Part shown: one piece after another, positions 1 through 64,000 of the stretch
Layout of the letters: each line of letters starts with the position of its first letter
Numbering within the stretch: the first letter of the stretch is position 1
Assembly (NCBI GenBank): GCA_965242865.1
Contig: CBDETK010000013.1
Coordinates: 1 to 64,000 of the forward strand
DNA length: 64,000 bases
Source: Candidatus Latescibacterota bacterium
GTDB lineage: Bacteria; Latescibacterota; UBA2968; UBA8231
Direction of reading: 5' to 3'
Program-made: the position numbers and the translations under genes
The notes under the pieces: model-generated
What the model was told of the DNA's origin: nothing
Database searches by the model: none
The model's input: only the letters and a program-made list of their open reading frames with translations

Positions 1-1
1 G

Positions 2-220
2 CAGCTTCCTGCCCTTCTAGAAACAGGAGAGAGAGTCATCTGCGTGGACATACTGTTCGTTGTAGAAGAGCCGTCTGAATCCGCATATAATCCAACAACG
101 CCAGGACGCACTCCGTCTTTTTTTCGCTTAATATGGGATCGGGACAAGAAGCTCTGGCACCATGTGGAAGTATTCTACAGTCCTGGAGTAGCAGAGACTT
201 ACTTCTTTGGTCAGTTTTAA
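2..220 (+). CDS. 3' end of secreted unknown protein, paralog of 8319..9230 (partial, runs off window)
   Basis: Frame 2 reads QLPALLETGERVICVDILFVVEEP...PGRTPSFFRLIWDRDKKLWHHVEVFYSPGVAETYFFGQF*, matching the C-terminus of 8319..9230 (KLPALLAAEKKITCADIMLIVEEP...PGRTPSFFRLMWDQDKKLWRHLEVFYSPGVGETYFFDLL). Not in the ORF track. Confidence 0.9.
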   Translation, partial: QLPALLETGERVICVDILFVVEEPSESAYNPTTPGRTPSFFRLIWDRDKKLWHHVEVFYSPGVAETYFFGQF

Positions 221-310
221 TGGTTTTATCGATCACGAGCCTATCTTAGGCTCATATAACCCATCCCATTTGGGATAGGGTTTTCACCCAAACCCTAAGG
301 AGGGACTATC

Positions 311-502
311 ATGAAGCGGAAACTGTCGAAAGTGGCCATCAGCCTCATTGCCCTCGCTGTGCAACTCTTGCCGAGCAAAGCAGAGGCTGTAAAGTGCTGC
401 ATAGAACTGCCGAGCGGCGTCAAGCTGTGCGCCTATTGCCCCGAAGACGCCTGCGACTACGAGCTGTCAGGCGACGGCAATTACAGAATTGTCTGCACCT
501 AG
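311..502 (+). CDS. Small secreted Cys-rich peptide (63 aa; Sec signal + 37-aa mature part with 6 Cys)
   Basis: RBS AAGGAGGG upstream; MKRK-hydrophobic-AEA signal peptide; mature VKCCIELPSGVKLCAYCPEDACDYELSGDGNYRIVCT; positional paralog at 9255..9455. Confidence 0.85.
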   Translation: MKRKLSKVAISLIALAVQLLPSKAEAVKCCIELPSGVKLCAYCPEDACDYELSGDGNYRIVCT

Positions 503-526
503 TCAGCTTGCTCAGCAGCTATCCAA

Positions 527-564
527 AGAAGGTGGGTGAGCCTTGGGCTCGCCCACTTTCTTCT
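527..564 (+). terminator. Stem-loop / probable intrinsic terminator after peptide gene 1
   Basis: AGAAGGTGGGTGAGCC-TTG-GGCTCGCCCACTTTCT inverted repeat (G:U pairs allowed) ending in a pyrimidine run. Confidence 0.65.
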
Positions 565-631
565 CGCAGCTAACCAGTCTGCAAGTACGTACCAGCGCAA
601 CGCTGCTTTACCTTACTAATCGGAGCCGATT

Positions 632-1546
632 ATGCCCCTGATAATACTACTATTGGCAGCCTACCCGATAGGTGCCCAGTTGCCCTCAGAGGTAGTACTG
701 GATTCGGTGTATAGCGGCCAAAATAGAACCCACTCGATTGCGTTCGAACCCGCCGCCGACATCGAGATAGAAAACGTGCGGACGGGCTGCGGCTGCACCG
801 GAGTCGAATTCCCTAAGGGTGTGCTGAAAGCTGGTGAAGAATACCATCTGAAGGTCGATGTAAATACGGCGGAACGCTCTGGTTCCTTTAAGAGCCACGT
901 TGCGGTCAAAATCGCTGGCGAAGAATCACCGTGGAACCTGAGCCTCCAAGTACAGGCCGTGCCGCCCTTTCCCGCCGAAATAGACTTTGGAGAAATAGAC
1001 CTCATTACCTTGCCCTTAGAGCACCATCTGTCGCTTTCCCAGATTGCCGACCAGCCGCTCGTTATCGCCTCGGTAGCGGTGCAGGGCGAAGGCGTCGTGG
1101 CATATCCTACGGACGCGGGTACAGGGCTGTTGCTTAGGACCGACGAGGCGTTGACTTGGGGCAGCCGAGTTGACGGCCTAGTCGAAGTCCACTTGGCGGG
1201 GAACGACCAGACACTACAGCAGACCGTGCATGTCGAGGGAAAGGTTATAGACCAGTTCCAAGTAGATCCATCCGCTCTTTCTTTTGGCATGGGCAAGCCT
1301 CACCGACGGCAAATAAAAACGGTCGCAGTACGTGTTGCACCCGATGCGGCGCAGGCTCCGGTCCGGGTGCAATCGAAGTGCCCAGCACCTACATTCGCTT
1401 TCGATTGGCTTTGGGAGACGGATCAGCGGCTAGTCGTCGAGATGCACAACGAAAGCGACTTCCCGATGGGCCAGACCGATTGCGAAATTATCGTCCACAT
1501 TGGGGATAACCCAGTAGCGATTCCCATATTCGCCCTGACTCGATAG
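632..1546 (+). CDS. DUF1573-type Ig-like secreted protein
   Basis: N-terminal signal peptide; IENVRTGCGCT motif typical of DUF1573; repeated beta-rich Ig-like segments (EIDFGEI, PSALSFG). Confidence 0.75.
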   Translation: MPLIILLLAAYPIGAQLPSEVVLDSVYSGQNRTHSIAFEPAADIEIENVRTGCGCTGVEFPKGVLKAGEEYHLKVDVNTAERSGSFKSHVAVKIAGEESPWNLSLQVQAVPPFPAEIDFGEIDLITLPLEHHLSLSQIADQPLVIASVAVQGEGVVAYPTDAGTGLLLRTDEALTWGSRVDGLVEVHLAGNDQTLQQTVHVEGKVIDQFQVDPSALSFGMGKPHRRQIKTVAVRVAPDAAQAPVRVQSKCPAPTFAFDWLWETDQRLVVEMHNESDFPMGQTDCEIIVHIGDNPVAIPIFALTR

Positions 1547-1582
1547 GTCAGGCCGAACTGCGGGCAAACAAGCTGAGGGTAT

Positions 1583-4102
1583 ATGCTACATTCTATCATA
1601 GCAAAACTTTCTGAGCGCTTGCTGTTTTGGGATCGTTGGCTCCATCGGTGGACGGAACTGGACCAACTGGCGCGAGACCAACGGACGATACTCGTCTTTT
1701 TTCATGGGTATAGCTTGGCGCACACCATCCGACCACTCGTGTTCGCTCGTGTATTGCGAGCGCGAGGGTATCCAGTCGAGTGCGCCGGACGCGGCCCCTA
1801 TATTGATCGGATCGCTAAAGAGGGGTTCCCCATCCACGATGTCGAGACCTTGCCGCAGGAACGGATGGACGAATACGTGGCCCAGGGCGAATACGGCTAT
1901 TACGACTTATCGTGGATTGATCGTTGCGTCCAGTCGGAACGGAACTTGATCCAAGCGATTAAACCGGCCTTAGTAATCCAAGATATGAAGCCGACCCTCT
2001 CCATAGCGGCTCAACTCGAAGGGGTTGACGAGGCCATCGTGAGCCAAGCCTATAACCAGCCGGGCTATCCGTTTCCCATACGGCTGATGCCGTCGTTCAG
2101 CACCGATCCGGGGCCATTTAGTACCTATCTCAAGCGCAAGGCGCGTGAGGTAAAACCCCGGAAAAAGATTTACCTACTAGCGGACATCCCCGAATTCCAT
2201 CCGCCTCCAGAACAGGCGGCTCCGGGGTATCACTACGTAGGCCCTTTGCTGGACGACCCACAGGCAAAAGGTACGGTTGCGATTCTCGACCAAGGATGGG
2301 ACTTGTCTTGGCCGCTGGTCTATGTGACCTGTGGCAGCAGTGGGAGACCTCCCGAATACTTGGAGGGACTAATTGAGGCGGTGGAGCACAAGCCCATCCG
2401 TTTGTTCATCACCACGGCTGGCCGCTGGGCGGGAACGAGCTACCCTAGCAATGTCCGGGTGACCGACTTTCTTCCCGGCGAATGGGTCTTGCAGCAGGCG
2501 AGGGCCTTGGTAGGCATTGTCGGCATTGGTGCTATTTATCAGGCACTGCGGTGCGGAGTGCCCATCATTGGTGCGCCCGAGCACTTGGATCAGGAGTACC
2601 ATTTGAATCGCATTGAGCAACTCGGATTGGGCGTAAAGATCGACCGGAAGGCATTTCGGGCAGATGAGATTTTGGCGGCCCTGTATCGAGTGATGGGAGC
2701 GGATTCCCCGTTTGCGGAGTCGTGCCGTGCTTTTGCCAAAAAAACCGCCCCATGGCACGGAGGCCAAGTCGCGGCCGATCTGGTAGATGATTTCTTTCTC
2801 GCCCAAGAAAAACTCCATCAAATCGATTCTCTTTATGCTATGGAGAAACAGGAGTTCGTCCGCCAGCTAGTCGCCAGTTCCCCGCTTTCAACGGAGGATG
2901 TAGAGACCATTCTGCACGAAGACACGGGCCGGGGACTGCCGCACCACAAAGTCCCCGGGACATTGTACTACGACCGCATTGATTCGTGGAATTGGCTCAA
3001 CGACCACGAGCCTCGCTTTTTTGAGGCCGACTACCAAGCGTTGGAGCAGAAGCGCAATCGGTTTTTCATCCGGGACGAAAAGGGAGTCCGGGGCCGCAAG
3101 AAATGGCAGCACTACCGAGTGACCTACCAGTTGCGTATTCATCCGGCACCCCTTCAGCCCGGTCAGTGTGCCCGGATTTTCCTACCTTATCCCACCGAAG
3201 GGCGCGGCCAACGGGATATCCGGCACATCGCCTGCGAGCCGGCTGAAATGGAAGCCGTGTTGGTGCCGGCGATGGGCTTTTTCTACAACTACGAGCGGAC
3301 CAAAGGTTCCGCGGAGAGCGAGCCTTGGGAACTAAGCTATGTCTGCGAGTTGACCGTGGAAGAATTCCCGCCGGCCAATGGTTGTCAGCCAGTTCCTCTA
3401 AGCCCCATTGAGCAAAAACGGTATCTGCACCTAGACCCTGCTCTGGCGGACTGTCCCGAAGTTGAGGTCTTCCGGCAGGAACTAGGCCCTAGGGCAGGGT
3501 GCAGCGACGAGTGGCGTGCCCGTGCTCTATACGAGGCCCTAATGCACACCAAACGATTCAAGAAAACCAAAGACCCCACCCAGAGTATCGGGTACAGTAC
3601 CCAAGCGATTTTGAGCGACACCGGCGGTCACTGCATCACGCTTTCGCGAGCGTTTATGGCCCTGTGCCGTCTAGATGGAATCCCCGTGCGCGAAGTCGCC
3701 GGTGCTCTGATCGGGTATCCTACCGGGGACGATACCTTTGCGGCCCACTCGTATCGAGACCCCCTCTTCGGCCATACGTGGGCTGAGGTCCATCTAGCGG
3801 AAAAGGGCTGGATACCCGTCGAGTTCCACGGCACCGTTATCGGACGGAACGCCCTGACGGACCGCAATGTCGCCGACCCGGTGCTGCGCGGCCGGATCGA
3901 GGCGAATACCGATCCGTATTGGGCCTATTACTTCGGCCATCTGGACACCCAACGCATCCGGTGTTCCAATTCCGTCAAAAATATCCCGCAATGCCTCGTA
4001 GAGCGGCTCGACGCGCAGGCTGGAGATCCCAATCGGTGGGATTTGCAGACCGAATTGCCGTACGAGTGCCACTTGCAGACCGAGATACTCAACGAAGGCT
4101 GA
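1583..4102 (+). CDS. GT-B (GT1/GT28-C-like) glycosyltransferase fused to a C-terminal transglutaminase-like domain
   Basis: N-half: LAHTIRPLVFARVLRARGY, LVYVTCGSSG, NVRVTDFLP...ALRCGVPIIGAPEHLDQEYHLNRIEQLGLG. C-half: GGHCITLSRAFMALCRLDGIPVREVAG...GHTWAEVHLAEKGWIPVE (transglutaminase-like Cys/His core). Confidence 0.85.
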   Translation: MLHSIIAKLSERLLFWDRWLHRWTELDQLARDQRTILVFFHGYSLAHTIRPLVFARVLRARGYPVECAGRGPYIDRIAKEGFPIHDVETLPQERMDEYVAQGEYGYYDLSWIDRCVQSERNLIQAIKPALVIQDMKPTLSIAAQLEGVDEAIVSQAYNQPGYPFPIRLMPSFSTDPGPFSTYLKRKAREVKPRKKIYLLADIPEFHPPPEQAAPGYHYVGPLLDDPQAKGTVAILDQGWDLSWPLVYVTCGSSGRPPEYLEGLIEAVEHKPIRLFITTAGRWAGTSYPSNVRVTDFLPGEWVLQQARALVGIVGIGAIYQALRCGVPIIGAPEHLDQEYHLNRIEQLGLGVKIDRKAFRADEILAALYRVMGADSPFAESCRAFAKKTAPWHGGQVAADLVDDFFLAQEKLHQIDSLYAMEKQEFVRQLVASSPLSTEDVETILHEDTGRGLPHHKVPGTLYYDRIDSWNWLNDHEPRFFEADYQALEQKRNRFFIRDEKGVRGRKKWQHYRVTYQLRIHPAPLQPGQCARIFLPYPTEGRGQRDIRHIACEPAEMEAVLVPAMGFFYNYERTKGSAESEPWELSYVCELTVEEFPPANGCQPVPLSPIEQKRYLHLDPALADCPEVEVFRQELGPRAGCSDEWRARALYEALMHTKRFKKTKDPTQSIGYSTQAILSDTGGHCITLSRAFMALCRLDGIPVREVAGALIGYPTGDDTFAAHSYRDPLFGHTWAEVHLAEKGWIPVEFHGTVIGRNALTDRNVADPVLRGRIEANTDPYWAYYFGHLDTQRIRCSNSVKNIPQCLVERLDAQAGDPNRWDLQTELPYECHLQTEILNEG

Positions 4103-4116
4103 ATGGAGCGGTCTCT

Positions 4117-5145
4117 ATGGAACTCAGCGTCGTCATCCCTACGTACAATCAGCGGGAACGACTCCGCTTGGTCTTGAGCGGCTTGGAGGGCCAGACCCTG
4201 CCGCCCGAGTGCTTTGAGGTCTTGGTCATTGATGACGGCTCGACCGATGGCACGGCAGAAATGCTCAATGCGTTACCCATCGACAATATGAAGCCGATCA
4301 AACTCCATCCGAACGAAGGACGCTGCTCGGCGAGGAACCGAGGAATCAACCAAGCCGAGGGCGCCCTCGTCGTGTTGCTCGATGGAGACGCTCTGCCGGC
4401 CCCCGACTTGCTACAAACGTATCTAGACGCCTTTGGGGAACACGGGCCGGATGGCGTGTTGTGCGGCCGGCTGTACTCGCTGGCCGAGTTGGAGTTTTTC
4501 CAAGACCCCCAGCGCGGGTCACTCGCTGATGTCGCCATCCCTAGCGTTCAGAAAGACTACCTAGCGAGCCACCGGGCAGAATTGATCCTGACCGAAGCGA
4601 TGGTTCGCCATGATTTCGCGGCCATCCGCGAGCGTGCCCTCCCGGGCGGCTATCCCTTCCCCGAACTGGAACAGATGCAGGACGAACAAATCGATCTCTT
4701 GCACCGATGCCCAGATGCGGCGGTAGCTTGGCTAGGGCTGACGCCCCACAACAGTGCCCTGCCCCGCGAGGCGTTGCGAGCTATCGGAGGGTTCGACGTC
4801 ACTATTCCTTTTTGCGAAGGCTGGGAGATAGCGTACCGGTGCCAGCAATACGGGTGTCGGCTCTATGGCGTACCGGCGGACACGTACCACCTATACCACT
4901 TCCACGACTTCAACGCCGCCGAGACGGCCGTGCGCCATCAGGCTATCGAGTACATGGCCGACAAATTTCAGGAGCCGCGCATCCGCTTGCTCTACTTTTG
5001 GTTCGCCCACCTGTGGCCAGACCCATTCTTGCCCGAAGAATCCTTGGTGGAGGATCTAGTTGAGTTCAACCGACGCTACCAGACCCTCACGGATGCGGAA
5101 TGGCAGCAGTATCAGTTCCTATTGGACCATCGGCCGAAGGAATAG
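4117..5145 (+). CDS. Glycosyltransferase family 2 (342 aa; start re-called to ATG 4117)
   Basis: MELSVVIPTYNQ, EVLVIDDGSTDGT, GRCSARNRGI, LVVLLDGD (DxD), IGGFD. GGAG precedes the ATG at 4117. Confidence 0.9.
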   Translation: MELSVVIPTYNQRERLRLVLSGLEGQTLPPECFEVLVIDDGSTDGTAEMLNALPIDNMKPIKLHPNEGRCSARNRGINQAEGALVVLLDGDALPAPDLLQTYLDAFGEHGPDGVLCGRLYSLAELEFFQDPQRGSLADVAIPSVQKDYLASHRAELILTEAMVRHDFAAIRERALPGGYPFPELEQMQDEQIDLLHRCPDAAVAWLGLTPHNSALPREALRAIGGFDVTIPFCEGWEIAYRCQQYGCRLYGVPADTYHLYHFHDFNAAETAVRHQAIEYMADKFQEPRIRLLYFWFAHLWPDPFLPEESLVEDLVEFNRRYQTLTDAEWQQYQFLLDHRPKE

Positions 5146-5168
5146 CTAAAGAAAGGAATAGCTAAAGA
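5137..5168 (+). repeat. 16-bp tandem duplication AAGGAATAGCTAAAGA x2 spanning the GT2 stop and permease RBS
   Basis: Exact copies at 5137-5152 and 5153-5168. Confidence 0.85.
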
Positions 5169-5169
5169 A

Positions 5170-6717
5170 ATGATAGGAATCGTTTGGAAAAAAGAGCTGG
5201 TAGATCAGCTAACCAGCCAGCGATTTATATGCTGTACTCTGATTATAGTGTCACTTATATGGGTCATTGGGCTGCTGCGCATAGCAAGTTACGAAAGAGC
5301 ACAGGTAGAAAAGGATCGGATCGTCGCCGAAACGACCGACGAGCTCCGCAAAATATATAAATACTGCAAACTGCGGACTAGGGTCGTCCGCACCCCGAGT
5401 CCACTAGAGGTCTTGGACCGGGGCGTCACCGAGCAAAAGAGCTCTATAGTGCCCATTGAGATATACGAGATACCCTACGTCACCGACAAGCACTCCTTGT
5501 CGGACACCAACACCCGTTTCGCTGACAAGCAGCTCCTATCGACCTCCGGCAACCCTTTGCTCGCCACAATAGGTACATTTGATGTCGTTCACGTCATCCA
5601 AATTTTCCTGTCGTTGTTGGCCATTCTCTTTGCGTGTGAGTCCATTTCAGGCGAAAAAGAGGAAGGCACCTTAGCACTAATGCTAACGATGAATGCCTCC
5701 CGAGTGCAGATCGCGACGGGCAAATTCCTGAGCGGTATTACGCTCCTCAACATACCTATTTTCTTGGGCTTTCTCGGTCCCGCAATTTTTCTCATTGCGT
5801 CCGAGCACATCCGGCTTACGGGGGACGACTGGCTTGGTCTCATCGGGATTTGGGCGACCTCCCTGTTTTACATCGCCATCTTCTACCTAACTGGCATGGC
5901 CATTTCGTGCTATACCCACAGCACTTCGACCAGCTTGATATACGGTCTATTTATCTGGGCCTTTTTGGTAATTGTTGTGCCGGGTAGTATTGAGTTTTTG
6001 GTCAATCAGCAATTCCATCGCTTGGAGGATGCCCGGACGGCCGAAGCCGCAAAAGACGAGCTGTGGCGCGAATACGAAAAACGGGCTGACGATCTAGTAC
6101 GGACGGCGGGCATAGGCGATACTTATCCCCCGCTAGAATTGGTCAGTATTATGATGGGGTATGGGGGTACGACGAGTAAGCCATCTTTTCATATCGGACC
6201 GATTCGAGAGGATGCCCGTATCGCTGACTTCCTAAACATTCTGAAGACCGGAGAGAATCTACGCCTCCAATATGCCCAAAAGGTTTGGCATGCCTGCGGC
6301 CCGCTTTGGGAGGGCCGGCCCCGGTCGCTCATTCGCCTAAACGATCAGTTACAAAGAATAACGCCGGCCGGGGCCTATCTAGCGGTTGCCGGCGGCTTGG
6401 CCGGTACGGATGCAGGGGTTTTTTACGATTTTATCCATCAGGCTCGTCAGTACCGCGAGCAACTCTTGGAGTATCTAAGGGCGCACGACGCGTTCGGAAG
6501 CATGGAGTTTGTAGGGGATCCAGAGGCGACACGCGAGGGCCGAGAGAAAAGAACGGCACTTAACCTCAGCGATCTGCCAGCCTTTGCGGAACGCCGTGAA
6601 CCCTTTCCTCAACGGCTGGGTAGGATTGCGCCGGGCCTTCTATCGCTGTTCATCTATGCGGGCCTGACTTGGCTGGCCGTAATACGGCTCTTTTCTCGCT
6701 ATGATGTTACTCGGTGA
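5170..6717 (+). CDS. ABC-2-type transporter permease A1 with large extracytoplasmic loops
   Basis: IVWKKEL start, ESISGEKEEGTLALMLT and IATGKFLSG ABC-2 motifs, multiple TM helices, C-terminal FSRYDV; paralog at 9603..11102. Confidence 0.88.
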   Translation: MIGIVWKKELVDQLTSQRFICCTLIIVSLIWVIGLLRIASYERAQVEKDRIVAETTDELRKIYKYCKLRTRVVRTPSPLEVLDRGVTEQKSSIVPIEIYEIPYVTDKHSLSDTNTRFADKQLLSTSGNPLLATIGTFDVVHVIQIFLSLLAILFACESISGEKEEGTLALMLTMNASRVQIATGKFLSGITLLNIPIFLGFLGPAIFLIASEHIRLTGDDWLGLIGIWATSLFYIAIFYLTGMAISCYTHSTSTSLIYGLFIWAFLVIVVPGSIEFLVNQQFHRLEDARTAEAAKDELWREYEKRADDLVRTAGIGDTYPPLELVSIMMGYGGTTSKPSFHIGPIREDARIADFLNILKTGENLRLQYAQKVWHACGPLWEGRPRSLIRLNDQLQRITPAGAYLAVAGGLAGTDAGVFYDFIHQARQYREQLLEYLRAHDAFGSMEFVGDPEATREGREKRTALNLSDLPAFAERREPFPQRLGRIAPGLLSLFIYAGLTWLAVIRLFSRYDVTR

Positions 6718-6729
6718 GGCGAACAGGCT

Positions 6730-8199
6730 ATGCTGACGACGATTATCAAACGGGAATTCATCTCGCATATCCAGAGCCTGCGGTTCAGTCTAGTGCTGGT
6801 GTTGTGCGTTGGCTTAATGATGCTCAATGCGCTCGGCCTCGTCCACAGTGCCTATCAATTCGAGCGCGACGTATATAGAGAAAACGTCGCCCAGCAACAC
6901 CAAAGGCTACGCAACAATGGTGCCGCAGGTTTGCACAAGCTATTGCTCGAAGGCCCGGGGTCGCTTTATAAGCAACCTAGTGAATTGGCGTTTTGTGCTA
7001 GTTTCGCCGACAACAAGCTACCCTATAAAATAGATATCAGCACAGTGAAGACCCCTATGGTGGAATATCGCGAGGGCCGAGTCATTGATACGGGTTTTTA
7101 TTGGCCTTGGACTCTGTCTTTTTCTACCGATATAGAGATAGCTCCGCTACTCTCCCCCCTTATCACCATTGACTGGGTCTTTATCATCGGCGTCTTGCTG
7201 AGCTTGGCCGCTCTCTTGTTTACATACGACGCCATCGTCGGCGAAAAGGAGAGTGGCACCCTCAAGCTGGTCATGGCCAACAGCCTGCTGCGCCATACGC
7301 TGCTGTGGGGCAAATTCTGGGGCGCGATGATGGTCTTGCTCGGGGTGCTACTCCTCAGCGTAACCCTCAATCTGTTGATCGTCTTGATGCTCGCCGATCT
7401 ATCGCTGGATTCCTCCCACGCCGGGCGCATCGCCGTCATGGTCTTGATCTCGGGGATTTATCTGGCCGGCTGTACCGCGCTGGGGCTGCTCATATCGGCG
7501 CGTAGTGCTACTAGGCGAGGCAGTCTGACGACGGTGCTCTTCGTCTGGCTGAGCATGGTTTTGTTGTGGCCGCAGATGGGGAAAACCGTTGCCGAGCTAT
7601 TCCATGAAGACCTACAAGAGTTAGAATACACTAAGCTCGTGTACGAGCGCGGCGACGGCTCGTTCACTTGGCATCCTGTTCGGGGACGCGCTTTCAACTT
7701 GGCGGCAGGGCAGGAAAACCTGCTCGATCCTACGTTTATCAAAAAACTTTCGAGTGCATTGCGAGAAGAACGGACGTACCATCAAGAACTAGAAAACGCC
7801 CTGATGCGGCGGCGGGTACAACAGGTCAGTCTAGCCCAAAACATCGTCCGGGTCTCGCCCATGGGCACCTACCAATACGCCATGGAGGCCATCGCGGGTA
7901 CGGGCCTACCGCGCTACCGTCATTTCATCGATCAAGCGAGGAATTACGCCCAGCGTTTTGAGGAAACCCTGCTCGCCATTGATCGGGCCGACTGGCGCAG
8001 CCTGCACGTTCCATTTGTCGAGCACGGGCTTTCTACGCAAAAGGTAGCGTTGGAGCAAATACCCGTGTTTGCCGAAGACCTCTCGGCCGCGTCGTTGGCT
8101 GGCTCGGCTGTAGTCGATTTGGTCTTGCTCGGCTTCTTTGCCGTGTTCACCTATCTGGCCGCATACTTGGTCTGGCTGCGCTCGTCTATCGCCGACTAG
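6730..8199 (+). CDS. ABC-2-type transporter permease B1
   Basis: IIKREF start, DAIVGEKESGTLKLVMANS, LLWGKFWG; paralog at 11110..12579. Confidence 0.88.
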   Translation: MLTTIIKREFISHIQSLRFSLVLVLCVGLMMLNALGLVHSAYQFERDVYRENVAQQHQRLRNNGAAGLHKLLLEGPGSLYKQPSELAFCASFADNKLPYKIDISTVKTPMVEYREGRVIDTGFYWPWTLSFSTDIEIAPLLSPLITIDWVFIIGVLLSLAALLFTYDAIVGEKESGTLKLVMANSLLRHTLLWGKFWGAMMVLLGVLLLSVTLNLLIVLMLADLSLDSSHAGRIAVMVLISGIYLAGCTALGLLISARSATRRGSLTTVLFVWLSMVLLWPQMGKTVAELFHEDLQELEYTKLVYERGDGSFTWHPVRGRAFNLAAGQENLLDPTFIKKLSSALREERTYHQELENALMRRRVQQVSLAQNIVRVSPMGTYQYAMEAIAGTGLPRYRHFIDQARNYAQRFEETLLAIDRADWRSLHVPFVEHGLSTQKVALEQIPVFAEDLSAASLAGSAVVDLVLLGFFAVFTYLAAYLVWLRSSIAD

Positions 8200-8236
8200 C
8201 GGTTCGTTCTGCGATCCGCTTATTTTTTATTTTTTT

Positions 8237-8263
8237 TGTAACATTTTCCTAACGGCATACGTT
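8237..8263 (+). promoter_or_regulatory. Candidate ECF-sigma promoter TGTAAC-N17-CGTT
   Basis: -35 TGTAAC at 8237-8242, 17-bp spacer, -10 CGTT at 8260-8263, T-rich tract upstream; motif and spacing are conserved at 12616-12642 while the spacer has diverged. Confidence 0.55.
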
Positions 8264-8318
8264 ATTACTTATGAGAAGCGTTCTTAAACAATGCGAAAAT
8301 CATGCAAGGAGGCTTTCT

Positions 8319-9230
8319 GTGAAAACGCTTACGCTCTTGTGCAGTGCGCTTATTATCACACCCGTACCCAGTCAAGCCCGCGAAGGGGGCTATGGCGGCT
8401 TTACCCAAGAGAACATACAGGAGTTTTACGACTACATACACGGCCAAGACGTGATTAAGGTGCAAGCAGGCGAAGAGTTGAACCAAGCCATTGACGCGAT
8501 CCCCATTAACTTGGAGACGGCCATCGACTTGGAGCAAGAGCGCGGCTTGCGCGACTGGTTGCGCCAGTATCTGATTGCGTTTTCCGAAGCGGGCAACGAT
8601 AGCTTGGTCGCCGCCTTCTATCTGAGGGCGGGATTTAATGAAGAAAGATATATGGCTCGAAGTCTGGCATGGGCTAATTTTGCTCGGGAAAATGCCCGAA
8701 ATCCAAGCATCACCCTCAAAAGTGCAGACGGAACCATACTAACCGACGAAGAAGAAATAGAGAAAGCAGCTCAAAAATTGGTTGATGATGCCAGAGCGAG
8801 TTTGAAGGAAGGGCCGCTTTCTATATTTCTTTCAATGTACAAAGGTGCGCTAAAAAACCACAACAAGGAGTATTTTATAGAAAACGTATCGTTCCACGAC
8901 AGTAGCTTTAGAGTGTTCGAGTTAGGGAAAAAGGATCCGAAGCTCTTACACCTGGCATCTGATCTAGGAATGTTACCTAAGGGGTATAGACCCTATCCGA
9001 CAGCACTAAGCGATAAACTTCCAGCACTTCTAGCAGCAGAGAAAAAGATCACCTGTGCAGATATAATGCTCATTGTAGAGGAACCACTAGCTTTTACACC
9101 TCATCCGGTCCCAGGACGCACACCATCATTTTTTCGTTTGATGTGGGACCAAGACAAGAAGCTATGGCGTCACTTGGAAGTATTCTATAGCCCTGGAGTA
9201 GGAGAGACCTACTTCTTCGACTTACTGTAA
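8319..9230 (+). CDS. Secreted protein of unknown function (303 aa; start re-called to GTG 8319)
   Basis: AAGGAGG RBS before GTG 8319 gives signal peptide MKTLTLLCSALIITPVPSQA; paralog at 2..220; no family recognised. Confidence 0.8.
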   Translation: MKTLTLLCSALIITPVPSQAREGGYGGFTQENIQEFYDYIHGQDVIKVQAGEELNQAIDAIPINLETAIDLEQERGLRDWLRQYLIAFSEAGNDSLVAAFYLRAGFNEERYMARSLAWANFARENARNPSITLKSADGTILTDEEEIEKAAQKLVDDARASLKEGPLSIFLSMYKGALKNHNKEYFIENVSFHDSSFRVFELGKKDPKLLHLASDLGMLPKGYRPYPTALSDKLPALLAAEKKITCADIMLIVEEPLAFTPHPVPGRTPSFFRLMWDQDKKLWRHLEVFYSPGVGETYFFDLL

Positions 9231-9254
9231 CCCCCTTTACAGGAGGAGTTCGCT

Positions 9255-9455
9255 ATGAAGCGGATATTCGTACAAGTGGGTATCGCCCTCGTCGGCATGA
9301 TCGCTTGGCTCTTACCGAACCAAGCAAAGGCCGATTTCGACTGTAACGCAACGGTGGGAGGTATCTCCGTAACATGGTCATGCCGGGGGGATGACCAGTG
9401 CCACGTGAAAGTCATTCTCACTAATCCTCCCCACTTTATAGTTAGCTGTGTCTAG
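9255..9455 (+). CDS. Small secreted Cys-rich peptide (66 aa; Sec signal + 40-aa mature part with 4 Cys)
   Basis: RBS AGGAGGAG; signal MKRIFVQVGIALVGMIAWLLPNQAKA; mature DFDCNATVGGISVTWSCRGDDQCHVKVILTNPPHFIVSCV. Confidence 0.85.
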   Translation: MKRIFVQVGIALVGMIAWLLPNQAKADFDCNATVGGISVTWSCRGDDQCHVKVILTNPPHFIVSCV

Positions 9456-9460
9456 CAAAG

Positions 9461-9507
9461 ACAGAACGCAGGTAAGCAAGTGTTGAGCTTACATGCGTTC
9501 TGTTTAT
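9461..9507 (+). terminator. Stem-loop after peptide gene 2
   Basis: ACAGAACGCA-g-GTAAGC...GCTTAC-a-TGCGTTCTGT inverted repeat followed by TTAT. Confidence 0.6.
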
Positions 9508-9602
9508 ACTATAACGCATAACGCAAGTACGGTGCAGTTCCTTGATAGAGGGTTTAGGTATAATCGATAGCGATTAAAAATAAACCTAAAGAAGGTCAGA
9601 AA

Positions 9603-11102
9603 ATGATAAAAACCATCTGGAAAAAAGAGTTGCTAGAGCAGCTCACTAGTCGGCGCTTTATCTATTGTACCCTGATTATCGTGTCGCTTATATGGGTCGT
9701 CGGCCTGCTGCGAATAGCAAGTCACGAAAGGGCACAGACCGAGAAAGATCGAATCGTCGCAGAAACGGCCGACGCGCTCCGCGAGGTATATAAATACTCC
9801 AAATTGCAAACCCAAGTCGTTCGCACACCCAATCCCCTCGAAGTCTTTGACCGGGGCGTCACCGAGCAAAAGAGCTCGGTAGTGCCCATTGAGATATACG
9901 AAATACCCTACGTCACCGATCAGCACACCCTATCGGACACTGGCAATCCTTTACTCTCCATAATCGGTTCGTTTGATGTCGTTCACGTCGTCCAGATCTT
10001 TCTATCGTTGTTGGCCATTCTCTTTGCGTGTGAGTCCATTTCAGGCGAAAAAGAGGAAGGCACCCTAGCGCTGATGATGACGACGAACGTCTCCCGAGTA
10101 CAGATCGTGACCGGCAAACTCTTGAGCGGCATTACGCTCCTCAACATACCTATTTTCTTGGGCTTTCTCGGCCTCGCAATTTTTCTCATTGCTTCTGAGC
10201 ACGTCCGGCTTACAGGGGCCGATTGGCTAGGTCTCGTTGGGATTTGGCTGGCCTCCCTGTTTTACATCGCCATCTTCTACCTGATTGGCATGGCCATTTC
10301 GTGTTACACCCACAATACTTCAACCAGCATGATGTACAGTCTGTTCGTCTGGACCTTTTTGGTGATTGTCTTGCCGATCAGCACTGCGTTTTTCGTCAAT
10401 CAGCAGTTCCAGCGGCGAGTAGATGCCCAGCAAGCCGAGGCGATGGAAGACGAATTGTGGAACGAGTACGAAAAACGGGCTAACGGCTTGGTGCGCACGG
10501 CCGGGATGGGCGATACCTACCCGCCGCTACGCTTGATCAGTAATAGCTGGGGGGGGCGCGGCCCGAGTTTCCAGATCGGAGCGATTAAGAAGGACGCCCC
10601 CATCGCCGAATTCCTAGACATTCTGAGGGCCGGCGAGAACCTACGCCTCCAGTATGCCCAAAAAATTTGGCATGCTTGCAGTCCGCTTTGGGAAGGCCGG
10701 CCCCGGTCGCTCGCCCGCCTAAACGATCAGTTGCAAAGGATCGCGCCAGCCGGGGCCTATCTAGCGGTCACCGGCGGTTTGGCTGGTACGGATGCGGGGG
10801 TTTTCTACGATTTTATCCGTCAGGCTCGTCAGTACCGCGAGCAAATTTTGGACTATTTAAGGGCGTACGACGCATTCGGGAGCATGGCATTTATAGGTCA
10901 ACCTAGTTTTACAGACGAGGATAGAGCGGCTAAAAGAACCGCGCTCGACCTCAGCGGTCTTCCGGTCTTTATAGAGCACCGTGAGCCCCTCTCTCAACGG
11001 CTGGGCAGAATTGCGCCCGGCCTTCTCTCGCTGTTTATCTACGCGAGCCTAACTTGGCTGGCCGTAACCGGGCTTTTTGCTCGCTACGATGTCGTGAGGT
11101 GA
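9603..11102 (+). CDS. ABC-2-type transporter permease A2
   Basis: Closely similar to 5170..6717 (same ESISGEKEEGTLAL motif and C-terminal RYDV). Confidence 0.88.
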   Translation: MIKTIWKKELLEQLTSRRFIYCTLIIVSLIWVVGLLRIASHERAQTEKDRIVAETADALREVYKYSKLQTQVVRTPNPLEVFDRGVTEQKSSVVPIEIYEIPYVTDQHTLSDTGNPLLSIIGSFDVVHVVQIFLSLLAILFACESISGEKEEGTLALMMTTNVSRVQIVTGKLLSGITLLNIPIFLGFLGLAIFLIASEHVRLTGADWLGLVGIWLASLFYIAIFYLIGMAISCYTHNTSTSMMYSLFVWTFLVIVLPISTAFFVNQQFQRRVDAQQAEAMEDELWNEYEKRANGLVRTAGMGDTYPPLRLISNSWGGRGPSFQIGAIKKDAPIAEFLDILRAGENLRLQYAQKIWHACSPLWEGRPRSLARLNDQLQRIAPAGAYLAVTGGLAGTDAGVFYDFIRQARQYREQILDYLRAYDAFGSMAFIGQPSFTDEDRAAKRTALDLSGLPVFIEHREPLSQRLGRIAPGLLSLFIYASLTWLAVTGLFARYDVVR

Positions 11103-11109
11103 ACGCACC

Positions 11110-12579
11110 ATGCTGACGACGATTATCAAACGGGAATTTATCGCCCACATCCAGAGCCTGCGGTTCAGCTTGGTGCTGGTGCTGTGCGTTGGCTTGATGG
11201 TGCTCAATGCACTCGTCCTCGTCCACAGCACCTACCAATTCGAGCAAGACGCTTACATAGAAAACACCTCCCAGCAACACCAAAGGTTGCGCGATAACGG
11301 CGCGGCCGGTCTGTGGAAGCTCCTGCTCGCAGGGCCTGGGGTGCTTTATAAGCAACCTAGCGAATTGGCGTTTTGCGCTGGTTTCGCCGACAACAAGTTG
11401 CCAGACAAAGTAGAGGCCGAATCGAACCAGAACTATCTGATGTCAGATATTATCGGGGGTCCGCACGTTGATAAAAGTTGGTATTGGCCGTGGGTTTTAT
11501 CTTTTTCGGCCGAACTAAAGGATACTCCACTACTTTCCATCTTCATCACCGTTGACTGGGTCTTTATCATCGGCATCTTGCTGAGCTTGGCCGTCTTCCT
11601 GTTCACTCACGACGCCATTGTCGGCGAAAAGGAGAGCGGCACCCTCAAGCTGGTCATGGCCAACAGCCTGCCGCGCCATACGCTGCTGTGGGGCAAGTTC
11701 TGGGGCGCGATGATGGTGCTGCTCGGGGTGCTGTTCCTCAGCATAACCCTCAATCTGTTGATCGTCTTGATACTCGCCGGTCTGTCGCTGGATTCCTCCC
11801 ACGCCGGGCGCATCGCGGTCATGGTCTTGATCTCGGGGGGCTATCTGGCCGGCTGTACCGCGCTGGGGCTGCTCATATCGGCGCGTAGTGCTACTAGGCG
11901 GGGCAGTCTGACGGCGGTGCTCTTCGTCTGGGTGGGTATGGTTTTGCTATGGCCGCAGATGGGCAAGACCATCGCCGAGCTATTCCACGAAGAGGTACAT
12001 GAGTTAGAACACACCAAGTACGTGTACGAGCACGGCGACGGCTCGTTCACTTGGCATCCTATTCGGGGGCGCGCCTTCAATTTGGCCAACAAGGGCGATC
12101 GGCTCGATCCGACGTTTATCAAGGAGTTTTCGAGCGCGTTGCGAGAGGAACGGGCGCACCATCAAGAATTAGCAAACGCCTTGATGCGGCGTCGGGTACA
12201 ACAGGTCAATTTAGCCCAAAACATCGTCCGGGCCTCACCCATGGGCACCTACCAATACGCCATGGAGGCGATGGCGGGTACGGGCCTACCGCGCTATCGC
12301 CATTTCATCGATCAAGCGAGGAATTACGCCCAGCGTTTTGAGGAAACCCTGCTCGCCATCGATCGAGCCGACTGGCGCAGTTTGCACGTCCCGCTCGTAA
12401 AGAACGGGCTGTCCGCGCAAAAGGTAGCGTTGGAGCAAATACCCGTGTTTGCCGAAGACCTCTCGGCCGCGTCGTTGGCTGGCTCGGCCGTCGTCGATTT
12501 GGTCTTACTCGGCTTCTTCGCGGTATTCACCTATTTGGCCGCATACTTGGTCTGGCTGCGCTCGTCTATTGCCGACTAG
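11110..12579 (+). CDS. ABC-2-type transporter permease B2
   Basis: Closely similar to 6730..8199; same length (489 aa) and identical C-terminus. Confidence 0.88.
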   Translation: MLTTIIKREFIAHIQSLRFSLVLVLCVGLMVLNALVLVHSTYQFEQDAYIENTSQQHQRLRDNGAAGLWKLLLAGPGVLYKQPSELAFCAGFADNKLPDKVEAESNQNYLMSDIIGGPHVDKSWYWPWVLSFSAELKDTPLLSIFITVDWVFIIGILLSLAVFLFTHDAIVGEKESGTLKLVMANSLPRHTLLWGKFWGAMMVLLGVLFLSITLNLLIVLILAGLSLDSSHAGRIAVMVLISGGYLAGCTALGLLISARSATRRGSLTAVLFVWVGMVLLWPQMGKTIAELFHEEVHELEHTKYVYEHGDGSFTWHPIRGRAFNLANKGDRLDPTFIKEFSSALREERAHHQELANALMRRRVQQVNLAQNIVRASPMGTYQYAMEAMAGTGLPRYRHFIDQARNYAQRFEETLLAIDRADWRSLHVPLVKNGLSAQKVALEQIPVFAEDLSAASLAGSAVVDLVLLGFFAVFTYLAAYLVWLRSSIAD

Positions 12580-12662
12580 CGGTTCGTTCTGCGATCCGCT
12601 CATTTTTTATTTTTTTGTAACCTTTTTTTCGAATCATCCATTATTACTTATGAGAAGCGTTA
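12580..12662 (+). repeat. Second copy of the cassette intergenic/promoter region, truncated; contains TGTAAC-N17-CATT at 12616-12642
   Basis: Aligns to 8200..8282 (CGGTTCGTTCTGCGATCCGCT...TTATTACTTATGAGAAGCGTT), then similarity stops. Confidence 0.8.
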
Positions 12663-12666
12663 TTAT

Positions 12667-15300
12667 TTACAGGTCCTTGCCCAGCCCAGCGAAGACGCTG
12701 ATAAAGGTGAATAGCTTGGCCGACGCCGGGGCGGAGTCGAGGTCTTCGCGGGTCCAGCGCAGCCCGACATTGGTCGTCAGGGCATACCCCTGATAGGCCG
12801 ATTGGTTGGCTATTTGGCCGGCCAGCACCAGCGTGGTGCCGTCTTCTATAAACCCCTCGGGCTGCTCGCCCAGATTGTTGGCTATCTCGTATTCAACGCC
12901 CGCTGTAAAGCTCATGTTGCGGTTGATCGTGCGGCCGGCCAGCAGCGAGAAAATCTCCGTTAGATCGGACGTTTGCAACGCGCCCCGGTCCGCCGGCACG
13001 CGATTGCTGTATAGCTGCTTCCAGTTCAAGGTCAAATCCCAAGACCGCACGTGGAGCGGGTACTGGGCCTTGTTGATCACCCCGAGGAAGCGCTGGTTGT
13101 TCAACTCTTCAGCCGCCGACCCCAACTGGGTGTATTGATCGTACTTGACCTTGGTGGTAAACGAGATATAGCGGTCGTAGCGCACGTCTAAATACGTCGT
13201 GTTGACGAACGCATCGCGCGCCACGAGCAGGTCGCGCCTAAAACGCGCTTCCCCGAAGGTGCCGGGCGTATCGACCCACAAAAAGACGTGCTCGGGAATG
13301 TCGTCTGCAACCTTGCGCGGATTGACAATCAGCCGCACTTGCAGGTTGTAGCGGGGAAACTTTTCGCTCGCGGTCAGGAGCAGGTACGTGGTTGCGTTTT
13401 CGCGGGCGGTTTTCAGCAGACGCTCGTCGAGCCGACCGACCATGAGGGTTATGTCCGGCGCGACTTCAAGGCCTAGGTACGTGTTGTATCCCCGGTGCCC
13501 GCGCTTGTAGGGATAGTCTGCTTCGGCATCGTCTTCAAAGCGGTCGATGACCCCGTTGTTGTTCATGTCCATGCCAAAGAGGAAATCCGGGGGATCCACC
13601 TCAAAGCGCAGAAAAGGCTCGGCGTAGTCGGGCAAGCGGTTGAAGTTGCGGTTGAAATCCGAGAGATCGTCGTTGTTTTCGTCGATTCCGGGAAAGACTG
13701 CGCTGTCGGTCAGCAGCCCCACTCCTTGGCGGGTGTTGACGCGCGGGCCGTGGTAGCGCCGGGTCCAGTCCGGCAATTCGTCTTGATCGTCGTTGTCATC
13801 CACGAACTCGTACACACTTTGCTGTTCGTTGCCGTAGTACACCTCGCCCTCGGAATTTGGGATAAAGGCTTGGGTCGAGTATTCCGCGTCCATGCTAAAG
13901 GCTTCGGCGAAGATCGTCCATGGATAATGCCGCTTCTGCGCGGTTAGGTAAAAGGCGTCGGCCGCGTTGGTGGCTAGGGCTTGATCGCGGGTGAAGTTTT
14001 CGTTGGGAAAGCGGCGGTACTGGAAGTTCCGCACGTATTCTCCCTTCAGGTCAAAACCGGCCACATCGTTGATCGACAGGTCAAAGCCGAGCAGCCGGTT
14101 GCCCGTGGGCAGGCCGTAGCGAAAGGTATGAAAGGCTTGGTTGGCGCCGTCCTTGACGTTGCCCGGGGCGCGCAGCACGGTCAGGAACACTGGGGCGCCG
14201 AGTTGGTTGGTCTGTTTGTTGGAAGCGACCTCTACTTTGTAGTCGTTGGCCAGTACTAGGCCGATCTCCACGTGCTCAATCTCGCGGAAGTCGTCGATGT
14301 CGTCGTCGATGGTGGGCGCGAAGTCTTCGATGTTGAACGTGAGCGTTATTACGTCGGTGCCGCTCGCTTCAATTACGCCGCGGCGGCGAAAGCCGCCTTC
14401 CACCACGGGCTCGATGTCGTCGGTGTGCTCCACGCCATTGGCGAAAACGCGCCAGCGCGACAGCAACGCTCCGCCTTCGCCGTCTTCGGGCGAGTCGTCG
14501 GAAATGCGCACGATGATCGAGCGCACAAAGTCGTTGTTCATCGGGCCGCTGAGCTGGCCTTTGAGCGAATTGTCGCCAAAGGGAATGTTGGAATTTAGAT
14601 GGGCCGCATTGACAAACGTCAAGCCGATGTTGGAAAAGTCGCCGATGCTGACTTGGCCTTTGGCAGCCCACAGGTTGGTGAACGTGGTGAACTTCACCCC
14701 GGCCTCGCCGGCGACGCCCGCGACGACGCCGGCGTTGTTGATGCGCGAGGTGAGCAGGGTCAGGGCGTACTTGTCCGACATCATATCCCACTGGACGCCG
14801 TCGAAGCGCGGCTTGGAAAAGGTGAGCGGCGTCAGGGTGGTGCGGATGCCGTCGCCCACCATCAGGGAGGAGTGGAACTGCCCGGCGTGGCTAGAGGAGA
14901 TGAGGACGTTGCTAAACCACGAGCTAAAGCGCGGGCTTTTGAAGATGCTGCTGCCGCTCGCCGTGGGATAGTTTTCGGTCCAGTTGTACACCTGCCAACC
15001 TTGGCTGATGTACGAGCCGTAGATGTCGTAAAAGGGCGATCCTTCCAAGAAGACGTCGTTGTAGCGCTGGTAGGGATTGCGCGCGTAGTTGGAGTACTGG
15101 TCTTGCCGCCAGTCGTAGAGTTCGTACAGGCGCTGCGGCTGATACCACTTGCGCACCGAGGGAACCAAGGTTGAGGGCGCGACTTCGGTGGCTGAAGTGT
15201 AATAGGGATTGTCAAATCCGGTGGCGCGTTGAGCCGCGGATAGCTGCGGCGTGGCGAGGAGCAAACCCCAATAAAGCAATCGCATCGTTAGCTGTCTCAC
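12667..15300 (-). CDS. Large secreted, probable outer-membrane beta-barrel protein with acidic Ca-binding-like loops (paralog 1 of 3)
   Basis: Signal peptide; shared WYxPQxxY..WRQ..Y.NYAR.PY.RY..LEG..FYD.YG motif; DDNDDQD, DENNDDLSD and DMNNNGVID loops; alternating-hydrophobic C-terminal strands ending FISVFAGL. Paralogs at 37127 and 46969. Confidence 0.75.
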   Translation of the reverse strand: MRQLTMRLLYWGLLLATPQLSAAQRATGFDNPYYTSATEVAPSTLVPSVRKWYQPQRLYELYDWRQDQYSNYARNPYQRYNDVFLEGSPFYDIYGSYISQGWQVYNWTENYPTASGSSIFKSPRFSSWFSNVLISSSHAGQFHSSLMVGDGIRTTLTPLTFSKPRFDGVQWDMMSDKYALTLLTSRINNAGVVAGVAGEAGVKFTTFTNLWAAKGQVSIGDFSNIGLTFVNAAHLNSNIPFGDNSLKGQLSGPMNNDFVRSIIVRISDDSPEDGEGGALLSRWRVFANGVEHTDDIEPVVEGGFRRRGVIEASGTDVITLTFNIEDFAPTIDDDIDDFREIEHVEIGLVLANDYKVEVASNKQTNQLGAPVFLTVLRAPGNVKDGANQAFHTFRYGLPTGNRLLGFDLSINDVAGFDLKGEYVRNFQYRRFPNENFTRDQALATNAADAFYLTAQKRHYPWTIFAEAFSMDAEYSTQAFIPNSEGEVYYGNEQQSVYEFVDDNDDQDELPDWTRRYHGPRVNTRQGVGLLTDSAVFPGIDENNDDLSDFNRNFNRLPDYAEPFLRFEVDPPDFLFGMDMNNNGVIDRFEDDAEADYPYKRGHRGYNTYLGLEVAPDITLMVGRLDERLLKTARENATTYLLLTASEKFPRYNLQVRLIVNPRKVADDIPEHVFLWVDTPGTFGEARFRRDLLVARDAFVNTTYLDVRYDRYISFTTKVKYDQYTQLGSAAEELNNQRFLGVINKAQYPLHVRSWDLTLNWKQLYSNRVPADRGALQTSDLTEIFSLLAGRTINRNMSFTAGVEYEIANNLGEQPEGFIEDGTTLVLAGQIANQSAYQGYALTTNVGLRWTREDLDSAPASAKLFTFISVFAGLGKDL

Positions 15301-15521
15301 GTCCTCCCTCCCACAGGGTTGGTCGGTTTGGCTCGACGCTCAAAGGTGAGCGTTAGAATGTTGGCGCTTTGCTCGGCGCGTTCAATTTTCATGGCGACGA
15401 GGTTCCCTTGTTTATCGAGATCGATGTGGATGTTCTCGCACAACTTGCGGGTCTCGGCGACGCGCTTTTCGGTGAATTCGATAAACGCGGTGTCCGTATC
15501 TTCAAAGTAGTTGATCTTCAT
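15297..15521 (-). CDS. DUF2283-like small protein (putative antitoxin, no adjacent toxin)
   Basis: MKINYFEDTDTAFIEF...IHIDLDKQGNLVAMKIE pattern; stop overlaps the start of the downstream gene. Confidence 0.75.
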   Translation of the reverse strand: MKINYFEDTDTAFIEFTEKRVAETRKLCENIHIDLDKQGNLVAMKIERAEQSANILTLTFERRAKPTNPVGGRT

Positions 15522-15572
15522 AGTGCGATGGCTGGTTGTAATGTCGGACGCATGTTGAACGACAACCTCGGT

Positions 15573-18098
15573 TTAATACGCTACGCACACACTCCGCTGG
15601 ACGACCTCGGCTTTTGGGTCGGTTTGCAATTCGAGCTGCACGATGTAGATGCCCGGCGGCACGACCTCGCCGTTGCGCTGGCCGTCCCAAACATACATCG
15701 CCCGGGCCCCGCGCGGCGTGGCGTTTGCCAGCTCGGCGATGAGGCGGCCGGCGAGGGAAAAGACGCGCACCCGCGGCTGCTTGTCGGTCTTGACGACGGT
15801 GACGTTTAGCTCGTACCGGTCGTTGATGCCGTCGCCATTGGGCGTGAAGAGCGCGGTGTGGCGCACGTTGCGGATGAGCGCGCCGCCCTGCACCACCTCC
15901 GGGACAAACACTTGATCGGCCCCCAACTCGGCCGGCACCACCCCTTGACCGTTGTCCTCTTGAGCCGAGTTAAAGACAAAGGTCTCAAACACCGTGGGGC
16001 TGGCAAAAACCCGCGTTGCAAAGGCAATGTCAACCGAGTCGCGCCGCACCACCGGCGGCGGTAGCTGCACCCACAGGGAGTCGCCGCGCAACGAGCCGCT
16101 CGCCTCCACTGGCTGGCCGCCCACGCGCACCGCAAGCAATTGGGCGTCCGCGCTGCCCGGCGGCAGGGCGATCAACACTTGGTCGAACCCGGGGTCGCGG
16201 CTGTTGAACGCCTGCGGCTTAATGGTATAGCGAAACTCGGTCGGCGCATCGAGGGCGGCTTCGCACGGCCACACCGAGCCGCTCAGGCCGGCAAAAATGA
16301 CCGGATCGTTGGCCGCAATCCGCAGCGAGCGCAGCACCGGCGATGCGTTTAGATCGTCGCTGTACAGGCGAATGCGCGTGCGCAAGTAGCGGCGCGGCGA
16401 AGGCGATTGAAAGCTCTGACCGGAAAAGCGGTGCGGCCGGCTCCAAGTGCTCCAAGTGGCATCGCGCACCTTTTCTTGCACAATGTCGCCGCGATAGCGC
16501 TTGCGCGCCGCTTCGTAGGCTTCCTTGGTGACTTCACTGCCGTTTTTGAGAAAGTAGCGCGTGACGTCGGTAAAGCCATTGCCCGTTTGGGTCTGCACCT
16601 CTAGGCGCGTTCCCGGCGGCAGGTCGGCGTCCCACTCAATGCGCCGGATGCTGCGCGCGGACCCCAAGTCGAGATCGTCGGACTCCAACTCGACGCGCTT
16701 GGGATAGCCTTCGCGGTGAAAGGCAAAAAGCTGCAAGGCATTGGCGTCGCGGCCGTAGAAGCCGATCACGCGCCAGAGGATGAGGCGGGTGTCGCGGGTC
16801 GGAAATTGAAAATCGTTGAAGGGGTAGCTGGTCCGCACTTGCGACAGCAGCTCGTATTCAAACGGCCCCTCGGCCTGCGGGTCGGCCGTGTTGCTCGAAC
16901 TGCCGTCGGAGGTGAGGATGTCGAACATGGGGAAGCCGCCCACCGCGCCCTGCTGGTAGCCGTATAGCCACGGGCTGCGGCCGCCGATGAGCGGCACGAA
17001 AATTATCCGGTCGATGCGGAACACGTTGCCAAAGTCGATCACCGACCAGACGCCATCGTCGCGCCAATCGCGATCCCCCGAAGAGGCTTGGATGCTCCAC
17101 AGCCGCCGGCCCAAGTCCGCATCCACGAGGAATTCCGCGCCGCTGGCCTTGCCGCAGCCATCGCAATCGCGCGCCCTTGAGGTCCACGTCCTGCCGCCCC
17201 ATGACTCCTCGCCCTTTTCCGCGCGCTCCTCGGTAAACACCCGGGTCGACAGGTTGAAGCCAATGCCCTCTACCTCGATTTCGGCGAGGGCGGCCCCCGG
17301 GGTTTGGCCGGCCGCTTCAAAGCGCACAAAGCGAAGGATAGAAAAATCCAAGCTGTCGCTCTTTGCCAAGAACTGCCCTTTGGGCATGCCGCTCGGCGGG
17401 GCCTTGTTGGCGGTTTTGAGCTCGAACTCTACCACCTGCTTGGCGTTGTTGTTGACCGGCCGCCCAACGCGCTCAAACGCGATCTGCTTGCCCGGCGCGC
17501 CCGCGACCTGAATGCCTGGGCTGCTGTGGAGCGAAAAGAATTCAAAGGGCCGGGCGTCCTCGGTTTGGGGAAAGATCACGCGAATTTTGCGGGCGACGAC
17601 CGCCCGGTCCAAATCGACCTCTAGCCACCACTTCTGGAGCGGGTCGCCCAAGTCGGGCTGCCAATAGGTGGTGGGGTCTTGGTCGGCCACGAGTCCGGCT
17701 TGGCCCTGATTGGAGGGCGCGCGCACCGGCAACCGACCGTAGTCGCCAATGGTAACAGACGAAAATTCCCCCGCATTGGCGACCGCATTAAACGTCGTGC
17801 CAAATCGCTTCACCGCCACCCCGGTAGCCCCGATCTGAACGAGCCCAGCCGGATGATTCCACGCCGCAAAATCCGCCCCCGAAAAGACGATGTCCTGGGC
17901 GTAGAGGGCAGCAGGCACGACGATCAATAACAGGAACCGTAGGGGCGTCCCTCGTGGACGCCCTCGGGGTGGATGGACGCCCGCGCAATGACGCCCGCGG
18001 GAAGGGGGGGGCGTCCACAGGGGGACGCCCCTACGGGTATGGCTCGGGGTGGATGGACGCCCGCGCAATGACGCCCGCGCAATGAATGATCTAATCAT
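15573..18098 (-). CDS. Secreted discoidin-like + FlgD-Ig/TPNGDG-tailed protein (841 aa; start re-called to ATG 18098)
   Basis: GGAG RBS before ATG 18098; WWLEVDLDR discoidin-like motif; FTPNGDGINDR, FSLAGRLI, WDG..PPGIYIVQL, terminal VAY. Confidence 0.8.
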   Translation of the reverse strand: MIRSFIARASLRGRPSTPSHTRRGVPLWTPPPSRGRHCAGVHPPRGRPRGTPLRFLLLIVVPAALYAQDIVFSGADFAAWNHPAGLVQIGATGVAVKRFGTTFNAVANAGEFSSVTIGDYGRLPVRAPSNQGQAGLVADQDPTTYWQPDLGDPLQKWWLEVDLDRAVVARKIRVIFPQTEDARPFEFFSLHSSPGIQVAGAPGKQIAFERVGRPVNNNAKQVVEFELKTANKAPPSGMPKGQFLAKSDSLDFSILRFVRFEAAGQTPGAALAEIEVEGIGFNLSTRVFTEERAEKGEESWGGRTWTSRARDCDGCGKASGAEFLVDADLGRRLWSIQASSGDRDWRDDGVWSVIDFGNVFRIDRIIFVPLIGGRSPWLYGYQQGAVGGFPMFDILTSDGSSSNTADPQAEGPFEYELLSQVRTSYPFNDFQFPTRDTRLILWRVIGFYGRDANALQLFAFHREGYPKRVELESDDLDLGSARSIRRIEWDADLPPGTRLEVQTQTGNGFTDVTRYFLKNGSEVTKEAYEAARKRYRGDIVQEKVRDATWSTWSRPHRFSGQSFQSPSPRRYLRTRIRLYSDDLNASPVLRSLRIAANDPVIFAGLSGSVWPCEAALDAPTEFRYTIKPQAFNSRDPGFDQVLIALPPGSADAQLLAVRVGGQPVEASGSLRGDSLWVQLPPPVVRRDSVDIAFATRVFASPTVFETFVFNSAQEDNGQGVVPAELGADQVFVPEVVQGGALIRNVRHTALFTPNGDGINDRYELNVTVVKTDKQPRVRVFSLAGRLIAELANATPRGARAMYVWDGQRNGEVVPPGIYIVQLELQTDPKAEVVQRSVCVAY
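17937..18036. repeat. Inverted pair of GTAG-type REP elements (REPIN/BIME-like) inside the 5' coding region
   Basis: GTAGGGGCGTCCCTCGTGGACGCCC (17939-17963, +) and GTAGGGGCGTCCCCCTGTGGACGCCC (18034-18009, -); also a 37-bp direct repeat at 17963-17999 and 18043-18079. Confidence 0.75.
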
Positions 18099-18124
18099 CG
18101 GCTGTTCTCCGCAGGTTGCGCCGG

Positions 18125-20143
18125 TCAATAGGCGACGGCGACCGCGTGGGCCCGCGTCACCACGCCCAAGTCGATTTCGATCTCGATCTGCACCAAGTAG
18201 AGACCGGGAGGGACTAGCTGTCCAGCCGCATCCCGGCCGTCCCAAGTCGGCGCGTGCGAGCCCGCTTGGGCCGTGGTGCGGAGTAGGGTGGCGACGCGGC
18301 GGCCGGCGAGGTCGCGCACCGTCATGGTGGTTGGTGCGCCGTTGACGCCAAACAGATCAAAGGCCGCGACCACGCGGTCGTTGGCGCGGTCGCCATTGGG
18401 CGTTAAGACCGGCGACGACAGCCGCAGGGGGCCCAAGACGCTCAGTTCGGCCTCGCTGGCGACCACTTGGATGCTGTTGCTGGCGACGTCCGGGCGCGCA
18501 TCGCCCCCTTCAATCGACTGAGGCAAGAGCGCGGCTTGGGGGTCGCGGTTGACCACTTGCCCTTCCAAAAAGAGCGACGCTTGGTAGATCGCGCTGCGGT
18601 AGCGGACGCGAAACGACGTGTCGGCGACAAAAACTTGCGGAAACGCAAAGCTGAATTTGTTGGGCGCGGCGACAAAAGAAAAATCCACGCCTTCCCGCGC
18701 CGGCACATCGTCGATTTCCAAGCCGAGAAAGCGCGCACCCGGCGGCACATCTAGTTCAATCGCGTCAAACCCCACGCGGTCGCTGGTGGCAAAAACAGTG
18801 CGAATGTCATAGACAAACGTGGTATCCGCGCCCAGCGGCACCCGCGGCGCGCCCAGCGGCCCGGGCAGCGAGACTTCGGCCAGTACGCTGTCGGCCAACA
18901 GGGGCGACACCTCAAAGGCCACGCTGTCCAAGACGCCAAAGGCAAAGGGCTGCTCAGTGGCGATCTCAAAGCGAAACTGGAAGAACGCCCCGCCATCGGC
19001 CGACCGCACCTCGTCGCCCGACTCCACGTAGGCAATGGACCAAGGCGTCCAATTCTCCGTATCCTCGCCGCGGCGCGCTTGGAACCTCGGGGCGCGTTCG
19101 TAGGCCGCGTGGACGACCGCGGGCGCGTCTTCGTACGTCGAGCGGTCCACTTTGAGGAGGCGGCTGAGTTCGTCAAAAATAAAGTGATCTATGGGATCGT
19201 CGTCCGTGCCGGAGCGCGTCTGGAGGACGAGCTGCACCGGGGCCGCCGGGTCTTCGACGATGCGGCCGGAACTCGTCTGCCGGTAGCGGGTAAAGCGCCA
19301 AGTAAGCCGGCCGAGGCTCACTGGCTCGCCAAAGGACTTGACTTGCGACAAGTAGCGGGCCACTTGGGGATAGCCGCGGCCAAACGCCTGAATCTCGGCG
19401 AGCAGGCCCAGCGAGGTGACGCCGCCGAACTTGAAGCGCAAAAAGCGCGTAAAGCGCAAGGGCGGCCGCAGCGATACAATGCTTTGGTTGTTGGAAAAGG
19501 TGCTGCCGATGAGCTCGTCGAGCGGGTGGTAGCCGGGCGACCCAAGCGCGACGTCCTCTTCCTCGAAAATGAGCCAGTCCGCCGGCGTGTTGGTGCGCGT
19601 CACTTCGTAGCCCACCGGGAAGACGTTGCGCTGGCGGCGGTTGTCGTCGGTAAAGCCGCTTTGGGGTGGAAAGAAGACGAGGCTATCGAGGGCGATGGGC
19701 ACTCCCAAGTCGAGCGTATAGAACACCGCCGCATTGGGCCGCCCGTCGATGCGCGGCGGATGGACGAAAGAAGCCGTCAACTCGTCGCCATCGATGAGGC
19801 CGCGCATTACCGCGGCGTTGCCTCCCCAGATGCGCGGATTCCAGCCCACGAGTTGGTTGTTGATCTCCATCCGGTCCGGGTCTTTCGCAAAGGCCCAAGA
19901 GTAGTCAAACATATTGACCTGCGCGGCCACCCCGGTGGCGCGCACCAACCCGCGCAACACGTTGTGTCCCGGGGGCACCGCCCGAGGCTGCACGGCGCCG
20001 GGGCGCACGGAGTCGTCGAGGGCGATCCAGCGCTCGGCCGCCTCGGCCCAAGGTTCGCCCCTTGCGCCGACGACCCAAGCCGACGCCTGCCCCCAAGCCG
20101 CCCCAGCGAGCAACAGCAGCGGCACTAGCGAGAAAGCGATCAA
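18125..20143 (-). CDS. Secreted FlgD-Ig/TPNGDG-tailed protein
   Basis: Signal MIAFSLVPLLLLAGAAWG; LDLGVP, QTRSGTDD, WTPWS, LTPNGDRAND, DLAGRRVA, WDGRDAAGQLVPPGLYL, terminal VAY. Confidence 0.85.
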   Translation of the reverse strand: MIAFSLVPLLLLAGAAWGQASAWVVGARGEPWAEAAERWIALDDSVRPGAVQPRAVPPGHNVLRGLVRATGVAAQVNMFDYSWAFAKDPDRMEINNQLVGWNPRIWGGNAAVMRGLIDGDELTASFVHPPRIDGRPNAAVFYTLDLGVPIALDSLVFFPPQSGFTDDNRRQRNVFPVGYEVTRTNTPADWLIFEEEDVALGSPGYHPLDELIGSTFSNNQSIVSLRPPLRFTRFLRFKFGGVTSLGLLAEIQAFGRGYPQVARYLSQVKSFGEPVSLGRLTWRFTRYRQTSSGRIVEDPAAPVQLVLQTRSGTDDDPIDHFIFDELSRLLKVDRSTYEDAPAVVHAAYERAPRFQARRGEDTENWTPWSIAYVESGDEVRSADGGAFFQFRFEIATEQPFAFGVLDSVAFEVSPLLADSVLAEVSLPGPLGAPRVPLGADTTFVYDIRTVFATSDRVGFDAIELDVPPGARFLGLEIDDVPAREGVDFSFVAAPNKFSFAFPQVFVADTSFRVRYRSAIYQASLFLEGQVVNRDPQAALLPQSIEGGDARPDVASNSIQVVASEAELSVLGPLRLSSPVLTPNGDRANDRVVAAFDLFGVNGAPTTMTVRDLAGRRVATLLRTTAQAGSHAPTWDGRDAAGQLVPPGLYLVQIEIEIDLGVVTRAHAVAVAY

Positions 20144-22149
20144 TACGCCACTCCTATGAGCTGGGTCTCGGTGGTCGGGGCGACGTCCGAGTGTACCCCG
20201 ATTCGACAGAGGTACAGACCGGGCGCGACCTTGGCCCCGGCCCCATCCCGTCCGTCCCAGGTTTCGCGATAGACCCCGGCGGCCCGGGGCGCGGCAATCA
20301 GTTGTCGCACCCGGCGGCCGGAAAGGTCAAAAACTTCGACCGCCAGCGACACCTCGCCGGCAAATTGCGTCAGCACGGCGGCGATTTCGACCGCGTCGTT
20401 GACCCCATCGCCGTTGGGCGTGAGCACCGAAGTCGAGAGGAGGGCTTCGACCGCGGGCGTGGCACTGGCCGCGAAAATGTGGATGGAGCCCGTGCCCACC
20501 TCGGCGCTGGCATTGCCGGCCGCAATCGGATGCGGCGGCACCTCGCCATCGCCGAGCAAAAAGGCGTTTAGCGGCGTGTGGTACTCCAGCAACCGCAGCC
20601 GAAAGGCCAGCCGCATGGGCTGGTTGTTTTGGCGCGTCACCGGCGGGAAAAAGACTTGGAAGCCTTCGGCAATAGGCTCGACTTCAACGTCCGCGACCTC
20701 GACGAGGGGATCGCCCATTTGCAGCCGCTCAAACACCGGGGGCGGAAAGGCGGTGAGCTGGAGGCCGCGAAAGCCGGCGAGATCGTCTGCGGCAAATTCG
20801 GTGAGGATGTCGCAGACAAAGGAGGTATCGACGCCGCTTGGAACGGCCAAGACGCCGCCGACGGGCTGGGGGTCCGCGGCCAGCGCGACCTCGCCGACAG
20901 CCGTGCTGACCAATTCGGGAGCAAACTCCACCACCAAGCTATCGAGGCGCATGGTGCTCGTAGCGCGGCCGTTAAAAAAGATGCGGAACTGCAAAAATTC
21001 GCGCGGACTGGGCAGGTCCAACGGCACGACGACCGTGGCCGATGAATCGAGTTGCAGGGGCCGGGTCCAGCCACTCCAATTTTCCACGTCTTCGCGGATG
21101 CCGGCCTGCACAAAATCGCGTGCGGGTCCGACCTCGGCCAACGGCAGCGAAAGGTATTCGGTCCGAGTTACCTCGCCCAGCACCGCGCCGGTGGCGGGAT
21201 CGCGGCGGTACAGGGCGCGGCGCGGCAGATTGTTGTATTCGGACAGGGGCACTTCTTCGCGGACGCCGGTGTCGCGGTCGCGGCGAAAGTAAGCTACCGG
21301 GGTGTCGTCCGTGCCGCTGCGGAACTGCAAGCGCACGGTCGCGGTGTCGCCTGCGGCGCTGCGGCTCAACCGCTCGGCCTGCACCGCGAGCCGCCCGAAA
21401 TTCACGGGACGCCCAAAGGAATGGAGCTGGGAGACATAGCTGGACACCGGCACGAATCCCTCGCCGTACACCTCAAATTCCGCGAGGTTGAAGGGATTGC
21501 GCGAGAGCACCTTGAGCCGGAGAAAGCGCCCCTGCACCCCGTTGAAGGACAGCTCGACCACGGGGTCGTCGTTGTCCTCGACGCGGCTCAACAGGCGATA
21601 GACGGGCCGCTTGACCTCGTCGAACTGCTCGCCGTCGCTCACTTGCAGTTCAAACGCCTTGATGAACCAATCGCGCTCGCTCGGCGCGGGCGCGAACCGC
21701 ACGCGGTCTATTGGAAAAGGGGCCCCGAGATCCCAGAAAAACGTGGCCCCGGCTTGGTTGCGTGCCGTGCGGAACGCGCCTTCTGACGAACTGGAAGGGT
21801 CGCCGTCGACGAGCTGCAGGGGGCCATTTACCTGATTGAAGGGACCGTCGTTGGACCAAGTGCGCGGCTGTCCGGGCTTGGTAAAGTCGCTGGGGCTGCC
21901 GTTGAGCCAAGTCTGGCCGGCGTCCCGCAGCAGTTCCATGAGGTTCTGGCCGCTGCGCAGCTCTAGCGGCTGCAGCGCGCCGGCAACTCCGACGGTGCCG
22001 TTTTGGATGTCCGCTTGAGAGGCCCACGACAAGCCGCCGCGGCCGAGGTGATACGTTTCCACTTCGGCCCACCCCAGCCGCGCCCCCAGCCCTATCATCA
22101 TGTAGACAGCGGCGAATCGGCCAAGCGGAAGGGAGCAATGGGGCCGCAT
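20140..22149 (-). CDS. Secreted FlgD-Ig/TPNGDG-tailed protein
   Basis: WDLGAPFPIDRVRF, QFRSGTDD, WSGWT, LTPNGDGVND, DLSGRRVR, WDGRDGAGAKVAPGLYL, terminal VAY; exact start uncertain. Confidence 0.85.
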   Translation of the reverse strand: MRPHCSLPLGRFAAVYMMIGLGARLGWAEVETYHLGRGGLSWASQADIQNGTVGVAGALQPLELRSGQNLMELLRDAGQTWLNGSPSDFTKPGQPRTWSNDGPFNQVNGPLQLVDGDPSSSSEGAFRTARNQAGATFFWDLGAPFPIDRVRFAPAPSERDWFIKAFELQVSDGEQFDEVKRPVYRLLSRVEDNDDPVVELSFNGVQGRFLRLKVLSRNPFNLAEFEVYGEGFVPVSSYVSQLHSFGRPVNFGRLAVQAERLSRSAAGDTATVRLQFRSGTDDTPVAYFRRDRDTGVREEVPLSEYNNLPRRALYRRDPATGAVLGEVTRTEYLSLPLAEVGPARDFVQAGIREDVENWSGWTRPLQLDSSATVVVPLDLPSPREFLQFRIFFNGRATSTMRLDSLVVEFAPELVSTAVGEVALAADPQPVGGVLAVPSGVDTSFVCDILTEFAADDLAGFRGLQLTAFPPPVFERLQMGDPLVEVADVEVEPIAEGFQVFFPPVTRQNNQPMRLAFRLRLLEYHTPLNAFLLGDGEVPPHPIAAGNASAEVGTGSIHIFAASATPAVEALLSTSVLTPNGDGVNDAVEIAAVLTQFAGEVSLAVEVFDLSGRRVRQLIAAPRAAGVYRETWDGRDGAGAKVAPGLYLCRIGVHSDVAPTTETQLIGVAY

Positions 22150-22154
22150 GATGG

Positions 22155-22868
22155 CTAGTTCAGGGGAACCGCGCTGTGGGGCGCGTACCCCTTGAGCACC
22201 TCGCGCTCGAAAGCGACCCTGAGGTCGAGGGTCTCCACGGGTTCGCCCTCAAAGTTGAAGCGGATGGCGATGTCGGCGATTTCCACTTGGACGCGCGTTA
22301 CTTCGTCGTCCAAGCGGGGAAAGACGATGTACCCTTCCTCGTCGCGGCCACTGAAGATGAAGTCGTCGGTAAACAGGGTTTGTTTGAGAATGTCGGTGCG
22401 CGCCCTGAACTCGATTCGGCCTTGGCCGGAGTTGGCCTGCCAATACGAGCGGTAGTATTCGTACAGCTCGGCGTAGCTCAAGGCGCGATAGACTTGATTG
22501 TCGGCCGCTTTGATCGTGGCTTTGAGCGGGTCGATGACGACCTTGGGAAACTGGTAATTGGCGACGCCTAATTTCATTACCAAAAAGCGCGGCGGCGTCC
22601 AGTCGTCGCCGGGCGCGACCCAATCGCCAAAGGTATAGGGATTGACCGCAGCCGCGCCGCCGGTTGAGGCTTGGGGAAATTGCCGATTGAGTTCGGCGTC
22701 GGTCATGGGTCTTAGGGTGATGGCCAGCCGCTCTAGCGCGTAGGTGACCGAGCCGTCGTCGTTGACGGTCATGCCTTCGGCCTGTTGGGGGGTGGCTCGC
22801 AGCGGTTGGGGGAAGTAACGCCCACAGCCGCTGACGAGGAGGATGAGCACCGCGATCCATACGCGCAT
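22155..22868 (-). CDS. Lipoprotein of unknown function (237 aa; start re-called to ATG 22868)
   Basis: AGAGGA RBS; MRVWIAVLILLVSG-C lipobox. Confidence 0.8.
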   Translation of the reverse strand: MRVWIAVLILLVSGCGRYFPQPLRATPQQAEGMTVNDDGSVTYALERLAITLRPMTDAELNRQFPQASTGGAAAVNPYTFGDWVAPGDDWTPPRFLVMKLGVANYQFPKVVIDPLKATIKAADNQVYRALSYAELYEYYRSYWQANSGQGRIEFRARTDILKQTLFTDDFIFSGRDEEGYIVFPRLDDEVTRVQVEIADIAIRFNFEGEPVETLDLRVAFEREVLKGYAPHSAVPLN

Positions 22869-22978
22869 GGAATGTCCTCTGCGATGGCTTCGCGCTCTTG
22901 GCGACGCCGGTAAAGATGCAAAAGTGGGCGGGCACCTGATAACGCGCACCCGCCCTAAGGAAATTCTCGATGTGAAGT

Positions 22979-23018
22979 GGAGCGGCTCCACGGCGGCGTT
23001 TGGCCACGGAGCCGCTCC
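22979..23018 (-). terminator. GC-rich stem-loop just downstream of the 23025..23957 gene
   Basis: GGAGCGGCTCC...GGAGCCGCTCC perfect 11-bp arms; no U tract, so possibly an mRNA-stabilising hairpin rather than a terminator. Confidence 0.45.
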
Positions 23019-23024
23019 GAGGGG

Positions 23025-23957
23025 TTAGTGGCGGAAGGAATCCTTGATCTGCGCCCAAGTTGATTCTTCCACGGACGTTCCGTCTTGGGCCGCGTACTCG
23101 CCGATGCGCAGCAGGGCGGCATGAGCGTAGTACTGCCGCGCCGAGGCTTCCGGGCCGCGCGTGGTCATGTCGTTGACCACTGAAGAGGCGCGGTCGCCGT
23201 CGTCGCCGGTTGGCTCGCTGTCCTCGGCCCACAGGTTGAAGGCTAGGCCCGCGCCGTCTTCCCCGGCCACGTCGTCCAATTGGAAGGTCTCGCTGGCGGC
23301 CGGCCCGCCGTCTTCCATGAACCGCTTGACTTCGTAATTCCACTCGTACACCGTGGTTCCGCCGGCGTCCCATACTTCAGCGGCCCAAGCTTCGGGCGGA
23401 TCGACGCGGACGGCGAACTCGATGACCTCGTTGTTTTCCAGCCACCCTTCGGGGCCGGTCCAGCGATAGCGCACGTTTTGCGGCGGCACCATGTCGCCCG
23501 GGCGGGCGATGTATTCCATGACCCAACCGGTGCCAAATTCGCGGCCGTGATCGGTCGGGTCGAGGGAAAACTCGATCATGTCGGCGTGCCATTGCTCTAC
23601 GTTGGTGCCCCAGTGGCAGAGGACGTCATCGACGATTTCCATGTGTACGTACCAGCGGTTGACATCGCCGCCCTTCCAGCCCATGAGGGTGGTGACGTTG
23701 TAGTCGTCGCGCTCGGGTAGGGGACGGTCGGCTTCGTCGCGCCACTCATCCATGGTGAGGATGTACTCAGGGTCAAACCAGCCCCAGTCGCTGTCGTCGG
23801 CATCGGCCGTCATGGCGCTGGGATCGGGGACTTCGAGCATGTAAAACTCAAAGCCGAGCCGGCCGTTGCGGTTTTCGAGGGCCGGCGGATCGTTGAACTG
23901 GGCGTTTGCTGCGCCGATTAGGGCCAAGCTAAAGCCGCAGGCGATCAATAACTTCAT
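23025..23957 (-). CDS. Secreted acidic CBM9/DOMON-like protein with C-terminal TSVEESTWAQIK motif (310 aa; start re-called)
   Basis: AAAGGAG RBS; signal MKLLIACGFSLALIGAANA; DADDSDW, WHADMIEFSLDP, TVYEW resemble CBM9-like sugar-binding domains; paralog at 62271. Confidence 0.7.
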   Translation of the reverse strand: MKLLIACGFSLALIGAANAQFNDPPALENRNGRLGFEFYMLEVPDPSAMTADADDSDWGWFDPEYILTMDEWRDEADRPLPERDDYNVTTLMGWKGGDVNRWYVHMEIVDDVLCHWGTNVEQWHADMIEFSLDPTDHGREFGTGWVMEYIARPGDMVPPQNVRYRWTGPEGWLENNEVIEFAVRVDPPEAWAAEVWDAGGTTVYEWNYEVKRFMEDGGPAASETFQLDDVAGEDGAGLAFNLWAEDSEPTGDDGDRASSVVNDMTTRGPEASARQYYAHAALLRIGEYAAQDGTSVEESTWAQIKDSFRH

Positions 23958-24148
23958 GCTGCTCTCCTTTCGGTGGTCTGAGCGAACTTGCAACCCTTGC
24001 AAGCTGATGGATTGGGGCCAAATATACAATCGCCCCCTATACATTACAATAGCGCGGCGACTTGGGGGCCTAGATGGACACGGCGGCGGCCAAGAGACAT
24101 ACTTGAAAGGCCGTCAAAATCCAACCGTTTGACGAGGAAATTAGACCA

Positions 24149-26107
24149 GTGGACGCCTCGAAAAAACCCGCGGCCCGCGCCGGAATCAGCGGACGCGCCA
24201 TGCTCGTGGGGGCCGTGCTGTGCAGCGTGATTGCCGTGGGCCTGCCGTACGGAGAATTCGTCCTCAACGGCACTCAACTCGGGCTAAACTCCTCGACGCC
24301 AGCCGCGTTTTTCTTGCTCTTTGTGCTCGTGGCTCTGGTGCAGCCGCTGCTCGGCCTCGTGCGCCCGAGTTGGCTGTTCAGCCGCGCCGAGCTGTTGAGC
24401 ATTGCGGTGATGATGATGATTACCACCGCCATTGCCGCGCGGGGGTTCGTCAGCATTGCCGTGCCGATTCTGACCGGCGTCTTCTACTTTGCGACTCCAG
24501 AAAACAACTGGGAGGAGCTGCTCCTTCCGCACCTTCCCACTTGGCTCATTCCCTACGACGCCCAAGCCATTCGCGGTTTTTACGAGGGCCTGCCGGCCGG
24601 CGCGGCCATCCCTTGGGGCGTTTGGCTGGAGCCGCTGTTGTGGTGGCTCCTGTTCATGGCGGCGTTCTACGTGGTCGTCGTGTGCGCGATGGTCATTTTG
24701 CGGCGGCAGTGGATGGACCACGAGCGGCTGCTCTACCCGCTGACTCAGGTGCCGCTGGGCATGGTTGAGGACGCGGCCACGCCGGCGCGCGTCAAGCCCT
24801 TCCTCAAGAATCCCGCGATGTGGCTGGGGCTTGCGGTGCCGTTTGTCCTGCACGGGGTCAACGCCTTGAGCCACTACTACGAATTCATCGGCCGCATCCA
24901 CTTTACGCACTCGTTGCCGCTGGCCCACGACGCAGTGCGGTTTTACCTGCGCTTCGACTGCATGTGGCTGGGGCTGGCCTACTTGGTCAACGCCAACATC
25001 ACCTTTAGCCTGTGGTTCTTCTACTTGCTGGTCAAAGCAGAGGAGGTGCTCTTCACGCGCATCGGCATCTTGAGCACTGAAAACCTCGACATCTTTAGCC
25101 ACACCTTTGAGGGGCCGACCATGGGCCTGTTGAGCCACCAGACTATGGGCGCGATGATCGTCATGGTGCTTTTGGGGCTGTGGACGGCCCGCGTCCATCT
25201 CGGGCAGGTGGTGCAGCACCTCTGGCGGCGCGAAGGACGCGCCGATGGCGAGGAGCTGCTGTCGTACCGCACGGCGGTCCTCGGCGTCGCGCTGGGCCTC
25301 GTGGTCATGGCGGTGTGGCTGTGGCGGTCGGGCCTGCCGCTGTGGGCGGTCTTGGTCTATCTGTTCGGGGCGTTTGTCATCTTTTTGGCCCTAACGCGAA
25401 TGATCGTCGAAGCCGGCTTGGCCGCGGCCGTCCAGGGCCTGTCGGGCTGCGGCTTTCTCCTGTCCAGCGTGGGGTCCTCCGCCCTCGGGACGGCCGGGGT
25501 GCTGGCCACGGGCATGACTCTGGCTTGGGCTGGCGATCTGCTGGTCTTTATGATGGCCCCCTGTGCCAACGGCATTCGCATGTTGCACGGCCTGAGCCGC
25601 TACAAGCGCCGCATCCTCGCGATGATCGGGCTGGCCATGGCCATTGGCCTCGTCGGCGGGGTGGGGACGATTCTCGTGCTGAGCTACCACTACGGCGCGA
25701 ACAACTACCACGGCTCGTGGGCGTGGTTTGCCAAGGAGCCGTTTCGCGTCGCCCACAACTTCGCCCTCAATCCGACCGGTCCCAACTGGGATGGCTGGGT
25801 GTGGAACGGGGTCGGCGCGGTCATTATGGCCTCGTTGATCTGGGCGCGGCATCACCTGTTGTGGTGGCCTTTTCACCCGCTGGGCTATCTGGCCAGCGGC
25901 ACTTGGATTCTCAACAGCGTCTGGTTCAGCATTTTCCTCGCGTGGCTGGTCAAGGCCCTGGTGCTCAAATACACCGGGCCGAATGGCTACAAAGCGACGC
26001 GGTGGTTTTTCCTCGGCATGGTGCTGGGGCAGTTTGTCGCCGGGGGGTTCTGGATGGTCGTCGATGGGTTTACGGGCATGACCGGCAATAGGATTCGGAT
26101 GTTTTGA
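24149..26107 (+). CDS. Polytopic membrane protein, DUF6785/DUF6784-like (putative transporter)
   Basis: Many TM helices; YFATPENNW, ILRRQWMDHERLLYPL, WWPFHPLGY, WLVKALVLKY motifs. Confidence 0.7.
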   Translation: MDASKKPAARAGISGRAMLVGAVLCSVIAVGLPYGEFVLNGTQLGLNSSTPAAFFLLFVLVALVQPLLGLVRPSWLFSRAELLSIAVMMMITTAIAARGFVSIAVPILTGVFYFATPENNWEELLLPHLPTWLIPYDAQAIRGFYEGLPAGAAIPWGVWLEPLLWWLLFMAAFYVVVVCAMVILRRQWMDHERLLYPLTQVPLGMVEDAATPARVKPFLKNPAMWLGLAVPFVLHGVNALSHYYEFIGRIHFTHSLPLAHDAVRFYLRFDCMWLGLAYLVNANITFSLWFFYLLVKAEEVLFTRIGILSTENLDIFSHTFEGPTMGLLSHQTMGAMIVMVLLGLWTARVHLGQVVQHLWRREGRADGEELLSYRTAVLGVALGLVVMAVWLWRSGLPLWAVLVYLFGAFVIFLALTRMIVEAGLAAAVQGLSGCGFLLSSVGSSALGTAGVLATGMTLAWAGDLLVFMMAPCANGIRMLHGLSRYKRRILAMIGLAMAIGLVGGVGTILVLSYHYGANNYHGSWAWFAKEPFRVAHNFALNPTGPNWDGWVWNGVGAVIMASLIWARHHLLWWPFHPLGYLASGTWILNSVWFSIFLAWLVKALVLKYTGPNGYKATRWFFLGMVLGQFVAGGFWMVVDGFTGMTGNRIRMF

Positions 26108-26150
26108 ACATCACGCGGTGGTTGTTTGCGCTGGGGATCGTCGCCCTTAG
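25935..26150 (+). repeat. 216-bp direct repeat, copy 1 (3' end of the membrane-protein gene plus downstream bases)
   Basis: Aligns to 26867..27082 at offset 932 with about six substitutions by eye. Confidence 0.92.
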
Positions 26151-26254
26151 CGGCCCCTTTCGCGGACCCGCATGTATCCTTGATAATAAGAAGGATTCTG
26201 CGTAGTATCTGACCATAGTCATAACTGGGGTCAGAATAAGCAAAAGGAGGAAGA

Positions 26255-26488
26255 ATGCCTTCCATTTCAAAGAGTAAATTGAAAGCCAATATGCTGCGCA
26301 TCTTTCGCGATATTGAGGAAACAGGCGAAGAATGGGTCGTCACCGACCACAACCGCCCGGTCTTGCGCATTCAGCCGATTGAGCAAAAAAAGACCGTGGA
26401 AGAGGTCTTCGGAGCGATTCAGGGCAAAGTCATCTATCGCGAAGACATCAATGCGCCGACGATCGACGAATGGGGCATGCTGTCGTGA
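26255..26488 (+). CDS. Phd/YefM-family antitoxin
   Basis: MPSISKSKLKANMLRIFRDIEETGEEWVVTDHNRPVLRIQP; AAGGAGG RBS; GTGA overlap with PIN toxin. Confidence 0.88.
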   Translation: MPSISKSKLKANMLRIFRDIEETGEEWVVTDHNRPVLRIQPIEQKKTVEEVFGAIQGKVIYREDINAPTIDEWGMLS

Positions 26489-26865
26489 TCGTCTTGGACA
26501 CTTCAGCCCTCGTCTTCTGGACCCTAGATCGAGATCGGCTATCGCAAACCGCAGCCCGAGCCATCGCAGACGCCGACCGCATTGCCCTTAGTTCCATCTC
26601 TATCTGGGAAATTGGCATCAAAGTAAAAAAAGAAAAACTCTTCATACCGGTTTCCATTGAGGAATTCACCCATAGATTGGTACAAATTGACCGCCTCGAT
26701 ATTCTCCCGGTAGATGTGCAGACTTGGCTCAAAAATCTCGAACTCAACTGGGACCATCGCGACCCGGCTGACCGCACCATTGTCGCTACGGCCAGTCTGC
26801 ATGCCTGTGCGCTCGTCACCTCCGATTCTGCTATCCGCTCATTTTACGCACAGGCCGTTTGGTAA
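26485..26865 (+). CDS. vapC: PIN-domain toxin VapC (126 aa; start GTG 26485)
   Basis: IVLDTSAL, SSISIWEI, HRDPADRTIVATA, LVTSD conserved acidic PIN motifs. Confidence 0.92.
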   Translation: MIVLDTSALVFWTLDRDRLSQTAARAIADADRIALSSISIWEIGIKVKKEKLFIPVSIEEFTHRLVQIDRLDILPVDVQTWLKNLELNWDHRDPADRTIVATASLHACALVTSDSAIRSFYAQAVW

Positions 26866-26866
26866 C

Positions 26867-27082
26867 TCCTCGCGTGGCTGGTCAAGGCCCTGGTGCTCAA
26901 GTACACCGGGCCGAATGGCTACAAAGCGACGCGGTGGTTTTTCCTCGGCATGGTGCTGGGGCAGTTTGTCGCCGGGGGGTTCTGGATGGTCGTCGATGGG
27001 TTTACGGGCATGACCGGCAACAGGATTCGGATGTTTTGAACATCACGCGATGGTTGTTTGTGCTGGGGGTCGTCGCCTTTAG
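26867..27082 (+). pseudogene. 216-bp direct repeat, copy 2: orphan 3' fragment of the membrane-protein gene
   Basis: Encodes LAWLVKALVLKYTG...GNRIRMF* with no start; begins 2 bp after the vapC stop. Confidence 0.88.
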
Positions 27083-27135
27083 AAGCGGTCTGAAAATCCT
27101 CAACGCCATCAAGCCGGGCAGGTGAACCTCCATGC

Positions 27136-28797
27136 CTACCAAATACCCAGCGCGACGTGCAGTGGATGCGTCAACCCCGTAGCGAGGTCTCGGGGTTCTG
27201 AGCCATCCAAGTTGGCGCTCCCAATGTTATCCTCGCCCCAGTCCGCCCAGTATATCTTTCCGCCCGCCGCATCCACCGCGAGGCCCCATGCCGTCGTCAC
27301 CTCCGTAAAGACATCTTGGGCGTCTGAGCCATTCCTATCCAAGCTGGCAGACCGAATTCTACTGCCCGTGCTCATGGACCAGGTCACCCAGTATATCTTT
27401 CTGTTCACCAAATCCAGCGCGAGGCCCGATGCATTATTCTCGCCCGTAAGGAAGTCTTGGGGGTTTTCGCCATCCAAGTTGGCATACTGAATTTTATGCC
27501 CAGCCCAGTCCGTCCAGTATATCTTTCCGCCCGCCGCATCCACCGCGATGCTCTGTGGACTATTCAATCCCGGGACGACGGTTAGCGTGTCTGATCCATC
27601 CAAGTTCATACGCCGAATCGAATTCCGGGTGGCCGTGGCCACCCAGTATATCTTTTTGTTCACCAAATCCAGCGCGAGGCCCTGTGGCTCATCGTCATCC
27701 GTGACGAAGGTTAGCATGTCTGATCCATCCAAGTTCATACGCCGAATCGAATTCGGGGTGGACCCCTCCGTCCAGTATATCGTTCTGTTCGCCGAATCCA
27801 CCGCGATGCCAGTTGGAGCACCTATGGTCGTGGTGATGAGGGCTTGGCGGTCTGATCCATCCAAGTTCATACGCCAAATCCGAGACGGTCTTAAAGCTCT
27901 ATCATCAATCGCGGAAGGGTCCGTGAAGTATAGGGCGGGCACTGGTCCCGTCGGTTCCGGTTCTTCTGGATAGACTTGGACGGTTTCGACGCGGGGGTAT
28001 TTTTCGATCACCGCTACGACCCGGAGGCCGCTTGCCATTGAGGCGGCGAGCTGTTGGTTGGCCTCGTGCTGGCTGAGGGCGTTTTCCATCACGCCCAGCC
28101 ATTGCAGGTTGGTCAGGCTGGCCAAGGGACTTATATCCGCAATCGCGTTGTCTCCTAGCTGGAGCCATTGCAGGTTGGTTAGGCGGGCTAACGGCTGCAC
28201 ATCCGTAATTTCGTTGCCCCACATATCCAGCGTGCGCAAGCGGATCAGGCTGGCCAGCGGACTCGCATCCGCCACCTTGTTCCCCCACAGCGACAACGTT
28301 TGCAGGTTGGTCAAGCGGGCCAACGGCTGCACGTCGGTAATCGCGTTGCCTCGCAGATATAGCGTTGTCAGGGCCGTTGCGTGTTCGAGGCCGGCCACGC
28401 TCTCAATGTTTTTATAGCTGGCGTCAAGTTCGGTTAGGGCCGCTAAGTCCGCCGGGGTCAGTACTCCTTGCGGGCGGTCCAACGCCTCCCTTACCGCCCG
28501 CTCCAAATTGGCGTCGGCGAACTCAACGACCACCGCTTGGGTGCTGTCAGCGTCAGCGTCGGCGGTCTGGGTGCTATCGGCGTCGGCGTCGGTTTGGGTG
28601 GTGTCGGGGCTTTCGGGGGCGGGCAGCCCGTCGGTAGCGGTGTAGGCGTCGTCGCCCAAGAATTCGCACAAGGAACAGGTGGCTTTGCCCGCTGGCCGAG
28701 AGGCGACCGGCGCGGAGTCTGAGCAGCCCATCCAAGCACCGACGATGCCCAAAAGGACGAACCCAAGCAGGGTTTTGAGAGATTTCAACGAAAGCAT
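27136..28797 (-). CDS. Lipoprotein with internalin-like LRRs and a YWTD (LDL-receptor class B) six-blade propeller
   Basis: AAGGAG RBS; WMG-C lipobox; D/A/T-rich linker; EFADANLERAVREAL cap + about six 22-aa LRRs (LTNLQTLSLWGNKV); LYFTD/IYWTE/IYWVA/IYWTD/IYWVT/IYWAD repeats with RxNLDGS. Confidence 0.9.
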   Translation of the reverse strand: MLSLKSLKTLLGFVLLGIVGAWMGCSDSAPVASRPAGKATCSLCEFLGDDAYTATDGLPAPESPDTTQTDADADSTQTADADADSTQAVVVEFADANLERAVREALDRPQGVLTPADLAALTELDASYKNIESVAGLEHATALTTLYLRGNAITDVQPLARLTNLQTLSLWGNKVADASPLASLIRLRTLDMWGNEITDVQPLARLTNLQWLQLGDNAIADISPLASLTNLQWLGVMENALSQHEANQQLAASMASGLRVVAVIEKYPRVETVQVYPEEPEPTGPVPALYFTDPSAIDDRALRPSRIWRMNLDGSDRQALITTTIGAPTGIAVDSANRTIYWTEGSTPNSIRRMNLDGSDMLTFVTDDDEPQGLALDLVNKKIYWVATATRNSIRRMNLDGSDTLTVVPGLNSPQSIAVDAAGGKIYWTDWAGHKIQYANLDGENPQDFLTGENNASGLALDLVNRKIYWVTWSMSTGSRIRSASLDRNGSDAQDVFTEVTTAWGLAVDAAGGKIYWADWGEDNIGSANLDGSEPRDLATGLTHPLHVALGIW

Positions 28798-28874
28798 TTT
28801 TTGCTCCTTTGTATGGTTGGGAAAGAAATGGTATGGAGATGTGGAAGAGGGGCAGGACGCCCCAAAAGAGGCGG

Positions 28875-28894
28875 AGTTAGCCCTAGGGCTAACT
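28875..28894. promoter_or_regulatory. Perfect 20-bp palindrome, candidate operator
   Basis: AGTTAGCCCT|AGGGCTAACT, about 80 bp upstream of the LRR lipoprotein start. Confidence 0.4.
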
Positions 28895-29159
28895 TGGAGT
28901 ACTCAGGACGCGCCCCTTGCTGTGGGTGCGCCTTTGCTAGTGGTCTCGCGGCATCCGGGGCGAGGAGATTCCGCCCTCGGTTTTTGGCAGACGGGTTGCG
29001 GGGGTGGTGCAGTAAACGTGGATCAGCATAAAGGCCGCACGGCAGCGTGCGCTTGGGGTCGTGCGGCCAGACCGACGCGACGCCCAATGGCCGCGCACGA
29101 TCCGTCGGCCTATGCTGAGAAGTAGCGAGCTTAGTGCTTGGTGCTAGCGGAGAATTTTC

Positions 29160-29198
29160 GGGGGGGGGGGGGTAAGTCGTTGTTTTTCAAGGACTTAC
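29160..29198. repeat. G13 homopolymer abutting an 11-5-11 inverted repeat
   Basis: G run 29160-29172; GTAAGTCGTTG-TTTTT-CAAGGACTTAC at 29172-29198 (one mismatch between arms). Confidence 0.7.
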
Positions 29199-29457
29199 GA
29201 TACATTAAATCCGACGATGAATCCAAGCACCCAACAGGGTTTTGCCCCACAGCAAGGCCCCTGCCTGATATGAAATGATTAACCATCGTCTCGTTCATTC
29301 GCCAACCGCGACACCAAATTTGTCGCCAAAATGCGGTTTACAAGGCCACCACAAAACAGCCGGACGCTGCGTTGTGGTACGGCCCTGATTTCGGTTCTTT
29401 GCCATCGGACATAAATAAGAGCCTAAACACAGGAGCCGCAAGTATCCTTACGGCGTC

Positions 29458-31194
29458 TCAGGGCTGGGCTGGCTCCAATCCCAACAGCACGATCAAGAAC
29501 GAGCGCACCCAATAGGCGCTGTTCATGTAGGGGTTTTCGGCCGAGGGCCAGTTCTTCCAAAAGGTCTGGTTGTGGGGGATGCGGTGGAACCACTGGAGCA
29601 GGGGAATGGCGGGCAGTTCGGCCAGCCAGATTTCGAGGGCTTGGCGGAACAGCGGCACCAGCGCCGGGTCGTCCGGCGCGGTCTGACCCATCAGATCGAC
29701 TAAGCGGTCGAAATCCGCGTTGCCCCAGCGCCAGAAGTACTGGGCGGCCGTGCCGGTGGGCTGGATGTAGCGGCTGTGGTAGAGCCGGAGGGTGAAGTAC
29801 GGGTCGCGCACGGATCCGCCGTTGCCCATGACAAAGGCGCGGGCCGTGCCCTGCGTCATGCGGGTATAGGCGTCGGAAAACATGCGGAAGGAGGCGTCGA
29901 ACCCCGCGCGGCGCAGTTGTTCAACGAGCACCGGCGTGAAGTCTTGGAAGAGGGAGGGAAAGACTACTACCGGAATTCTCAGACGCTCGCCGTTTTGCTG
30001 CCACATCCCTTCCGCATCTTTGCGCCAGCCTTCGCGCTCCATGAGGGCCGCAGTTTGGGCGAGGTCGTGCTTCCCCACCGGATACTTTGCCAGCAGATCT
30101 TGAACTTGGTCGATATAGTGCATCAGCGGCGGGAAATAGGGGAACGGCAACAGGGTGTACTCGCCGGCGCCCTGCCAGCCGATGGCCACGAGCTGGTCGC
30201 GGTCGATGGCGTGGTTTACAGCCCAGCGAATGGCTGGATCGTCAAAGGGCGGCTCTAGGTTGTTAAAGCCGAGGGCCGGCGGCCACCAGTCCCGATAACC
30301 GTAGGGCGGCTGGCGGCCCGACCAGGTGGTGACGTTGGGGTTTTGGTCGAGCAGGGTCTTAATGTTGGAAGGCCGCAAGTCAATGCACTGATCCATCTGG
30401 TTGGCGAGGATGAGCTGGACCCACTTGTTCTCGTCGCCTTGGGTTAGGTAGATGATCCGCTCCACCTTAGGCAGGCGCTGAAAGCCGATTTGAGCCGCCC
30501 ACCAGTCCGCGCGCCGGTCCCACAGCCGCTGCTGGGGACCGGAGTGCGCCAAGCGATAGGGGCCGCTAACCACCGGCAGGCCGAGGGCCAAGTCGAGGTT
30601 TTTGAACGCGGTCGGGTCTTGGCCCTCCCAGATATGCTTGGGCACGATGTGGATGCCGTTGCCAAAGTTGTAAGTAAAATAGGAAAACACAAAGCGGGGG
30701 TTGGGTGCTTTGAGCACAAACCGCGCCGTCAGGGAATCCGGCACTTCGACAGCGGCGACCCACGTATCCATGTCGGTGGAAAAGGCCAGCTCAGGGGCGT
30801 GGGCCTTGAGCATGTCAACCGTGAACTTGAGGTCGTGGGCGGTCCAGGGCCGCCCATCGCTCCACCGCACCCCCTCGCGAATGCGGATCGTCACGGCCGT
30901 GTAGTCTGCGTTGTACTCGTGGCTTTCGGCGATCCAAGGTATGACGTGGTCTTGTTCTACGTACGCGTTGTAGAAGTAGAGCGGCTCAAACAGGTAGTCG
31001 AAGCCCGGGGATTGGGTTCCGACAATAAAGGGGTTGAACGAGTCGTAATCCCGCATCTGCGGCAGGCCGAGGATGAGGGTGCGGTTGCGGGGGATGTGCT
31101 GTACGGCTCCCTCGTCCGAGCCACAGGCGGCGAGGGCCAAGCCAGCGAGCAAGCCCAAGGCGGCGAGTTTTGTCTTTGGCGGGAATTTTCTCAT
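29458..31194 (-). CDS. ABC transporter substrate-binding lipoprotein, family 5 (peptide/oligosaccharide type; start re-called to 31194)
   Basis: LAA-C lipobox; LFEPLY, IPWIAESHEYNADYTAVTIRIREGVRWSDGRPWTAHDLKFT, PPFDDPAIRWAVNHAIDR. Confidence 0.92.
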   Translation of the reverse strand: MRKFPPKTKLAALGLLAGLALAACGSDEGAVQHIPRNRTLILGLPQMRDYDSFNPFIVGTQSPGFDYLFEPLYFYNAYVEQDHVIPWIAESHEYNADYTAVTIRIREGVRWSDGRPWTAHDLKFTVDMLKAHAPELAFSTDMDTWVAAVEVPDSLTARFVLKAPNPRFVFSYFTYNFGNGIHIVPKHIWEGQDPTAFKNLDLALGLPVVSGPYRLAHSGPQQRLWDRRADWWAAQIGFQRLPKVERIIYLTQGDENKWVQLILANQMDQCIDLRPSNIKTLLDQNPNVTTWSGRQPPYGYRDWWPPALGFNNLEPPFDDPAIRWAVNHAIDRDQLVAIGWQGAGEYTLLPFPYFPPLMHYIDQVQDLLAKYPVGKHDLAQTAALMEREGWRKDAEGMWQQNGERLRIPVVVFPSLFQDFTPVLVEQLRRAGFDASFRMFSDAYTRMTQGTARAFVMGNGGSVRDPYFTLRLYHSRYIQPTGTAAQYFWRWGNADFDRLVDLMGQTAPDDPALVPLFRQALEIWLAELPAIPLLQWFHRIPHNQTFWKNWPSAENPYMNSAYWVRSFLIVLLGLEPAQP

Positions 31195-31287
31195 ACTTGT
31201 CTCCGCAGTTGCTGGGGCAACGAGCGTACCCACACGGCGCGAAAGGTAGCCCCAGCCGAGGCCGAGGTCAAAGAAAGATGAAAGTCA

Positions 31288-32910
31288 ATGCGCCATTTTA
31301 GGTTTTGCAGTGTGCTGGCCCTGTTGTTGGCCGGGTGCGGCGAGGACGAGGCCATCATCGCCCGGGTCGGCGAGGTGGAGATTGGGCGAGCCGAGTTCGC
31401 GGCTTTTGTCGAGCGCCTGCCCCCGGGGTTGCGTAGCCCCAAGGAAGGGCGGGCCGCCGACCGGGAGCACTTGCAGTCGATGATCGACGAGGAGTTGATG
31501 TTCGCCGAGGCCCGCGCCCTCGGCATCGACACCAGCTTGGCGGTTGAGCACCTGCTCCGCGAACGGGTGCGGCAACGCCTCGTAGAACGCTACCGCGCCC
31601 AAGTCATCCTGCCGCAGGTGGCGGTCACAGCCGAAGACATCGAGCGCGCCTTTGCAGAGCTGGGGTTTGACCGCGAGCGGCTCTTCAGTCGCATCTTGGT
31701 CCGCACCCGCGCGGAGCTCGCCACGGTCGGGCGCGACCTGCGCGCCGGCCAGCCTTTTGAGCACGTAGCCGCCCGGTTTGCCGCCAACGATCTCTTCGCC
31801 GCCCAGCAAGACGGCGTGGTTGGCTGGATCGGGCGCACGCAGGCTATGCGGCGGTTCTCCATCCCACCCCACGTGTTTGCGGATTTGCCGGCTGGACAGG
31901 TCGCCGAGCCGGTCGCAGTGGCTGGCGGCTATCAGGTCTTTCGCTTTGTCGAGGATCGCCCGGCCGCGCTCGCCGATTACAGCCCAGCAGTGGCCGAGCA
32001 GCTCCGCAAGGAGCGGACGCGCGAGAAGGAAGAAGAGGAGTTTGAACGCCTCCTCCTGCGCTACGACGCGCACAAAGATCCAGCGGGTGAGGCCGTTTTG
32101 CTCCGGCACTCAGACCAGCCTCTGACAGCGGCCGAGCAGAGCCATCCCCTGTACGTATATGAGGGCGGCACCATCAGCGTCGCCGAGGGGTTGGGCAGCC
32201 TGCAGGCCGTCGGCGCCGAGGGCCTATTGCCGGGCGAGGCGGTCGAGCGCATTGGGCGGTTGCTGCTGCCGGTGCGGCTTTTTGCGGCCGAGGCGCGCCA
32301 GCGCGGCTGGACCGAAGAGGCGGCCTTTGTCGAGTGGCGCGCCCACCAGCGTCGGGCACTGATCCTCGATCAGGTCTTCCAACGGGCCACGGCCGGGGCC
32401 GCGCCCAGCGAAGACGAGATCAGGGCGCATTACGAGGCCCACCAGGACCGCTACCGCACCCAAGAGGCCGTGGTCGTCCGCGAGTTGTGGACCGCTGAAC
32501 GAGCAGCGGCCGCGGCTTTGCGCGCCGAGTGGGAGGCCGGCGCGTCCATCGCCGACTTGCTCGACCGGCCCGGAGTGCGCTCGCATTTTGGCGTTAAAGG
32601 GCACGGGGTGCGCGAGCACGGCTGGGAGACGCGCCTGCTGCGCCTGTACGAGCCGCGCTATCCCGAGCTGGTGCGAGCGGCCTTTGCCGCTGAGGTGGGG
32701 CCACTCGTCGGCCCGCTGGAGAGCATGGATGGGTACGCGGTGTTCCGGGTGCTGCGGCGCGAGGGCGGCCAAATCCAGCCCTTTGCCGAAGCCCGCCGCC
32801 GGGTGGCCGCCAGCCTGCGCCGCCAGCGAGAAAACGAACAGATCGGCGCATTCATCCGCCAATTGCAGAACCAGTACAAAGACCAAGTGGCCATTTTCGC
32901 AGATTGGTAG
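31288..32910 (+). CDS. Parvulin-type peptidyl-prolyl isomerase / SurA-PrsA-like foldase lipoprotein
   Basis: LAG-C lipobox; IARVGEVEI, LQSMIDEELMFAEARALG, two degenerate PpiC-like domains (FEHVAARF..GVVGW; VGPLESMDGYAVFRV). Confidence 0.8.
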   Translation: MRHFRFCSVLALLLAGCGEDEAIIARVGEVEIGRAEFAAFVERLPPGLRSPKEGRAADREHLQSMIDEELMFAEARALGIDTSLAVEHLLRERVRQRLVERYRAQVILPQVAVTAEDIERAFAELGFDRERLFSRILVRTRAELATVGRDLRAGQPFEHVAARFAANDLFAAQQDGVVGWIGRTQAMRRFSIPPHVFADLPAGQVAEPVAVAGGYQVFRFVEDRPAALADYSPAVAEQLRKERTREKEEEEFERLLLRYDAHKDPAGEAVLLRHSDQPLTAAEQSHPLYVYEGGTISVAEGLGSLQAVGAEGLLPGEAVERIGRLLLPVRLFAAEARQRGWTEEAAFVEWRAHQRRALILDQVFQRATAGAAPSEDEIRAHYEAHQDRYRTQEAVVVRELWTAERAAAAALRAEWEAGASIADLLDRPGVRSHFGVKGHGVREHGWETRLLRLYEPRYPELVRAAFAAEVGPLVGPLESMDGYAVFRVLRREGGQIQPFAEARRRVAASLRRQRENEQIGAFIRQLQNQYKDQVAIFADW

Positions 32911-33140
32911 GGATGCCCCCCTTGTGGGCATCCGCCGAACGGATAATACGCGATGTTGCCGGTACTGCGGCAATGTAGGGACGCCCTTGTGGGCATCCGC
33001 CAGAAATACGCGATGTAGGGATGCCCCCCTTGTGGGCATCCGCCGGAAATACGCGATGCAGGGACGCCCCTTGTGGGCATCCGCCGGAAATACGCGCTGT
33101 AGGGATGCTTGTAGGCGTCCGTAGAACGGATAGTACGCAG
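32907..33140 (+). repeat. Tandem array of five GTAG-type REP-like hairpins
   Basis: Consensus GTAGGGA[T/C]GCCC(n)TTGTGGGCATCCGCCG linked by AAATACGCGAT; the fifth copy is degenerate. Confidence 0.85.
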
Positions 33141-33180
33141 CCTGTGGCGGCGCGTTGGCCTTTCGCAGAGGAGCTCACCC

Positions 33181-33903
33181 ATGAATCTACTGCTTTTCGT
33201 CGCGCTCTCCCTCGCCTTTGTCGGTCCTTCCTTGGCGGTTGACGAAGCCGTTGAAGAGCGGGCCGCAACCGGCTTCAACCGGCCTAAGACGCCGGGAAAC
33301 GCAGCTCTCCGCTCCGTTGAGAAGTGGACGCTTCCATCCCTAGGAGACGACCGTTTCCTCGGGAATTTCTCCCACAGCCAAGCGAACTTCGCCAAGGGCC
33401 TCGCCGCAACAACACCGGCCGCCTCGTCTGGCAAGCTAGGGCCTACTGGTCGGGTTGCTCTCAAGGTACTCGGCGGCACCGTTGCGGGCATAGGTTCTGC
33501 TCTCGCGGCTATTTATCTTCTTCTTGCGACTTCCGACTGGTGTGGTGAGGACTGGTGCTCAGAAGAGCAGGACGAAGAGAGCTTGGAAGAGAGCTTGGCA
33601 GGAGGAGTGATACTATTGTCTTTTCCGGCAGGCATAGCGGTCGGCGTGAGTGCATTCGATCGGGACGACCGATTCATCTATCCGCTGGCCGCAAGCGTGT
33701 TGGGCTTTGGAGCAGGAGTTGCGATCGACATGGCAATAGCAAAGGGTGGCCTCTTTGTGGGAGCTATGGGGTGGTTACCCCTCATCGCGGCAACCGTTGC
33801 GTCCGAGAGGTCTCGCGAGCAGCCTGAGTCTCGCCGATACTTGATTGGCTTGCGGCCGGAACCGGGCAGGGGATTGTCTGCGGTCGCCGCGTTGCGATTC
33901 TAA
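33181..33903 (+). CDS. Hypothetical membrane protein with signal peptide
   Basis: GAGGAG RBS; signal peptide; Gly/Ala-rich TM helices; CGEDWC loop; C-terminal F. Confidence 0.75.
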   Translation: MNLLLFVALSLAFVGPSLAVDEAVEERAATGFNRPKTPGNAALRSVEKWTLPSLGDDRFLGNFSHSQANFAKGLAATTPAASSGKLGPTGRVALKVLGGTVAGIGSALAAIYLLLATSDWCGEDWCSEEQDEESLEESLAGGVILLSFPAGIAVGVSAFDRDDRFIYPLAASVLGFGAGVAIDMAIAKGGLFVGAMGWLPLIAATVASERSREQPESRRYLIGLRPEPGRGLSAVAALRF

Positions 33904-33998
33904 TTTGTGGACATCTTTGTGGACATCCGCCGCGATGCAATGTAGCATCCGCTTGTAGGCATCCGCCGAAAGGTTTACAAAAGAACGGATAGTACGCA
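33904..33998 (+). repeat. Degenerate REP-array remnants
   Basis: TTGTGGACATCCGCCG, CTTGTAGGCATCCGCCG and AGAACGGATAGTACGCA (33982-33998, identical to 33123-33139). Confidence 0.7.
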
Positions 33999-34050
33999 AT
34001 TTTTCCATCCACTCATGCAGCTCATGCGGCACGAGGGAGATCGCCAAACC

Positions 34051-37000
34051 ATGAAAAGCTCCGCCGTGCAAATTCTCGTCGGCCTAGTGCTGAGTTGGGC
34101 ATGGGCCGAGGCCCAGTCGGGCTATCAGATCGCCGGGGACGAAGTCGTCGTCGAGCGGGCCAGCCACTGGCAGCAGTGGTCCATTCCCACCCATCTGGCG
34201 CGCATCCACGAGGACGGCTCGGTGCGGGCACACGAGCTGCGCACGGTCTTCAACGTCCTAGCCGATCCCGAGTTCAGGCGTCCAATCGTCATCAGCAAGC
34301 CCGATCCGCGCATTGGCACGATCGACAGCACCATGCAGTTCGATGTGTTTGGCGAGCCGTTGCGGAATACGCTCGGCGAGTTGATCTTTGACTATTGGGT
34401 GCGGCCCGGCATCAGTCGGGTGGGGTCCAACCCACAACTCGCGGCCAACATTCTCGACGGCGACCCCACCACGTTTTGGGAGCCCGACCCGCGCGACCCC
34501 ATTGAGCAGTGGTGGATCGAGGTGGACTTGGGGCGGGTGGTGCCGGTGGAGCGGCTCAAGCTCCAGTTCGTGGATGAGTCGTTGGGGGATCCCTTCCTGC
34601 GCTTCATCCTGCTGCTGTCAGACCGGCAAAGCGCGCTGCTGCACGAGCCGAACAGCCGCATCGGCTTTGAGCTTTTCATCCCGCAAGACGCGCCCAACAC
34701 CACGCAGCGCACTTACATTTTCGAGAGCGAACACACCAGCCCCGAACTCCCCCCGGCCACGGGCGCGGTCAGCGACAAGCGCCTCGGGGAGAGCTTGCGC
34801 CGCTCGCCCGAGTGGACCGGGCGGAAGATCGAGACGATCCGCATCGTCATCACGAATACGCGCGGCGGCCGGGCCGAGCAGATTGCTCAGGAGGCGTGGG
34901 AGGCCCTGCCGGAAGCAGAGCGCGGGGACATCGTCTATTTTGCCCGCGACGTAGCCGGCCGCGAGGAACCTGTTGACGAGGCCACCTATCGAGCGATGGA
35001 GGCGCAGCGCCAAGGGCGGCGGGATTACTACCGCCGCGAGCTGCCGCGTCTAGCCGAGGTCGAAGCACACGGCTGGGGAGACAACTTGTCCGTCAACCTA
35101 ATTGAAAACGGCGGCTCGTACTCCCTGACAACCGATGGGACCAACACCCTGCTCTTGTTTGACGGCGACGCCGGCACCGGCTTTTCCCACCAGATTCGCA
35201 ACCCGAAAAACCCCACCGCCAACGTACTCACCATAGATATGGGGGGCGTGGTGCGCCTCGCTCAGATCCGCTTGGTGGGCACGAGCGAGCGCGGCTACAT
35301 CATGCGCGCCTCCACGGGCGAGCGCGATGCCCAAGGCAATCTCAAGTGGCAGCGCATCAGCCCGGCCGAGCGCGAGCGCAATGTCTTCAACGGCCACTTC
35401 CTCGACATCGCCGACATTCAAAACCCGCCCGTTCTGACCCGCTTCCTCGACATGATCACCATCGGCCACGTGCCGCCGGGATTTAGGGCCACCGGCCCCG
35501 GCGGCACCGGCCACATGAATCAGTTCTGGTCCGTGCATCAGGAGCTCATGCTACTCGCCGAGGGGGCGCCGGCCGAGGTGGTGCTGGAGTCGGATCTAAT
35601 CGAGTTGCCCGGGTTGGTGGCCTTGGGCGCGGTTCGCTGGGACGCGAGCACGCCCCCGGGCACGGACGTGGAGATCCGCACCCGCACCGGCGACCAGCTC
35701 TTGCAGCAGATCCGCTACTTCGACAAGATCGGCAACGAGAAGACCGCGGCTGAGTACAAGACGCTGGCCAGCTTTCTGAAGGGGCCTTCGGACACGACCG
35801 TGGTGGTGGGGCCGGGCTGGAGTCCGTGGAGCCAGCGCTACTTGCAGCCCGGGGACTTGGCCACCTCCCCGGGCCTGCGGCGCTTCATGCAAATTCAAGC
35901 GCGGCTCAAGAGCAGCAGCCAAAACGCACCGGCCCTGCACCGCATTGCGGTCGGGTTCCACCAGCCGGTAGCCCAGCGCCTGCGGGCCGAAGTGTGGCCG
36001 ACCGCGGCCGCGCCCGGGGTGCTCGACACCTTCGCGCTCTACGTGCAGCCCAACTTTTTGCAGCAGCCGGCCGCGGTGCGCAGCCCGGGCTTTGACCAAT
36101 TGGTCTTGCGCGCCGAGCCGGCCTTTGCGCTGAAGTTCGTGGATGCGGCCTTGGGCACTGAGGCCGAGTTGTTGGCCGAAACGCCGCTCGCGTGGGACGG
36201 TGAGGTCAACGTCCGCGCCGAGGGCGACTCCCTGTGGCTGGAATTTCCCCAGACCGTGCAGGGCGCTCCGGCCGAGGTGCTCGCGCCCGTGTACTATCGG
36301 TCGGTCGGCCCGGGCGACGAGGTGCCCACGGGCTTGGACCGCAACCCGTTGACCTTTACTTCGCACAGCCTCTTGCCAGCCGCCGAGCGGGGGGCCGTGC
36401 GCTACTTTCGCCGGCTGGCAACTGGCCGCTTGGCCGAGGTCGATGCGGCCGCGTACGACGCGCTCGGCGCGGACGAGCAAGGGCCGGTGCGCTACTTCCG
36501 CAAGGTGGTCGGGTTGGGCGATCAAGTGCCCTTTGACGCGGCCGGCGACAGCCTCGACCGGCAGAGCTACGGGCGGCTGGGCAGTCGGCGGGGTTGGGTG
36601 GTCGGGCGCGGCCGGCTGGTGCGGGTGCGCTTTGCTGGGCGGATCTACCTGCAAGGGACGCGGATGCAAGTAGCCGTGCGGCAGAGCCAACCCGCCACGC
36701 CTTGGCAGGGGGCCGACGGCGGCGACGCGACCGCCCTGAGTCCGGCCAAGGGCCTGTCCATTGGGGCGCAAGGAGCGCGGGCCACCATCGACGATATTGC
36801 CATCGCGCCCAATCCGTTTACCCCCAATGGCGACGGGATCAACGAAACCGCTGCAATCGGCTTTTCCCTCTTCCGAGTGCAGGCCATGCGGCCATTGACC
36901 ATCGAGCTATACACGCTGGCCGGGCGGCGCGTGCGCCAACTAACCGGGCGGGCGACCGGCGGGCCGCAGCAATTTAGGTGGGACGGCAAGGACGAGGCCG

Positions 37001-37107
37001 GGCAGGCCGTGCCGCCGGGGTTGTACTTGTGTCAGATCGCCGTGGCCGCCGATGCGGCCGGGGCCGGCGGGACGACCCGCACCCGCCTCATCGCGGTTGC
37101 CTATTAG
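34051..37107 (+). CDS. Secreted discoidin-like + FlgD-Ig/TPNGDG-tailed protein (1018 aa; start re-called to 34051)
   Basis: Signal MKSSAVQILVGLVLSWAWAEA; DGDPTTFWEP..WWIEVDLGR; PNPFTPNGDGINE, TLAGRRVR, WDGKDEAGQAVPPGLYL, terminal VAY; closest in layout to 15573..18098. Confidence 0.85.
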   Translation: MKSSAVQILVGLVLSWAWAEAQSGYQIAGDEVVVERASHWQQWSIPTHLARIHEDGSVRAHELRTVFNVLADPEFRRPIVISKPDPRIGTIDSTMQFDVFGEPLRNTLGELIFDYWVRPGISRVGSNPQLAANILDGDPTTFWEPDPRDPIEQWWIEVDLGRVVPVERLKLQFVDESLGDPFLRFILLLSDRQSALLHEPNSRIGFELFIPQDAPNTTQRTYIFESEHTSPELPPATGAVSDKRLGESLRRSPEWTGRKIETIRIVITNTRGGRAEQIAQEAWEALPEAERGDIVYFARDVAGREEPVDEATYRAMEAQRQGRRDYYRRELPRLAEVEAHGWGDNLSVNLIENGGSYSLTTDGTNTLLLFDGDAGTGFSHQIRNPKNPTANVLTIDMGGVVRLAQIRLVGTSERGYIMRASTGERDAQGNLKWQRISPAERERNVFNGHFLDIADIQNPPVLTRFLDMITIGHVPPGFRATGPGGTGHMNQFWSVHQELMLLAEGAPAEVVLESDLIELPGLVALGAVRWDASTPPGTDVEIRTRTGDQLLQQIRYFDKIGNEKTAAEYKTLASFLKGPSDTTVVVGPGWSPWSQRYLQPGDLATSPGLRRFMQIQARLKSSSQNAPALHRIAVGFHQPVAQRLRAEVWPTAAAPGVLDTFALYVQPNFLQQPAAVRSPGFDQLVLRAEPAFALKFVDAALGTEAELLAETPLAWDGEVNVRAEGDSLWLEFPQTVQGAPAEVLAPVYYRSVGPGDEVPTGLDRNPLTFTSHSLLPAAERGAVRYFRRLATGRLAEVDAAAYDALGADEQGPVRYFRKVVGLGDQVPFDAAGDSLDRQSYGRLGSRRGWVVGRGRLVRVRFAGRIYLQGTRMQVAVRQSQPATPWQGADGGDATALSPAKGLSIGAQGARATIDDIAIAPNPFTPNGDGINETAAIGFSLFRVQAMRPLTIELYTLAGRRVRQLTGRATGGPQQFRWDGKDEAGQAVPPGLYLCQIAVAADAAGAGGTTRTRLIAVAY

Positions 37108-37126
37108 CTGGCTAAAGGAGGTTGTC

Positions 37127-39790
37127 GTGAGACCAAAGACCGGATTGTATGGCGGTCTCCTAATTTTGTCGAGCGCGTTCGGGGCGTCAGCCGGGGCGCA
37201 GGAGTCGTACGGAACGCGCTTGGGCTTGCAGCTCGGCCACCAGACGAGCTTCGCGCCCCAAGGCCCTGGGGTGGCCCTCAACGCGCTTGACCCGGCCGTG
37301 CGGCGCTGGTACGTGCCGCAAGAGCTGTACAGCGAGTACCAATGGCGGCAGTGGGAATACACCAACTATGCGCGCACCCCTTATGAACGCTACGTAGAAA
37401 CGACCTTGGAGGGCGATTACTTCTACGATCTATACGGCAACTTCCTCACGCGCGGCTGGCTGATTTTCAACAACTCCCAGAGCCGGCCCCAGCAGTTCGG
37501 CAATGTGCTGTTCAAGTCCGCTCGCTTCCAGAGTTGGTTTTCCGAAGTCGTGGTGGCGCAAGACAACAAGGGCCAATACTTCTACACCTTGACGGCGAGC
37601 AGTCGCCTGCGCTCAGTGCTGTCGCCGATGGTGTTTGCCAAGGCCCGCATGGACGGCGTGCAGTTCGACCTCGCGACCGACCGCTACGAAGCCACCTTTT
37701 TGTTTTCGCGGTTGAGCAACCCCGGCGGCGGCTCGACCGGCGACCGCGAGGTTCTGCGGACGAACAACACCATCTTGGTGGGCGGGCGGTTGGGGGCGCA
37801 GCTCGGCGAGTTCGCAGAAGTCGCGCTGCACACGGCCAACGCCCACCAGTCGCACACCTTGCTCGACAAGCAGGCCGGCAACCCATTCGCTGGCTCCCTG
37901 ACCATCGGGCAAAACAAAACCATCTCGCTCATCAAGCTGGTGCTGCGCGACGACTCGCCCGAAGACGGCTTGGGTGGCGCGGCGTTTTTTCCCGATGCGT
38001 CGGACGTGCAGATCACCTACCGCGATGGCTCGCGGGAATCGGGCAAGGCCATTGGCTTTGAGCCGATCATCGAGGGAGGCTTCTTGCAGCAGGGCTTTGT
38101 CGCGGCCAACGGGCCGGAAGAGATGCGGCTCGTGTACGACTTTGACAGCCCGGCCTTTGTCGATCAGGCCCGCTTTGCCAAGGACGAAATCGCCAAGGTG
38201 GAATTCCTGCTGACGCTGGGCAACGACTACCAAGTGTGGATGACCTCGGACCGCCAGCTCAACCTCGACAGCCAAGAGGTCTTGCTGCTCGTCGCCCAAG
38301 CCGAAGGCAATGTCCAAGACATCACCAATTTGCAGACCATCCGCTTTGAGTACGGCCTGCCCACGGCCACCCACATCTTTGGCGGCAGCGTTGAGGTACA
38401 AGACCTGCGGGGCTTTGACCTATACGGCGAGTACGACCTGAGTTGGAGCTATCGCAAGTACCCCAACGCGCTGGAGGAGACCCACGAGGCGTTCGCTGGG
38501 ATCGGCGGTCGGCGGTCGGCCCCTGCTTGGATGGTGAACGTGTCTAAAAAGGCCGCCCCCTATTTTGCCTTTGGCGAGTTTTACAGCATGGACCCGCGCT
38601 ACAATACCCAGACCTTTGTCACCTCGGGCACCGGGGACTTCGATTACGACAACGAGCGCGGCTTGGTCGATTTGGTCGATGACAACGACGATCAGGACAA
38701 ATTCCCGGACAACGTGCGCTTCGACTTTCTCAGTGGCGATTTGCAAGTCTTTCCGGGTTGGGATCAAAACAACGACTTTGTGCCCGACTTCAACCAAAAC
38801 GATACGTTCGTGCGCTCCAATACCGAGCCGGACTACGAGGAAGCCTTTCTGCGATTTTACGTCGATCGGCCCGAATTTCTCTTTGGCGTCGATATGAACA
38901 ACAACTTTTGGGTCGATCAATACGAAAACGACGAGGAGCCGGATTATCCGTATCGCCGGGATCACCGGGGCTTTAACATCCACCTCGGCGCGGACCTCAC
39001 GCCGCGGGCGCGCTTGGTGGTGGGCGCGTTGCGCGAGGGGCTGATTTCCTCGGCGCGCAAAAACGAGAGCACCTACCTGATGTTCACATACGAGCGCGAT
39101 GCGCCGCGGCTGGGCCGCTTGCGGGTCTTTGAGATGAGCAAGCTGGTCGCAGACGACATTCCCAACCCCCTGTTGCAGTGGGCGCCGGACAACACGCTGC
39201 GCGGCGGCGAACTGACCAAGGTCGAGGACCCTCTGCTGGCGCGCGACACGTGGGTCAACCAGCTCTTTATCGGCCACCATTTGCAGGTGGCGTCGCTCTT
39301 TTTGACCACCAAAATGCACTGGCTCTACTTCCACCAGCGGCTGGAAAAGGCCCAGCGGCAGCAGTACGACTTGGCCCCTTCGGACTTCTTCTTCGGCCTG
39401 ATCAACAAGGCGAGCTACCGCTTCGAGCTCGGGGCGTGGTCTTTGGAGCCGCGCTGGAAGAGCGAGTTCCGCAAGCAGAGCCGCAGCCTGCTCGCGCTCA
39501 ACAGCCACACCAGCCTGATGGAGCTGTTTTCGGGGTTGGTGGAGACGCAGGTCTTGCAGGTGACCAAAATTCAGGCCGGCGTGGAGTACGCGATTTTCAA
39601 CGACTTTGACGCGGACGCCAACGACTTCAACGCGGTGACCGTAGCCATCCAGTTTAGCAATGAGTCCAACTACCTCGGCTACAAGCTCCGCGCCCTGACC
39701 GGCATGAAAATAGAGCGCAAGCAGTTCACCGGGCAGGAGGCGCGGACGACCAACGAATCCTTTGTGACGATTTACGCGGGGCTGAACTAA
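37127..39790 (+). CDS. Large probable outer-membrane beta-barrel protein (paralog 2 of 3; start re-called to GTG 37127)
   Basis: AAAGGAGG RBS; signal peptide; WYVPQELY..WRQWEYTNYARTPY; DDNDDQD, DQNNDFVPD, DMNNNFWVD; ends FVTIYAGLN. Confidence 0.78.
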   Translation: MRPKTGLYGGLLILSSAFGASAGAQESYGTRLGLQLGHQTSFAPQGPGVALNALDPAVRRWYVPQELYSEYQWRQWEYTNYARTPYERYVETTLEGDYFYDLYGNFLTRGWLIFNNSQSRPQQFGNVLFKSARFQSWFSEVVVAQDNKGQYFYTLTASSRLRSVLSPMVFAKARMDGVQFDLATDRYEATFLFSRLSNPGGGSTGDREVLRTNNTILVGGRLGAQLGEFAEVALHTANAHQSHTLLDKQAGNPFAGSLTIGQNKTISLIKLVLRDDSPEDGLGGAAFFPDASDVQITYRDGSRESGKAIGFEPIIEGGFLQQGFVAANGPEEMRLVYDFDSPAFVDQARFAKDEIAKVEFLLTLGNDYQVWMTSDRQLNLDSQEVLLLVAQAEGNVQDITNLQTIRFEYGLPTATHIFGGSVEVQDLRGFDLYGEYDLSWSYRKYPNALEETHEAFAGIGGRRSAPAWMVNVSKKAAPYFAFGEFYSMDPRYNTQTFVTSGTGDFDYDNERGLVDLVDDNDDQDKFPDNVRFDFLSGDLQVFPGWDQNNDFVPDFNQNDTFVRSNTEPDYEEAFLRFYVDRPEFLFGVDMNNNFWVDQYENDEEPDYPYRRDHRGFNIHLGADLTPRARLVVGALREGLISSARKNESTYLMFTYERDAPRLGRLRVFEMSKLVADDIPNPLLQWAPDNTLRGGELTKVEDPLLARDTWVNQLFIGHHLQVASLFLTTKMHWLYFHQRLEKAQRQQYDLAPSDFFFGLINKASYRFELGAWSLEPRWKSEFRKQSRSLLALNSHTSLMELFSGLVETQVLQVTKIQAGVEYAIFNDFDADANDFNAVTVAIQFSNESNYLGYKLRALTGMKIERKQFTGQEARTTNESFVTIYAGLN

Positions 39791-41757
39791 TGCGCCCCCT
39801 AGCCGTAGCGGGCGGCCTCGCGCTCGTCGCCTTGGCCCTGCGCTTGGCCTACTTGGACCAAGCCGAGCGGCATCCGCTGTTCTTGGTGCCCGTACAGGCC
39901 GAGACCCAAGCCCTGCTCTACGCGCAGTTCTTGGCGGCCCTAGACGACGCGCCCCGCGCTCGCTTGGTCCAAGCCATCCTCAGCGCCTTGAGTTGCGGCC
40001 TGCTGTGGCTGGTTGGCCGCGCTGTTTTCGGTCCAGCGATCGGGCTTGTCGCCGGCGCGGCCGCAGCCCTTTACGGCCCCATGATTTACTTTGCCGGCGA
40101 GCTGTCGTCGGCCACGGCGGTCGTCTTTTTTTGCCTACTCGCACTGTGGGCCTTCCGGTGGGCAGATGGAAGGCCAGCACTGTGGCGCTTCCTGCCGGGG
40201 GGGCTGTTCTTGGGCTTGGCCCTCGCTTGCGGCCTGCCATCCCCCGTATTAGGGCCGATCTTTTGCTTTGCCGCAGTCCGAGCGCGGCGGGACGGGCGGG
40301 CCTTGGCCTTTGCGTTCGCGGCCGGTGGCCTGCTGGCCGCGGCTTGTTGGTTCGGGGGGGCAAAGCCGCAGGTAACGGATGGGCGGTCCATTTTGCTCGG
40401 CCTGTATCACTTCTGGCACGGCGTTGAGTGGATGCCCAACGCCAACCCCTATTTTATGCGCGACAGCAGCGCATTGCTGGCCGCGCTGCTGTGGGAGCGG
40501 GGCTTGGCCTTCCCCTTTGGGATTGTCGCGCCCTTGGCGCTGGTGGGGATGGGATACCGGCTTTTTGCCACCCAGCGCTCGGGCACAGAAGACGCGCTCC
40601 TAGTCTTCGTGGCTTGGTCCATGGTAAGCATCCTATTCGTCGGCACCACGGCGGCCGTGCGGCTGCCCATCGCAGTCGTCCTGCTGATTTTCGCTGGGGT
40701 TGGCGCGGTTGAGTTGGTGCGGCGGTGGCGAGCCCCGTGGGGGGTGGCAGCCTTTGTGCCGCTGGTCATCGTCCTCAACGCCAACGCCGGCTTGCCCCAA
40801 GGCGCGCCACACTACTGGCTGGGGCATGCCTACCAAACGCTAGATCTGCCGGTTAGTGCCCTGCGCGAGTACCAACGCGCCGTTGAATTGGAACCTGATT
40901 TCTCCGCGCCGCATTACGCGCTCGGCGCCCTGTACGACGCCAGGGGCGAGCACGGCAAGGCCGCGGCGGCGTACCGCGCCCTGCTAGAGCGCTGGCCCGA
41001 GGCAACCCAAGCACGCGAGCGACTGGCCGCAAGCCACATCCGCGCCGGCCAGCCAGTCGCCGCCATTAGCCTTTACCAGACCCTGCTCGACCAAGGCGGT
41101 GACCCCGTTGCGTTGCTCGGTCGGCTGGGGGACGCGCAGTACCACAGCGGCGATGTGCCGGGCGCAGCGCAGTCGTACGAGCGGCTTTTGTCCCTGCGCC
41201 CAGACAGCAGCCGCGCTCAGTACCAGCTAGCGCAGCTGAGCCAAGCCGAGGGCCGGCTCGACGCGGCCCTGCAAGGGTACAGCGCGTTGCTCGGCCGCGA
41301 AGCGTACGCCCGGGACGCAGCCCTGCAACTCGCCGCGCTGCTCGTCGAAATCGACTATCAGCGCGGTGTGCTTGCCGAGGAGCGGGAAACGGGTTGGTGG
41401 CGCGAGGAAGGGCAGGTCGCGCCAGCGGCCCTACAAGCCGCCGAGGCCCGGTTGGTCGCCGCGCTCGCGGAAAACCCCGCTGCTGTCGCCGATTTGTGGG
41501 GGCTGGGCAAGCTGCTGTTCTGGCAGGGACGCTACCGCGAGGCCCTCGCCCGCATTGCCGCGTTGGCCGAGGCCACCCCGGAGGACTACCGGGTGCATTT
41601 CTTCCTGAGCAAGCTCCACGGCTTGCTCGGCGAGGAAGAAGCCGCTCGGGCCGCGTTTGCCCAGTACCAGCACCAAAAGCAGCGCACCCAAGTCGCCGCC
41701 CGCGTCCAAACCGAGCGGGACGTTTTGCTGAAACAACTGTCCGGGAAAATGCCATGA
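39790..41757 (+). CDS. Membrane GT-C (PMT/GT39-like) protein with C-terminal TPR repeats
   Basis: N-terminal TM region (ARLVQAILSALSC, AALYGPMIYFAGEL); TPR motifs (HYWLGHAY..ALREYQRAVELEPD..HYALGALY). Confidence 0.72.
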   Translation: MRPLAVAGGLALVALALRLAYLDQAERHPLFLVPVQAETQALLYAQFLAALDDAPRARLVQAILSALSCGLLWLVGRAVFGPAIGLVAGAAAALYGPMIYFAGELSSATAVVFFCLLALWAFRWADGRPALWRFLPGGLFLGLALACGLPSPVLGPIFCFAAVRARRDGRALAFAFAAGGLLAAACWFGGAKPQVTDGRSILLGLYHFWHGVEWMPNANPYFMRDSSALLAALLWERGLAFPFGIVAPLALVGMGYRLFATQRSGTEDALLVFVAWSMVSILFVGTTAAVRLPIAVVLLIFAGVGAVELVRRWRAPWGVAAFVPLVIVLNANAGLPQGAPHYWLGHAYQTLDLPVSALREYQRAVELEPDFSAPHYALGALYDARGEHGKAAAAYRALLERWPEATQARERLAASHIRAGQPVAAISLYQTLLDQGGDPVALLGRLGDAQYHSGDVPGAAQSYERLLSLRPDSSRAQYQLAQLSQAEGRLDAALQGYSALLGREAYARDAALQLAALLVEIDYQRGVLAEERETGWWREEGQVAPAALQAAEARLVAALAENPAAVADLWGLGKLLFWQGRYREALARIAALAEATPEDYRVHFFLSKLHGLLGEEEAARAAFAQYQHQKQRTQVAARVQTERDVLLKQLSGKMP

Positions 41758-43802
41758 AAGCCGCGCTCATCGTGGGAGTCCTAACGGCGTGTTGGGTGCA
41801 ACCGCTCGCGGCTCGGCAAGTCTTGCTCATTGGGCAGGATGGGCAAATCTCGTGGACCGGGCGCGTGGCAGGGGCCGAGGGCATCTCGACGATTCGGCCC
41901 GAGCATCGCTCCTTTCTGGACCCCAACGTCACCGAAATAGGCCACGCGCCGGCCGACCTAATCGAGTTCGACAGCGCGGATTTTCCGGGCAGCATCCTGC
42001 CGCGGCAAGTGGGGGCCGAGCAGAACTTGGCCACCGAGGTGCTGGAGCGCGGCGGCTCGCTGCGCGCACCGACCGTCTTTGACCTGACCGCCTTGCAGTT
42101 GCAGGTGATTTTCGAGGACATGCTCGCGGCCGCGCCGACTGGGCAGGCATTCGAGCGCAAAGAGGACGACATCTTGGGGACCCAGCTCATTCTCGACCTA
42201 GGGGCGCGCTTTGGGGTCAACCGGCTGCGCTTTTTTCCGCGCAACACGGTCTTTTCCGCGCCCGGCACCCCCTTTCAAAACGACTTTTTGAAAAACTTTG
42301 AAGTGGAGATCAACGACGGCTTGGTGCTGACGAGTTCGGGCAACCCCATCTGGGAAACCTATGTTGTGCGCAACGACAACAGCGACCCGATCACCCAAGT
42401 GCTCATCGACCCACCGCGCTACATTCGCTTCATCCGCCTGCGGGCCACGTCGGCCATTCCCTTTGAGATCGAAAAGCTCCAAGTCTTTGGCGAGGGGTTT
42501 TTCCCGACGGCGCGCTACATCTCCCCGATCATCGACATGGGCCGCCCGGCCAACTGGGGCCTCATCCGCACCTTGCAGCAGCAGGTAGGCGCGGCGGACC
42601 GGGCCGACATGCAGTTGCGCACCCGCAGCGGCCACGACCCCAGCCCCTTGGCGTACACCCGCAAGCAGGTGGGCCTACAAGACGCCCCTGAGATTCCGTT
42701 GTCCGCGAACAACCCGGGCGAGCCGTTGCTGCGCCAAGAGTACGCCAAGCTGCCCGAGCGCGGGCGGCAGGGCGACGATTGGGAGCGCGGCTCAGTGCGC
42801 GACGACTTGGCCAACTGGAGTCCGTGGACGTCGCCCTATCCGCTGGAGGAACTGGCTGCGGGCACGCAGATTCTGTCGCCCGGGCCTAGCCGCTACTTCC
42901 AATTTCGCGTGGAATTTCAGAGCCAGCACTTGGAGGCCAGCCACATCGTTGAGCAGATCGGCCTCGAATTTTCCGCGCCGCCGCTGGCCGACGCCCTCAT
43001 CGGCGAAATTTTCCCGCGCGAGGTGCCGGCCGCCACGGATGTGCCCTTTGCGTACGCGGTGCGGGCGGTGATGGAGAGCGAGTACGCGCAGGGCTTTAAC
43101 AGCTTTGAGGTGCTTACCCCCAGTCGCGTCAGTCGCGTCGAGCGGCTCGAAGTCATCGACGCCAGCGGCCAGCCGGTGCTCGACCACGCCTTTGCCGTGA
43201 CCGATGGAGTGACCTCCGAAGGCGAGGTCGCGATCACCGCCATGGACGACCAGCGCTTTGCAGTGCGTTTCCCGGCCATCAACCAGCACGACGCCGTGCT
43301 GAAAATCCACTTCGTCAGCCGGGTGCTGGCCTTTAGCACCCGCTTTGGCGGCCGTGCCCTGCTGCTAGCTGAGGACGCCTTTCAGGGCATTACCCCGGGC
43401 GACGCGGCCTTTTTGGCCGAAGGCGATGAGGCGACCGAATCCGGGACGACGGTGCTGAGCCGCGCGGTGAACCAAGGCAGCTTGATTGGCCGGTTCACCC
43501 TCGGCCACAACGTCCTGACGCCCAATGGCGACGGCGTCAACGATGTCCTCGAGGTGCGCTTTGAGGTGCTGGCGGTCATCGGCCAAGCGCGGATTGTGAT
43601 CGACCTGTGGGATTTGGCCGGCCGGCCGGTGCGCCGCCTCTTTGACGCCGCAGGCCAAAACGGGGTGTACGACGCCGTGCATTGGGACGGCGCGGATGAG
43701 CAGGGCCGGCGCGTCGCCCCGGGCATCTACTTGGTGCAGCTCGAGGTCGAAGGAGATGCCCGCAGCGGGCAGACGGTGCGGCCGGTATGCGTAGCGTACT
43801 GA
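41754..43802 (+). CDS. Secreted FlgD-Ig/TPNGDG-tailed protein (682 aa; start re-called to ATG 41754)
   Basis: ATGA overlap with upstream stop; signal MKAALIVGVLTACWVQPLAA; LDLGARFGVNRLRFFP, RTRSG, WSPWT, LTPNGDGVND, terminal VAY. Confidence 0.85.
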   Translation: MKAALIVGVLTACWVQPLAARQVLLIGQDGQISWTGRVAGAEGISTIRPEHRSFLDPNVTEIGHAPADLIEFDSADFPGSILPRQVGAEQNLATEVLERGGSLRAPTVFDLTALQLQVIFEDMLAAAPTGQAFERKEDDILGTQLILDLGARFGVNRLRFFPRNTVFSAPGTPFQNDFLKNFEVEINDGLVLTSSGNPIWETYVVRNDNSDPITQVLIDPPRYIRFIRLRATSAIPFEIEKLQVFGEGFFPTARYISPIIDMGRPANWGLIRTLQQQVGAADRADMQLRTRSGHDPSPLAYTRKQVGLQDAPEIPLSANNPGEPLLRQEYAKLPERGRQGDDWERGSVRDDLANWSPWTSPYPLEELAAGTQILSPGPSRYFQFRVEFQSQHLEASHIVEQIGLEFSAPPLADALIGEIFPREVPAATDVPFAYAVRAVMESEYAQGFNSFEVLTPSRVSRVERLEVIDASGQPVLDHAFAVTDGVTSEGEVAITAMDDQRFAVRFPAINQHDAVLKIHFVSRVLAFSTRFGGRALLLAEDAFQGITPGDAAFLAEGDEATESGTTVLSRAVNQGSLIGRFTLGHNVLTPNGDGVNDVLEVRFEVLAVIGQARIVIDLWDLAGRPVRRLFDAAGQNGVYDAVHWDGADEQGRRVAPGIYLVQLEVEGDARSGQTVRPVCVAY

Positions 43803-43812
43803 GGAGGAAACC

Positions 43813-45855
43813 ATGGTGTTCCAGCGGCTAGGCGTACTAATAGCGGTCCTGACGACCGGAGCTTGGGGCCGCGGCGAGTTCCGCCTCGGCGGCACCGACG
43901 GCAATGCTTGGCCGGCACTAATTGCCGAGCAAACGGCTTCGTACGTGCTGCTCAACGCCGAGGGCGGCATCGTCGAGGAGGTGACCATTGAGGCGGTGAC
44001 CGAAGAGGTCAGCGTGCGCTTCAACACCGCGGGCGTCGATACGCTGATCGACTTTGCCGGGGGCGGCCTGCGCCCGGTGTACATCGATCCGAGCGAAAAC
44101 TTGGCCCTGTCCATCAAGGAGCGCCAAGGGCACTTTTACACGGCCAGCATCTACGGCGGTACGCACTTGGTAACGGACTCCCAGCCCTTGCAGTTTCTCA
44201 TCGACGGCGATTCGACGACCGCCATGCTGGTGCGAGTGCCCGAGCCGCCGCGCTTGGCCGGCCGCAACAACCCCGGCGTGGTCAAAAACAACGTCATGCA
44301 CTTGGGGGCTGAGCTGCCCATCAACCGCATCCGCTTCTTCCCCCGGCCTCGGTTTGCGGACAACCACTTGGCTTGGTACGAAATTGGCGTGGCCGACCAC
44401 ACCGCGCCGTTTTGGGACAGCAACTTCGACCGCAGCCAGCGCGGCAAGCGGTGGTACATGGTGATCGACGCGGCCTTGGGCGCGCCCAATGACCCGGCCT
44501 TTGACATCTTGGCCCGCAACCGCGAAAGCCTCGACGTGGTGGTGGATTTGCGCTTCCCCACCCGCGACCTCAAGTGGATTGCCATTCGCCCGCTCGATCC
44601 CGAGCGCGATTGGGAAATCGCCGAGTTTGAGGTCTATGGCGAGGGCTTTGTGACCCGGACGACCTACCGCACTCCGATTCTGGATTTTGGCCGCGAGGTT
44701 GCTTGGAGCAAAGTTCGCTGGCAAGGCGAGGTGCCCGAGGGAACCCAGCTTTTGCTCCGCACCCGCACGGGCAACACGCCGCAGCCAAACGTCTATCGCA
44801 CCATCGGCCCCACCGGGACCCTCGAACCATCGACCCTCGACGAATACCTGACCCAGCTCGGCCGGCGGCGGTGGGACGACGTGGAATTGGGCTACGACCT
44901 AGAAAATTGGAGCCTCTGGTCGGCCCCCTACGAGTTTGCGGCCGGGCGGCGGCAGGTCGAGCGACCGGCCGCTAGCTGGCAAGACGGCACGCCCGTACTC
45001 TCGCCGAGTCCGGCGCGCTACTTCCAGCTAGAGGCCATCCTGTTCGCCCGCCGCGACGCAGCCCCGCGCATCGACGACCTGTCCCTGTTGTTTTCCGAGG
45101 ATCCCGTCGCCCAAGAGGTGGTTGGGGAGATCTGGCCGACCACCACGGAGAGCTTTGCGGCCACGACCTTCACGTACGTGGTGCGCCCGGTCTTGCGGGG
45201 GGGCGACTTGGGCTTTGACCGGCTGGAAATTTTTACCCAGATCCCGGTCGAGCGAGTGCATTCGGTGCTCATCGACGGCGCGGAGATCAGCGACCGCTTC
45301 CCGCCCGAGATTCGGGCCGACCGCCTGATCGTCGGCTTCGACCGCTTGGTGGGGCCGCGCGACAACGAGAAGCGGATCGAGGTCGTGTTCGACGCCAAGG
45401 TCTTGCGCTTTGGCGCGGACTTCAGAAGCTGGGTGTACGACAGCACTGAACCCGAGCTCAAGCAGCAGGTCGCCCCGGGCAACGCGACGTTCCGCTTTGG
45501 CGGCGATGTGGTATCGGTGCGCACGCCCATGGGCGGCGGCCTCATCAGCCGCGTACAGGCCACGCCCGCGACCTTTACGCCCAACGGCGATGGCGTCAAC
45601 GACCGCGTCGCGATTGCCTACGAATTGCGCGACTTGGAAAGCCAGCGGCCAATCCGCTTGCGGATCTACGACCTGTCTGGCCGCCTCGTGCGCCAAAGCG
45701 CGGCCAGCACCCGCAGCGGCAGCTTTGCCCAAACTTGGAACGGGCGCGACCAAGCGGGTGCTCTCGTGCCGCCCGGTCTGTACCTCTATCAGCTCGATTG
45801 GGACACGGACCAGGGCCGCGAAGTGGCCAATGGAATGGTGGGCGTGGCGTACTAG
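43813..45855 (+). CDS. Secreted FlgD-Ig/TPNGDG-tailed protein
   Basis: GAGGAGG RBS; signal peptide; LGAELPINRIRFFP, RTRTG, WSLWS, FTPNGDGVND, DLSGRLVR, WNGRDQAGALVPPGLYL, terminal VAY. Confidence 0.87.
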   Translation: MVFQRLGVLIAVLTTGAWGRGEFRLGGTDGNAWPALIAEQTASYVLLNAEGGIVEEVTIEAVTEEVSVRFNTAGVDTLIDFAGGGLRPVYIDPSENLALSIKERQGHFYTASIYGGTHLVTDSQPLQFLIDGDSTTAMLVRVPEPPRLAGRNNPGVVKNNVMHLGAELPINRIRFFPRPRFADNHLAWYEIGVADHTAPFWDSNFDRSQRGKRWYMVIDAALGAPNDPAFDILARNRESLDVVVDLRFPTRDLKWIAIRPLDPERDWEIAEFEVYGEGFVTRTTYRTPILDFGREVAWSKVRWQGEVPEGTQLLLRTRTGNTPQPNVYRTIGPTGTLEPSTLDEYLTQLGRRRWDDVELGYDLENWSLWSAPYEFAAGRRQVERPAASWQDGTPVLSPSPARYFQLEAILFARRDAAPRIDDLSLLFSEDPVAQEVVGEIWPTTTESFAATTFTYVVRPVLRGGDLGFDRLEIFTQIPVERVHSVLIDGAEISDRFPPEIRADRLIVGFDRLVGPRDNEKRIEVVFDAKVLRFGADFRSWVYDSTEPELKQQVAPGNATFRFGGDVVSVRTPMGGGLISRVQATPATFTPNGDGVNDRVAIAYELRDLESQRPIRLRIYDLSGRLVRQSAASTRSGSFAQTWNGRDQAGALVPPGLYLYQLDWDTDQGREVANGMVGVAY

Positions 45856-45933
45856 GCTGGAGAACTTGACATTGACTAGCGGCCCTATAAGTATAACTGA
45901 GTGCCGAATGCCCGGTGTCGCAAGGAAAAAGCC

Positions 45934-46941
45934 ATGTTAAACACAGACGACGTCAAACGCAGATTAGGCGGGGCGTTTACCCAAGAGCAGGTCGACATCT
46001 TCACTAGCCTGTTGAGTGAACTCCACGTCGGCTTGGCCACCTCCGTTGACATGGAGGACCTCAAGGATGTAGTCAAAGCACTTGCCGTCGCCCAAGCGCG
46101 GGCCGAGGAGCGGTTGGAAGGCGTGGAAAGCCGCATGGATCGGGTGGAAGCCGCGCTCGACCGCTTAGAAGCCGCCCAGGCGCGGTCGGAGAAGCGGTTG
46201 GAGGCCCTAGAAAATCGCATGGAGGGGGTGGAAAGCCGCATGGATCGGGTGGAAGCCGCGCTCGACCGCTTAGAAGCCGCCCAAGCCCGGGCCGAGAAGC
46301 GGTTGGAGGCGTTGGAAAAGCGTATGGAGGGCGTGGAAGACCGCATGGATCGGGTGGAAGCCGCGCTCGACCGCTTAGAAGCCGCCCAAGCCCGGGCCGA
46401 GAAGCGATTGGAGGCTTTGGAAGACCGCATGGATCGGGTGGAAAGCCGCATGGACCGCGTCGAGGCCACGCTCGATCGCTTGGCCGCGGCCCAAGTGCGG
46501 ACCGAAGAGGCCCTCGAAAAACTGACAGAAGCACACGACGAAACGCGCAAGCAGCTCGGCGGCCTCTCGCATACAGTAGGGTACATCCTCGAAAACGAAG
46601 CCTACCGCGCGCTGCCGGCGCTCCTCAAGGCCGAGCATGGGATTGAGATCGAGGACCGGCTCATTCGCACGTACCTCACAACCGACCGAGGATATCCCGT
46701 TGAGGTCAACATCTTCGGCCGCGGGCGCAGGAATGGGCGCGAGGTGGTCATACTGGGCGAAAGCAAGAGCCAGTTGTCCGCCAAGCACATCAACCATTTC
46801 ATCCAAGGCCGGCTCACTCGGCTCGAGCCGCTATTCGAGGATGTATTTGCCGTTTTGGTCACGCACATGATTTCATCGCCCGATGTGGCAGCTTATGCAC
46901 AAGAGCGCGGCATCGCCCTGTATTACTCGTACCAATTTTAA
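45934..46941 (+). CDS. Heptad-repeat coiled-coil protein with C-terminal PD-(D/E)XK-like domain (start re-called to 45934)
   Basis: 35-aa units AQARAEKRLEALExRMxxVExRMDRVEAALDRLEA; then LGGLSHTVGYILENEA, EVNIFG, ILGESKSQL. Confidence 0.75.
   Translation: MLNTDDVKRRLGGAFTQEQVDIFTSLLSELHVGLATSVDMEDLKDVVKALAVAQARAEERLEGVESRMDRVEAALDRLEAAQARSEKRLEALENRMEGVESRMDRVEAALDRLEAAQARAEKRLEALEKRMEGVEDRMDRVEAALDRLEAAQARAEKRLEALEDRMDRVESRMDRVEATLDRLAAAQVRTEEALEKLTEAHDETRKQLGGLSHTVGYILENEAYRALPALLKAEHGIEIEDRLIRTYLTTDRGYPVEVNIFGRGRRNGREVVILGESKSQLSAKHINHFIQGRLTRLEPLFEDVFAVLVTHMISSPDVAAYAQERGIALYYSYQF
46090..46500 (+). repeat. Intragenic ~105-bp tandem repeats (about four copies)
   Basis: CCGCATGGATCGGGTGGAAGCCGCGCTCGACCGCTTAGAAGCCGCCCA recurs at 105-bp spacing. 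Confidence 0.85.
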
Positions 46942-46968
46942 GGGGGCAGTTCAACGGACTTAGCTACA

Positions 46969-49668
46969 ATGAGCGGGGTAATAAGACAGCCGTTGGCCTT
47001 CCTCGGCGTCGCAGTACTCGGCTTCGTTCTCGCCGACCCAGCCGACGGGGGCCGCTTGGCATGGCAACGGGAAGTGGCGCAAAGCCCGGAGATCTACCTC
47101 GACGCCCTCGACCCGGCCCTGCGGCGCTGGTACGTGCCGCAGGTGATGTTCGCCGAATACCCGTGGCGGCAGTGGGAGTACACCAACCGCGCCCGGCTGC
47201 CGTATCAGCGCTACGTGAACATCGACTTGGAGGGCGATTACTTCTACGATCTGTACGGGAATTACCTGACTCAGGGCTGGCTGATTTTCAATACGGCGCA
47301 GACGCGGCCCCAAGAAGCCGGTAGCTCCCTGTTCAAGACCGAGCGGTTCGCCCGGTGGTTCAACGAACTGGTCATCGCCGGCGATCACAAGGGCCAATAC
47401 CACTACGCGCTGACGGTGAGCAACAACCTGCGGACCACCTTGACGCCGCTGTCGTTTTCCAAGCCGCGCCTGAACGGCTTGCAAATTGACCTCGCCACCG
47501 ACAAATACCAACTGACCTTTCTCCACTCGCTGATTACCGGCCCGCGCGGCTTGCAGCAGGAGGAGAGCCGCTTTACGGACGCGACCTCCCTCGTGGGCGG
47601 CCGCTTTGCGGCGCAGCTAGGGGACTTCGTGGAGTTGGGCCTGCACGCGGCCAACGCCCACCAGACCAACAGCGAGTCGAATCAGCTCGTAGAAACGCTG
47701 TACAAAGGCGGGCTGAACAAGCAGCAAAACGCGACCATATCCCAGATCGCAATCGCCTTGCGGGACGACTCGCCCGCAGACGGCACCGGCGGCGCAGCGT
47801 ACTTCCCAGACGCTTCGGACGTGATTATCACCTATCGCGACGGCACGGTGGACTCGGCCCGCGACATTCGCTTTGGCCCGGTGATCAGCGGCGGCTTGGA
47901 GCGGCAGGGGTTTCTCACTGCCGATGGCACCGGGCAAATCAGCCTGCTCTACGACTTTGACAGCCCGTCGTTTGTCAACCGCGCCTCAGCCGATAAGTCC
48001 GAGATCGCGGCCGTGGAATTTCGCCTCGTGCTGGCCAACGACTACCAGATTTGGATGAGCTCGGACCAGCAGTTGGGCGAGGGCGGCGGCTTTGTAACGG
48101 TCGGCCGGCCATCGAGCTCGTTTAGTTCGACCGGCGAGCGCTCGATCAGCTTGGGCGATGTCTTTGGCGCGGATGTAGAGGATCCGGTCTTCTTGCTGGT
48201 GGCGCAGGCCGAGGGGAATGTGCAGGACCTATCCAATCTGCGCACGGTCCGCTTTGCCTACGGGCTGCCGACCGCTACGACCGTCGCCGGCGCCACGATC
48301 AAGGTGGAAGACGTGCTCGGCTTTGACCTATACGGCGAATACGACCTGAGTTGGAGCTTCCGCAAGTATCCCAACGTCGCCGAGGACACCCACACTTCTT
48401 CGGCGGGCATTGGCGGCCGCGAAGGAGCACCCGCGTGGATGGCGAACCTGAGCAAGCACTGGGGGCGGCTGTCGCTGTTTGGGGAAGTGTATTCGATTGA
48501 CCCGCGCTACAACACCCAGTCTTTTGTCACCACCGCCTCGGGCCTCGATTACGCCCGGCAGGGCAACCGCTTTGACCTAGTGGAAGACAACGACGATCAA
48601 GATCGCTTCCCAGATGGATTCCGCGCGGATTTTTTAGTGGATGACCGCTTAGTCTTTCCCGGCTGGGACCTCAACAACGACTTAGTGCCCGACTTCAACC
48701 AAAACGACAACCGGGTCAAGGCCAACGCCGTTCCAGATTACGAAGAGCCGTTCCTCCGCTTCTTGGTCGATCGGCCGGAGTTCCTCTTCGGCGTGGATAT
48801 GAACCACAACTTCTGGGTCGATCTATACGAAAACGACACCGAGCCGGACTATCCCTACCGCCGCGACCAACGAGGGTTCAATGTCTATGGCGGCCTCGGC
48901 CTGAGTCCGCATTGGCAGCTCAAGGTGGGGGCCTTGCGCGAGGAGCAGATTTCAGCGGACCGCAAAAACCACAGCACGTACTGGCAGTTGAGCTACGAGC
49001 GAGCGTGGCCGCGGGTGGGGCGGGTGCGGCTCTTCGAGATGAGCCAGTTGGTGCAAGACGACATTCCCGATCCAATTTTGCAGTGGCAACCCGACAACAC
49101 GCTGCGCGGCGGCCGGCTCGTCCCGATCGACGACCCGCTCCTAGCGCGCGATGCTTGGGTCCACCAGCTATTCGTCGGCCACAGCCTGACGAGCGATGCG
49201 CTGTTGGTGATGAGCAAGCTGCACGGGGTCTTCTTTGTGCAGCGGCCGCGCGAGGCAACGGACTTTTTCTTTGGCTTGGTCAACAAGGCCAGCTATCGCC
49301 ACACTTGGCGCGGGCTGACCTTATCGCCGCGCTGGAAGAGCGAATGGCGTCAGCAGAGCCGGTCCCTGTTTGACCAAGCGGACCGCACGACCCTGATGGA
49401 GCTGTTTTCGCTGCTCTTGGAAACGCAACTATTGCAGGCCACCCACCTGCAAGCCGGCGTCGAGTACGCGCTGTTCCACGACTTTGACCTCGCGTTGGAA
49501 AACTTCGACTCCCTGAGTTGGGCCTTGCAGTTGGCGACCGAGTCGGCCTATCTGGGCTACCGGATCGCGGCGTTGGCTGGCTTTGTGGTTGAGCGCAAAG
49601 CGTTTGCCGAGGCCGAGCCGGCCACGACGACCGAGACCTTTGTCACGCTATACGCCGGCTTGCAGTAA
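46969..49668 (+). CDS. Large probable outer-membrane beta-barrel protein (paralog 3 of 3)
   Basis: Signal peptide; LDPALRRWYVPQ..WRQWEYTNRAR; EDNDDQD, DLNNDLVPD, DMNHNFWVD; ends FVTLYAGLQ; closest to 37127..39790. Confidence 0.78.
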   Translation: MSGVIRQPLAFLGVAVLGFVLADPADGGRLAWQREVAQSPEIYLDALDPALRRWYVPQVMFAEYPWRQWEYTNRARLPYQRYVNIDLEGDYFYDLYGNYLTQGWLIFNTAQTRPQEAGSSLFKTERFARWFNELVIAGDHKGQYHYALTVSNNLRTTLTPLSFSKPRLNGLQIDLATDKYQLTFLHSLITGPRGLQQEESRFTDATSLVGGRFAAQLGDFVELGLHAANAHQTNSESNQLVETLYKGGLNKQQNATISQIAIALRDDSPADGTGGAAYFPDASDVIITYRDGTVDSARDIRFGPVISGGLERQGFLTADGTGQISLLYDFDSPSFVNRASADKSEIAAVEFRLVLANDYQIWMSSDQQLGEGGGFVTVGRPSSSFSSTGERSISLGDVFGADVEDPVFLLVAQAEGNVQDLSNLRTVRFAYGLPTATTVAGATIKVEDVLGFDLYGEYDLSWSFRKYPNVAEDTHTSSAGIGGREGAPAWMANLSKHWGRLSLFGEVYSIDPRYNTQSFVTTASGLDYARQGNRFDLVEDNDDQDRFPDGFRADFLVDDRLVFPGWDLNNDLVPDFNQNDNRVKANAVPDYEEPFLRFLVDRPEFLFGVDMNHNFWVDLYENDTEPDYPYRRDQRGFNVYGGLGLSPHWQLKVGALREEQISADRKNHSTYWQLSYERAWPRVGRVRLFEMSQLVQDDIPDPILQWQPDNTLRGGRLVPIDDPLLARDAWVHQLFVGHSLTSDALLVMSKLHGVFFVQRPREATDFFFGLVNKASYRHTWRGLTLSPRWKSEWRQQSRSLFDQADRTTLMELFSLLLETQLLQATHLQAGVEYALFHDFDLALENFDSLSWALQLATESAYLGYRIAALAGFVVERKAFAEAEPATTTETFVTLYAGLQ

Positions 49669-49676
49669 TCTCCCAA

Positions 49677-51707
49677 TCACCGGCTCGGCGAAAATTCTGC
49701 TTCCCAGAGGATGCGATTCTCGATGGCAAGCTGGGCGGTACGGATGCGGTCGATGGCGTAGGCAGGGACGCGGACGAGCACCATGCACTCGTCGTCAACG
49801 CGCTCACGGCTCTTGTTGAAGTAGAAGTCGAGATTTTCAAAACCGTACTGTCTGCGGTCGGTGGGCAGGTCGGCCGGATCGACCGGATAGACGTGTAGCA
49901 CGAACTTGGCTTGCACGTCGGTGGAGGCGCAGGGCTGTTTGCGGTACATCAGCGTGCGTCCGGTGCGGTACACGTGCCAGCCAGCGCGGACGACTTGCTC
50001 GTCGGCCTGTTGGATGAGCTGCTCCACGTAGCGTTGTCGCCGGGCGCGATGCCTTTTTGCATCAAAGGGTTCGGCTGTCGTTTCGCCAAAGAAGGGTTCG
50101 GCTGTCGTCATGCGAAACACCACCCCATCGGCGAGCTCGGCCACGGGTTCTACATCGGGCAGGCCGCGGAGGTACCGGTCGTCGTAGTCGTACGCAGACT
50201 TTCTACTGCGGATCCAGACGATATACGTATCGGCACCATCGGTCTGCCGCATTATACGCGGCATCAACTTGTATTTGAATACCGAGAGAGCTTGGTACTT
50301 TCCCGGGGCGGCGGTCCGATCCCAAAACCAAGCAAGACCGTTGCTGTTGCTGTAAATCCGGCCTTCGCGAAGGTGGGTTCTGATGTAATTCAGAGTCTCG
50401 GAGGATGCCCAGTAGGAGGTATTGTACGTCCAGTATCCGAACCCGGAGAACCCGAATTCCAATGCTTTGGTGGTAATACGGAGGTTCCTGTGCGCCGAGA
50501 AGCCGGTGTGGGCGAGGGCCGCCAGCAAGACGAGGGCGACCAACCCCCACTTGGCCGCAGCCATCCGACCCGCCATCTCGATGGACAGGAACCGGTCCAG
50601 CAGCAACACCGCCACCAACAGCAGCGGCACATACACCGGCAGCAGGTAGCGACTGTCGATTTGCTGCCTAACCGTGAAAGGCACGACAGCGATTAGGAAT
50701 CCGAGGTAGGCTACGGTGAACACCCCGAATGGGAGTGCCGGACTCAACTCCAAAAGCGGCGACCCAGGCCGAAGCCGTAGATTCAGACCAACGACGACCA
50801 GCCCCGCTGTCCCCACTAGCCCGGCCGCTGTCCATACAAGAGAACTCAACCCGTCCAGCGCATTCAAGGGAATCACCCACTCTTGGAATACATCCACCAC
50901 TTGGCTCAGCCCATCGGACAGGGACTGCCCCCTCCCTCTTCGCCGCCCGGTTAGGGTCCCGGAGACCGCCCAGTTATGCGTCATCACTCCCGCGAGGGGC
51001 AAGGAGGCGACCGCGCCAAAGACGAGGGCGTCTTTCCACCGGATGACCAGCGACGGGGTGCGTCGCCCCAATAGCAGCAGGACGCCGGTGCCGATCAGGA
51101 CTACGCCCGGATAGCGGGTCACCGCGGCCAGCGCGGTAAAAACCACTGCCCAATACAGGGGCATCCTTCCGCCTCGTTGTAGGAAGGACGCTAACTGGAT
51201 CAAGGCGAGGAGCGTAAATAGGGCGAAGAGGGAGTCAGTGAAGAGGCTCGACGCGAGCTCGCTCAAGGGCAGGGACGCCGCGATGGTCCCGGTAGCCGCC
51301 AGTACCAACCCCCGCGACCGGAGATTGGAGCGCAGCCAGCTCCCCGCGGCGAGGATGGTCAGCCCGAAGGCGGTGGCGTTGAGCAGCCGACCCGCCTCCA
51401 GCGGCTCGATGCCAATCCAACCGCCGGCCGCCAGCAGCAGGGGGAACAAGGGCGGCCAGGTCACTATTGAGGTGCCCGTGAAAATCTGCCAGCCTTCTCC
51501 AGCGAGGAAGTTGATGGCCATGGACAGGAAACCTGCGGAGTCCGGGCCGACTGCGGGACCGTAGGTGGCGGTGCGGACGAGGATGTGCGCGGTGCCCAGC
51601 CCGGCGAGGACGACGATGAGCAACGCGAAGGGGTCGCGCCCCAACCGGACGATCCTCTCGATGGCGGAGCATTTTACCTCTCCCATAAATTTATTAAAAA
51701 CAATCAT
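49677..51707 (-). CDS. GT-C (ArnT/PMT-like) membrane glycosyltransferase with C-terminal soluble domain, array copy 1
   Basis: TM1 followed by GPDS loop, WPPLFPLLLA, TDSLF, TRYPG, RYLLPVYVP; C-terminal KQPC...FVLHVYP...NLDF...C...PAYAIDRIR domain. Confidence 0.82.
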   Translation of the reverse strand: MIVFNKFMGEVKCSAIERIVRLGRDPFALLIVVLAGLGTAHILVRTATYGPAVGPDSAGFLSMAINFLAGEGWQIFTGTSIVTWPPLFPLLLAAGGWIGIEPLEAGRLLNATAFGLTILAAGSWLRSNLRSRGLVLAATGTIAASLPLSELASSLFTDSLFALFTLLALIQLASFLQRGGRMPLYWAVVFTALAAVTRYPGVVLIGTGVLLLLGRRTPSLVIRWKDALVFGAVASLPLAGVMTHNWAVSGTLTGRRRGRGQSLSDGLSQVVDVFQEWVIPLNALDGLSSLVWTAAGLVGTAGLVVVGLNLRLRPGSPLLELSPALPFGVFTVAYLGFLIAVVPFTVRQQIDSRYLLPVYVPLLLVAVLLLDRFLSIEMAGRMAAAKWGLVALVLLAALAHTGFSAHRNLRITTKALEFGFSGFGYWTYNTSYWASSETLNYIRTHLREGRIYSNSNGLAWFWDRTAAPGKYQALSVFKYKLMPRIMRQTDGADTYIVWIRSRKSAYDYDDRYLRGLPDVEPVAELADGVVFRMTTAEPFFGETTAEPFDAKRHRARRQRYVEQLIQQADEQVVRAGWHVYRTGRTLMYRKQPCASTDVQAKFVLHVYPVDPADLPTDRRQYGFENLDFYFNKSRERVDDECMVLVRVPAYAIDRIRTAQLAIENRILWEAEFSPSR

Positions 51708-51774
51708 CTATGTCGTCATTTTTTAAGGTTCCCAACGGGCGGTACGCGGCACCCCTACTCGTTATCCAACAGGT

Positions 51775-53769
51775 TCACTGGCCCGGCGCAAACTCTGCTT
51801 CCCAGAGGATGCGATTCTCGATGGCAAGCTGGGCGGTACGGATGCGGTCGATGGCGTAGGCAGGGACGCGGACGAGCACCAGGCACTCGTCGGCAACGCG
51901 CTCACCGCCCCAGTTGAAATGGAAGTCGAGATTTTCAAAATAGTACTGTTTGCGGCCAGCGGGCAGGTCGGCCGGATCGACCGGATAGACGTGTAGCACG
52001 AACTTGGCTTGCACGTCGTCGGGGGCGCAGGGCTGTTTGCGGTACATCAGCGTGCGTCCGGTGCGGTACACGTGCCAGCCAGCGCGGCGGACCTGCTCGT
52101 CGGCCTGCTGGATGCGTTGGTCCACGTAGCGTTGTTTGCGGGCGCGATACCGCGCCGCATCGAACGATTTGGCCGCCGTTACGCGAAATACCACCCCATC
52201 GGATAGCTCGGCCACGGTTTCCACGCCAGGCAGGAAGCGGATGTACATGTCGTTGTAGTCGTACAAAGGCTTTTCATGCTGGAACCAAACGATATGGACG
52301 TCGTCGCCATCGGGCCTCCGCATTATGTACGGCATCACCTCCTTGTGCCTCCTCGGGAGATACTGGTGCCTTCCCAAGTCGGCGGTCTTATCCCAAAACC
52401 AAGCAAGGTGGGCGTTGTTGCTGTAAATCCGGCCCTCGCGAAGGTGGGGCCTGATGTAATCTAGGGTCTCGGAAGATTCCCAGTAGGAGATATTGTACAA
52501 CCCAAACCCGAATTCCAAGGCTCGGGCGGTAAGACGGAGGTTGCTGTGCGCCGAGGCGCCGCCGTGGGCGAGGGCTGCCAGCAAGACGAGCGCCGTCAGA
52601 CCGTAGCGGACAGCAGCCCTCCGACCCACCGCCTCGCTGGACAGCAGCCGGTCCAGCAGCACCACCGCGACCAACAGCAGCGGCACATACACCGGCAGCA
52701 GGTAACGAGCGGGAATCTCAACGGGGATCACGAGCGGCACGATGGCGACCATGAATCCGAGGTAAGCTAGGGCGAACCCCCCGAATGGGAGCACCGGCCC
52801 CAACCCGAAACGATCCTTGCCCTTATTCTCGCCCATCCGCCCTTCCCGCCTATAGCCTAAGCCGAGACCAGACACAACGACGACCAGCCCGGCCGTTATC
52901 CACAGGAGCGGCCCCAACCCGTCTAGCGAATTCGGGGGAATCAACCACTCCCGGAATACCTCCACCACTCGGCTCAGCCCCTCGGCCGGGGACTGCCCGG
53001 ACCCGCTTCTCGGCCCGGTCGGGGTTCCGGCGATAGCCCAGTTGCGCGTCAGCACCCCCGCGAGGGGCAAGGATGCGGTGGCCCCAAACACGCTGGCGTC
53101 TTTCAACCGGGTGGCCAGCGGTGGGGTGCGCCGCACCAGCAGCAGGAGGACACCAGTGCCGATCAGCACTACGCCCGGATAGCGGGTCAGCGCGGCCAGC
53201 GCGGTGCAAACCGCGCCCCACAGCAGCGGCGTCCTTCCGCCGCCATGCAGGAAAGACCCCAATTGAACCAAGGCGAGGAGCGTCAACAGGACGAAGAGGG
53301 GCTCGGTCCTGAATTCGGCCGCCCAATGGCTCAAGGGATAGGAAGCCGCGAGGGTCGCGGTGGCGGCCAGCACGAGCCATCGCGCCTGGAGATGCGAGCG
53401 CAGATAGCACCCTGCGGCGAGGATGGTCAGCCCAAAGGCGGTGGCGTTGATCCACCGACCCGCCGCCAGCGGCTCAATGCCGACCCAACCGAAAGCCGCC
53501 AGCAGCAGGGGGAACAACGGTGGCCATTCCACCAGCGGTCTGCCCATGAAATCCCGCCAGCCCTCGCCGGCGAGGAGGTTCAGGGCCGTGGATAGGAAAA
53601 TTGCGGGGTCGTAGGCGATCACCGCGTCGTAGGGGGTGGCGGTCGCGGTGCGGACGAGGATGTGGGCGGTGCCTAGCCCGGCGATGCCGACGAGGAGCAG
53701 CGTGGAGGGGTCGCGCCCGACCGGCCGATCTGCTTCCTCAATCCTCATAAACTTATTAAAAACAACCAT
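51775..53769 (-). CDS. GT-C membrane glycosyltransferase, array copy 2
   Basis: Same motifs (AYDP, WPPLFP, TEPLF, TRYPG). Confidence 0.82.
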   Translation of the reverse strand: MVVFNKFMRIEEADRPVGRDPSTLLLVGIAGLGTAHILVRTATATPYDAVIAYDPAIFLSTALNLLAGEGWRDFMGRPLVEWPPLFPLLLAAFGWVGIEPLAAGRWINATAFGLTILAAGCYLRSHLQARWLVLAATATLAASYPLSHWAAEFRTEPLFVLLTLLALVQLGSFLHGGGRTPLLWGAVCTALAALTRYPGVVLIGTGVLLLLVRRTPPLATRLKDASVFGATASLPLAGVLTRNWAIAGTPTGPRSGSGQSPAEGLSRVVEVFREWLIPPNSLDGLGPLLWITAGLVVVVSGLGLGYRREGRMGENKGKDRFGLGPVLPFGGFALAYLGFMVAIVPLVIPVEIPARYLLPVYVPLLLVAVVLLDRLLSSEAVGRRAAVRYGLTALVLLAALAHGGASAHSNLRLTARALEFGFGLYNISYWESSETLDYIRPHLREGRIYSNNAHLAWFWDKTADLGRHQYLPRRHKEVMPYIMRRPDGDDVHIVWFQHEKPLYDYNDMYIRFLPGVETVAELSDGVVFRVTAAKSFDAARYRARKQRYVDQRIQQADEQVRRAGWHVYRTGRTLMYRKQPCAPDDVQAKFVLHVYPVDPADLPAGRKQYYFENLDFHFNWGGERVADECLVLVRVPAYAIDRIRTAQLAIENRILWEAEFAPGQ

Positions 53770-53818
53770 TTAATTCATCCTCATTTTTCGAGTTCCCAAC
53801 GGACTGTATGCAGTGACC

Positions 53819-55831
53819 TTATTCGTCGGGCGCAAACTCTGCTTTCCAGAGGGTGCGGTTCTCGGCGGAAATCCACTGGCCGAGCCGGATGCGGTCAATG
53901 GCGTAGGCGGGGAGGCGGACGATCGCGATACACTCGTCGTCAACGCGCTCGCCGAGCCGGTTGAGATAGAAGTCGAGATTATCAAAATCGTACTGTTTGT
54001 GGTTGGCTAGCAGGTCGGCCAGTGTGTGATCGGCTAGCGGGGTGACCGGCTTGCGGTTGGCTAGCAGGTCGGCCTGATCGACGGGGACGACGTGCAGCAC
54101 GAACTTGGCCTGTACGTCGGCGGGAACGCACGGCTTTTTGCGGTAAATCAGCGTGCGTCCCGTGCGGTACACGCGCCAGCCAGCGCGGCGGACCTGCTCG
54201 TCGGCCTGCTGGATGCGTTGGTCCACGTAGCGTTGTTTGCGGGCGCGATACCGCGCCGCATCGAACGATTTGGCCGCCGTTACGCGAAATACCACCCCAT
54301 CGGATAGCTCGGCCACGGTTTCCACGCCAGGCAGGAAGCGGATGTACATGTCGTTGTAGTCGTACAAAGGCTTTTCATGCTGGAACCAAACGATATGGAC
54401 GTCGTCGCCATCGGGCCTCCGCATTATGTACGGCATCACCTCCTTGTGCCTCCTCGGGAGATACTGGTGCCTTCCCAAGTCGGCGGTCTTATCCCAAAAC
54501 CAAGCAAGGTGGGCGTTGTTGCTGTAAATCCGGCCCTCGCGAAGGTGGGGCCTGATGTAATCTAGGGTCTCGGAAGATTCCCAGTAGGAGATATTGTACA
54601 ACCCAAACCCGAATTCCAAGGCTCGGGCGGTAAGACGGAGGTTGCTGTGCGCCGAGGCGCCGCCGTGGGCGAGGGCTGCCAGCAAGACGAGCGCCGTCAG
54701 ACCGTAGCGGACAGCAGCCCTCCGACCCACCGCCTCGCTGGACAGCAGCCGGTCCAGCAGCACCACCGCGACCAACAGCAGCGGCACATACACCGGCAGC
54801 AGGTAACGAGCGGGAATCTCAACGGGGATCACGAGCGGCACGATGGCGACCATGAATCCGAGGTAAGCTAGGGCGAACCCCCCGAATGGGAGCACCGGCC
54901 CCAACCCGAAACGATCCTTGCCCTTATTCTCGCCCATCCGCCCTTCCCGCCTATAGCCTAAGCCGAGACCAGACACAACGACGACCAGCCCGGCCGTTAT
55001 CCACAGGAGTGGCCCCAACCCGTCTAGCGAATTCGGGGGAATCAACCACTCCCGGAATACCTCCACCACTCGGCTCAGCCCCTCGGCCGGGGACTGCCCG
55101 GACCCGCTTCTCGGCCCGGTCGGGGTTCCGGCGATAGCCCAGTTGCGCGTCAGCACCCCCGCGAGGGGCAAGGATGCGGTGGCCCCAAACACGCTGGCGT
55201 CTTTCAACCGGGTGGCCAGCGGTGGGGTGCGCCGCACCAGCAGCAGGAGGACACCAGTGCCGATCAGCACTACGCCCGGATAGCGGGTCAGCGCGGCCAG
55301 CGCGGTGCAAACCGCGCCCCACAGCAGCGGCGTCCTTCCGCCGCCATGCAGGAAAGACCCCAATTGAACCAAGGCGAGGAGCGTCAACAGGACGAAGAGG
55401 GAGTCGGTCAAGAAGCGCGACGCTAAATGGCTCAAGGGCAGAGAAGCCGCGAGGGTCGCGGTGGCGGCCAGCACGAGCCATCGCGCCTGGAGATGCGAGC
55501 GCAGATAGCACCCTGCGGCGAGGATGGTCAGCCCAAAGGCGGTGGCGTTGATCCACCGACCCGCCGCCAGCGGCTCAATGCCGACCCAACCGAAAGCCGC
55601 CAGCAGCAGGGGGAACAACGGTGGCCATTCCACCAGCGGTCTGCCCATGAAATCCCGCCAGCCCTCGCCGGCGAGGAGGTTCAGGGCCGTGGACAGGAAA
55701 ATTGCAGAGTCATAGGAGATCGCCGCGCCGTAGGTGGCGGTGCGGACGAGGATGTGGGCGGTGCCCAGCCCGGCGATGCCGACGAGGAGCAGCGTGGAGG
55801 GGTCGCGCCCGAACCGGGTCATCCACTCCAT
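53819..55831 (-). CDS. GT-C membrane glycosyltransferase, array copy 3 (start re-called to ATG 55831)
   Basis: GGGAGGAGG RBS before MEWMTRF; the ORF-track extension overlaps the upstream gene out of frame. Confidence 0.8.
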   Translation of the reverse strand: MEWMTRFGRDPSTLLLVGIAGLGTAHILVRTATYGAAISYDSAIFLSTALNLLAGEGWRDFMGRPLVEWPPLFPLLLAAFGWVGIEPLAAGRWINATAFGLTILAAGCYLRSHLQARWLVLAATATLAASLPLSHLASRFLTDSLFVLLTLLALVQLGSFLHGGGRTPLLWGAVCTALAALTRYPGVVLIGTGVLLLLVRRTPPLATRLKDASVFGATASLPLAGVLTRNWAIAGTPTGPRSGSGQSPAEGLSRVVEVFREWLIPPNSLDGLGPLLWITAGLVVVVSGLGLGYRREGRMGENKGKDRFGLGPVLPFGGFALAYLGFMVAIVPLVIPVEIPARYLLPVYVPLLLVAVVLLDRLLSSEAVGRRAAVRYGLTALVLLAALAHGGASAHSNLRLTARALEFGFGLYNISYWESSETLDYIRPHLREGRIYSNNAHLAWFWDKTADLGRHQYLPRRHKEVMPYIMRRPDGDDVHIVWFQHEKPLYDYNDMYIRFLPGVETVAELSDGVVFRVTAAKSFDAARYRARKQRYVDQRIQQADEQVRRAGWRVYRTGRTLIYRKKPCVPADVQAKFVLHVVPVDQADLLANRKPVTPLADHTLADLLANHKQYDFDNLDFYLNRLGERVDDECIAIVRLPAYAIDRIRLGQWISAENRTLWKAEFAPDE

Positions 55832-55871
55832 GGCGGAGGACCTCCTCCCGATAAATTCAGCAAGCACAATA

Positions 55872-57806
55872 TCACCGGCTTGGCGCAAACTCTGCTTCCC
55901 AGAGGGTGCGGTCTTCGGCGGAAATCCACTGGCCGAGCCGGATGCGGTCAATGGCGTAGGCGGGGAGGCGGACGATAGCGATACACTCGTCGTCAACGCG
56001 CTCGCCGCGCCAGTCGAAATAGAAGTCGAGGTTGTCAAAGCCGTGCTGTTTGCGGTCAGCGGGCAGGTCGGCCCGACCGACGGGGACGACGTGCAGGACG
56101 AACTTGGCCTGCACGTCGGCGGGAACGCATGGCTTTTTGCGGTAGGTCAGCCGGCGTCCCGTGCGATACACGTGCCAGCCAGCGCGGCGCACCTGCTCGT
56201 CGGCCTGGTGGATGAGTTGGTTCACGTAGCGTTGTTTGCGGGCGCGATGCCGGTTCGCATCGAACGGTTCGGCCTCCATGCGGCGGAAGACCGTGCCGTC
56301 GGCCAGTTCGGCCACGATTTCCATGCCGGACAGGACCCGGAGGTCCGTGTCGTCGTGGGTTTTTCGATAGCGCTTATGGAACCTGTCAAGCCAAACGATA
56401 TACGCCTCGGCCTCGATTTCGGTCCACCGTATCAGGCGCTTTTGGTACTTTCCCGGAGCGGCGGTCTTATCCGCAAACCAGAGAAGGTCCGCTCTGTTGC
56501 TATAGATCCTGCCCTTGATGGGGTTCTCCCGGAGGTAATTCAGGGTCTCGGACTGGTGCCAATAGGCGGCGTTGAACGACCAGTCTGTGTACCCGGCGTC
56601 CCATGCTTGGGCGGTACGCCGGCGGTTTTCGCGCGCCGAGTAGCCGACGTGAGCGAGGGTGGCGAGCACGACGAGGGCCGCCAGCCCATAGCGGCTAGCA
56701 GCCATCCAGCCCGTTGCCTCAATGGACAGGAATCGGTCCAGCAGCACCACCGCCGTCAACAGCAGCGGCACGTACATCGGCAGTAGGAAGCGGCTGACGA
56801 TGCTCTGAGGAATCGTGAAGGGCACGACCGCGACGATGAATGCGAGGTAAATCAAGGCGAACCCCCCGAAAGGGAGCACCGGCCCCAAGCGGACATACGC
56901 CAGCGCGGCCTCAGGGGCGGTGCGGTGCATTCGGCGAGCGTGCAGGATGACCGCCGCGCCGGCCAGCCCGACCGCTACGACCGCGAGCCCCAGCAGATAC
57001 GCGAGCCCTTCCGGCGCGTTCGGGGGGACGACCCACTCGCGGAATACATCGACAGTCTGGTGCAGCCCAGCGGATAGGGACTGCCCCGAAGTTCTTCTGC
57101 TCCCTGTTGCTCGGGTCAGGTCTCCGGCAATAGCCCAATTGCGCGCCAATACCGCCAGCAAGGGCAGGGACGAGACCGCGCCAAAGACGAAGGTTTGCTT
57201 CCATCGGGCGAGGGGTAGCAGCAGGACGCCGGTGCCGATTAGGGCCACGCCCGGATAGCGGGTCAGCGCGGTCAGCGCGGTAAAAATCGCCGCCCACCAC
57301 AAGGGCGCGACCGTCCGCTCGGTGAGGAAGGACGCCAATTGAATCAAGGCGAGCAGCGTCAACAGGACGAAAAGAGGCTCCGTAAAGAAGCTCGACGCGC
57401 AATGGCTCAAGGGCAGAGAAGCCGCGATGGTCGCGGTGGCGGCCAACCCCAGCCACCGCGACCTAAGATTCGAGCGCAGATAGTCGCCCGCGGCGAGGAT
57501 GGTCAGCCCAAAGGCGGTGGCGTTGATCCACCGCCCTGCCACCAGCGGCTCAATGCCGACCCAACCAAAGGCCGCCAGCAGCAGGGGGAACAACGGCGGC
57601 CAATGCAACAGCGGGAGGTCCCTGAAATCTCGCCAGCCTTCTCCCGCGAGGAAGTTCATGGCGGTGGACAGGAAATATGTGGAGTCCTCGCCGATGGCCG
57701 CGCCGTAGGTGGCGGTGCGGACGAGGATGTGGGCGGTGCCCAGCCCGGCGATGCCGACGAGGAGCAGCGTGGAGTGGTCGCGCCCGAACCGGGTCATCCA
57801 CTCCAT
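55872..57806 (-). CDS. GT-C membrane glycosyltransferase, array copy 4 (start re-called to ATG 57806)
   Basis: GGGAGGAGG RBS before MEWMTRF; GEDS loop, WPPLFP, TEPLF, TRYPG. Confidence 0.8.
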   Translation of the reverse strand: MEWMTRFGRDHSTLLLVGIAGLGTAHILVRTATYGAAIGEDSTYFLSTAMNFLAGEGWRDFRDLPLLHWPPLFPLLLAAFGWVGIEPLVAGRWINATAFGLTILAAGDYLRSNLRSRWLGLAATATIAASLPLSHCASSFFTEPLFVLLTLLALIQLASFLTERTVAPLWWAAIFTALTALTRYPGVALIGTGVLLLPLARWKQTFVFGAVSSLPLLAVLARNWAIAGDLTRATGSRRTSGQSLSAGLHQTVDVFREWVVPPNAPEGLAYLLGLAVVAVGLAGAAVILHARRMHRTAPEAALAYVRLGPVLPFGGFALIYLAFIVAVVPFTIPQSIVSRFLLPMYVPLLLTAVVLLDRFLSIEATGWMAASRYGLAALVVLATLAHVGYSARENRRRTAQAWDAGYTDWSFNAAYWHQSETLNYLRENPIKGRIYSNRADLLWFADKTAAPGKYQKRLIRWTEIEAEAYIVWLDRFHKRYRKTHDDTDLRVLSGMEIVAELADGTVFRRMEAEPFDANRHRARKQRYVNQLIHQADEQVRRAGWHVYRTGRRLTYRKKPCVPADVQAKFVLHVVPVGRADLPADRKQHGFDNLDFYFDWRGERVDDECIAIVRLPAYAIDRIRLGQWISAEDRTLWEAEFAPSR

Positions 57807-57846
57807 GGCGGAGCACCTCCTCCCAATAAATTCAGTAAGAACAATA

Positions 57847-59838
57847 TCACCGGCTTGGCGCAAACTCTGCTTCCCAGAGGGTGCGGTCTTCGGCGGAAAT
57901 CCACTGGCCGAGCCAGATGCGGTCAATGGCGTAGGCGGGGAGGCGGACGATCGCGATACACTCGTCGTCAACGCGCTCGCCGCGCCAGTCGAAAGAGAAG
58001 TCGAGGTTGTCAAAGCCGTACCGCTTGCGCTTGGCTGGCAGGTCGGCCCGGTCGACAGGGACGATGTGCAGGACGAACTTGGCCTGCACATCGGCGGGAA
58101 CGCACGGCTTTTTGCGGTAGGTCAGCCGGCGTCCCGTGCGATACACGTGCCAGCCGGCGCGGCGCACCTGCTCGTCGGCCTGGTGGATGAGTTGGTTCAC
58201 GTAGCGTTGCTTGCGGGCGCGATGCCGGCCCGCCTCAAAGGGTTCGGCGGCCGTGCGGCGGAAGACCGTGCCGTCGGCCAGTTCGGCCACGATTTCCATG
58301 CCGGACAGGACCCGGAGGTCTGTGTCGTCGTAGGCTTTTATATATCGTTTATAGAATTTGTCAAGCCAAACGATATGCGCCCCGGCCTCGATTTCGGGCC
58401 ACCACATCATGGTCCTTTGGTGCTTTCCCGGAGCGGTGGTCCTATCCGCAAACCAGAGAAGGCTCGCTCTGTTGCTATAGATCCTGCCCTTGATGGGATT
58501 CTCCCGGAGGTAATTCAGGGTCTCAGCCCAGTGCCAATAGGCGGTGTTGAACGTGTCTGGGTTGTGGTTGTACCCGGCACCGTCCCATGCTTGGGCGGTA
58601 CGCCAGCGGTTTTCGCGCGCCGAGTAGCCGACGTGGGCGAGGGTGGCGAGCACGACGAGGGCCGCCAGCCCATAGCGGCGGCCGGCAGCCATCCAGCCCG
58701 TTGCCTCGATGGACAGGAAGCGGTCCAGCAGCACCACCGCCGTCAACAGCAGCGGCACGTACATCGGCAGCAGGAAGCGGCTTTGGATTTTCTCGAAAAT
58801 CAGGAAGGGCACGACCGCGAGGATGAATGCGAGGTAAATCAAGGCGAATCCCCCGAAAAGGAGCACCGGCCCCAAGCAGACATACGCCAGCGCAGGCTCG
58901 GAGGCGGCGCGGTGCATTCGGCGAGCGTGCAGGATGACCGCCGCGCCGGCCAGCCCGACCGCCACGACCGCGAGCCCCAGCAGATACGCGAGCCCTTCCG
59001 GCGCGTTCGGGGGAACGACCCACTCGCGGAATACATCGACAGTCGGGTGCAACTCAGCGAATAGGGACCGTGAGAAAATTTTCCTTTCTCCCGTTGCCTG
59101 GGTCAGGTCTCCGGTAATAGCCCAATTGCGCGCCAATACCGCCAGCAAGGGCAGGGACGAGACCGCGCCAAAGACGAAGGTTTGCTTCCATCGGGCGAGG
59201 GGTAGCAGCAGGACGCCGGTGCCGATTAGGGCCACGCCCGGCCAGCGGGTCAGCGTGGCCAGCGCGGTGTAAACCGCGCCCCACAGCAGGGACGTCCGCC
59301 CGCCGCGATGTAGGAAAGACTCCAACTGAATCAAGGCGAGAAGCACGAACAAGCAGAAGAGGGAGTCGGTCATGAGGCTCGACGCGAGATCGTTCAAGGG
59401 CAGGGAGGCCGCAATGATTGCAGTGGCGGCCAGTGCCAGCCAGCGCGCCCGGAGATGCGAGCGCAGCCAACCCCCCGCGACGAGGATGGTTAACCCGAAG
59501 GCCATGGCGTTGATCCACCGCCCTGCCGCCAGCGGCTCAATGCCAACCCAACCTGAGGCCGCCAGCAGCAGGGGGAACAAGGGCGGCCAATACAACAGCG
59601 GGAGGTCCCTGAAATCTCGCCAGCCTTCTCCCGCGAGGAAGTTCATGGCGGTGGACAAGAAAACTGTGGAATCGGAGCCGACCGCGGGGCCATAGGTGGC
59701 GGTGCGGACGAGGATGTGCACGGTGCCCAGCACGGAGAGCAAGGCGATGAGCAGCGCGAAGCGGTCGTGCCGGAACTTGGCTATCCACTTCTCCGTGGAG
59801 CCGGCAACCAATTTCCTCATTTTATTCACAACAATCAC
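57847..59838 (-). CDS. GT-C membrane glycosyltransferase, array copy 5
   Basis: GSDS loop, WPPLFP, TDSLF, TRWPG. Confidence 0.82.
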   Translation of the reverse strand: MIVVNKMRKLVAGSTEKWIAKFRHDRFALLIALLSVLGTVHILVRTATYGPAVGSDSTVFLSTAMNFLAGEGWRDFRDLPLLYWPPLFPLLLAASGWVGIEPLAAGRWINAMAFGLTILVAGGWLRSHLRARWLALAATAIIAASLPLNDLASSLMTDSLFCLFVLLALIQLESFLHRGGRTSLLWGAVYTALATLTRWPGVALIGTGVLLLPLARWKQTFVFGAVSSLPLLAVLARNWAITGDLTQATGERKIFSRSLFAELHPTVDVFREWVVPPNAPEGLAYLLGLAVVAVGLAGAAVILHARRMHRAASEPALAYVCLGPVLLFGGFALIYLAFILAVVPFLIFEKIQSRFLLPMYVPLLLTAVVLLDRFLSIEATGWMAAGRRYGLAALVVLATLAHVGYSARENRWRTAQAWDGAGYNHNPDTFNTAYWHWAETLNYLRENPIKGRIYSNRASLLWFADRTTAPGKHQRTMMWWPEIEAGAHIVWLDKFYKRYIKAYDDTDLRVLSGMEIVAELADGTVFRRTAAEPFEAGRHRARKQRYVNQLIHQADEQVRRAGWHVYRTGRRLTYRKKPCVPADVQAKFVLHIVPVDRADLPAKRKRYGFDNLDFSFDWRGERVDDECIAIVRLPAYAIDRIWLGQWISAEDRTLWEAEFAPSR

Positions 59839-59865
59839 TTACGTCGTTATCCTTAGATGTTTCAA

Positions 59866-62019
59866 TCACCGGCCCGGCGCAAACTCTACTTCCCAAACCG
59901 TGCGGTTCTCGTTGGAAATTCGCTGACCGACCCGGATGCGGGCGACAGGGTAATCGGGCAGATGCGCGATAGCGATACACTGATCGTCGCGCCGGACGCC
60001 GTGCCGGTCGAAATAGAAGCCGAGATTGTCATCTGTGCTAACGACTGATGACGCGAAGTATTTTGAGGTTAGCATGCCGCGCCGGTCGAAATAGAAGCCG
60101 AGATTGTCATCTGTGCTAACGACTGATGACGCGAAGTATTTTGAGGTTAGCATGCCGCGCCGGTCGAAATAGAAGCCGAGATTGTCATAGCCGTACCGCT
60201 TGCGGGAGCTGGAAAGGTCTTTCGGGTCGGCCGGGATGACGCGCAAAACGAACTTCCCCTGCGTGTCCGCGGGGACACACGGCTTTTTGAGGTACGTCAG
60301 CTTGCGTCCGTTGCGATACACGTCCCAGTCCGAGCGGACCACCCGCTCGCCAACCTGTTCGAGGAGTTGGGCTAAGTAGCGTTGCTTCCGGGCGCGATGC
60401 CTTTCCACATCGAAAGGCTCGGCCGCCGCCGTTACGCGGAACACCACGCCATCGGACAGCTCGGCCACAGTTTCCACGCCGGGCAGGCAGCGGACATCCA
60501 GCTCGTCGTAGTAGTAAAATTTTTCATTCTGGAGCCAAACGATATGCGTGCCGTCGGGCCATCGCATTATGAGTGGCATCAACTTGTGAATCCTGACCAG
60601 CGGGAGATACTGGTGCTTTCCCGGGGCGGCGGTCTTATCCCAAAACCAAGTAAGATAAGGATTGTTGCTGTAAACCGGGCCCTCGTTAAGGTGGGTCCTG
60701 ATGTAATTCAGGGTCTCGGAAGGTTCCCAATAGGAGCCATTGAACGTCCAGCTTTTGAACCCGGCTCTCCATGCTTTGGCGGTAATGCGGAGGTGCCTGT
60801 GCGCCGAGAAACCGCCGTGGACGAGAGCCCCCAGCACGACGAGGGACGCGAGACCGCAGCGGACAGCGGCCCTCCGGCTCGCTGCCTCAATGGACAGGAA
60901 CCGATCCAGCAGCAACGCCGCCAGCAGCAGCAACGGCACGTATATCGGCAGCAGGTAGCGGGTGTCGATGGCCTGAGCAACCGTAAAGGGCGCGACCGCG
61001 ACGATGAATACGAAGTAGATCAAGGCGAATACCCCAAAAGGGATCGCCGGCCCCAAATGAAAATGCACCGCTGCGGCCTCTGAGTCCGGCCGACGACCGC
61101 GAAGGACGACCGCGGCGCCGGCTAGCCCGACCAACCCGACCACCAGCCACAGCAAATACGCGACCCCATCCGGCGCGTTCGGGGGGACGACCCACTCGCG
61201 GAACACCTCGACGATCTGGCGCAGCCCATCGGATAGGGACTGCCGCGAGATCACATCCCTTTCTCCCGTTGCCCGGGTCAGGTCCCCGGCGACCACCCAA
61301 TTGCGTACCATTACCGCCAGCATGGGCAGGGACGAGACCGCACCAAAAACGAGGATTTGCTTTCGCCGGGCGCGGGGCCACAGCACGAGGACGCCGGTGC
61401 CGATCAGCACCACGCCTGGCCAGCGGGTCAGCCCGGCCAGCGCAGTGCAAGCCGCCGCCCACCACAGGGATGCGTCTGTCCGCCGGTGGAGGAAGGCTGC
61501 TAATTGGGTCAAGGCGAGGAGCGCAAACAAGCAGAAGAGCGGCTCAGTCAAGAAGCGCGATGCGAGTTCGCTCAGGGGCAGGGAAGCCGCGATGGTCGCA
61601 GTCGCGGCCAGTGCCAGCCACTGCGACCGGAGATTCGAGCGTAGCCAGCACCCGGCGGCGAGGATGGTCAGCCCAAAGGCGATGGCGTTGACGAACCGAC
61701 CCATCGCTACCGGCTCGATGCCAACCCAACCGCCGGCCATCAGCAGCAGGGGGAACAGGGGCGGCCATCCTATTATTGAAAAGCCCGAGAAATCCCGCCA
61801 GCCCTCTCCGGCGAGGACGTTCATGGCCGTAGATAGGACAATTGAGGAGTCCCGGGTAGCTGCTAGGCCGTAGGTGGCGGTGCGGACGAGGATGTGGGCA
61901 GTGCCCAGCCCGGCGATGCAGGCGATGAGCAGCGCGAAGGGGTCGCGCCGCAACCGGGTGATCCACTCAAATGCGGCGAGGGTAAATCTATCTCTCATAA
62001 ATTTAGTAAAAACAATCAT
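59866..62019 (-). CDS. GT-C membrane glycosyltransferase, array copy 6 (first transcribed)
   Basis: TRDS loop, WPPLFP, TEPLF, TRWPG; internal 26-aa duplication. Confidence 0.82.
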   Translation of the reverse strand: MIVFTKFMRDRFTLAAFEWITRLRRDPFALLIACIAGLGTAHILVRTATYGLAATRDSSIVLSTAMNVLAGEGWRDFSGFSIIGWPPLFPLLLMAGGWVGIEPVAMGRFVNAIAFGLTILAAGCWLRSNLRSQWLALAATATIAASLPLSELASRFLTEPLFCLFALLALTQLAAFLHRRTDASLWWAAACTALAGLTRWPGVVLIGTGVLVLWPRARRKQILVFGAVSSLPMLAVMVRNWVVAGDLTRATGERDVISRQSLSDGLRQIVEVFREWVVPPNAPDGVAYLLWLVVGLVGLAGAAVVLRGRRPDSEAAAVHFHLGPAIPFGVFALIYFVFIVAVAPFTVAQAIDTRYLLPIYVPLLLLAALLLDRFLSIEAASRRAAVRCGLASLVVLGALVHGGFSAHRHLRITAKAWRAGFKSWTFNGSYWEPSETLNYIRTHLNEGPVYSNNPYLTWFWDKTAAPGKHQYLPLVRIHKLMPLIMRWPDGTHIVWLQNEKFYYYDELDVRCLPGVETVAELSDGVVFRVTAAAEPFDVERHRARKQRYLAQLLEQVGERVVRSDWDVYRNGRKLTYLKKPCVPADTQGKFVLRVIPADPKDLSSSRKRYGYDNLGFYFDRRGMLTSKYFASSVVSTDDNLGFYFDRRGMLTSKYFASSVVSTDDNLGFYFDRHGVRRDDQCIAIAHLPDYPVARIRVGQRISNENRTVWEVEFAPGR
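60003..60188. repeat. In-frame 78-bp tandem repeat, about 2.4 exact copies
   Basis: Units start at 60003, 60081 and 60159; encodes DNLGFYFDRRGMLTSKYFASSVVSTD. Confidence 0.92.
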
Positions 62020-62270
62020 TCACGTCGGTATCTTTTCTCGTTGCCATGCGACAAAAATTAACAATACTCAATCAAGATGCAATGACCGGGCCGATCAATC
62101 GCTATTATCCGGGCGCGGCCTGCCATAAGCAACCGGACGAGCTAGATTTTTGCCAATAGGTCTCCCAATGGCTTCGATCATTGCTGCAAGGAAGAATAGT
62201 TGTATTTGGCGGGTCATTTGACTACATTTGCAACCCCTCGTTCATCATCCACCTACCCAAGGAGGTAGCC

Positions 62271-63206
62271 ATGAAGCGTCTTTTCACCTGTGCCCTGACG
62301 GCAATGGCCTTGTTGGCCTTTGGCCTAGAAAACGTTGAGGCGCACGAGCCCCCGGGCGAGCTCTTCTTCGCCGTGCAGTTCCCCGATACCCATGTCCCGA
62401 CCATCGACGGATTTGACGACGATTGGTCGGCGGTGCCGCTCGATACGTACGCCATTCCCAGTTCAAGGCTCTTTTCGGTGCATGGCTTTGCTGGCGACGA
62501 CGTGGCGCGCGGCGGCCTAGATCCGGCTTCTATGCAGATCCGCCACCTCTTGGGCTGGAACGACTCGCGCAACGAGCTGTACGTGACCACGCGGGTGTAC
62601 GACAACAAGCACACGATTACCCGCCAAGACTTAGGCTCCTACTGGTGGGACGACAGCATTGAGATCGAGTTCAACCCGCGCCACGACTACTTGCCCAAGC
62701 CCGAAGACGTGGTGACCCACCACAAGTACTCATTCGCGTTCCCGCCGCTCAACGGCAATTTCGGCCCGGGCCTGCAAACGGCTGCGGTCAGTTCTGCCGA
62801 CGTTGAAAACCCGACGCTGCTGTCCAACGGCAGCCGTTGGTACCACTGCACCTATAGCTTTGAGGGCGAGGAGTACGGCGAGAGCACGTACATCTACGAG
62901 TTCCGCACCATCGCCATTGATTCGTATCCCAAGCCGACCGAAGAGAACATCACCGAAGATCAGGTGATTGAGCACGACCTGACGGAAAACGAGGTGATCG
63001 GCTTTTCGATTTTCGTCAGCGACGTCGATGACAGCGCCGGCGATGCCGACAACCGCGTTGGCATGTGGGCGACGACCCCGACGCACTGTTGTCACTCTTC
63101 GCAGGACCTGCTCATCTCCCCCATGGACGACTCCATTGATTGGGGCGAGGCGACCTCGGTCGAAGCGCAGAGCTGGGGCCGGATTAAGCATCAGTACCAG
63201 CAGTAA
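62271..63206 (+). CDS. Secreted acidic CBM9/DOMON-like protein with C-terminal TSVEAQSWGRIK motif (start re-called to 62271)
   Basis: AAGGAGG RBS; signal ..VEA; PTIDGFDDDW, LGWNDSRNELYV, WWDDSIEIEFNP, YIYEFR, IGFSIFVSDVD. Confidence 0.78.
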   Translation: MKRLFTCALTAMALLAFGLENVEAHEPPGELFFAVQFPDTHVPTIDGFDDDWSAVPLDTYAIPSSRLFSVHGFAGDDVARGGLDPASMQIRHLLGWNDSRNELYVTTRVYDNKHTITRQDLGSYWWDDSIEIEFNPRHDYLPKPEDVVTHHKYSFAFPPLNGNFGPGLQTAAVSSADVENPTLLSNGSRWYHCTYSFEGEEYGESTYIYEFRTIAIDSYPKPTEENITEDQVIEHDLTENEVIGFSIFVSDVDDSAGDADNRVGMWATTPTHCCHSSQDLLISPMDDSIDWGEATSVEAQSWGRIKHQYQQ

Positions 63207-63228
63207 GACCCGGTTCCGTACCGTTTGC

Positions 63229-63263
63229 AAAGCCCGCTTGCCCCGGTGGCAGGCGGGCTTTTT
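63229..63263 (+). terminator. Intrinsic terminator (possibly bidirectional)
   Basis: AAAGCCCGCTTGCC-CCGGT-GGCAGGCGGGCTTTTT. Confidence 0.85.
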
Positions 63264-63393
63264 GCGTCTTACAGCTTGAGCAGGGCGGGTGTGGCCGTTG
63301 GCTCGCCGCCCGTGTGCGCCAAGACCGCGAGGCCGCGCTCATCGGCAAAGCCGTAGATTGGGTCCCAAGCCGGTTGGTAGGTGTGCAACCAAT

Positions 63394-63615
63394 TCAATAC
63401 AACAATCCTTTTTTTGTTGCAACCACAAGAATTACAAGGATTGCGATTAAACAAATGGCAACGATTATGCCAATGGGAATCCACAGGGGACTAGTAACCC
63501 ACAACCAAGACCAATTGACGCGATTCGTCAGCTTGAGGTAGATGAACAGAGCAGCCAAGAGGAGTGCGGGGGATATGTAGAAATCATAGTACTCATAATA
63601 ATCATAGTAATCCAT
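63394..63615 (-). CDS. Small membrane protein with LKL..V.WSWLWV.SPLW motif (Tmemb_185A / Fragile-X-F-like); start re-called to 63615
   Basis: LFIYLKLTNRVNWSWLWVTSPLWIP between two TM helices; Tyr/Asp-rich N-terminus; AT-rich. Confidence 0.7.
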   Translation of the reverse strand: MDYYDYYEYYDFYISPALLLAALFIYLKLTNRVNWSWLWVTSPLWIPIGIIVAICLIAILVILVVATKKGLLY

Positions 63616-63905
63616 GTCCACGGTCCTGTAAGTGGGGTTTGGGTGGGCAGCGGCCCCGCTCACTCAGAGCAGGACTGCCTGGAGGACTTCTTCTCGGCGA
63701 TCCAATCGCTCTTGCCATGAGCCATTGTCGAGCATCGTCTTGATGTTCATGGCCGCCCACCAAATCCAAGTCCAATGCACGTTGTGGAACCAGTCTGCCG
63801 AGTATTCTTGGCTGATTAGTTGGCGTCGAAGACCGGGACGCGGGCGCGGAAGTCGAAAGGTTTGCTTCGCCTATACACAATGAAGGCCCCCGACGCAGCC
63901 CCGGG

Positions 63906-63998
63906 CTAGGCGATGTTTTCGCGCTTTTTGACGATGGCTTTGTATTCGTAGTACGGGGCCAATTCGAGCAGGTCAATCGTCTCCGGGTCGAGCCGTTG
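63906..63998 (-). CDS. 3' end of an unidentified gene running off the window
   Basis: Reads QRLDPETIDLLELAPYYEYKAIVKKRENIA* with mostly G/C-ending codons like other genes here. Confidence 0.55.
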   Translation of the reverse strand, partial: QRLDPETIDLLELAPYYEYKAIVKKRENIA

Positions 63999-64000
63999 GC

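Follow-up and report, generated by a model that had tools for sequence, protein, structure and literature searches.

A roughly 23-kb gene cluster in a Candidatus Latescibacterota bacterium is best explained as an assembly of exchangeable cassettes, restricted to one Latescibacterota genus. Its repeated cassettes and unusual sugar-adding enzymes look like a novel bacterial system for peptide weapons or signals. On the reading we favor by a modest margin over doubt, disulfide-rich peptides exported by Sec are captured by a cognate protein, X, and leave through cognate ABC-2 permease pairs served in common by one ATPase/TolC engine.

The window, the whole 64,000-nucleotide stretch analyzed, carries the 3′ part of the cluster at bases 2–12662; the rest continues at the contig's opposite end. 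The original prediction gave the gene order as X1-pep1-hairpin-DUF1573-GT1/TGase-GT2-permA1-permB1-promoter-X2-pep2-hairpin-permA2-permB2, and this order is present as follows.

2..220, + strand: X1, the last 72 aa of an X-family protein, with 64% identity to X2 at its C-terminus
311..502, + strand: pep1, 63-aa precursor, GGAGG ribosome-binding site, peptide HMM E 1.2e-21
526..562, + strand: 17-bp terminator/attenuator-like hairpin after pep1, -35 kcal/mol, z -3.49
632..1546, + strand: DUF1573 protein with signal peptide and CGC motif, PF07610 E 8.8e-15
1583..4102, + strand: fusion of GT1 (UDPGT/EryCIII_C) and Transglut_core by Pfam, 839 aa, no signal peptide
4114..5145, + strand: soluble GT2-family glycosyltransferase, 343 aa, PF00535 E 1e-26
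5170..6717, + strand: permA1, ABC-2 permease with DUF3526, PF12679 E 7.9e-23
6730..8199, + strand: permB1, ABC-2 permease with DUF3526, PF12679 E 3.3e-26, PF12040 E 1.3e-9
8237..8269, + strand: candidate ECF-sigma-type promoter 5′ of X2, by motif (TGTAAC-N17-CGTT)
8319..9230, + strand: X2, secreted 303-aa protein, GTG start with ribosome-binding site, no Pfam match
9255..9455, + strand: pep2, 66-aa precursor, AGGAGG ribosome-binding site, peptide HMM E 1.8e-16
9459..9505, + strand: 18-bp hairpin after pep2, -27.2 kcal/mol, z -4.41
9603..11102, + strand: permA2, ABC-2 permease, 76% identical to permA1
11110..12579, + strand: permB2, ABC-2 permease, 83% identical to permB1
12583..12662, + strand: truncated third unit, repeat of the inter-cassette spacer and of the start of the 8271 frame leading into X2

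The X2 start proposed at 8319 is a GTG behind an AAGGAGG ribosome-binding site, and a 98% identical homolog is also 303 aa long, in agreement with it. A truncated promoter had been noted after permB2; it belongs to a truncated third unit, whose spacer repeat continues up to about 12662, where a convergent 877-aa gene ends it. Duplication is graded, with permB1/B2 83%, permA1/A2 76% and the X1 C-terminus/X2 64% identical, and pep1 and pep2 belong to different sequence classes. The contig break falls inside X1, and residues 1–57 of X2 recur identically in an X N-terminus at the contig end. A search of the upstream flank for the ATPase and more units had been advised, and both were found at the contig's other end. 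This part encodes an ABC ATPase, a TolC-like outer-membrane protein, a coiled-coil/Ig-like periplasmic protein and an ECF sigma factor, together with a third permease pair, two further X genes and a third peptide gene.

Both precursors have a Sec-type signal (…LLPSKAEA in pep1, …LLPNQAKA in pep2). The pep1 core is 37 aa long with 6 Cys (class 1b), and the pep2 core is 40 aa long with 4 Cys (class 1). Pep1 matched no family in Pfam or NCBIfam, and a paralog 79% identical to it is encoded at the contig end. Genome-wide, the peptide HMM matches five places, all at X loci. Four Cys and one Trp in the pep2 core are invariant across eight orthologs. Leaders are much more conserved than cores, with identities of 0.78 versus 0.38 for class 2 (105 pairs, 15 sequences) and 0.67 versus 0.40 for class 1 (21 pairs, 7 sequences). 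The hypervariable cores span 33–48 residues with 4 or 6 cysteines, and the Cys framework is kept. Both hairpins are real, as originally proposed: each folds better than all 200 of its shuffles. Judged by sequence, the ribosome-binding sites, hairpins, conserved leaders beside variable cores and Cys framework mark the peptides as real genes.

X represents a new family, confined to this genus. The AF2 model of X2 (pLDDT 83.9, pTM 0.78) is an NTF2-like cone with a variable helical insert. In the fold search its best match was Csd6 (4xzz_A; Z 7.1, rmsd 4.0, 126 aligned), followed by many NTF2-like entries at Z 5.4–7.1; the match is middling, as Z is at most 7.1, in a range the search tool rates as common. 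Foldseek returned nothing for X2 at E 1e-3 or better. ESMFold2 complexes of X2 with the pep2 core gave ipSAE values of 0.66, 0.60 and 0.67, and the best of three controls gave 0.00; partner pLDDT was at least 80 and at least 87% of contacts were common between runs. The ipSAE mark is reached by 116/157 solved complexes and 2/215 mismatched pairs, counts that apply only roughly to X2-pep2 because self-built alignments were used. The modeled pep2 contact sits on the most variable surface of X, where the majority-residue fraction is 0.29 at the 33 interface residues versus 0.63 at the other 250. This one modeled pair supports binding of pep2 by X2.

The unit of X, Cys-rich peptide and ABC-2 pair recurs through the genus, as anticipated. 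Among 31 genus genomes, which are close kin and not independent, 15 are peptide-positive and all 15 are also X-positive; none of the six X-negative genomes has a peptide, and ten X-positive genomes have no peptide match. X lies within 1 kb of 23/32 peptides (25/32 if the contig-split X1 is counted), and a permease lies within 1 kb of 21/32. From the side of X, which outnumbers peptides about 2 to 1, 42/60 genes have a permease within 1.5 kb and only 27/60 have a peptide within 1 kb. The predicted partnership thus stands in one direction, with an X for most peptides (25/32), and fails in the converse, a peptide for each X. The overall interpretation as a peptide system is likewise partly supported: cassette recurrence, the modeled X2-pep2 binding, enzyme context, the upstream ATPase and an own X per peptide bear it out, a peptide per X does not, and glycosylation or cross-linking stays hypothetical. 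In the relatives' loci, which were selected because they hold X, one relative carries four tandem X-peptide-permA-permB units (L028/L029), and L046 and L047 carry X-permA-permB without a peptide. X and the pump can therefore exist without one.

The enzymes had been expected outside polysaccharide loci, and no polysaccharide-export family was found among 19 scanned neighbors of the GT1-transglutaminase/GT2 module. The pair recurs across the bacterial family, and in most neighborhoods read it stands beside small secreted peptide genes, leader peptidases or thiol-disulfide oxidoreductases. It adjoins four unrelated kinds of small secreted peptide genes. This genome has four module copies, every one beside small peptide genes, and one of them is accompanied by a C39 peptidase, a ‘DIKGG’ peptide and a CPBP protein. 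Most of that set (GT1-transglutaminase, GT2-TPR, C39 and peptide) is conserved in another genus (L056). In further genera, the module's neighbors include acidic peptides with signals, redoxins of the DsbA-like and AhpC/TSA types, and an A24 peptidase. In the transglutaminase-like domain, C684 and H731 are invariant and E747 is nearly so (20 sequences), and the D336/Q337/E338 motif of GT1 is kept. The GT1 profile matches YjiC, CalG, OleD and the vancomycin enzymes GtfA/B/D across the whole GT1 domain, and is of the natural-product UDP-glycosyltransferase type. Across the genus, each of the two cassette types has its own divergent paralog set of the enzyme pair (identities of about 85% and about 44%). 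The DUF1573 protein matches the OS_HP2 (seleno)protein model NF041425 at E 1.1e-9, below cutoff; that family is listed as a selenoprotein whose motif is UGC, where CGC stands here. It is a candidate periplasmic thiol-disulfide oxidoreductase with a putative redox role.

These enzymes raise the alternative of a true RiPP or glycocin-like pathway, in which GT1-transglutaminase and GT2 act on the cores while these are still cytoplasmic, adding sugars and perhaps also trimming or cross-linking, the unusually conserved ‘signal’ is read as a leader by TPR proteins, and X with the ABC-2 pairs serves only immunity and export. The peptide neighbors, the C39 peptidase with a double-Gly peptide as module partners in two genera, the A24 leader peptidase and redoxins elsewhere, the natural-product GT1, the invariant catalytic Cys and His, the conserved leaders, the two enzyme sets and the lack of polysaccharide-export families among the 19 scanned neighbors all speak for it. 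Against this, even Cys counts leave no Cys spare for S-glycosylation. Because the glycosyltransferases are cytoplasmic and the peptides bear Sec signals, modification of any kind would precede export, and cytoplasmic tailoring is less usual with such a signal. GT2 shows only generic GT-A similarity, with no glycocin glycosyltransferase among the 26 PDB sequences matched, and by heuristic ORF criteria no peptide ORF was recognized upstream of the module in L048 and L049. Enzyme-free cassettes also exist: the relative L038 has lost DUF1573-GT1TG-GT2 by deletion and retained the permeases, and paralogous locus B of this genome has no GT pair, so the enzymes are not obligatory for a cassette. We regard this pathway as a serious but tentative alternative, with roughly one chance in three. 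It overlaps the best explanation, and modification is its added claim. Glycosylation or cross-linking of the peptides is plausible.

The pump genes at the contig end include the ATPase that had been sought upstream (ABC_tran), together with the TolC-like protein (OEP E 1.9e-32). Frameshifts in the ATPase are assembly errors; one base is absent at both sites in contigs of all four runs. PermA1 and permB1 contain ABC2_membrane_2 and DUF3526 domains, and the nearest solved relative of permA is NosY (7o0y_D, E 5e-4), matched only in the membrane core at residues 141–269. An NPCBM_assoc protein, the putative adaptor, is modeled with a signal, two helices of about 40 residues, Ig-like domains and a C-terminal transmembrane helix. 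It has no HlyD/MFP signature, and its fold search gave generic Ig-tandem matches only. The same pump parts accompany cassettes in relatives.

Such transport parts could instead serve envelope lipid or glycolipid traffic, with GT1 and GT2 making a glycolipid, X acting as a MlaC-like periplasmic lipid carrier, ABC-2 pairs and the TolC-like protein moving lipid to the outer membrane or beyond, and peptides being accessory or regulatory. NTF2-like periplasmic carriers exist, and MlaC appears low in the X2 Foldseek list (rank 27, E 0.39). GT1 matches include sterol and macrolide glycosyltransferases, a family that also acts on lipophilic small molecules; ABC-2/DUF3526 permeases without X are widespread in the bacterial family (50/76 genomes), and many X genes lack a neighboring peptide. 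However, lipid traffic would leave unexplained the strict nesting of peptides within X-positive genomes, the hypervariable Cys-framed cores, the modeled interface on the variable insert, and the leader peptidases and thiol oxidoreductases at other module copies. We consider it improbable.

Regulatory sequences recur at these loci. The promoter predicted before X2 is present as an ECF-sigma-type motif, TGTAAC-N17-CGTT at 8237, and its function stays at candidate level. Three of 16 chromosomal sites with this motif are in this cluster, and an ECF sigma gene is found 5′ of X in relatives as well as at this contig's end. The sigma-54 consensus has 59 chromosomal sites, and eight of these fall within the loci described here, each immediately 5′ of an X, peptide or pump gene. 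The paralogous locus is bordered by a dCache histidine kinase and a sigma-54 activator (response regulator); at the enzyme module of other genera, the bordering genes encode a histidine kinase and giant sigma-54 activators whose sensor domains are propellers. These neighbors, and the sigma-54 motifs immediately 5′ of peptide genes, would fit quorum-sensing-like signaling, with peptides sensed by the nearby kinases and activators, X as receptor or sink, and the pump as exporter. Signals and receptors within a lineage are usually under purifying selection, whereas peptide hits here reach eight per genome and vary among close relatives, and extra X gene arrays better fit antagonism and immunity. 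Signaling of this kind has about a tenth of the probability in our estimate.

Under the favored capture-and-expulsion reading, one cassette would comprise a small precursor, its cognate periplasmic NTF2-like X and a cognate heterodimeric NosY-like ABC-2 pair with DUF3526. One ABC ATPase, the TolC-like protein and the membrane-anchored coiled-coil/Ig-like periplasmic protein, all encoded upstream, would be common to the cassettes. The ECF sigma factor may activate the cassettes of this window, and sigma-54 the paralogous ones. Precursors would pass through Sec and be cut at an A-x-A site, and cores would be oxidized to two or three disulfides, possibly by the CGC-motif DUF1573 protein. The folded peptide would be caught on the variable helical insert of X, handed to the matching permease pair, and ejected through the TolC-like channel with power from the common ATPase. 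Capture and ejection could provide secretion and self-protection at once, and X genes without a peptide may defend against neighbors' peptides. The soluble GT1-transglutaminase, GT2 and, in relatives, TPR proteins most likely form a common cytoplasmic maturation module acting on precursors before export.

Several known systems share parts of this design. Lantibiotic self-immunity (LanI + LanFEG) places an extracytoplasmic peptide binder and a two-permease ABC-2-type transporter beside the peptide gene, and a hairpin follows the structural gene, as here. Unlike LanI, X is no lipoprotein, and homology between the two was not detectable; the envelope here is Gram-negative and the peptides are not lanthipeptides. 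In NosDFY/NosL, an ABC-2 transporter likewise acts on a periplasmic partner protein and does not move solute across the inner membrane, whereas NosD and NosL are absent here, the cargo differs and permA similarity is limited to residues 141–269. Conotoxin-like toxin families also have signals far more conserved than the Cys-framed mature part; the present peptides are bacterial, encoded with a predicted binder and transporter, and only putatively toxic. The sublancin glycocin locus has the order sunA-sunT-bdbA-sunS-bdbB-sunI. Glycocin loci similarly cluster a small disulfide-rich precursor, GT2, thiol-disulfide oxidoreductases, an ABC exporter and an immunity protein. They differ in having a double-Gly leader, where Sec-type signals occur here; this locus has no C39 ABC transporter, adds a GT1-transglutaminase fusion, encodes peptides with even Cys counts, and belongs to a Gram-negative envelope equipped with a TolC-like protein. 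X, the candidate for immunity here, is NTF2-like and unrelated, and glycosylation here is putative. MacAB-TolC expels the Sec-delivered, DsbA-oxidized peptide STII from the periplasm (PMC5985334). In that system, a Sec-exported, periplasm-oxidized peptide meets an ABC transporter with large periplasmic parts and a TolC-type channel, the route proposed here. Compared with MacAB, the permeases here are ABC-2/NosY-like with DUF3526 and not of MacB/FtsX type, a MacA/HlyD adaptor signature is absent, a dedicated predicted periplasmic binder (X) is present, and several interchangeable permease pairs serve an apparently single ATPase.

The 5′ end of the window and the other end of its contig together carry a cluster of ~23 kb built on a repeated cassette of three parts: X, a predicted secreted protein; a Cys-rich peptide; and a pair of ABC-2 permeases, permA and permB. 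The best-supported account, to which we give slightly better than even chances, is that these cassettes form a capture-and-eject system. ORF listing and domain scans reproduced exactly the gene order of the original prediction, and its GTG start for X2 agrees with the ribosome-binding site found. The features in the window are:

2-220, X1 fragment (ORF/domain scan)
311-502, peptide gene pep1 (ORF/domain scan)
632-1546, DUF1573 protein (PF07610, E 8.8e-15)
1583-4102, GT1 and transglutaminase-like fusion (GT1-TGase), 839 aa (domain scan)
4114-5145, GT2 enzyme (PF00535, E 1e-26)
5170-6717 and 6730-8199, ABC-2/DUF3526 permeases permA1 and permB1 (domain scan)
8319 (GTG start), X2, with an AAGGAGG site upstream
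9255-9455, peptide gene pep2 (ORF/domain scan)
9603-11102 and 11110-12579, permeases permA2 and permB2 (domain scan)

Both pep1 and pep2 have strong ribosome-binding sites and are followed by a long hairpin (0 of 200 shuffles fold as well). Identity between the duplicate copies is graded (permB 83%, permA 76%, X C-termini 64%), and pep1 and pep2 belong to different classes. Past permB2, the spacer and the opening bases of the 8271 frame, which runs into X2, recur and then end abruptly. A minus-strand gene that converges on the cluster (12667-15300) encodes a signal-bearing protein of 877 aa for which Pfam and NCBIfam gave no family; the gene after it, also on the minus strand (15573-18245), encodes a protein of 890 aa with a sorting domain of the CHU_C/type IX kind.

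The contig (G000:C13) is 5.6 Mb in length, and the window is its first 64,000 nt. Its final 171 bases code for the N-terminal part of an X protein that agrees exactly with residues 1–57 of X2, so the assembly breaks inside X1. The contig starts and stops within this one gene (window 1-220; G000:C13:5613396-5613566). A circular chromosome is probable, from whose assembly the X1/X2 repeat has caused ~0.6 kb of X1 to be lost. In the contig end, a sigma-54 motif comes first, followed by two paralogues of X and the third permA/permB pair. After another sigma-54 motif come the genes for a 503-aa NPCBM_assoc protein (the adaptor-like protein), a TolC-family outer-membrane protein (OEP), and an ABC ATPase. 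Next are an intact gene for an ECF sigma factor, a promoter of the ECF type, and the third peptide gene, which is 79% identical to pep1. A degenerate duplicate of the ECF gene and one more ECF-type promoter then lead up to X1. The upstream flank, where further units and an ATPase had been proposed for inspection, thus holds a third permease pair, X, a peptide, and the ATPase. The first sigma-54 motif of the cluster is preceded, ~3 kb upstream, by a DDE transposase of the IS4/5 family (G000:C13:5598698-5599585), which neighbors an opposite-strand gene taken by eye for DNA ligase LigA.

In the assembly, the ATPase gene occupies three frames with two apparent shifts (G000:C13:5611560-5611680; L026:14585, 14674). 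Contigs of four of four public runs are one base shorter at both sites, so the shifts are two single-base insertion errors of the assembly and the gene is intact; a pseudogene was rejected on the same evidence. Other apparent frameshifts here, such as the GT1/TGase split at 381–383 kb, may have the same cause.

A paralogous locus (locus B) at 4.556–4.571 Mb encodes six X proteins, two peptides, a DUF1573 protein, a TPR protein, two permA, and one permB. It sits behind a dCache histidine kinase and a sigma-54 response regulator. The chromosome holds 59 sigma-54 motifs (TGGCA[CT]-N5-TTGC), and eight lie directly before genes for X, peptides, or the pump in these loci, among them sites before Cys-peptide genes next to two other enzyme modules. 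None lies within the window, where the cassettes have an ECF-type motif instead (TGTAAC-N17-CGTT). This motif occurs 16 times in the chromosome, and three of the copies precede X2, X1, and the upstream peptide gene. A sigma-70 motif scan returned 4 sites against 8.2 expected. A terminator scan returned 17 against 12.1 expected, and the two peptide hairpins, which have T-poor tails, are not among them.

X2 has no Pfam or NCBIfam family in domain scans. Among 5.8 billion proteins it has 95 relatives, none with a Pfam domain and one named "hypothetical protein"; a profile search of 1.84 billion representatives gave only 52 matches, mostly fragments. In whole genomes, the X profile matches 24 of the 30 other genomes in the genus, with up to 16 matches per genome, and none of 45 that represent 17 further genera of the family. 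An earlier single-sequence search found X in 19 of 24 genomes of the genus and in none of 16 from the other genera of the class. Some matches contain in-frame stop codons; for the copy in this genome, the match begins 9 bases before the start codon, and the TAG is probably in those bases. X has a signal peptide and no Cys conserved in the alignment, and should therefore be a soluble periplasmic protein.

The AF2 model of X2 (pLDDT 83.9, pTM 0.78) has no match in PDB at E 1e-3 or better with Foldseek. An independent fold search gave Csd6 as the best match (4xzz_A, Z 7.1, rmsd 4.0, 126 aligned). Most matches spanning the X core are NTF2-like or cystatin-like (Z 5.4–7.1, 97–132 residues aligned); Z values below 8 are counted as common, so these matches indicate fold class, not function. 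In our reading, the model is a cone of the NTF2-like type into which a helical segment is inserted at residues 122–196 (319-aa frame). In the Atlas, no match reaches 0.9; the nearest cluster with a name is DUF4864 (0.77), which serves as a lead only.

The N-termini of pep1 and pep2 are K/R-rich, followed by a hydrophobic stretch and an A-x-A site (…LLPSKAEA and …LLPNQAKA) when read from sequence. Three leader classes were distinguished: MKRIFV…WLLPNQAKA, located after X; MKRKLSKVAI…LLPSKAEA; and MKKRIIRLAI…FLPQKAEA, located before X. Leaders are more conserved than cores (0.78 vs 0.38 in class 2, 0.67 vs 0.40 in class 1), and the cores keep 4 or 6 Cys. None of 11 peptides checked has a significant Pfam or NCBIfam match. 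Run on all 13 contigs of the genome, a profile built from leader-matched ORFs matches five places, each within one of the two X loci; a looser regular expression adds one match outside them, which is Cys-free. Across the genus, 15 of 31 genomes have peptide matches (54 in all, most with 4 or 6 Cys), and all 15 are X-positive. Ten of the 25 X-positive genomes and all six X-negative genomes have none. Because the genomes are close kin, this nesting is suggestive and is not a statistical test. In this genome and 20 stretches from relatives, which were chosen because they bear X, an X gene lies within 1 kb of 23 of 32 peptides (25 of 32 counting X1, split by the contig break) and a permease within 1 kb of 21 of 32. 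Of the 60 X genes, only 27 lie within 1 kb of a peptide.

One pair, mature X2 and the pep2 core, was modeled as a complex, with a separate alignment for each partner. The complex scored 0.66, 0.60, and 0.67, against 0.00 for the best of three controls; partner pLDDT did not fall below 80, and the runs had at least 87% of their contacts in common. Of 157 solved complexes, 116 reach the mark used for binding, as do 2 of 215 mismatched pairs; these counts apply only roughly here. The model supports, without proving, binding of pep2 by X2. The modeled contact surface on X comprises the insert (130–196), 238–241, and 308–315. Its 33 contact residues have a majority-residue fraction of 0.29, vs 0.63 for the other 250 residues; within 12 X2-type rows, the fractions are 0.47 and 0.80. 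If the model holds, a variable X surface opposite a hypervariable peptide is the pattern that co-diversifying pairs would show.

The permeases match ABC2_membrane_2 and DUF3526 in Pfam, not FtsX or MacB_PCD, and the nearest solved relative of their membrane core is NosY (7o0y_D, E 5e-4). Two long loops appear to lie outside this core. Close copies (≥44% identity) are found only in this genus, and distant ABC-2/DUF3526 paralogues occur in 50 of 76 family genomes. The OEP, encoded between the adaptor-like gene and the ATPase, matches PF02321 in two scans (E 1.9e-32 and 1.3e-34). The 503-aa adaptor-like protein has only 16 relatives. Domain search gave no HlyD family even at E up to 5, PDB sequence search nothing below E 0.78, and fold search generic Ig tandems only. 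Its AF2 model (pLDDT 76, pTM 0.41) has a signal, two ~40-residue helices forming a hairpin-like N-terminus, Ig-like sandwiches, and a C-terminal TM helix, a shape that could bridge to a TolC-type channel. In relatives, the adaptor-like gene, OEP, and ATPase set adjoins cassettes, with one ATPase gene per up to four permease pairs (stretches L028/L029, L032, L044, L046, and L047).

In the capture-and-eject account, the peptide would be exported by Sec and oxidized in the periplasm, where its cognate X would capture it. X would then hand the peptide to the cognate ABC-2 pair for expulsion by the shared ATPase and TolC-like protein, a step whose closest precedent is MacAB-TolC with the peptide STII (excerpt of PMC5985334). 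Two other roles are weaker than capture and ejection. Traffic of lipids by this machinery is improbable. A signaling role for the peptides is equally improbable; the surplus X genes and hypervariable cores suit antagonism with immunity better.

The DUF1573 proteins in the window and at the paralogous locus contain "GCGCTG" (a U/C-G-C motif). DUF1573 is tabulated as a selenoprotein family with the motif UGC (excerpts of PMC9312934 and PMC13188914), which points to a redox-active site. Given its signal peptide, the protein may be a periplasmic thiol-disulfide oxidoreductase for the Cys-rich cores.

The GT1-TGase family has at least 151 members of ~830 aa, whose named sources are all metagenome bins of Latescibacteria or "Gemmatimonadetes". 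It is present in 25 of 151 sampled phylum genomes: this one, 24 of 63 other family genomes, and 0 of 87 from other families. Along its entire length, the GT1 domain matches natural-product glycosyltransferases (YjiC, CalG2, OleD/OleI, GtfA/B/D). In the transglutaminase-like half, C684 and H731 are invariant and E747 nearly so among 20 sequences. The GT2 enzyme matches 26 PDB sequences, all generic GT-A enzymes. The genus has two divergent paralogue sets of the enzyme pair, ~85% and ~44% identical to that of the window, within two cassette types.

This genome has four copies of the GT1-TGase/GT2 pair. One, at 2.01 Mb (G000:C13:2008339-2015973), has GT2 fused to TPR and lies with the genome's only stand-alone C39 peptidase, a 90-aa "DIKGG" peptide, a CPBP protease, and a Yip1 protein, and looks like a separate bacteriocin-like locus with the same enzyme pair. 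The CPBP/Rce1-like and Yip1 proteins trail the set in this genome; GT1-TGase, GT2-TPR, C39, and the peptide are kept in a second genus (L056). Identity of a double-Gly peptide as a class IIb bacteriocin was rejected, as the match (E 1.7) is not significant. At two further copies, 93–111-aa Cys-rich peptides alternate with ~710-aa FG-GAP proteins with type IX secretion tails, with TPR or DUF4159 nearby. These FG-GAP/FlgD_ig arrays (G000:C13:374196-389581 and 3162397-3177267; L022, L023; L059–L064) encode peptides with a TM-like leader and have sigma-54 motifs before the peptide genes. In relatives they also include an A24 prepilin-type peptidase and two AhpC/TSA redoxins.

Eighteen enzyme-module neighborhoods from other genomes were compared, several on contigs too short to tell. 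The FG-GAP set recurs in six genomes, with peptide matches in three. Other genera encode GT1-TGase, GT2, TPR, and a histidine kinase behind two giant sigma-54 activators (~1,050 aa, Reg_prop/Y_Y_Y sensor domains). In four neighborhoods, 72–89-aa signal-bearing, Cys-free acidic ORFs ending in "GY..GD.D.DG..P" precede the module; none was seen in L048 or L049. They lie just upstream of GT1-TGase:

L050:141-410, acidic ORF
L051:6979-7197, acidic ORF
L054:8034-8252, acidic ORF, one of two copies
L054:8361-8579, acidic ORF, the other copy
L058:11403-11642, acidic ORF

Among 19 unassigned module neighbors, Pfam identified regulators, TPR proteins, a DsbA-like protein, two redoxins of the AhpC/TSA type, a leader peptidase (A24), a transposase, and enzymes of unrelated kinds; none belongs to a polysaccharide-export family. 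With peptide genes beside the module and no such neighbors, the counter-scenario named in the original prediction, that the enzymes sit in polysaccharide loci with no peptides, fails in the neighborhoods examined. The module may modify the peptides, a tentative reading, somewhat below even chances, that is compatible with capture and ejection. The enzymes are not obligatory for a cassette, because locus B cassettes do not include the pair and a deletion in a relative (G019, L038:3143-3474) removed DUF1573, GT1-TGase, and most of GT2. There, a pep1-type gene is fused to a GT2 3′ remnant, and permA/permB are kept.

A broader reading is speculative, and we rate it as rather unlikely as a whole. 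It would make these peptides a Sec-dependent, enzyme-tailored (glycosylated or trimmed), disulfide-rich class served by a plug-in trans-envelope machine, in which one ATPase/adaptor/TolC engine drives interchangeable ABC-2 pairs, each matched to one carrier and one peptide. The genus could therefore swap whole weapon-plus-immunity cassettes. The GT1-TGase/GT2/TPR trio would be a family-wide maturation module for at least four unrelated peptide families.

If true, the capture-and-eject account would describe a new design for peptide export and immunity, with an NTF2-like periplasmic carrier and swappable ABC-2 halves on a shared engine, and would bear on how ABC-2 transporters choose periplasmic cargo. 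The natural-product-type GT1-transglutaminase fusion with GT2 and TPR would be a candidate for a new tailoring module associated with secreted peptides, in a phylum that is uncultured and from which hardly any chemistry is known. The cassettes would offer peptide engineering a natural library of compact disulfide scaffolds, matched binders included, and a testable account of strain-level competition among these bacteria.

No described system with this architecture was found in the main texts of the open-access literature searched, in agreement with the original prediction. The databases searched hold nothing beyond generic names for X, the peptides, the adaptor-like protein, and GT1-TGase. The cluster is not a glycocin locus, because it has no double-Gly leader and no C39 transporter. 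SunS-type glycocins have a double-glycine leader, whereas pep1 and pep2 have no GG site before the core and carry a putative Sec-type signal. Glycocin transporters have an N-terminal C39 domain, and none of the 13 window proteins matches Peptidase_C39. The candidate for a SunS-like peptide glycosyltransferase is the protein with the GT2 domain, whose PDB matches are to generic GT-A enzymes only. A possible likeness to RiPPs in general lies in the recurrent enzyme-peptide neighborhood and conserved leaders, with tailoring predicted.

MacAB-TolC is described as handling the Sec-delivered, DsbA-oxidized STII (excerpt of PMC5985334), and a TolC-family outer-membrane factor (PF02321) is also present here. 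Its permease is of the MacB/FtsX type with a periplasmic domain, whereas those here are ABC-2/DUF3526 proteins nearest to NosY. For the HlyD/MacA adaptor, the candidate in the cluster is the 503-aa protein, which has no HlyD match and is modeled with hairpin-like helices and Ig-like domains. As in LanFEG, two ABC-2 permeases and one ATPase, here upstream and intact, accompany a peptide gene. LanI is a lipoprotein, whereas X has no Pfam or NCBIfam match and, as no Cys is conserved in the alignment, no lipobox Cys. The cluster follows the same logic as bacteriocin and RiPP loci, with a peptide, a binder or immunity protein, an ABC transporter, and tailoring enzymes, but differs from them in parts and layout.
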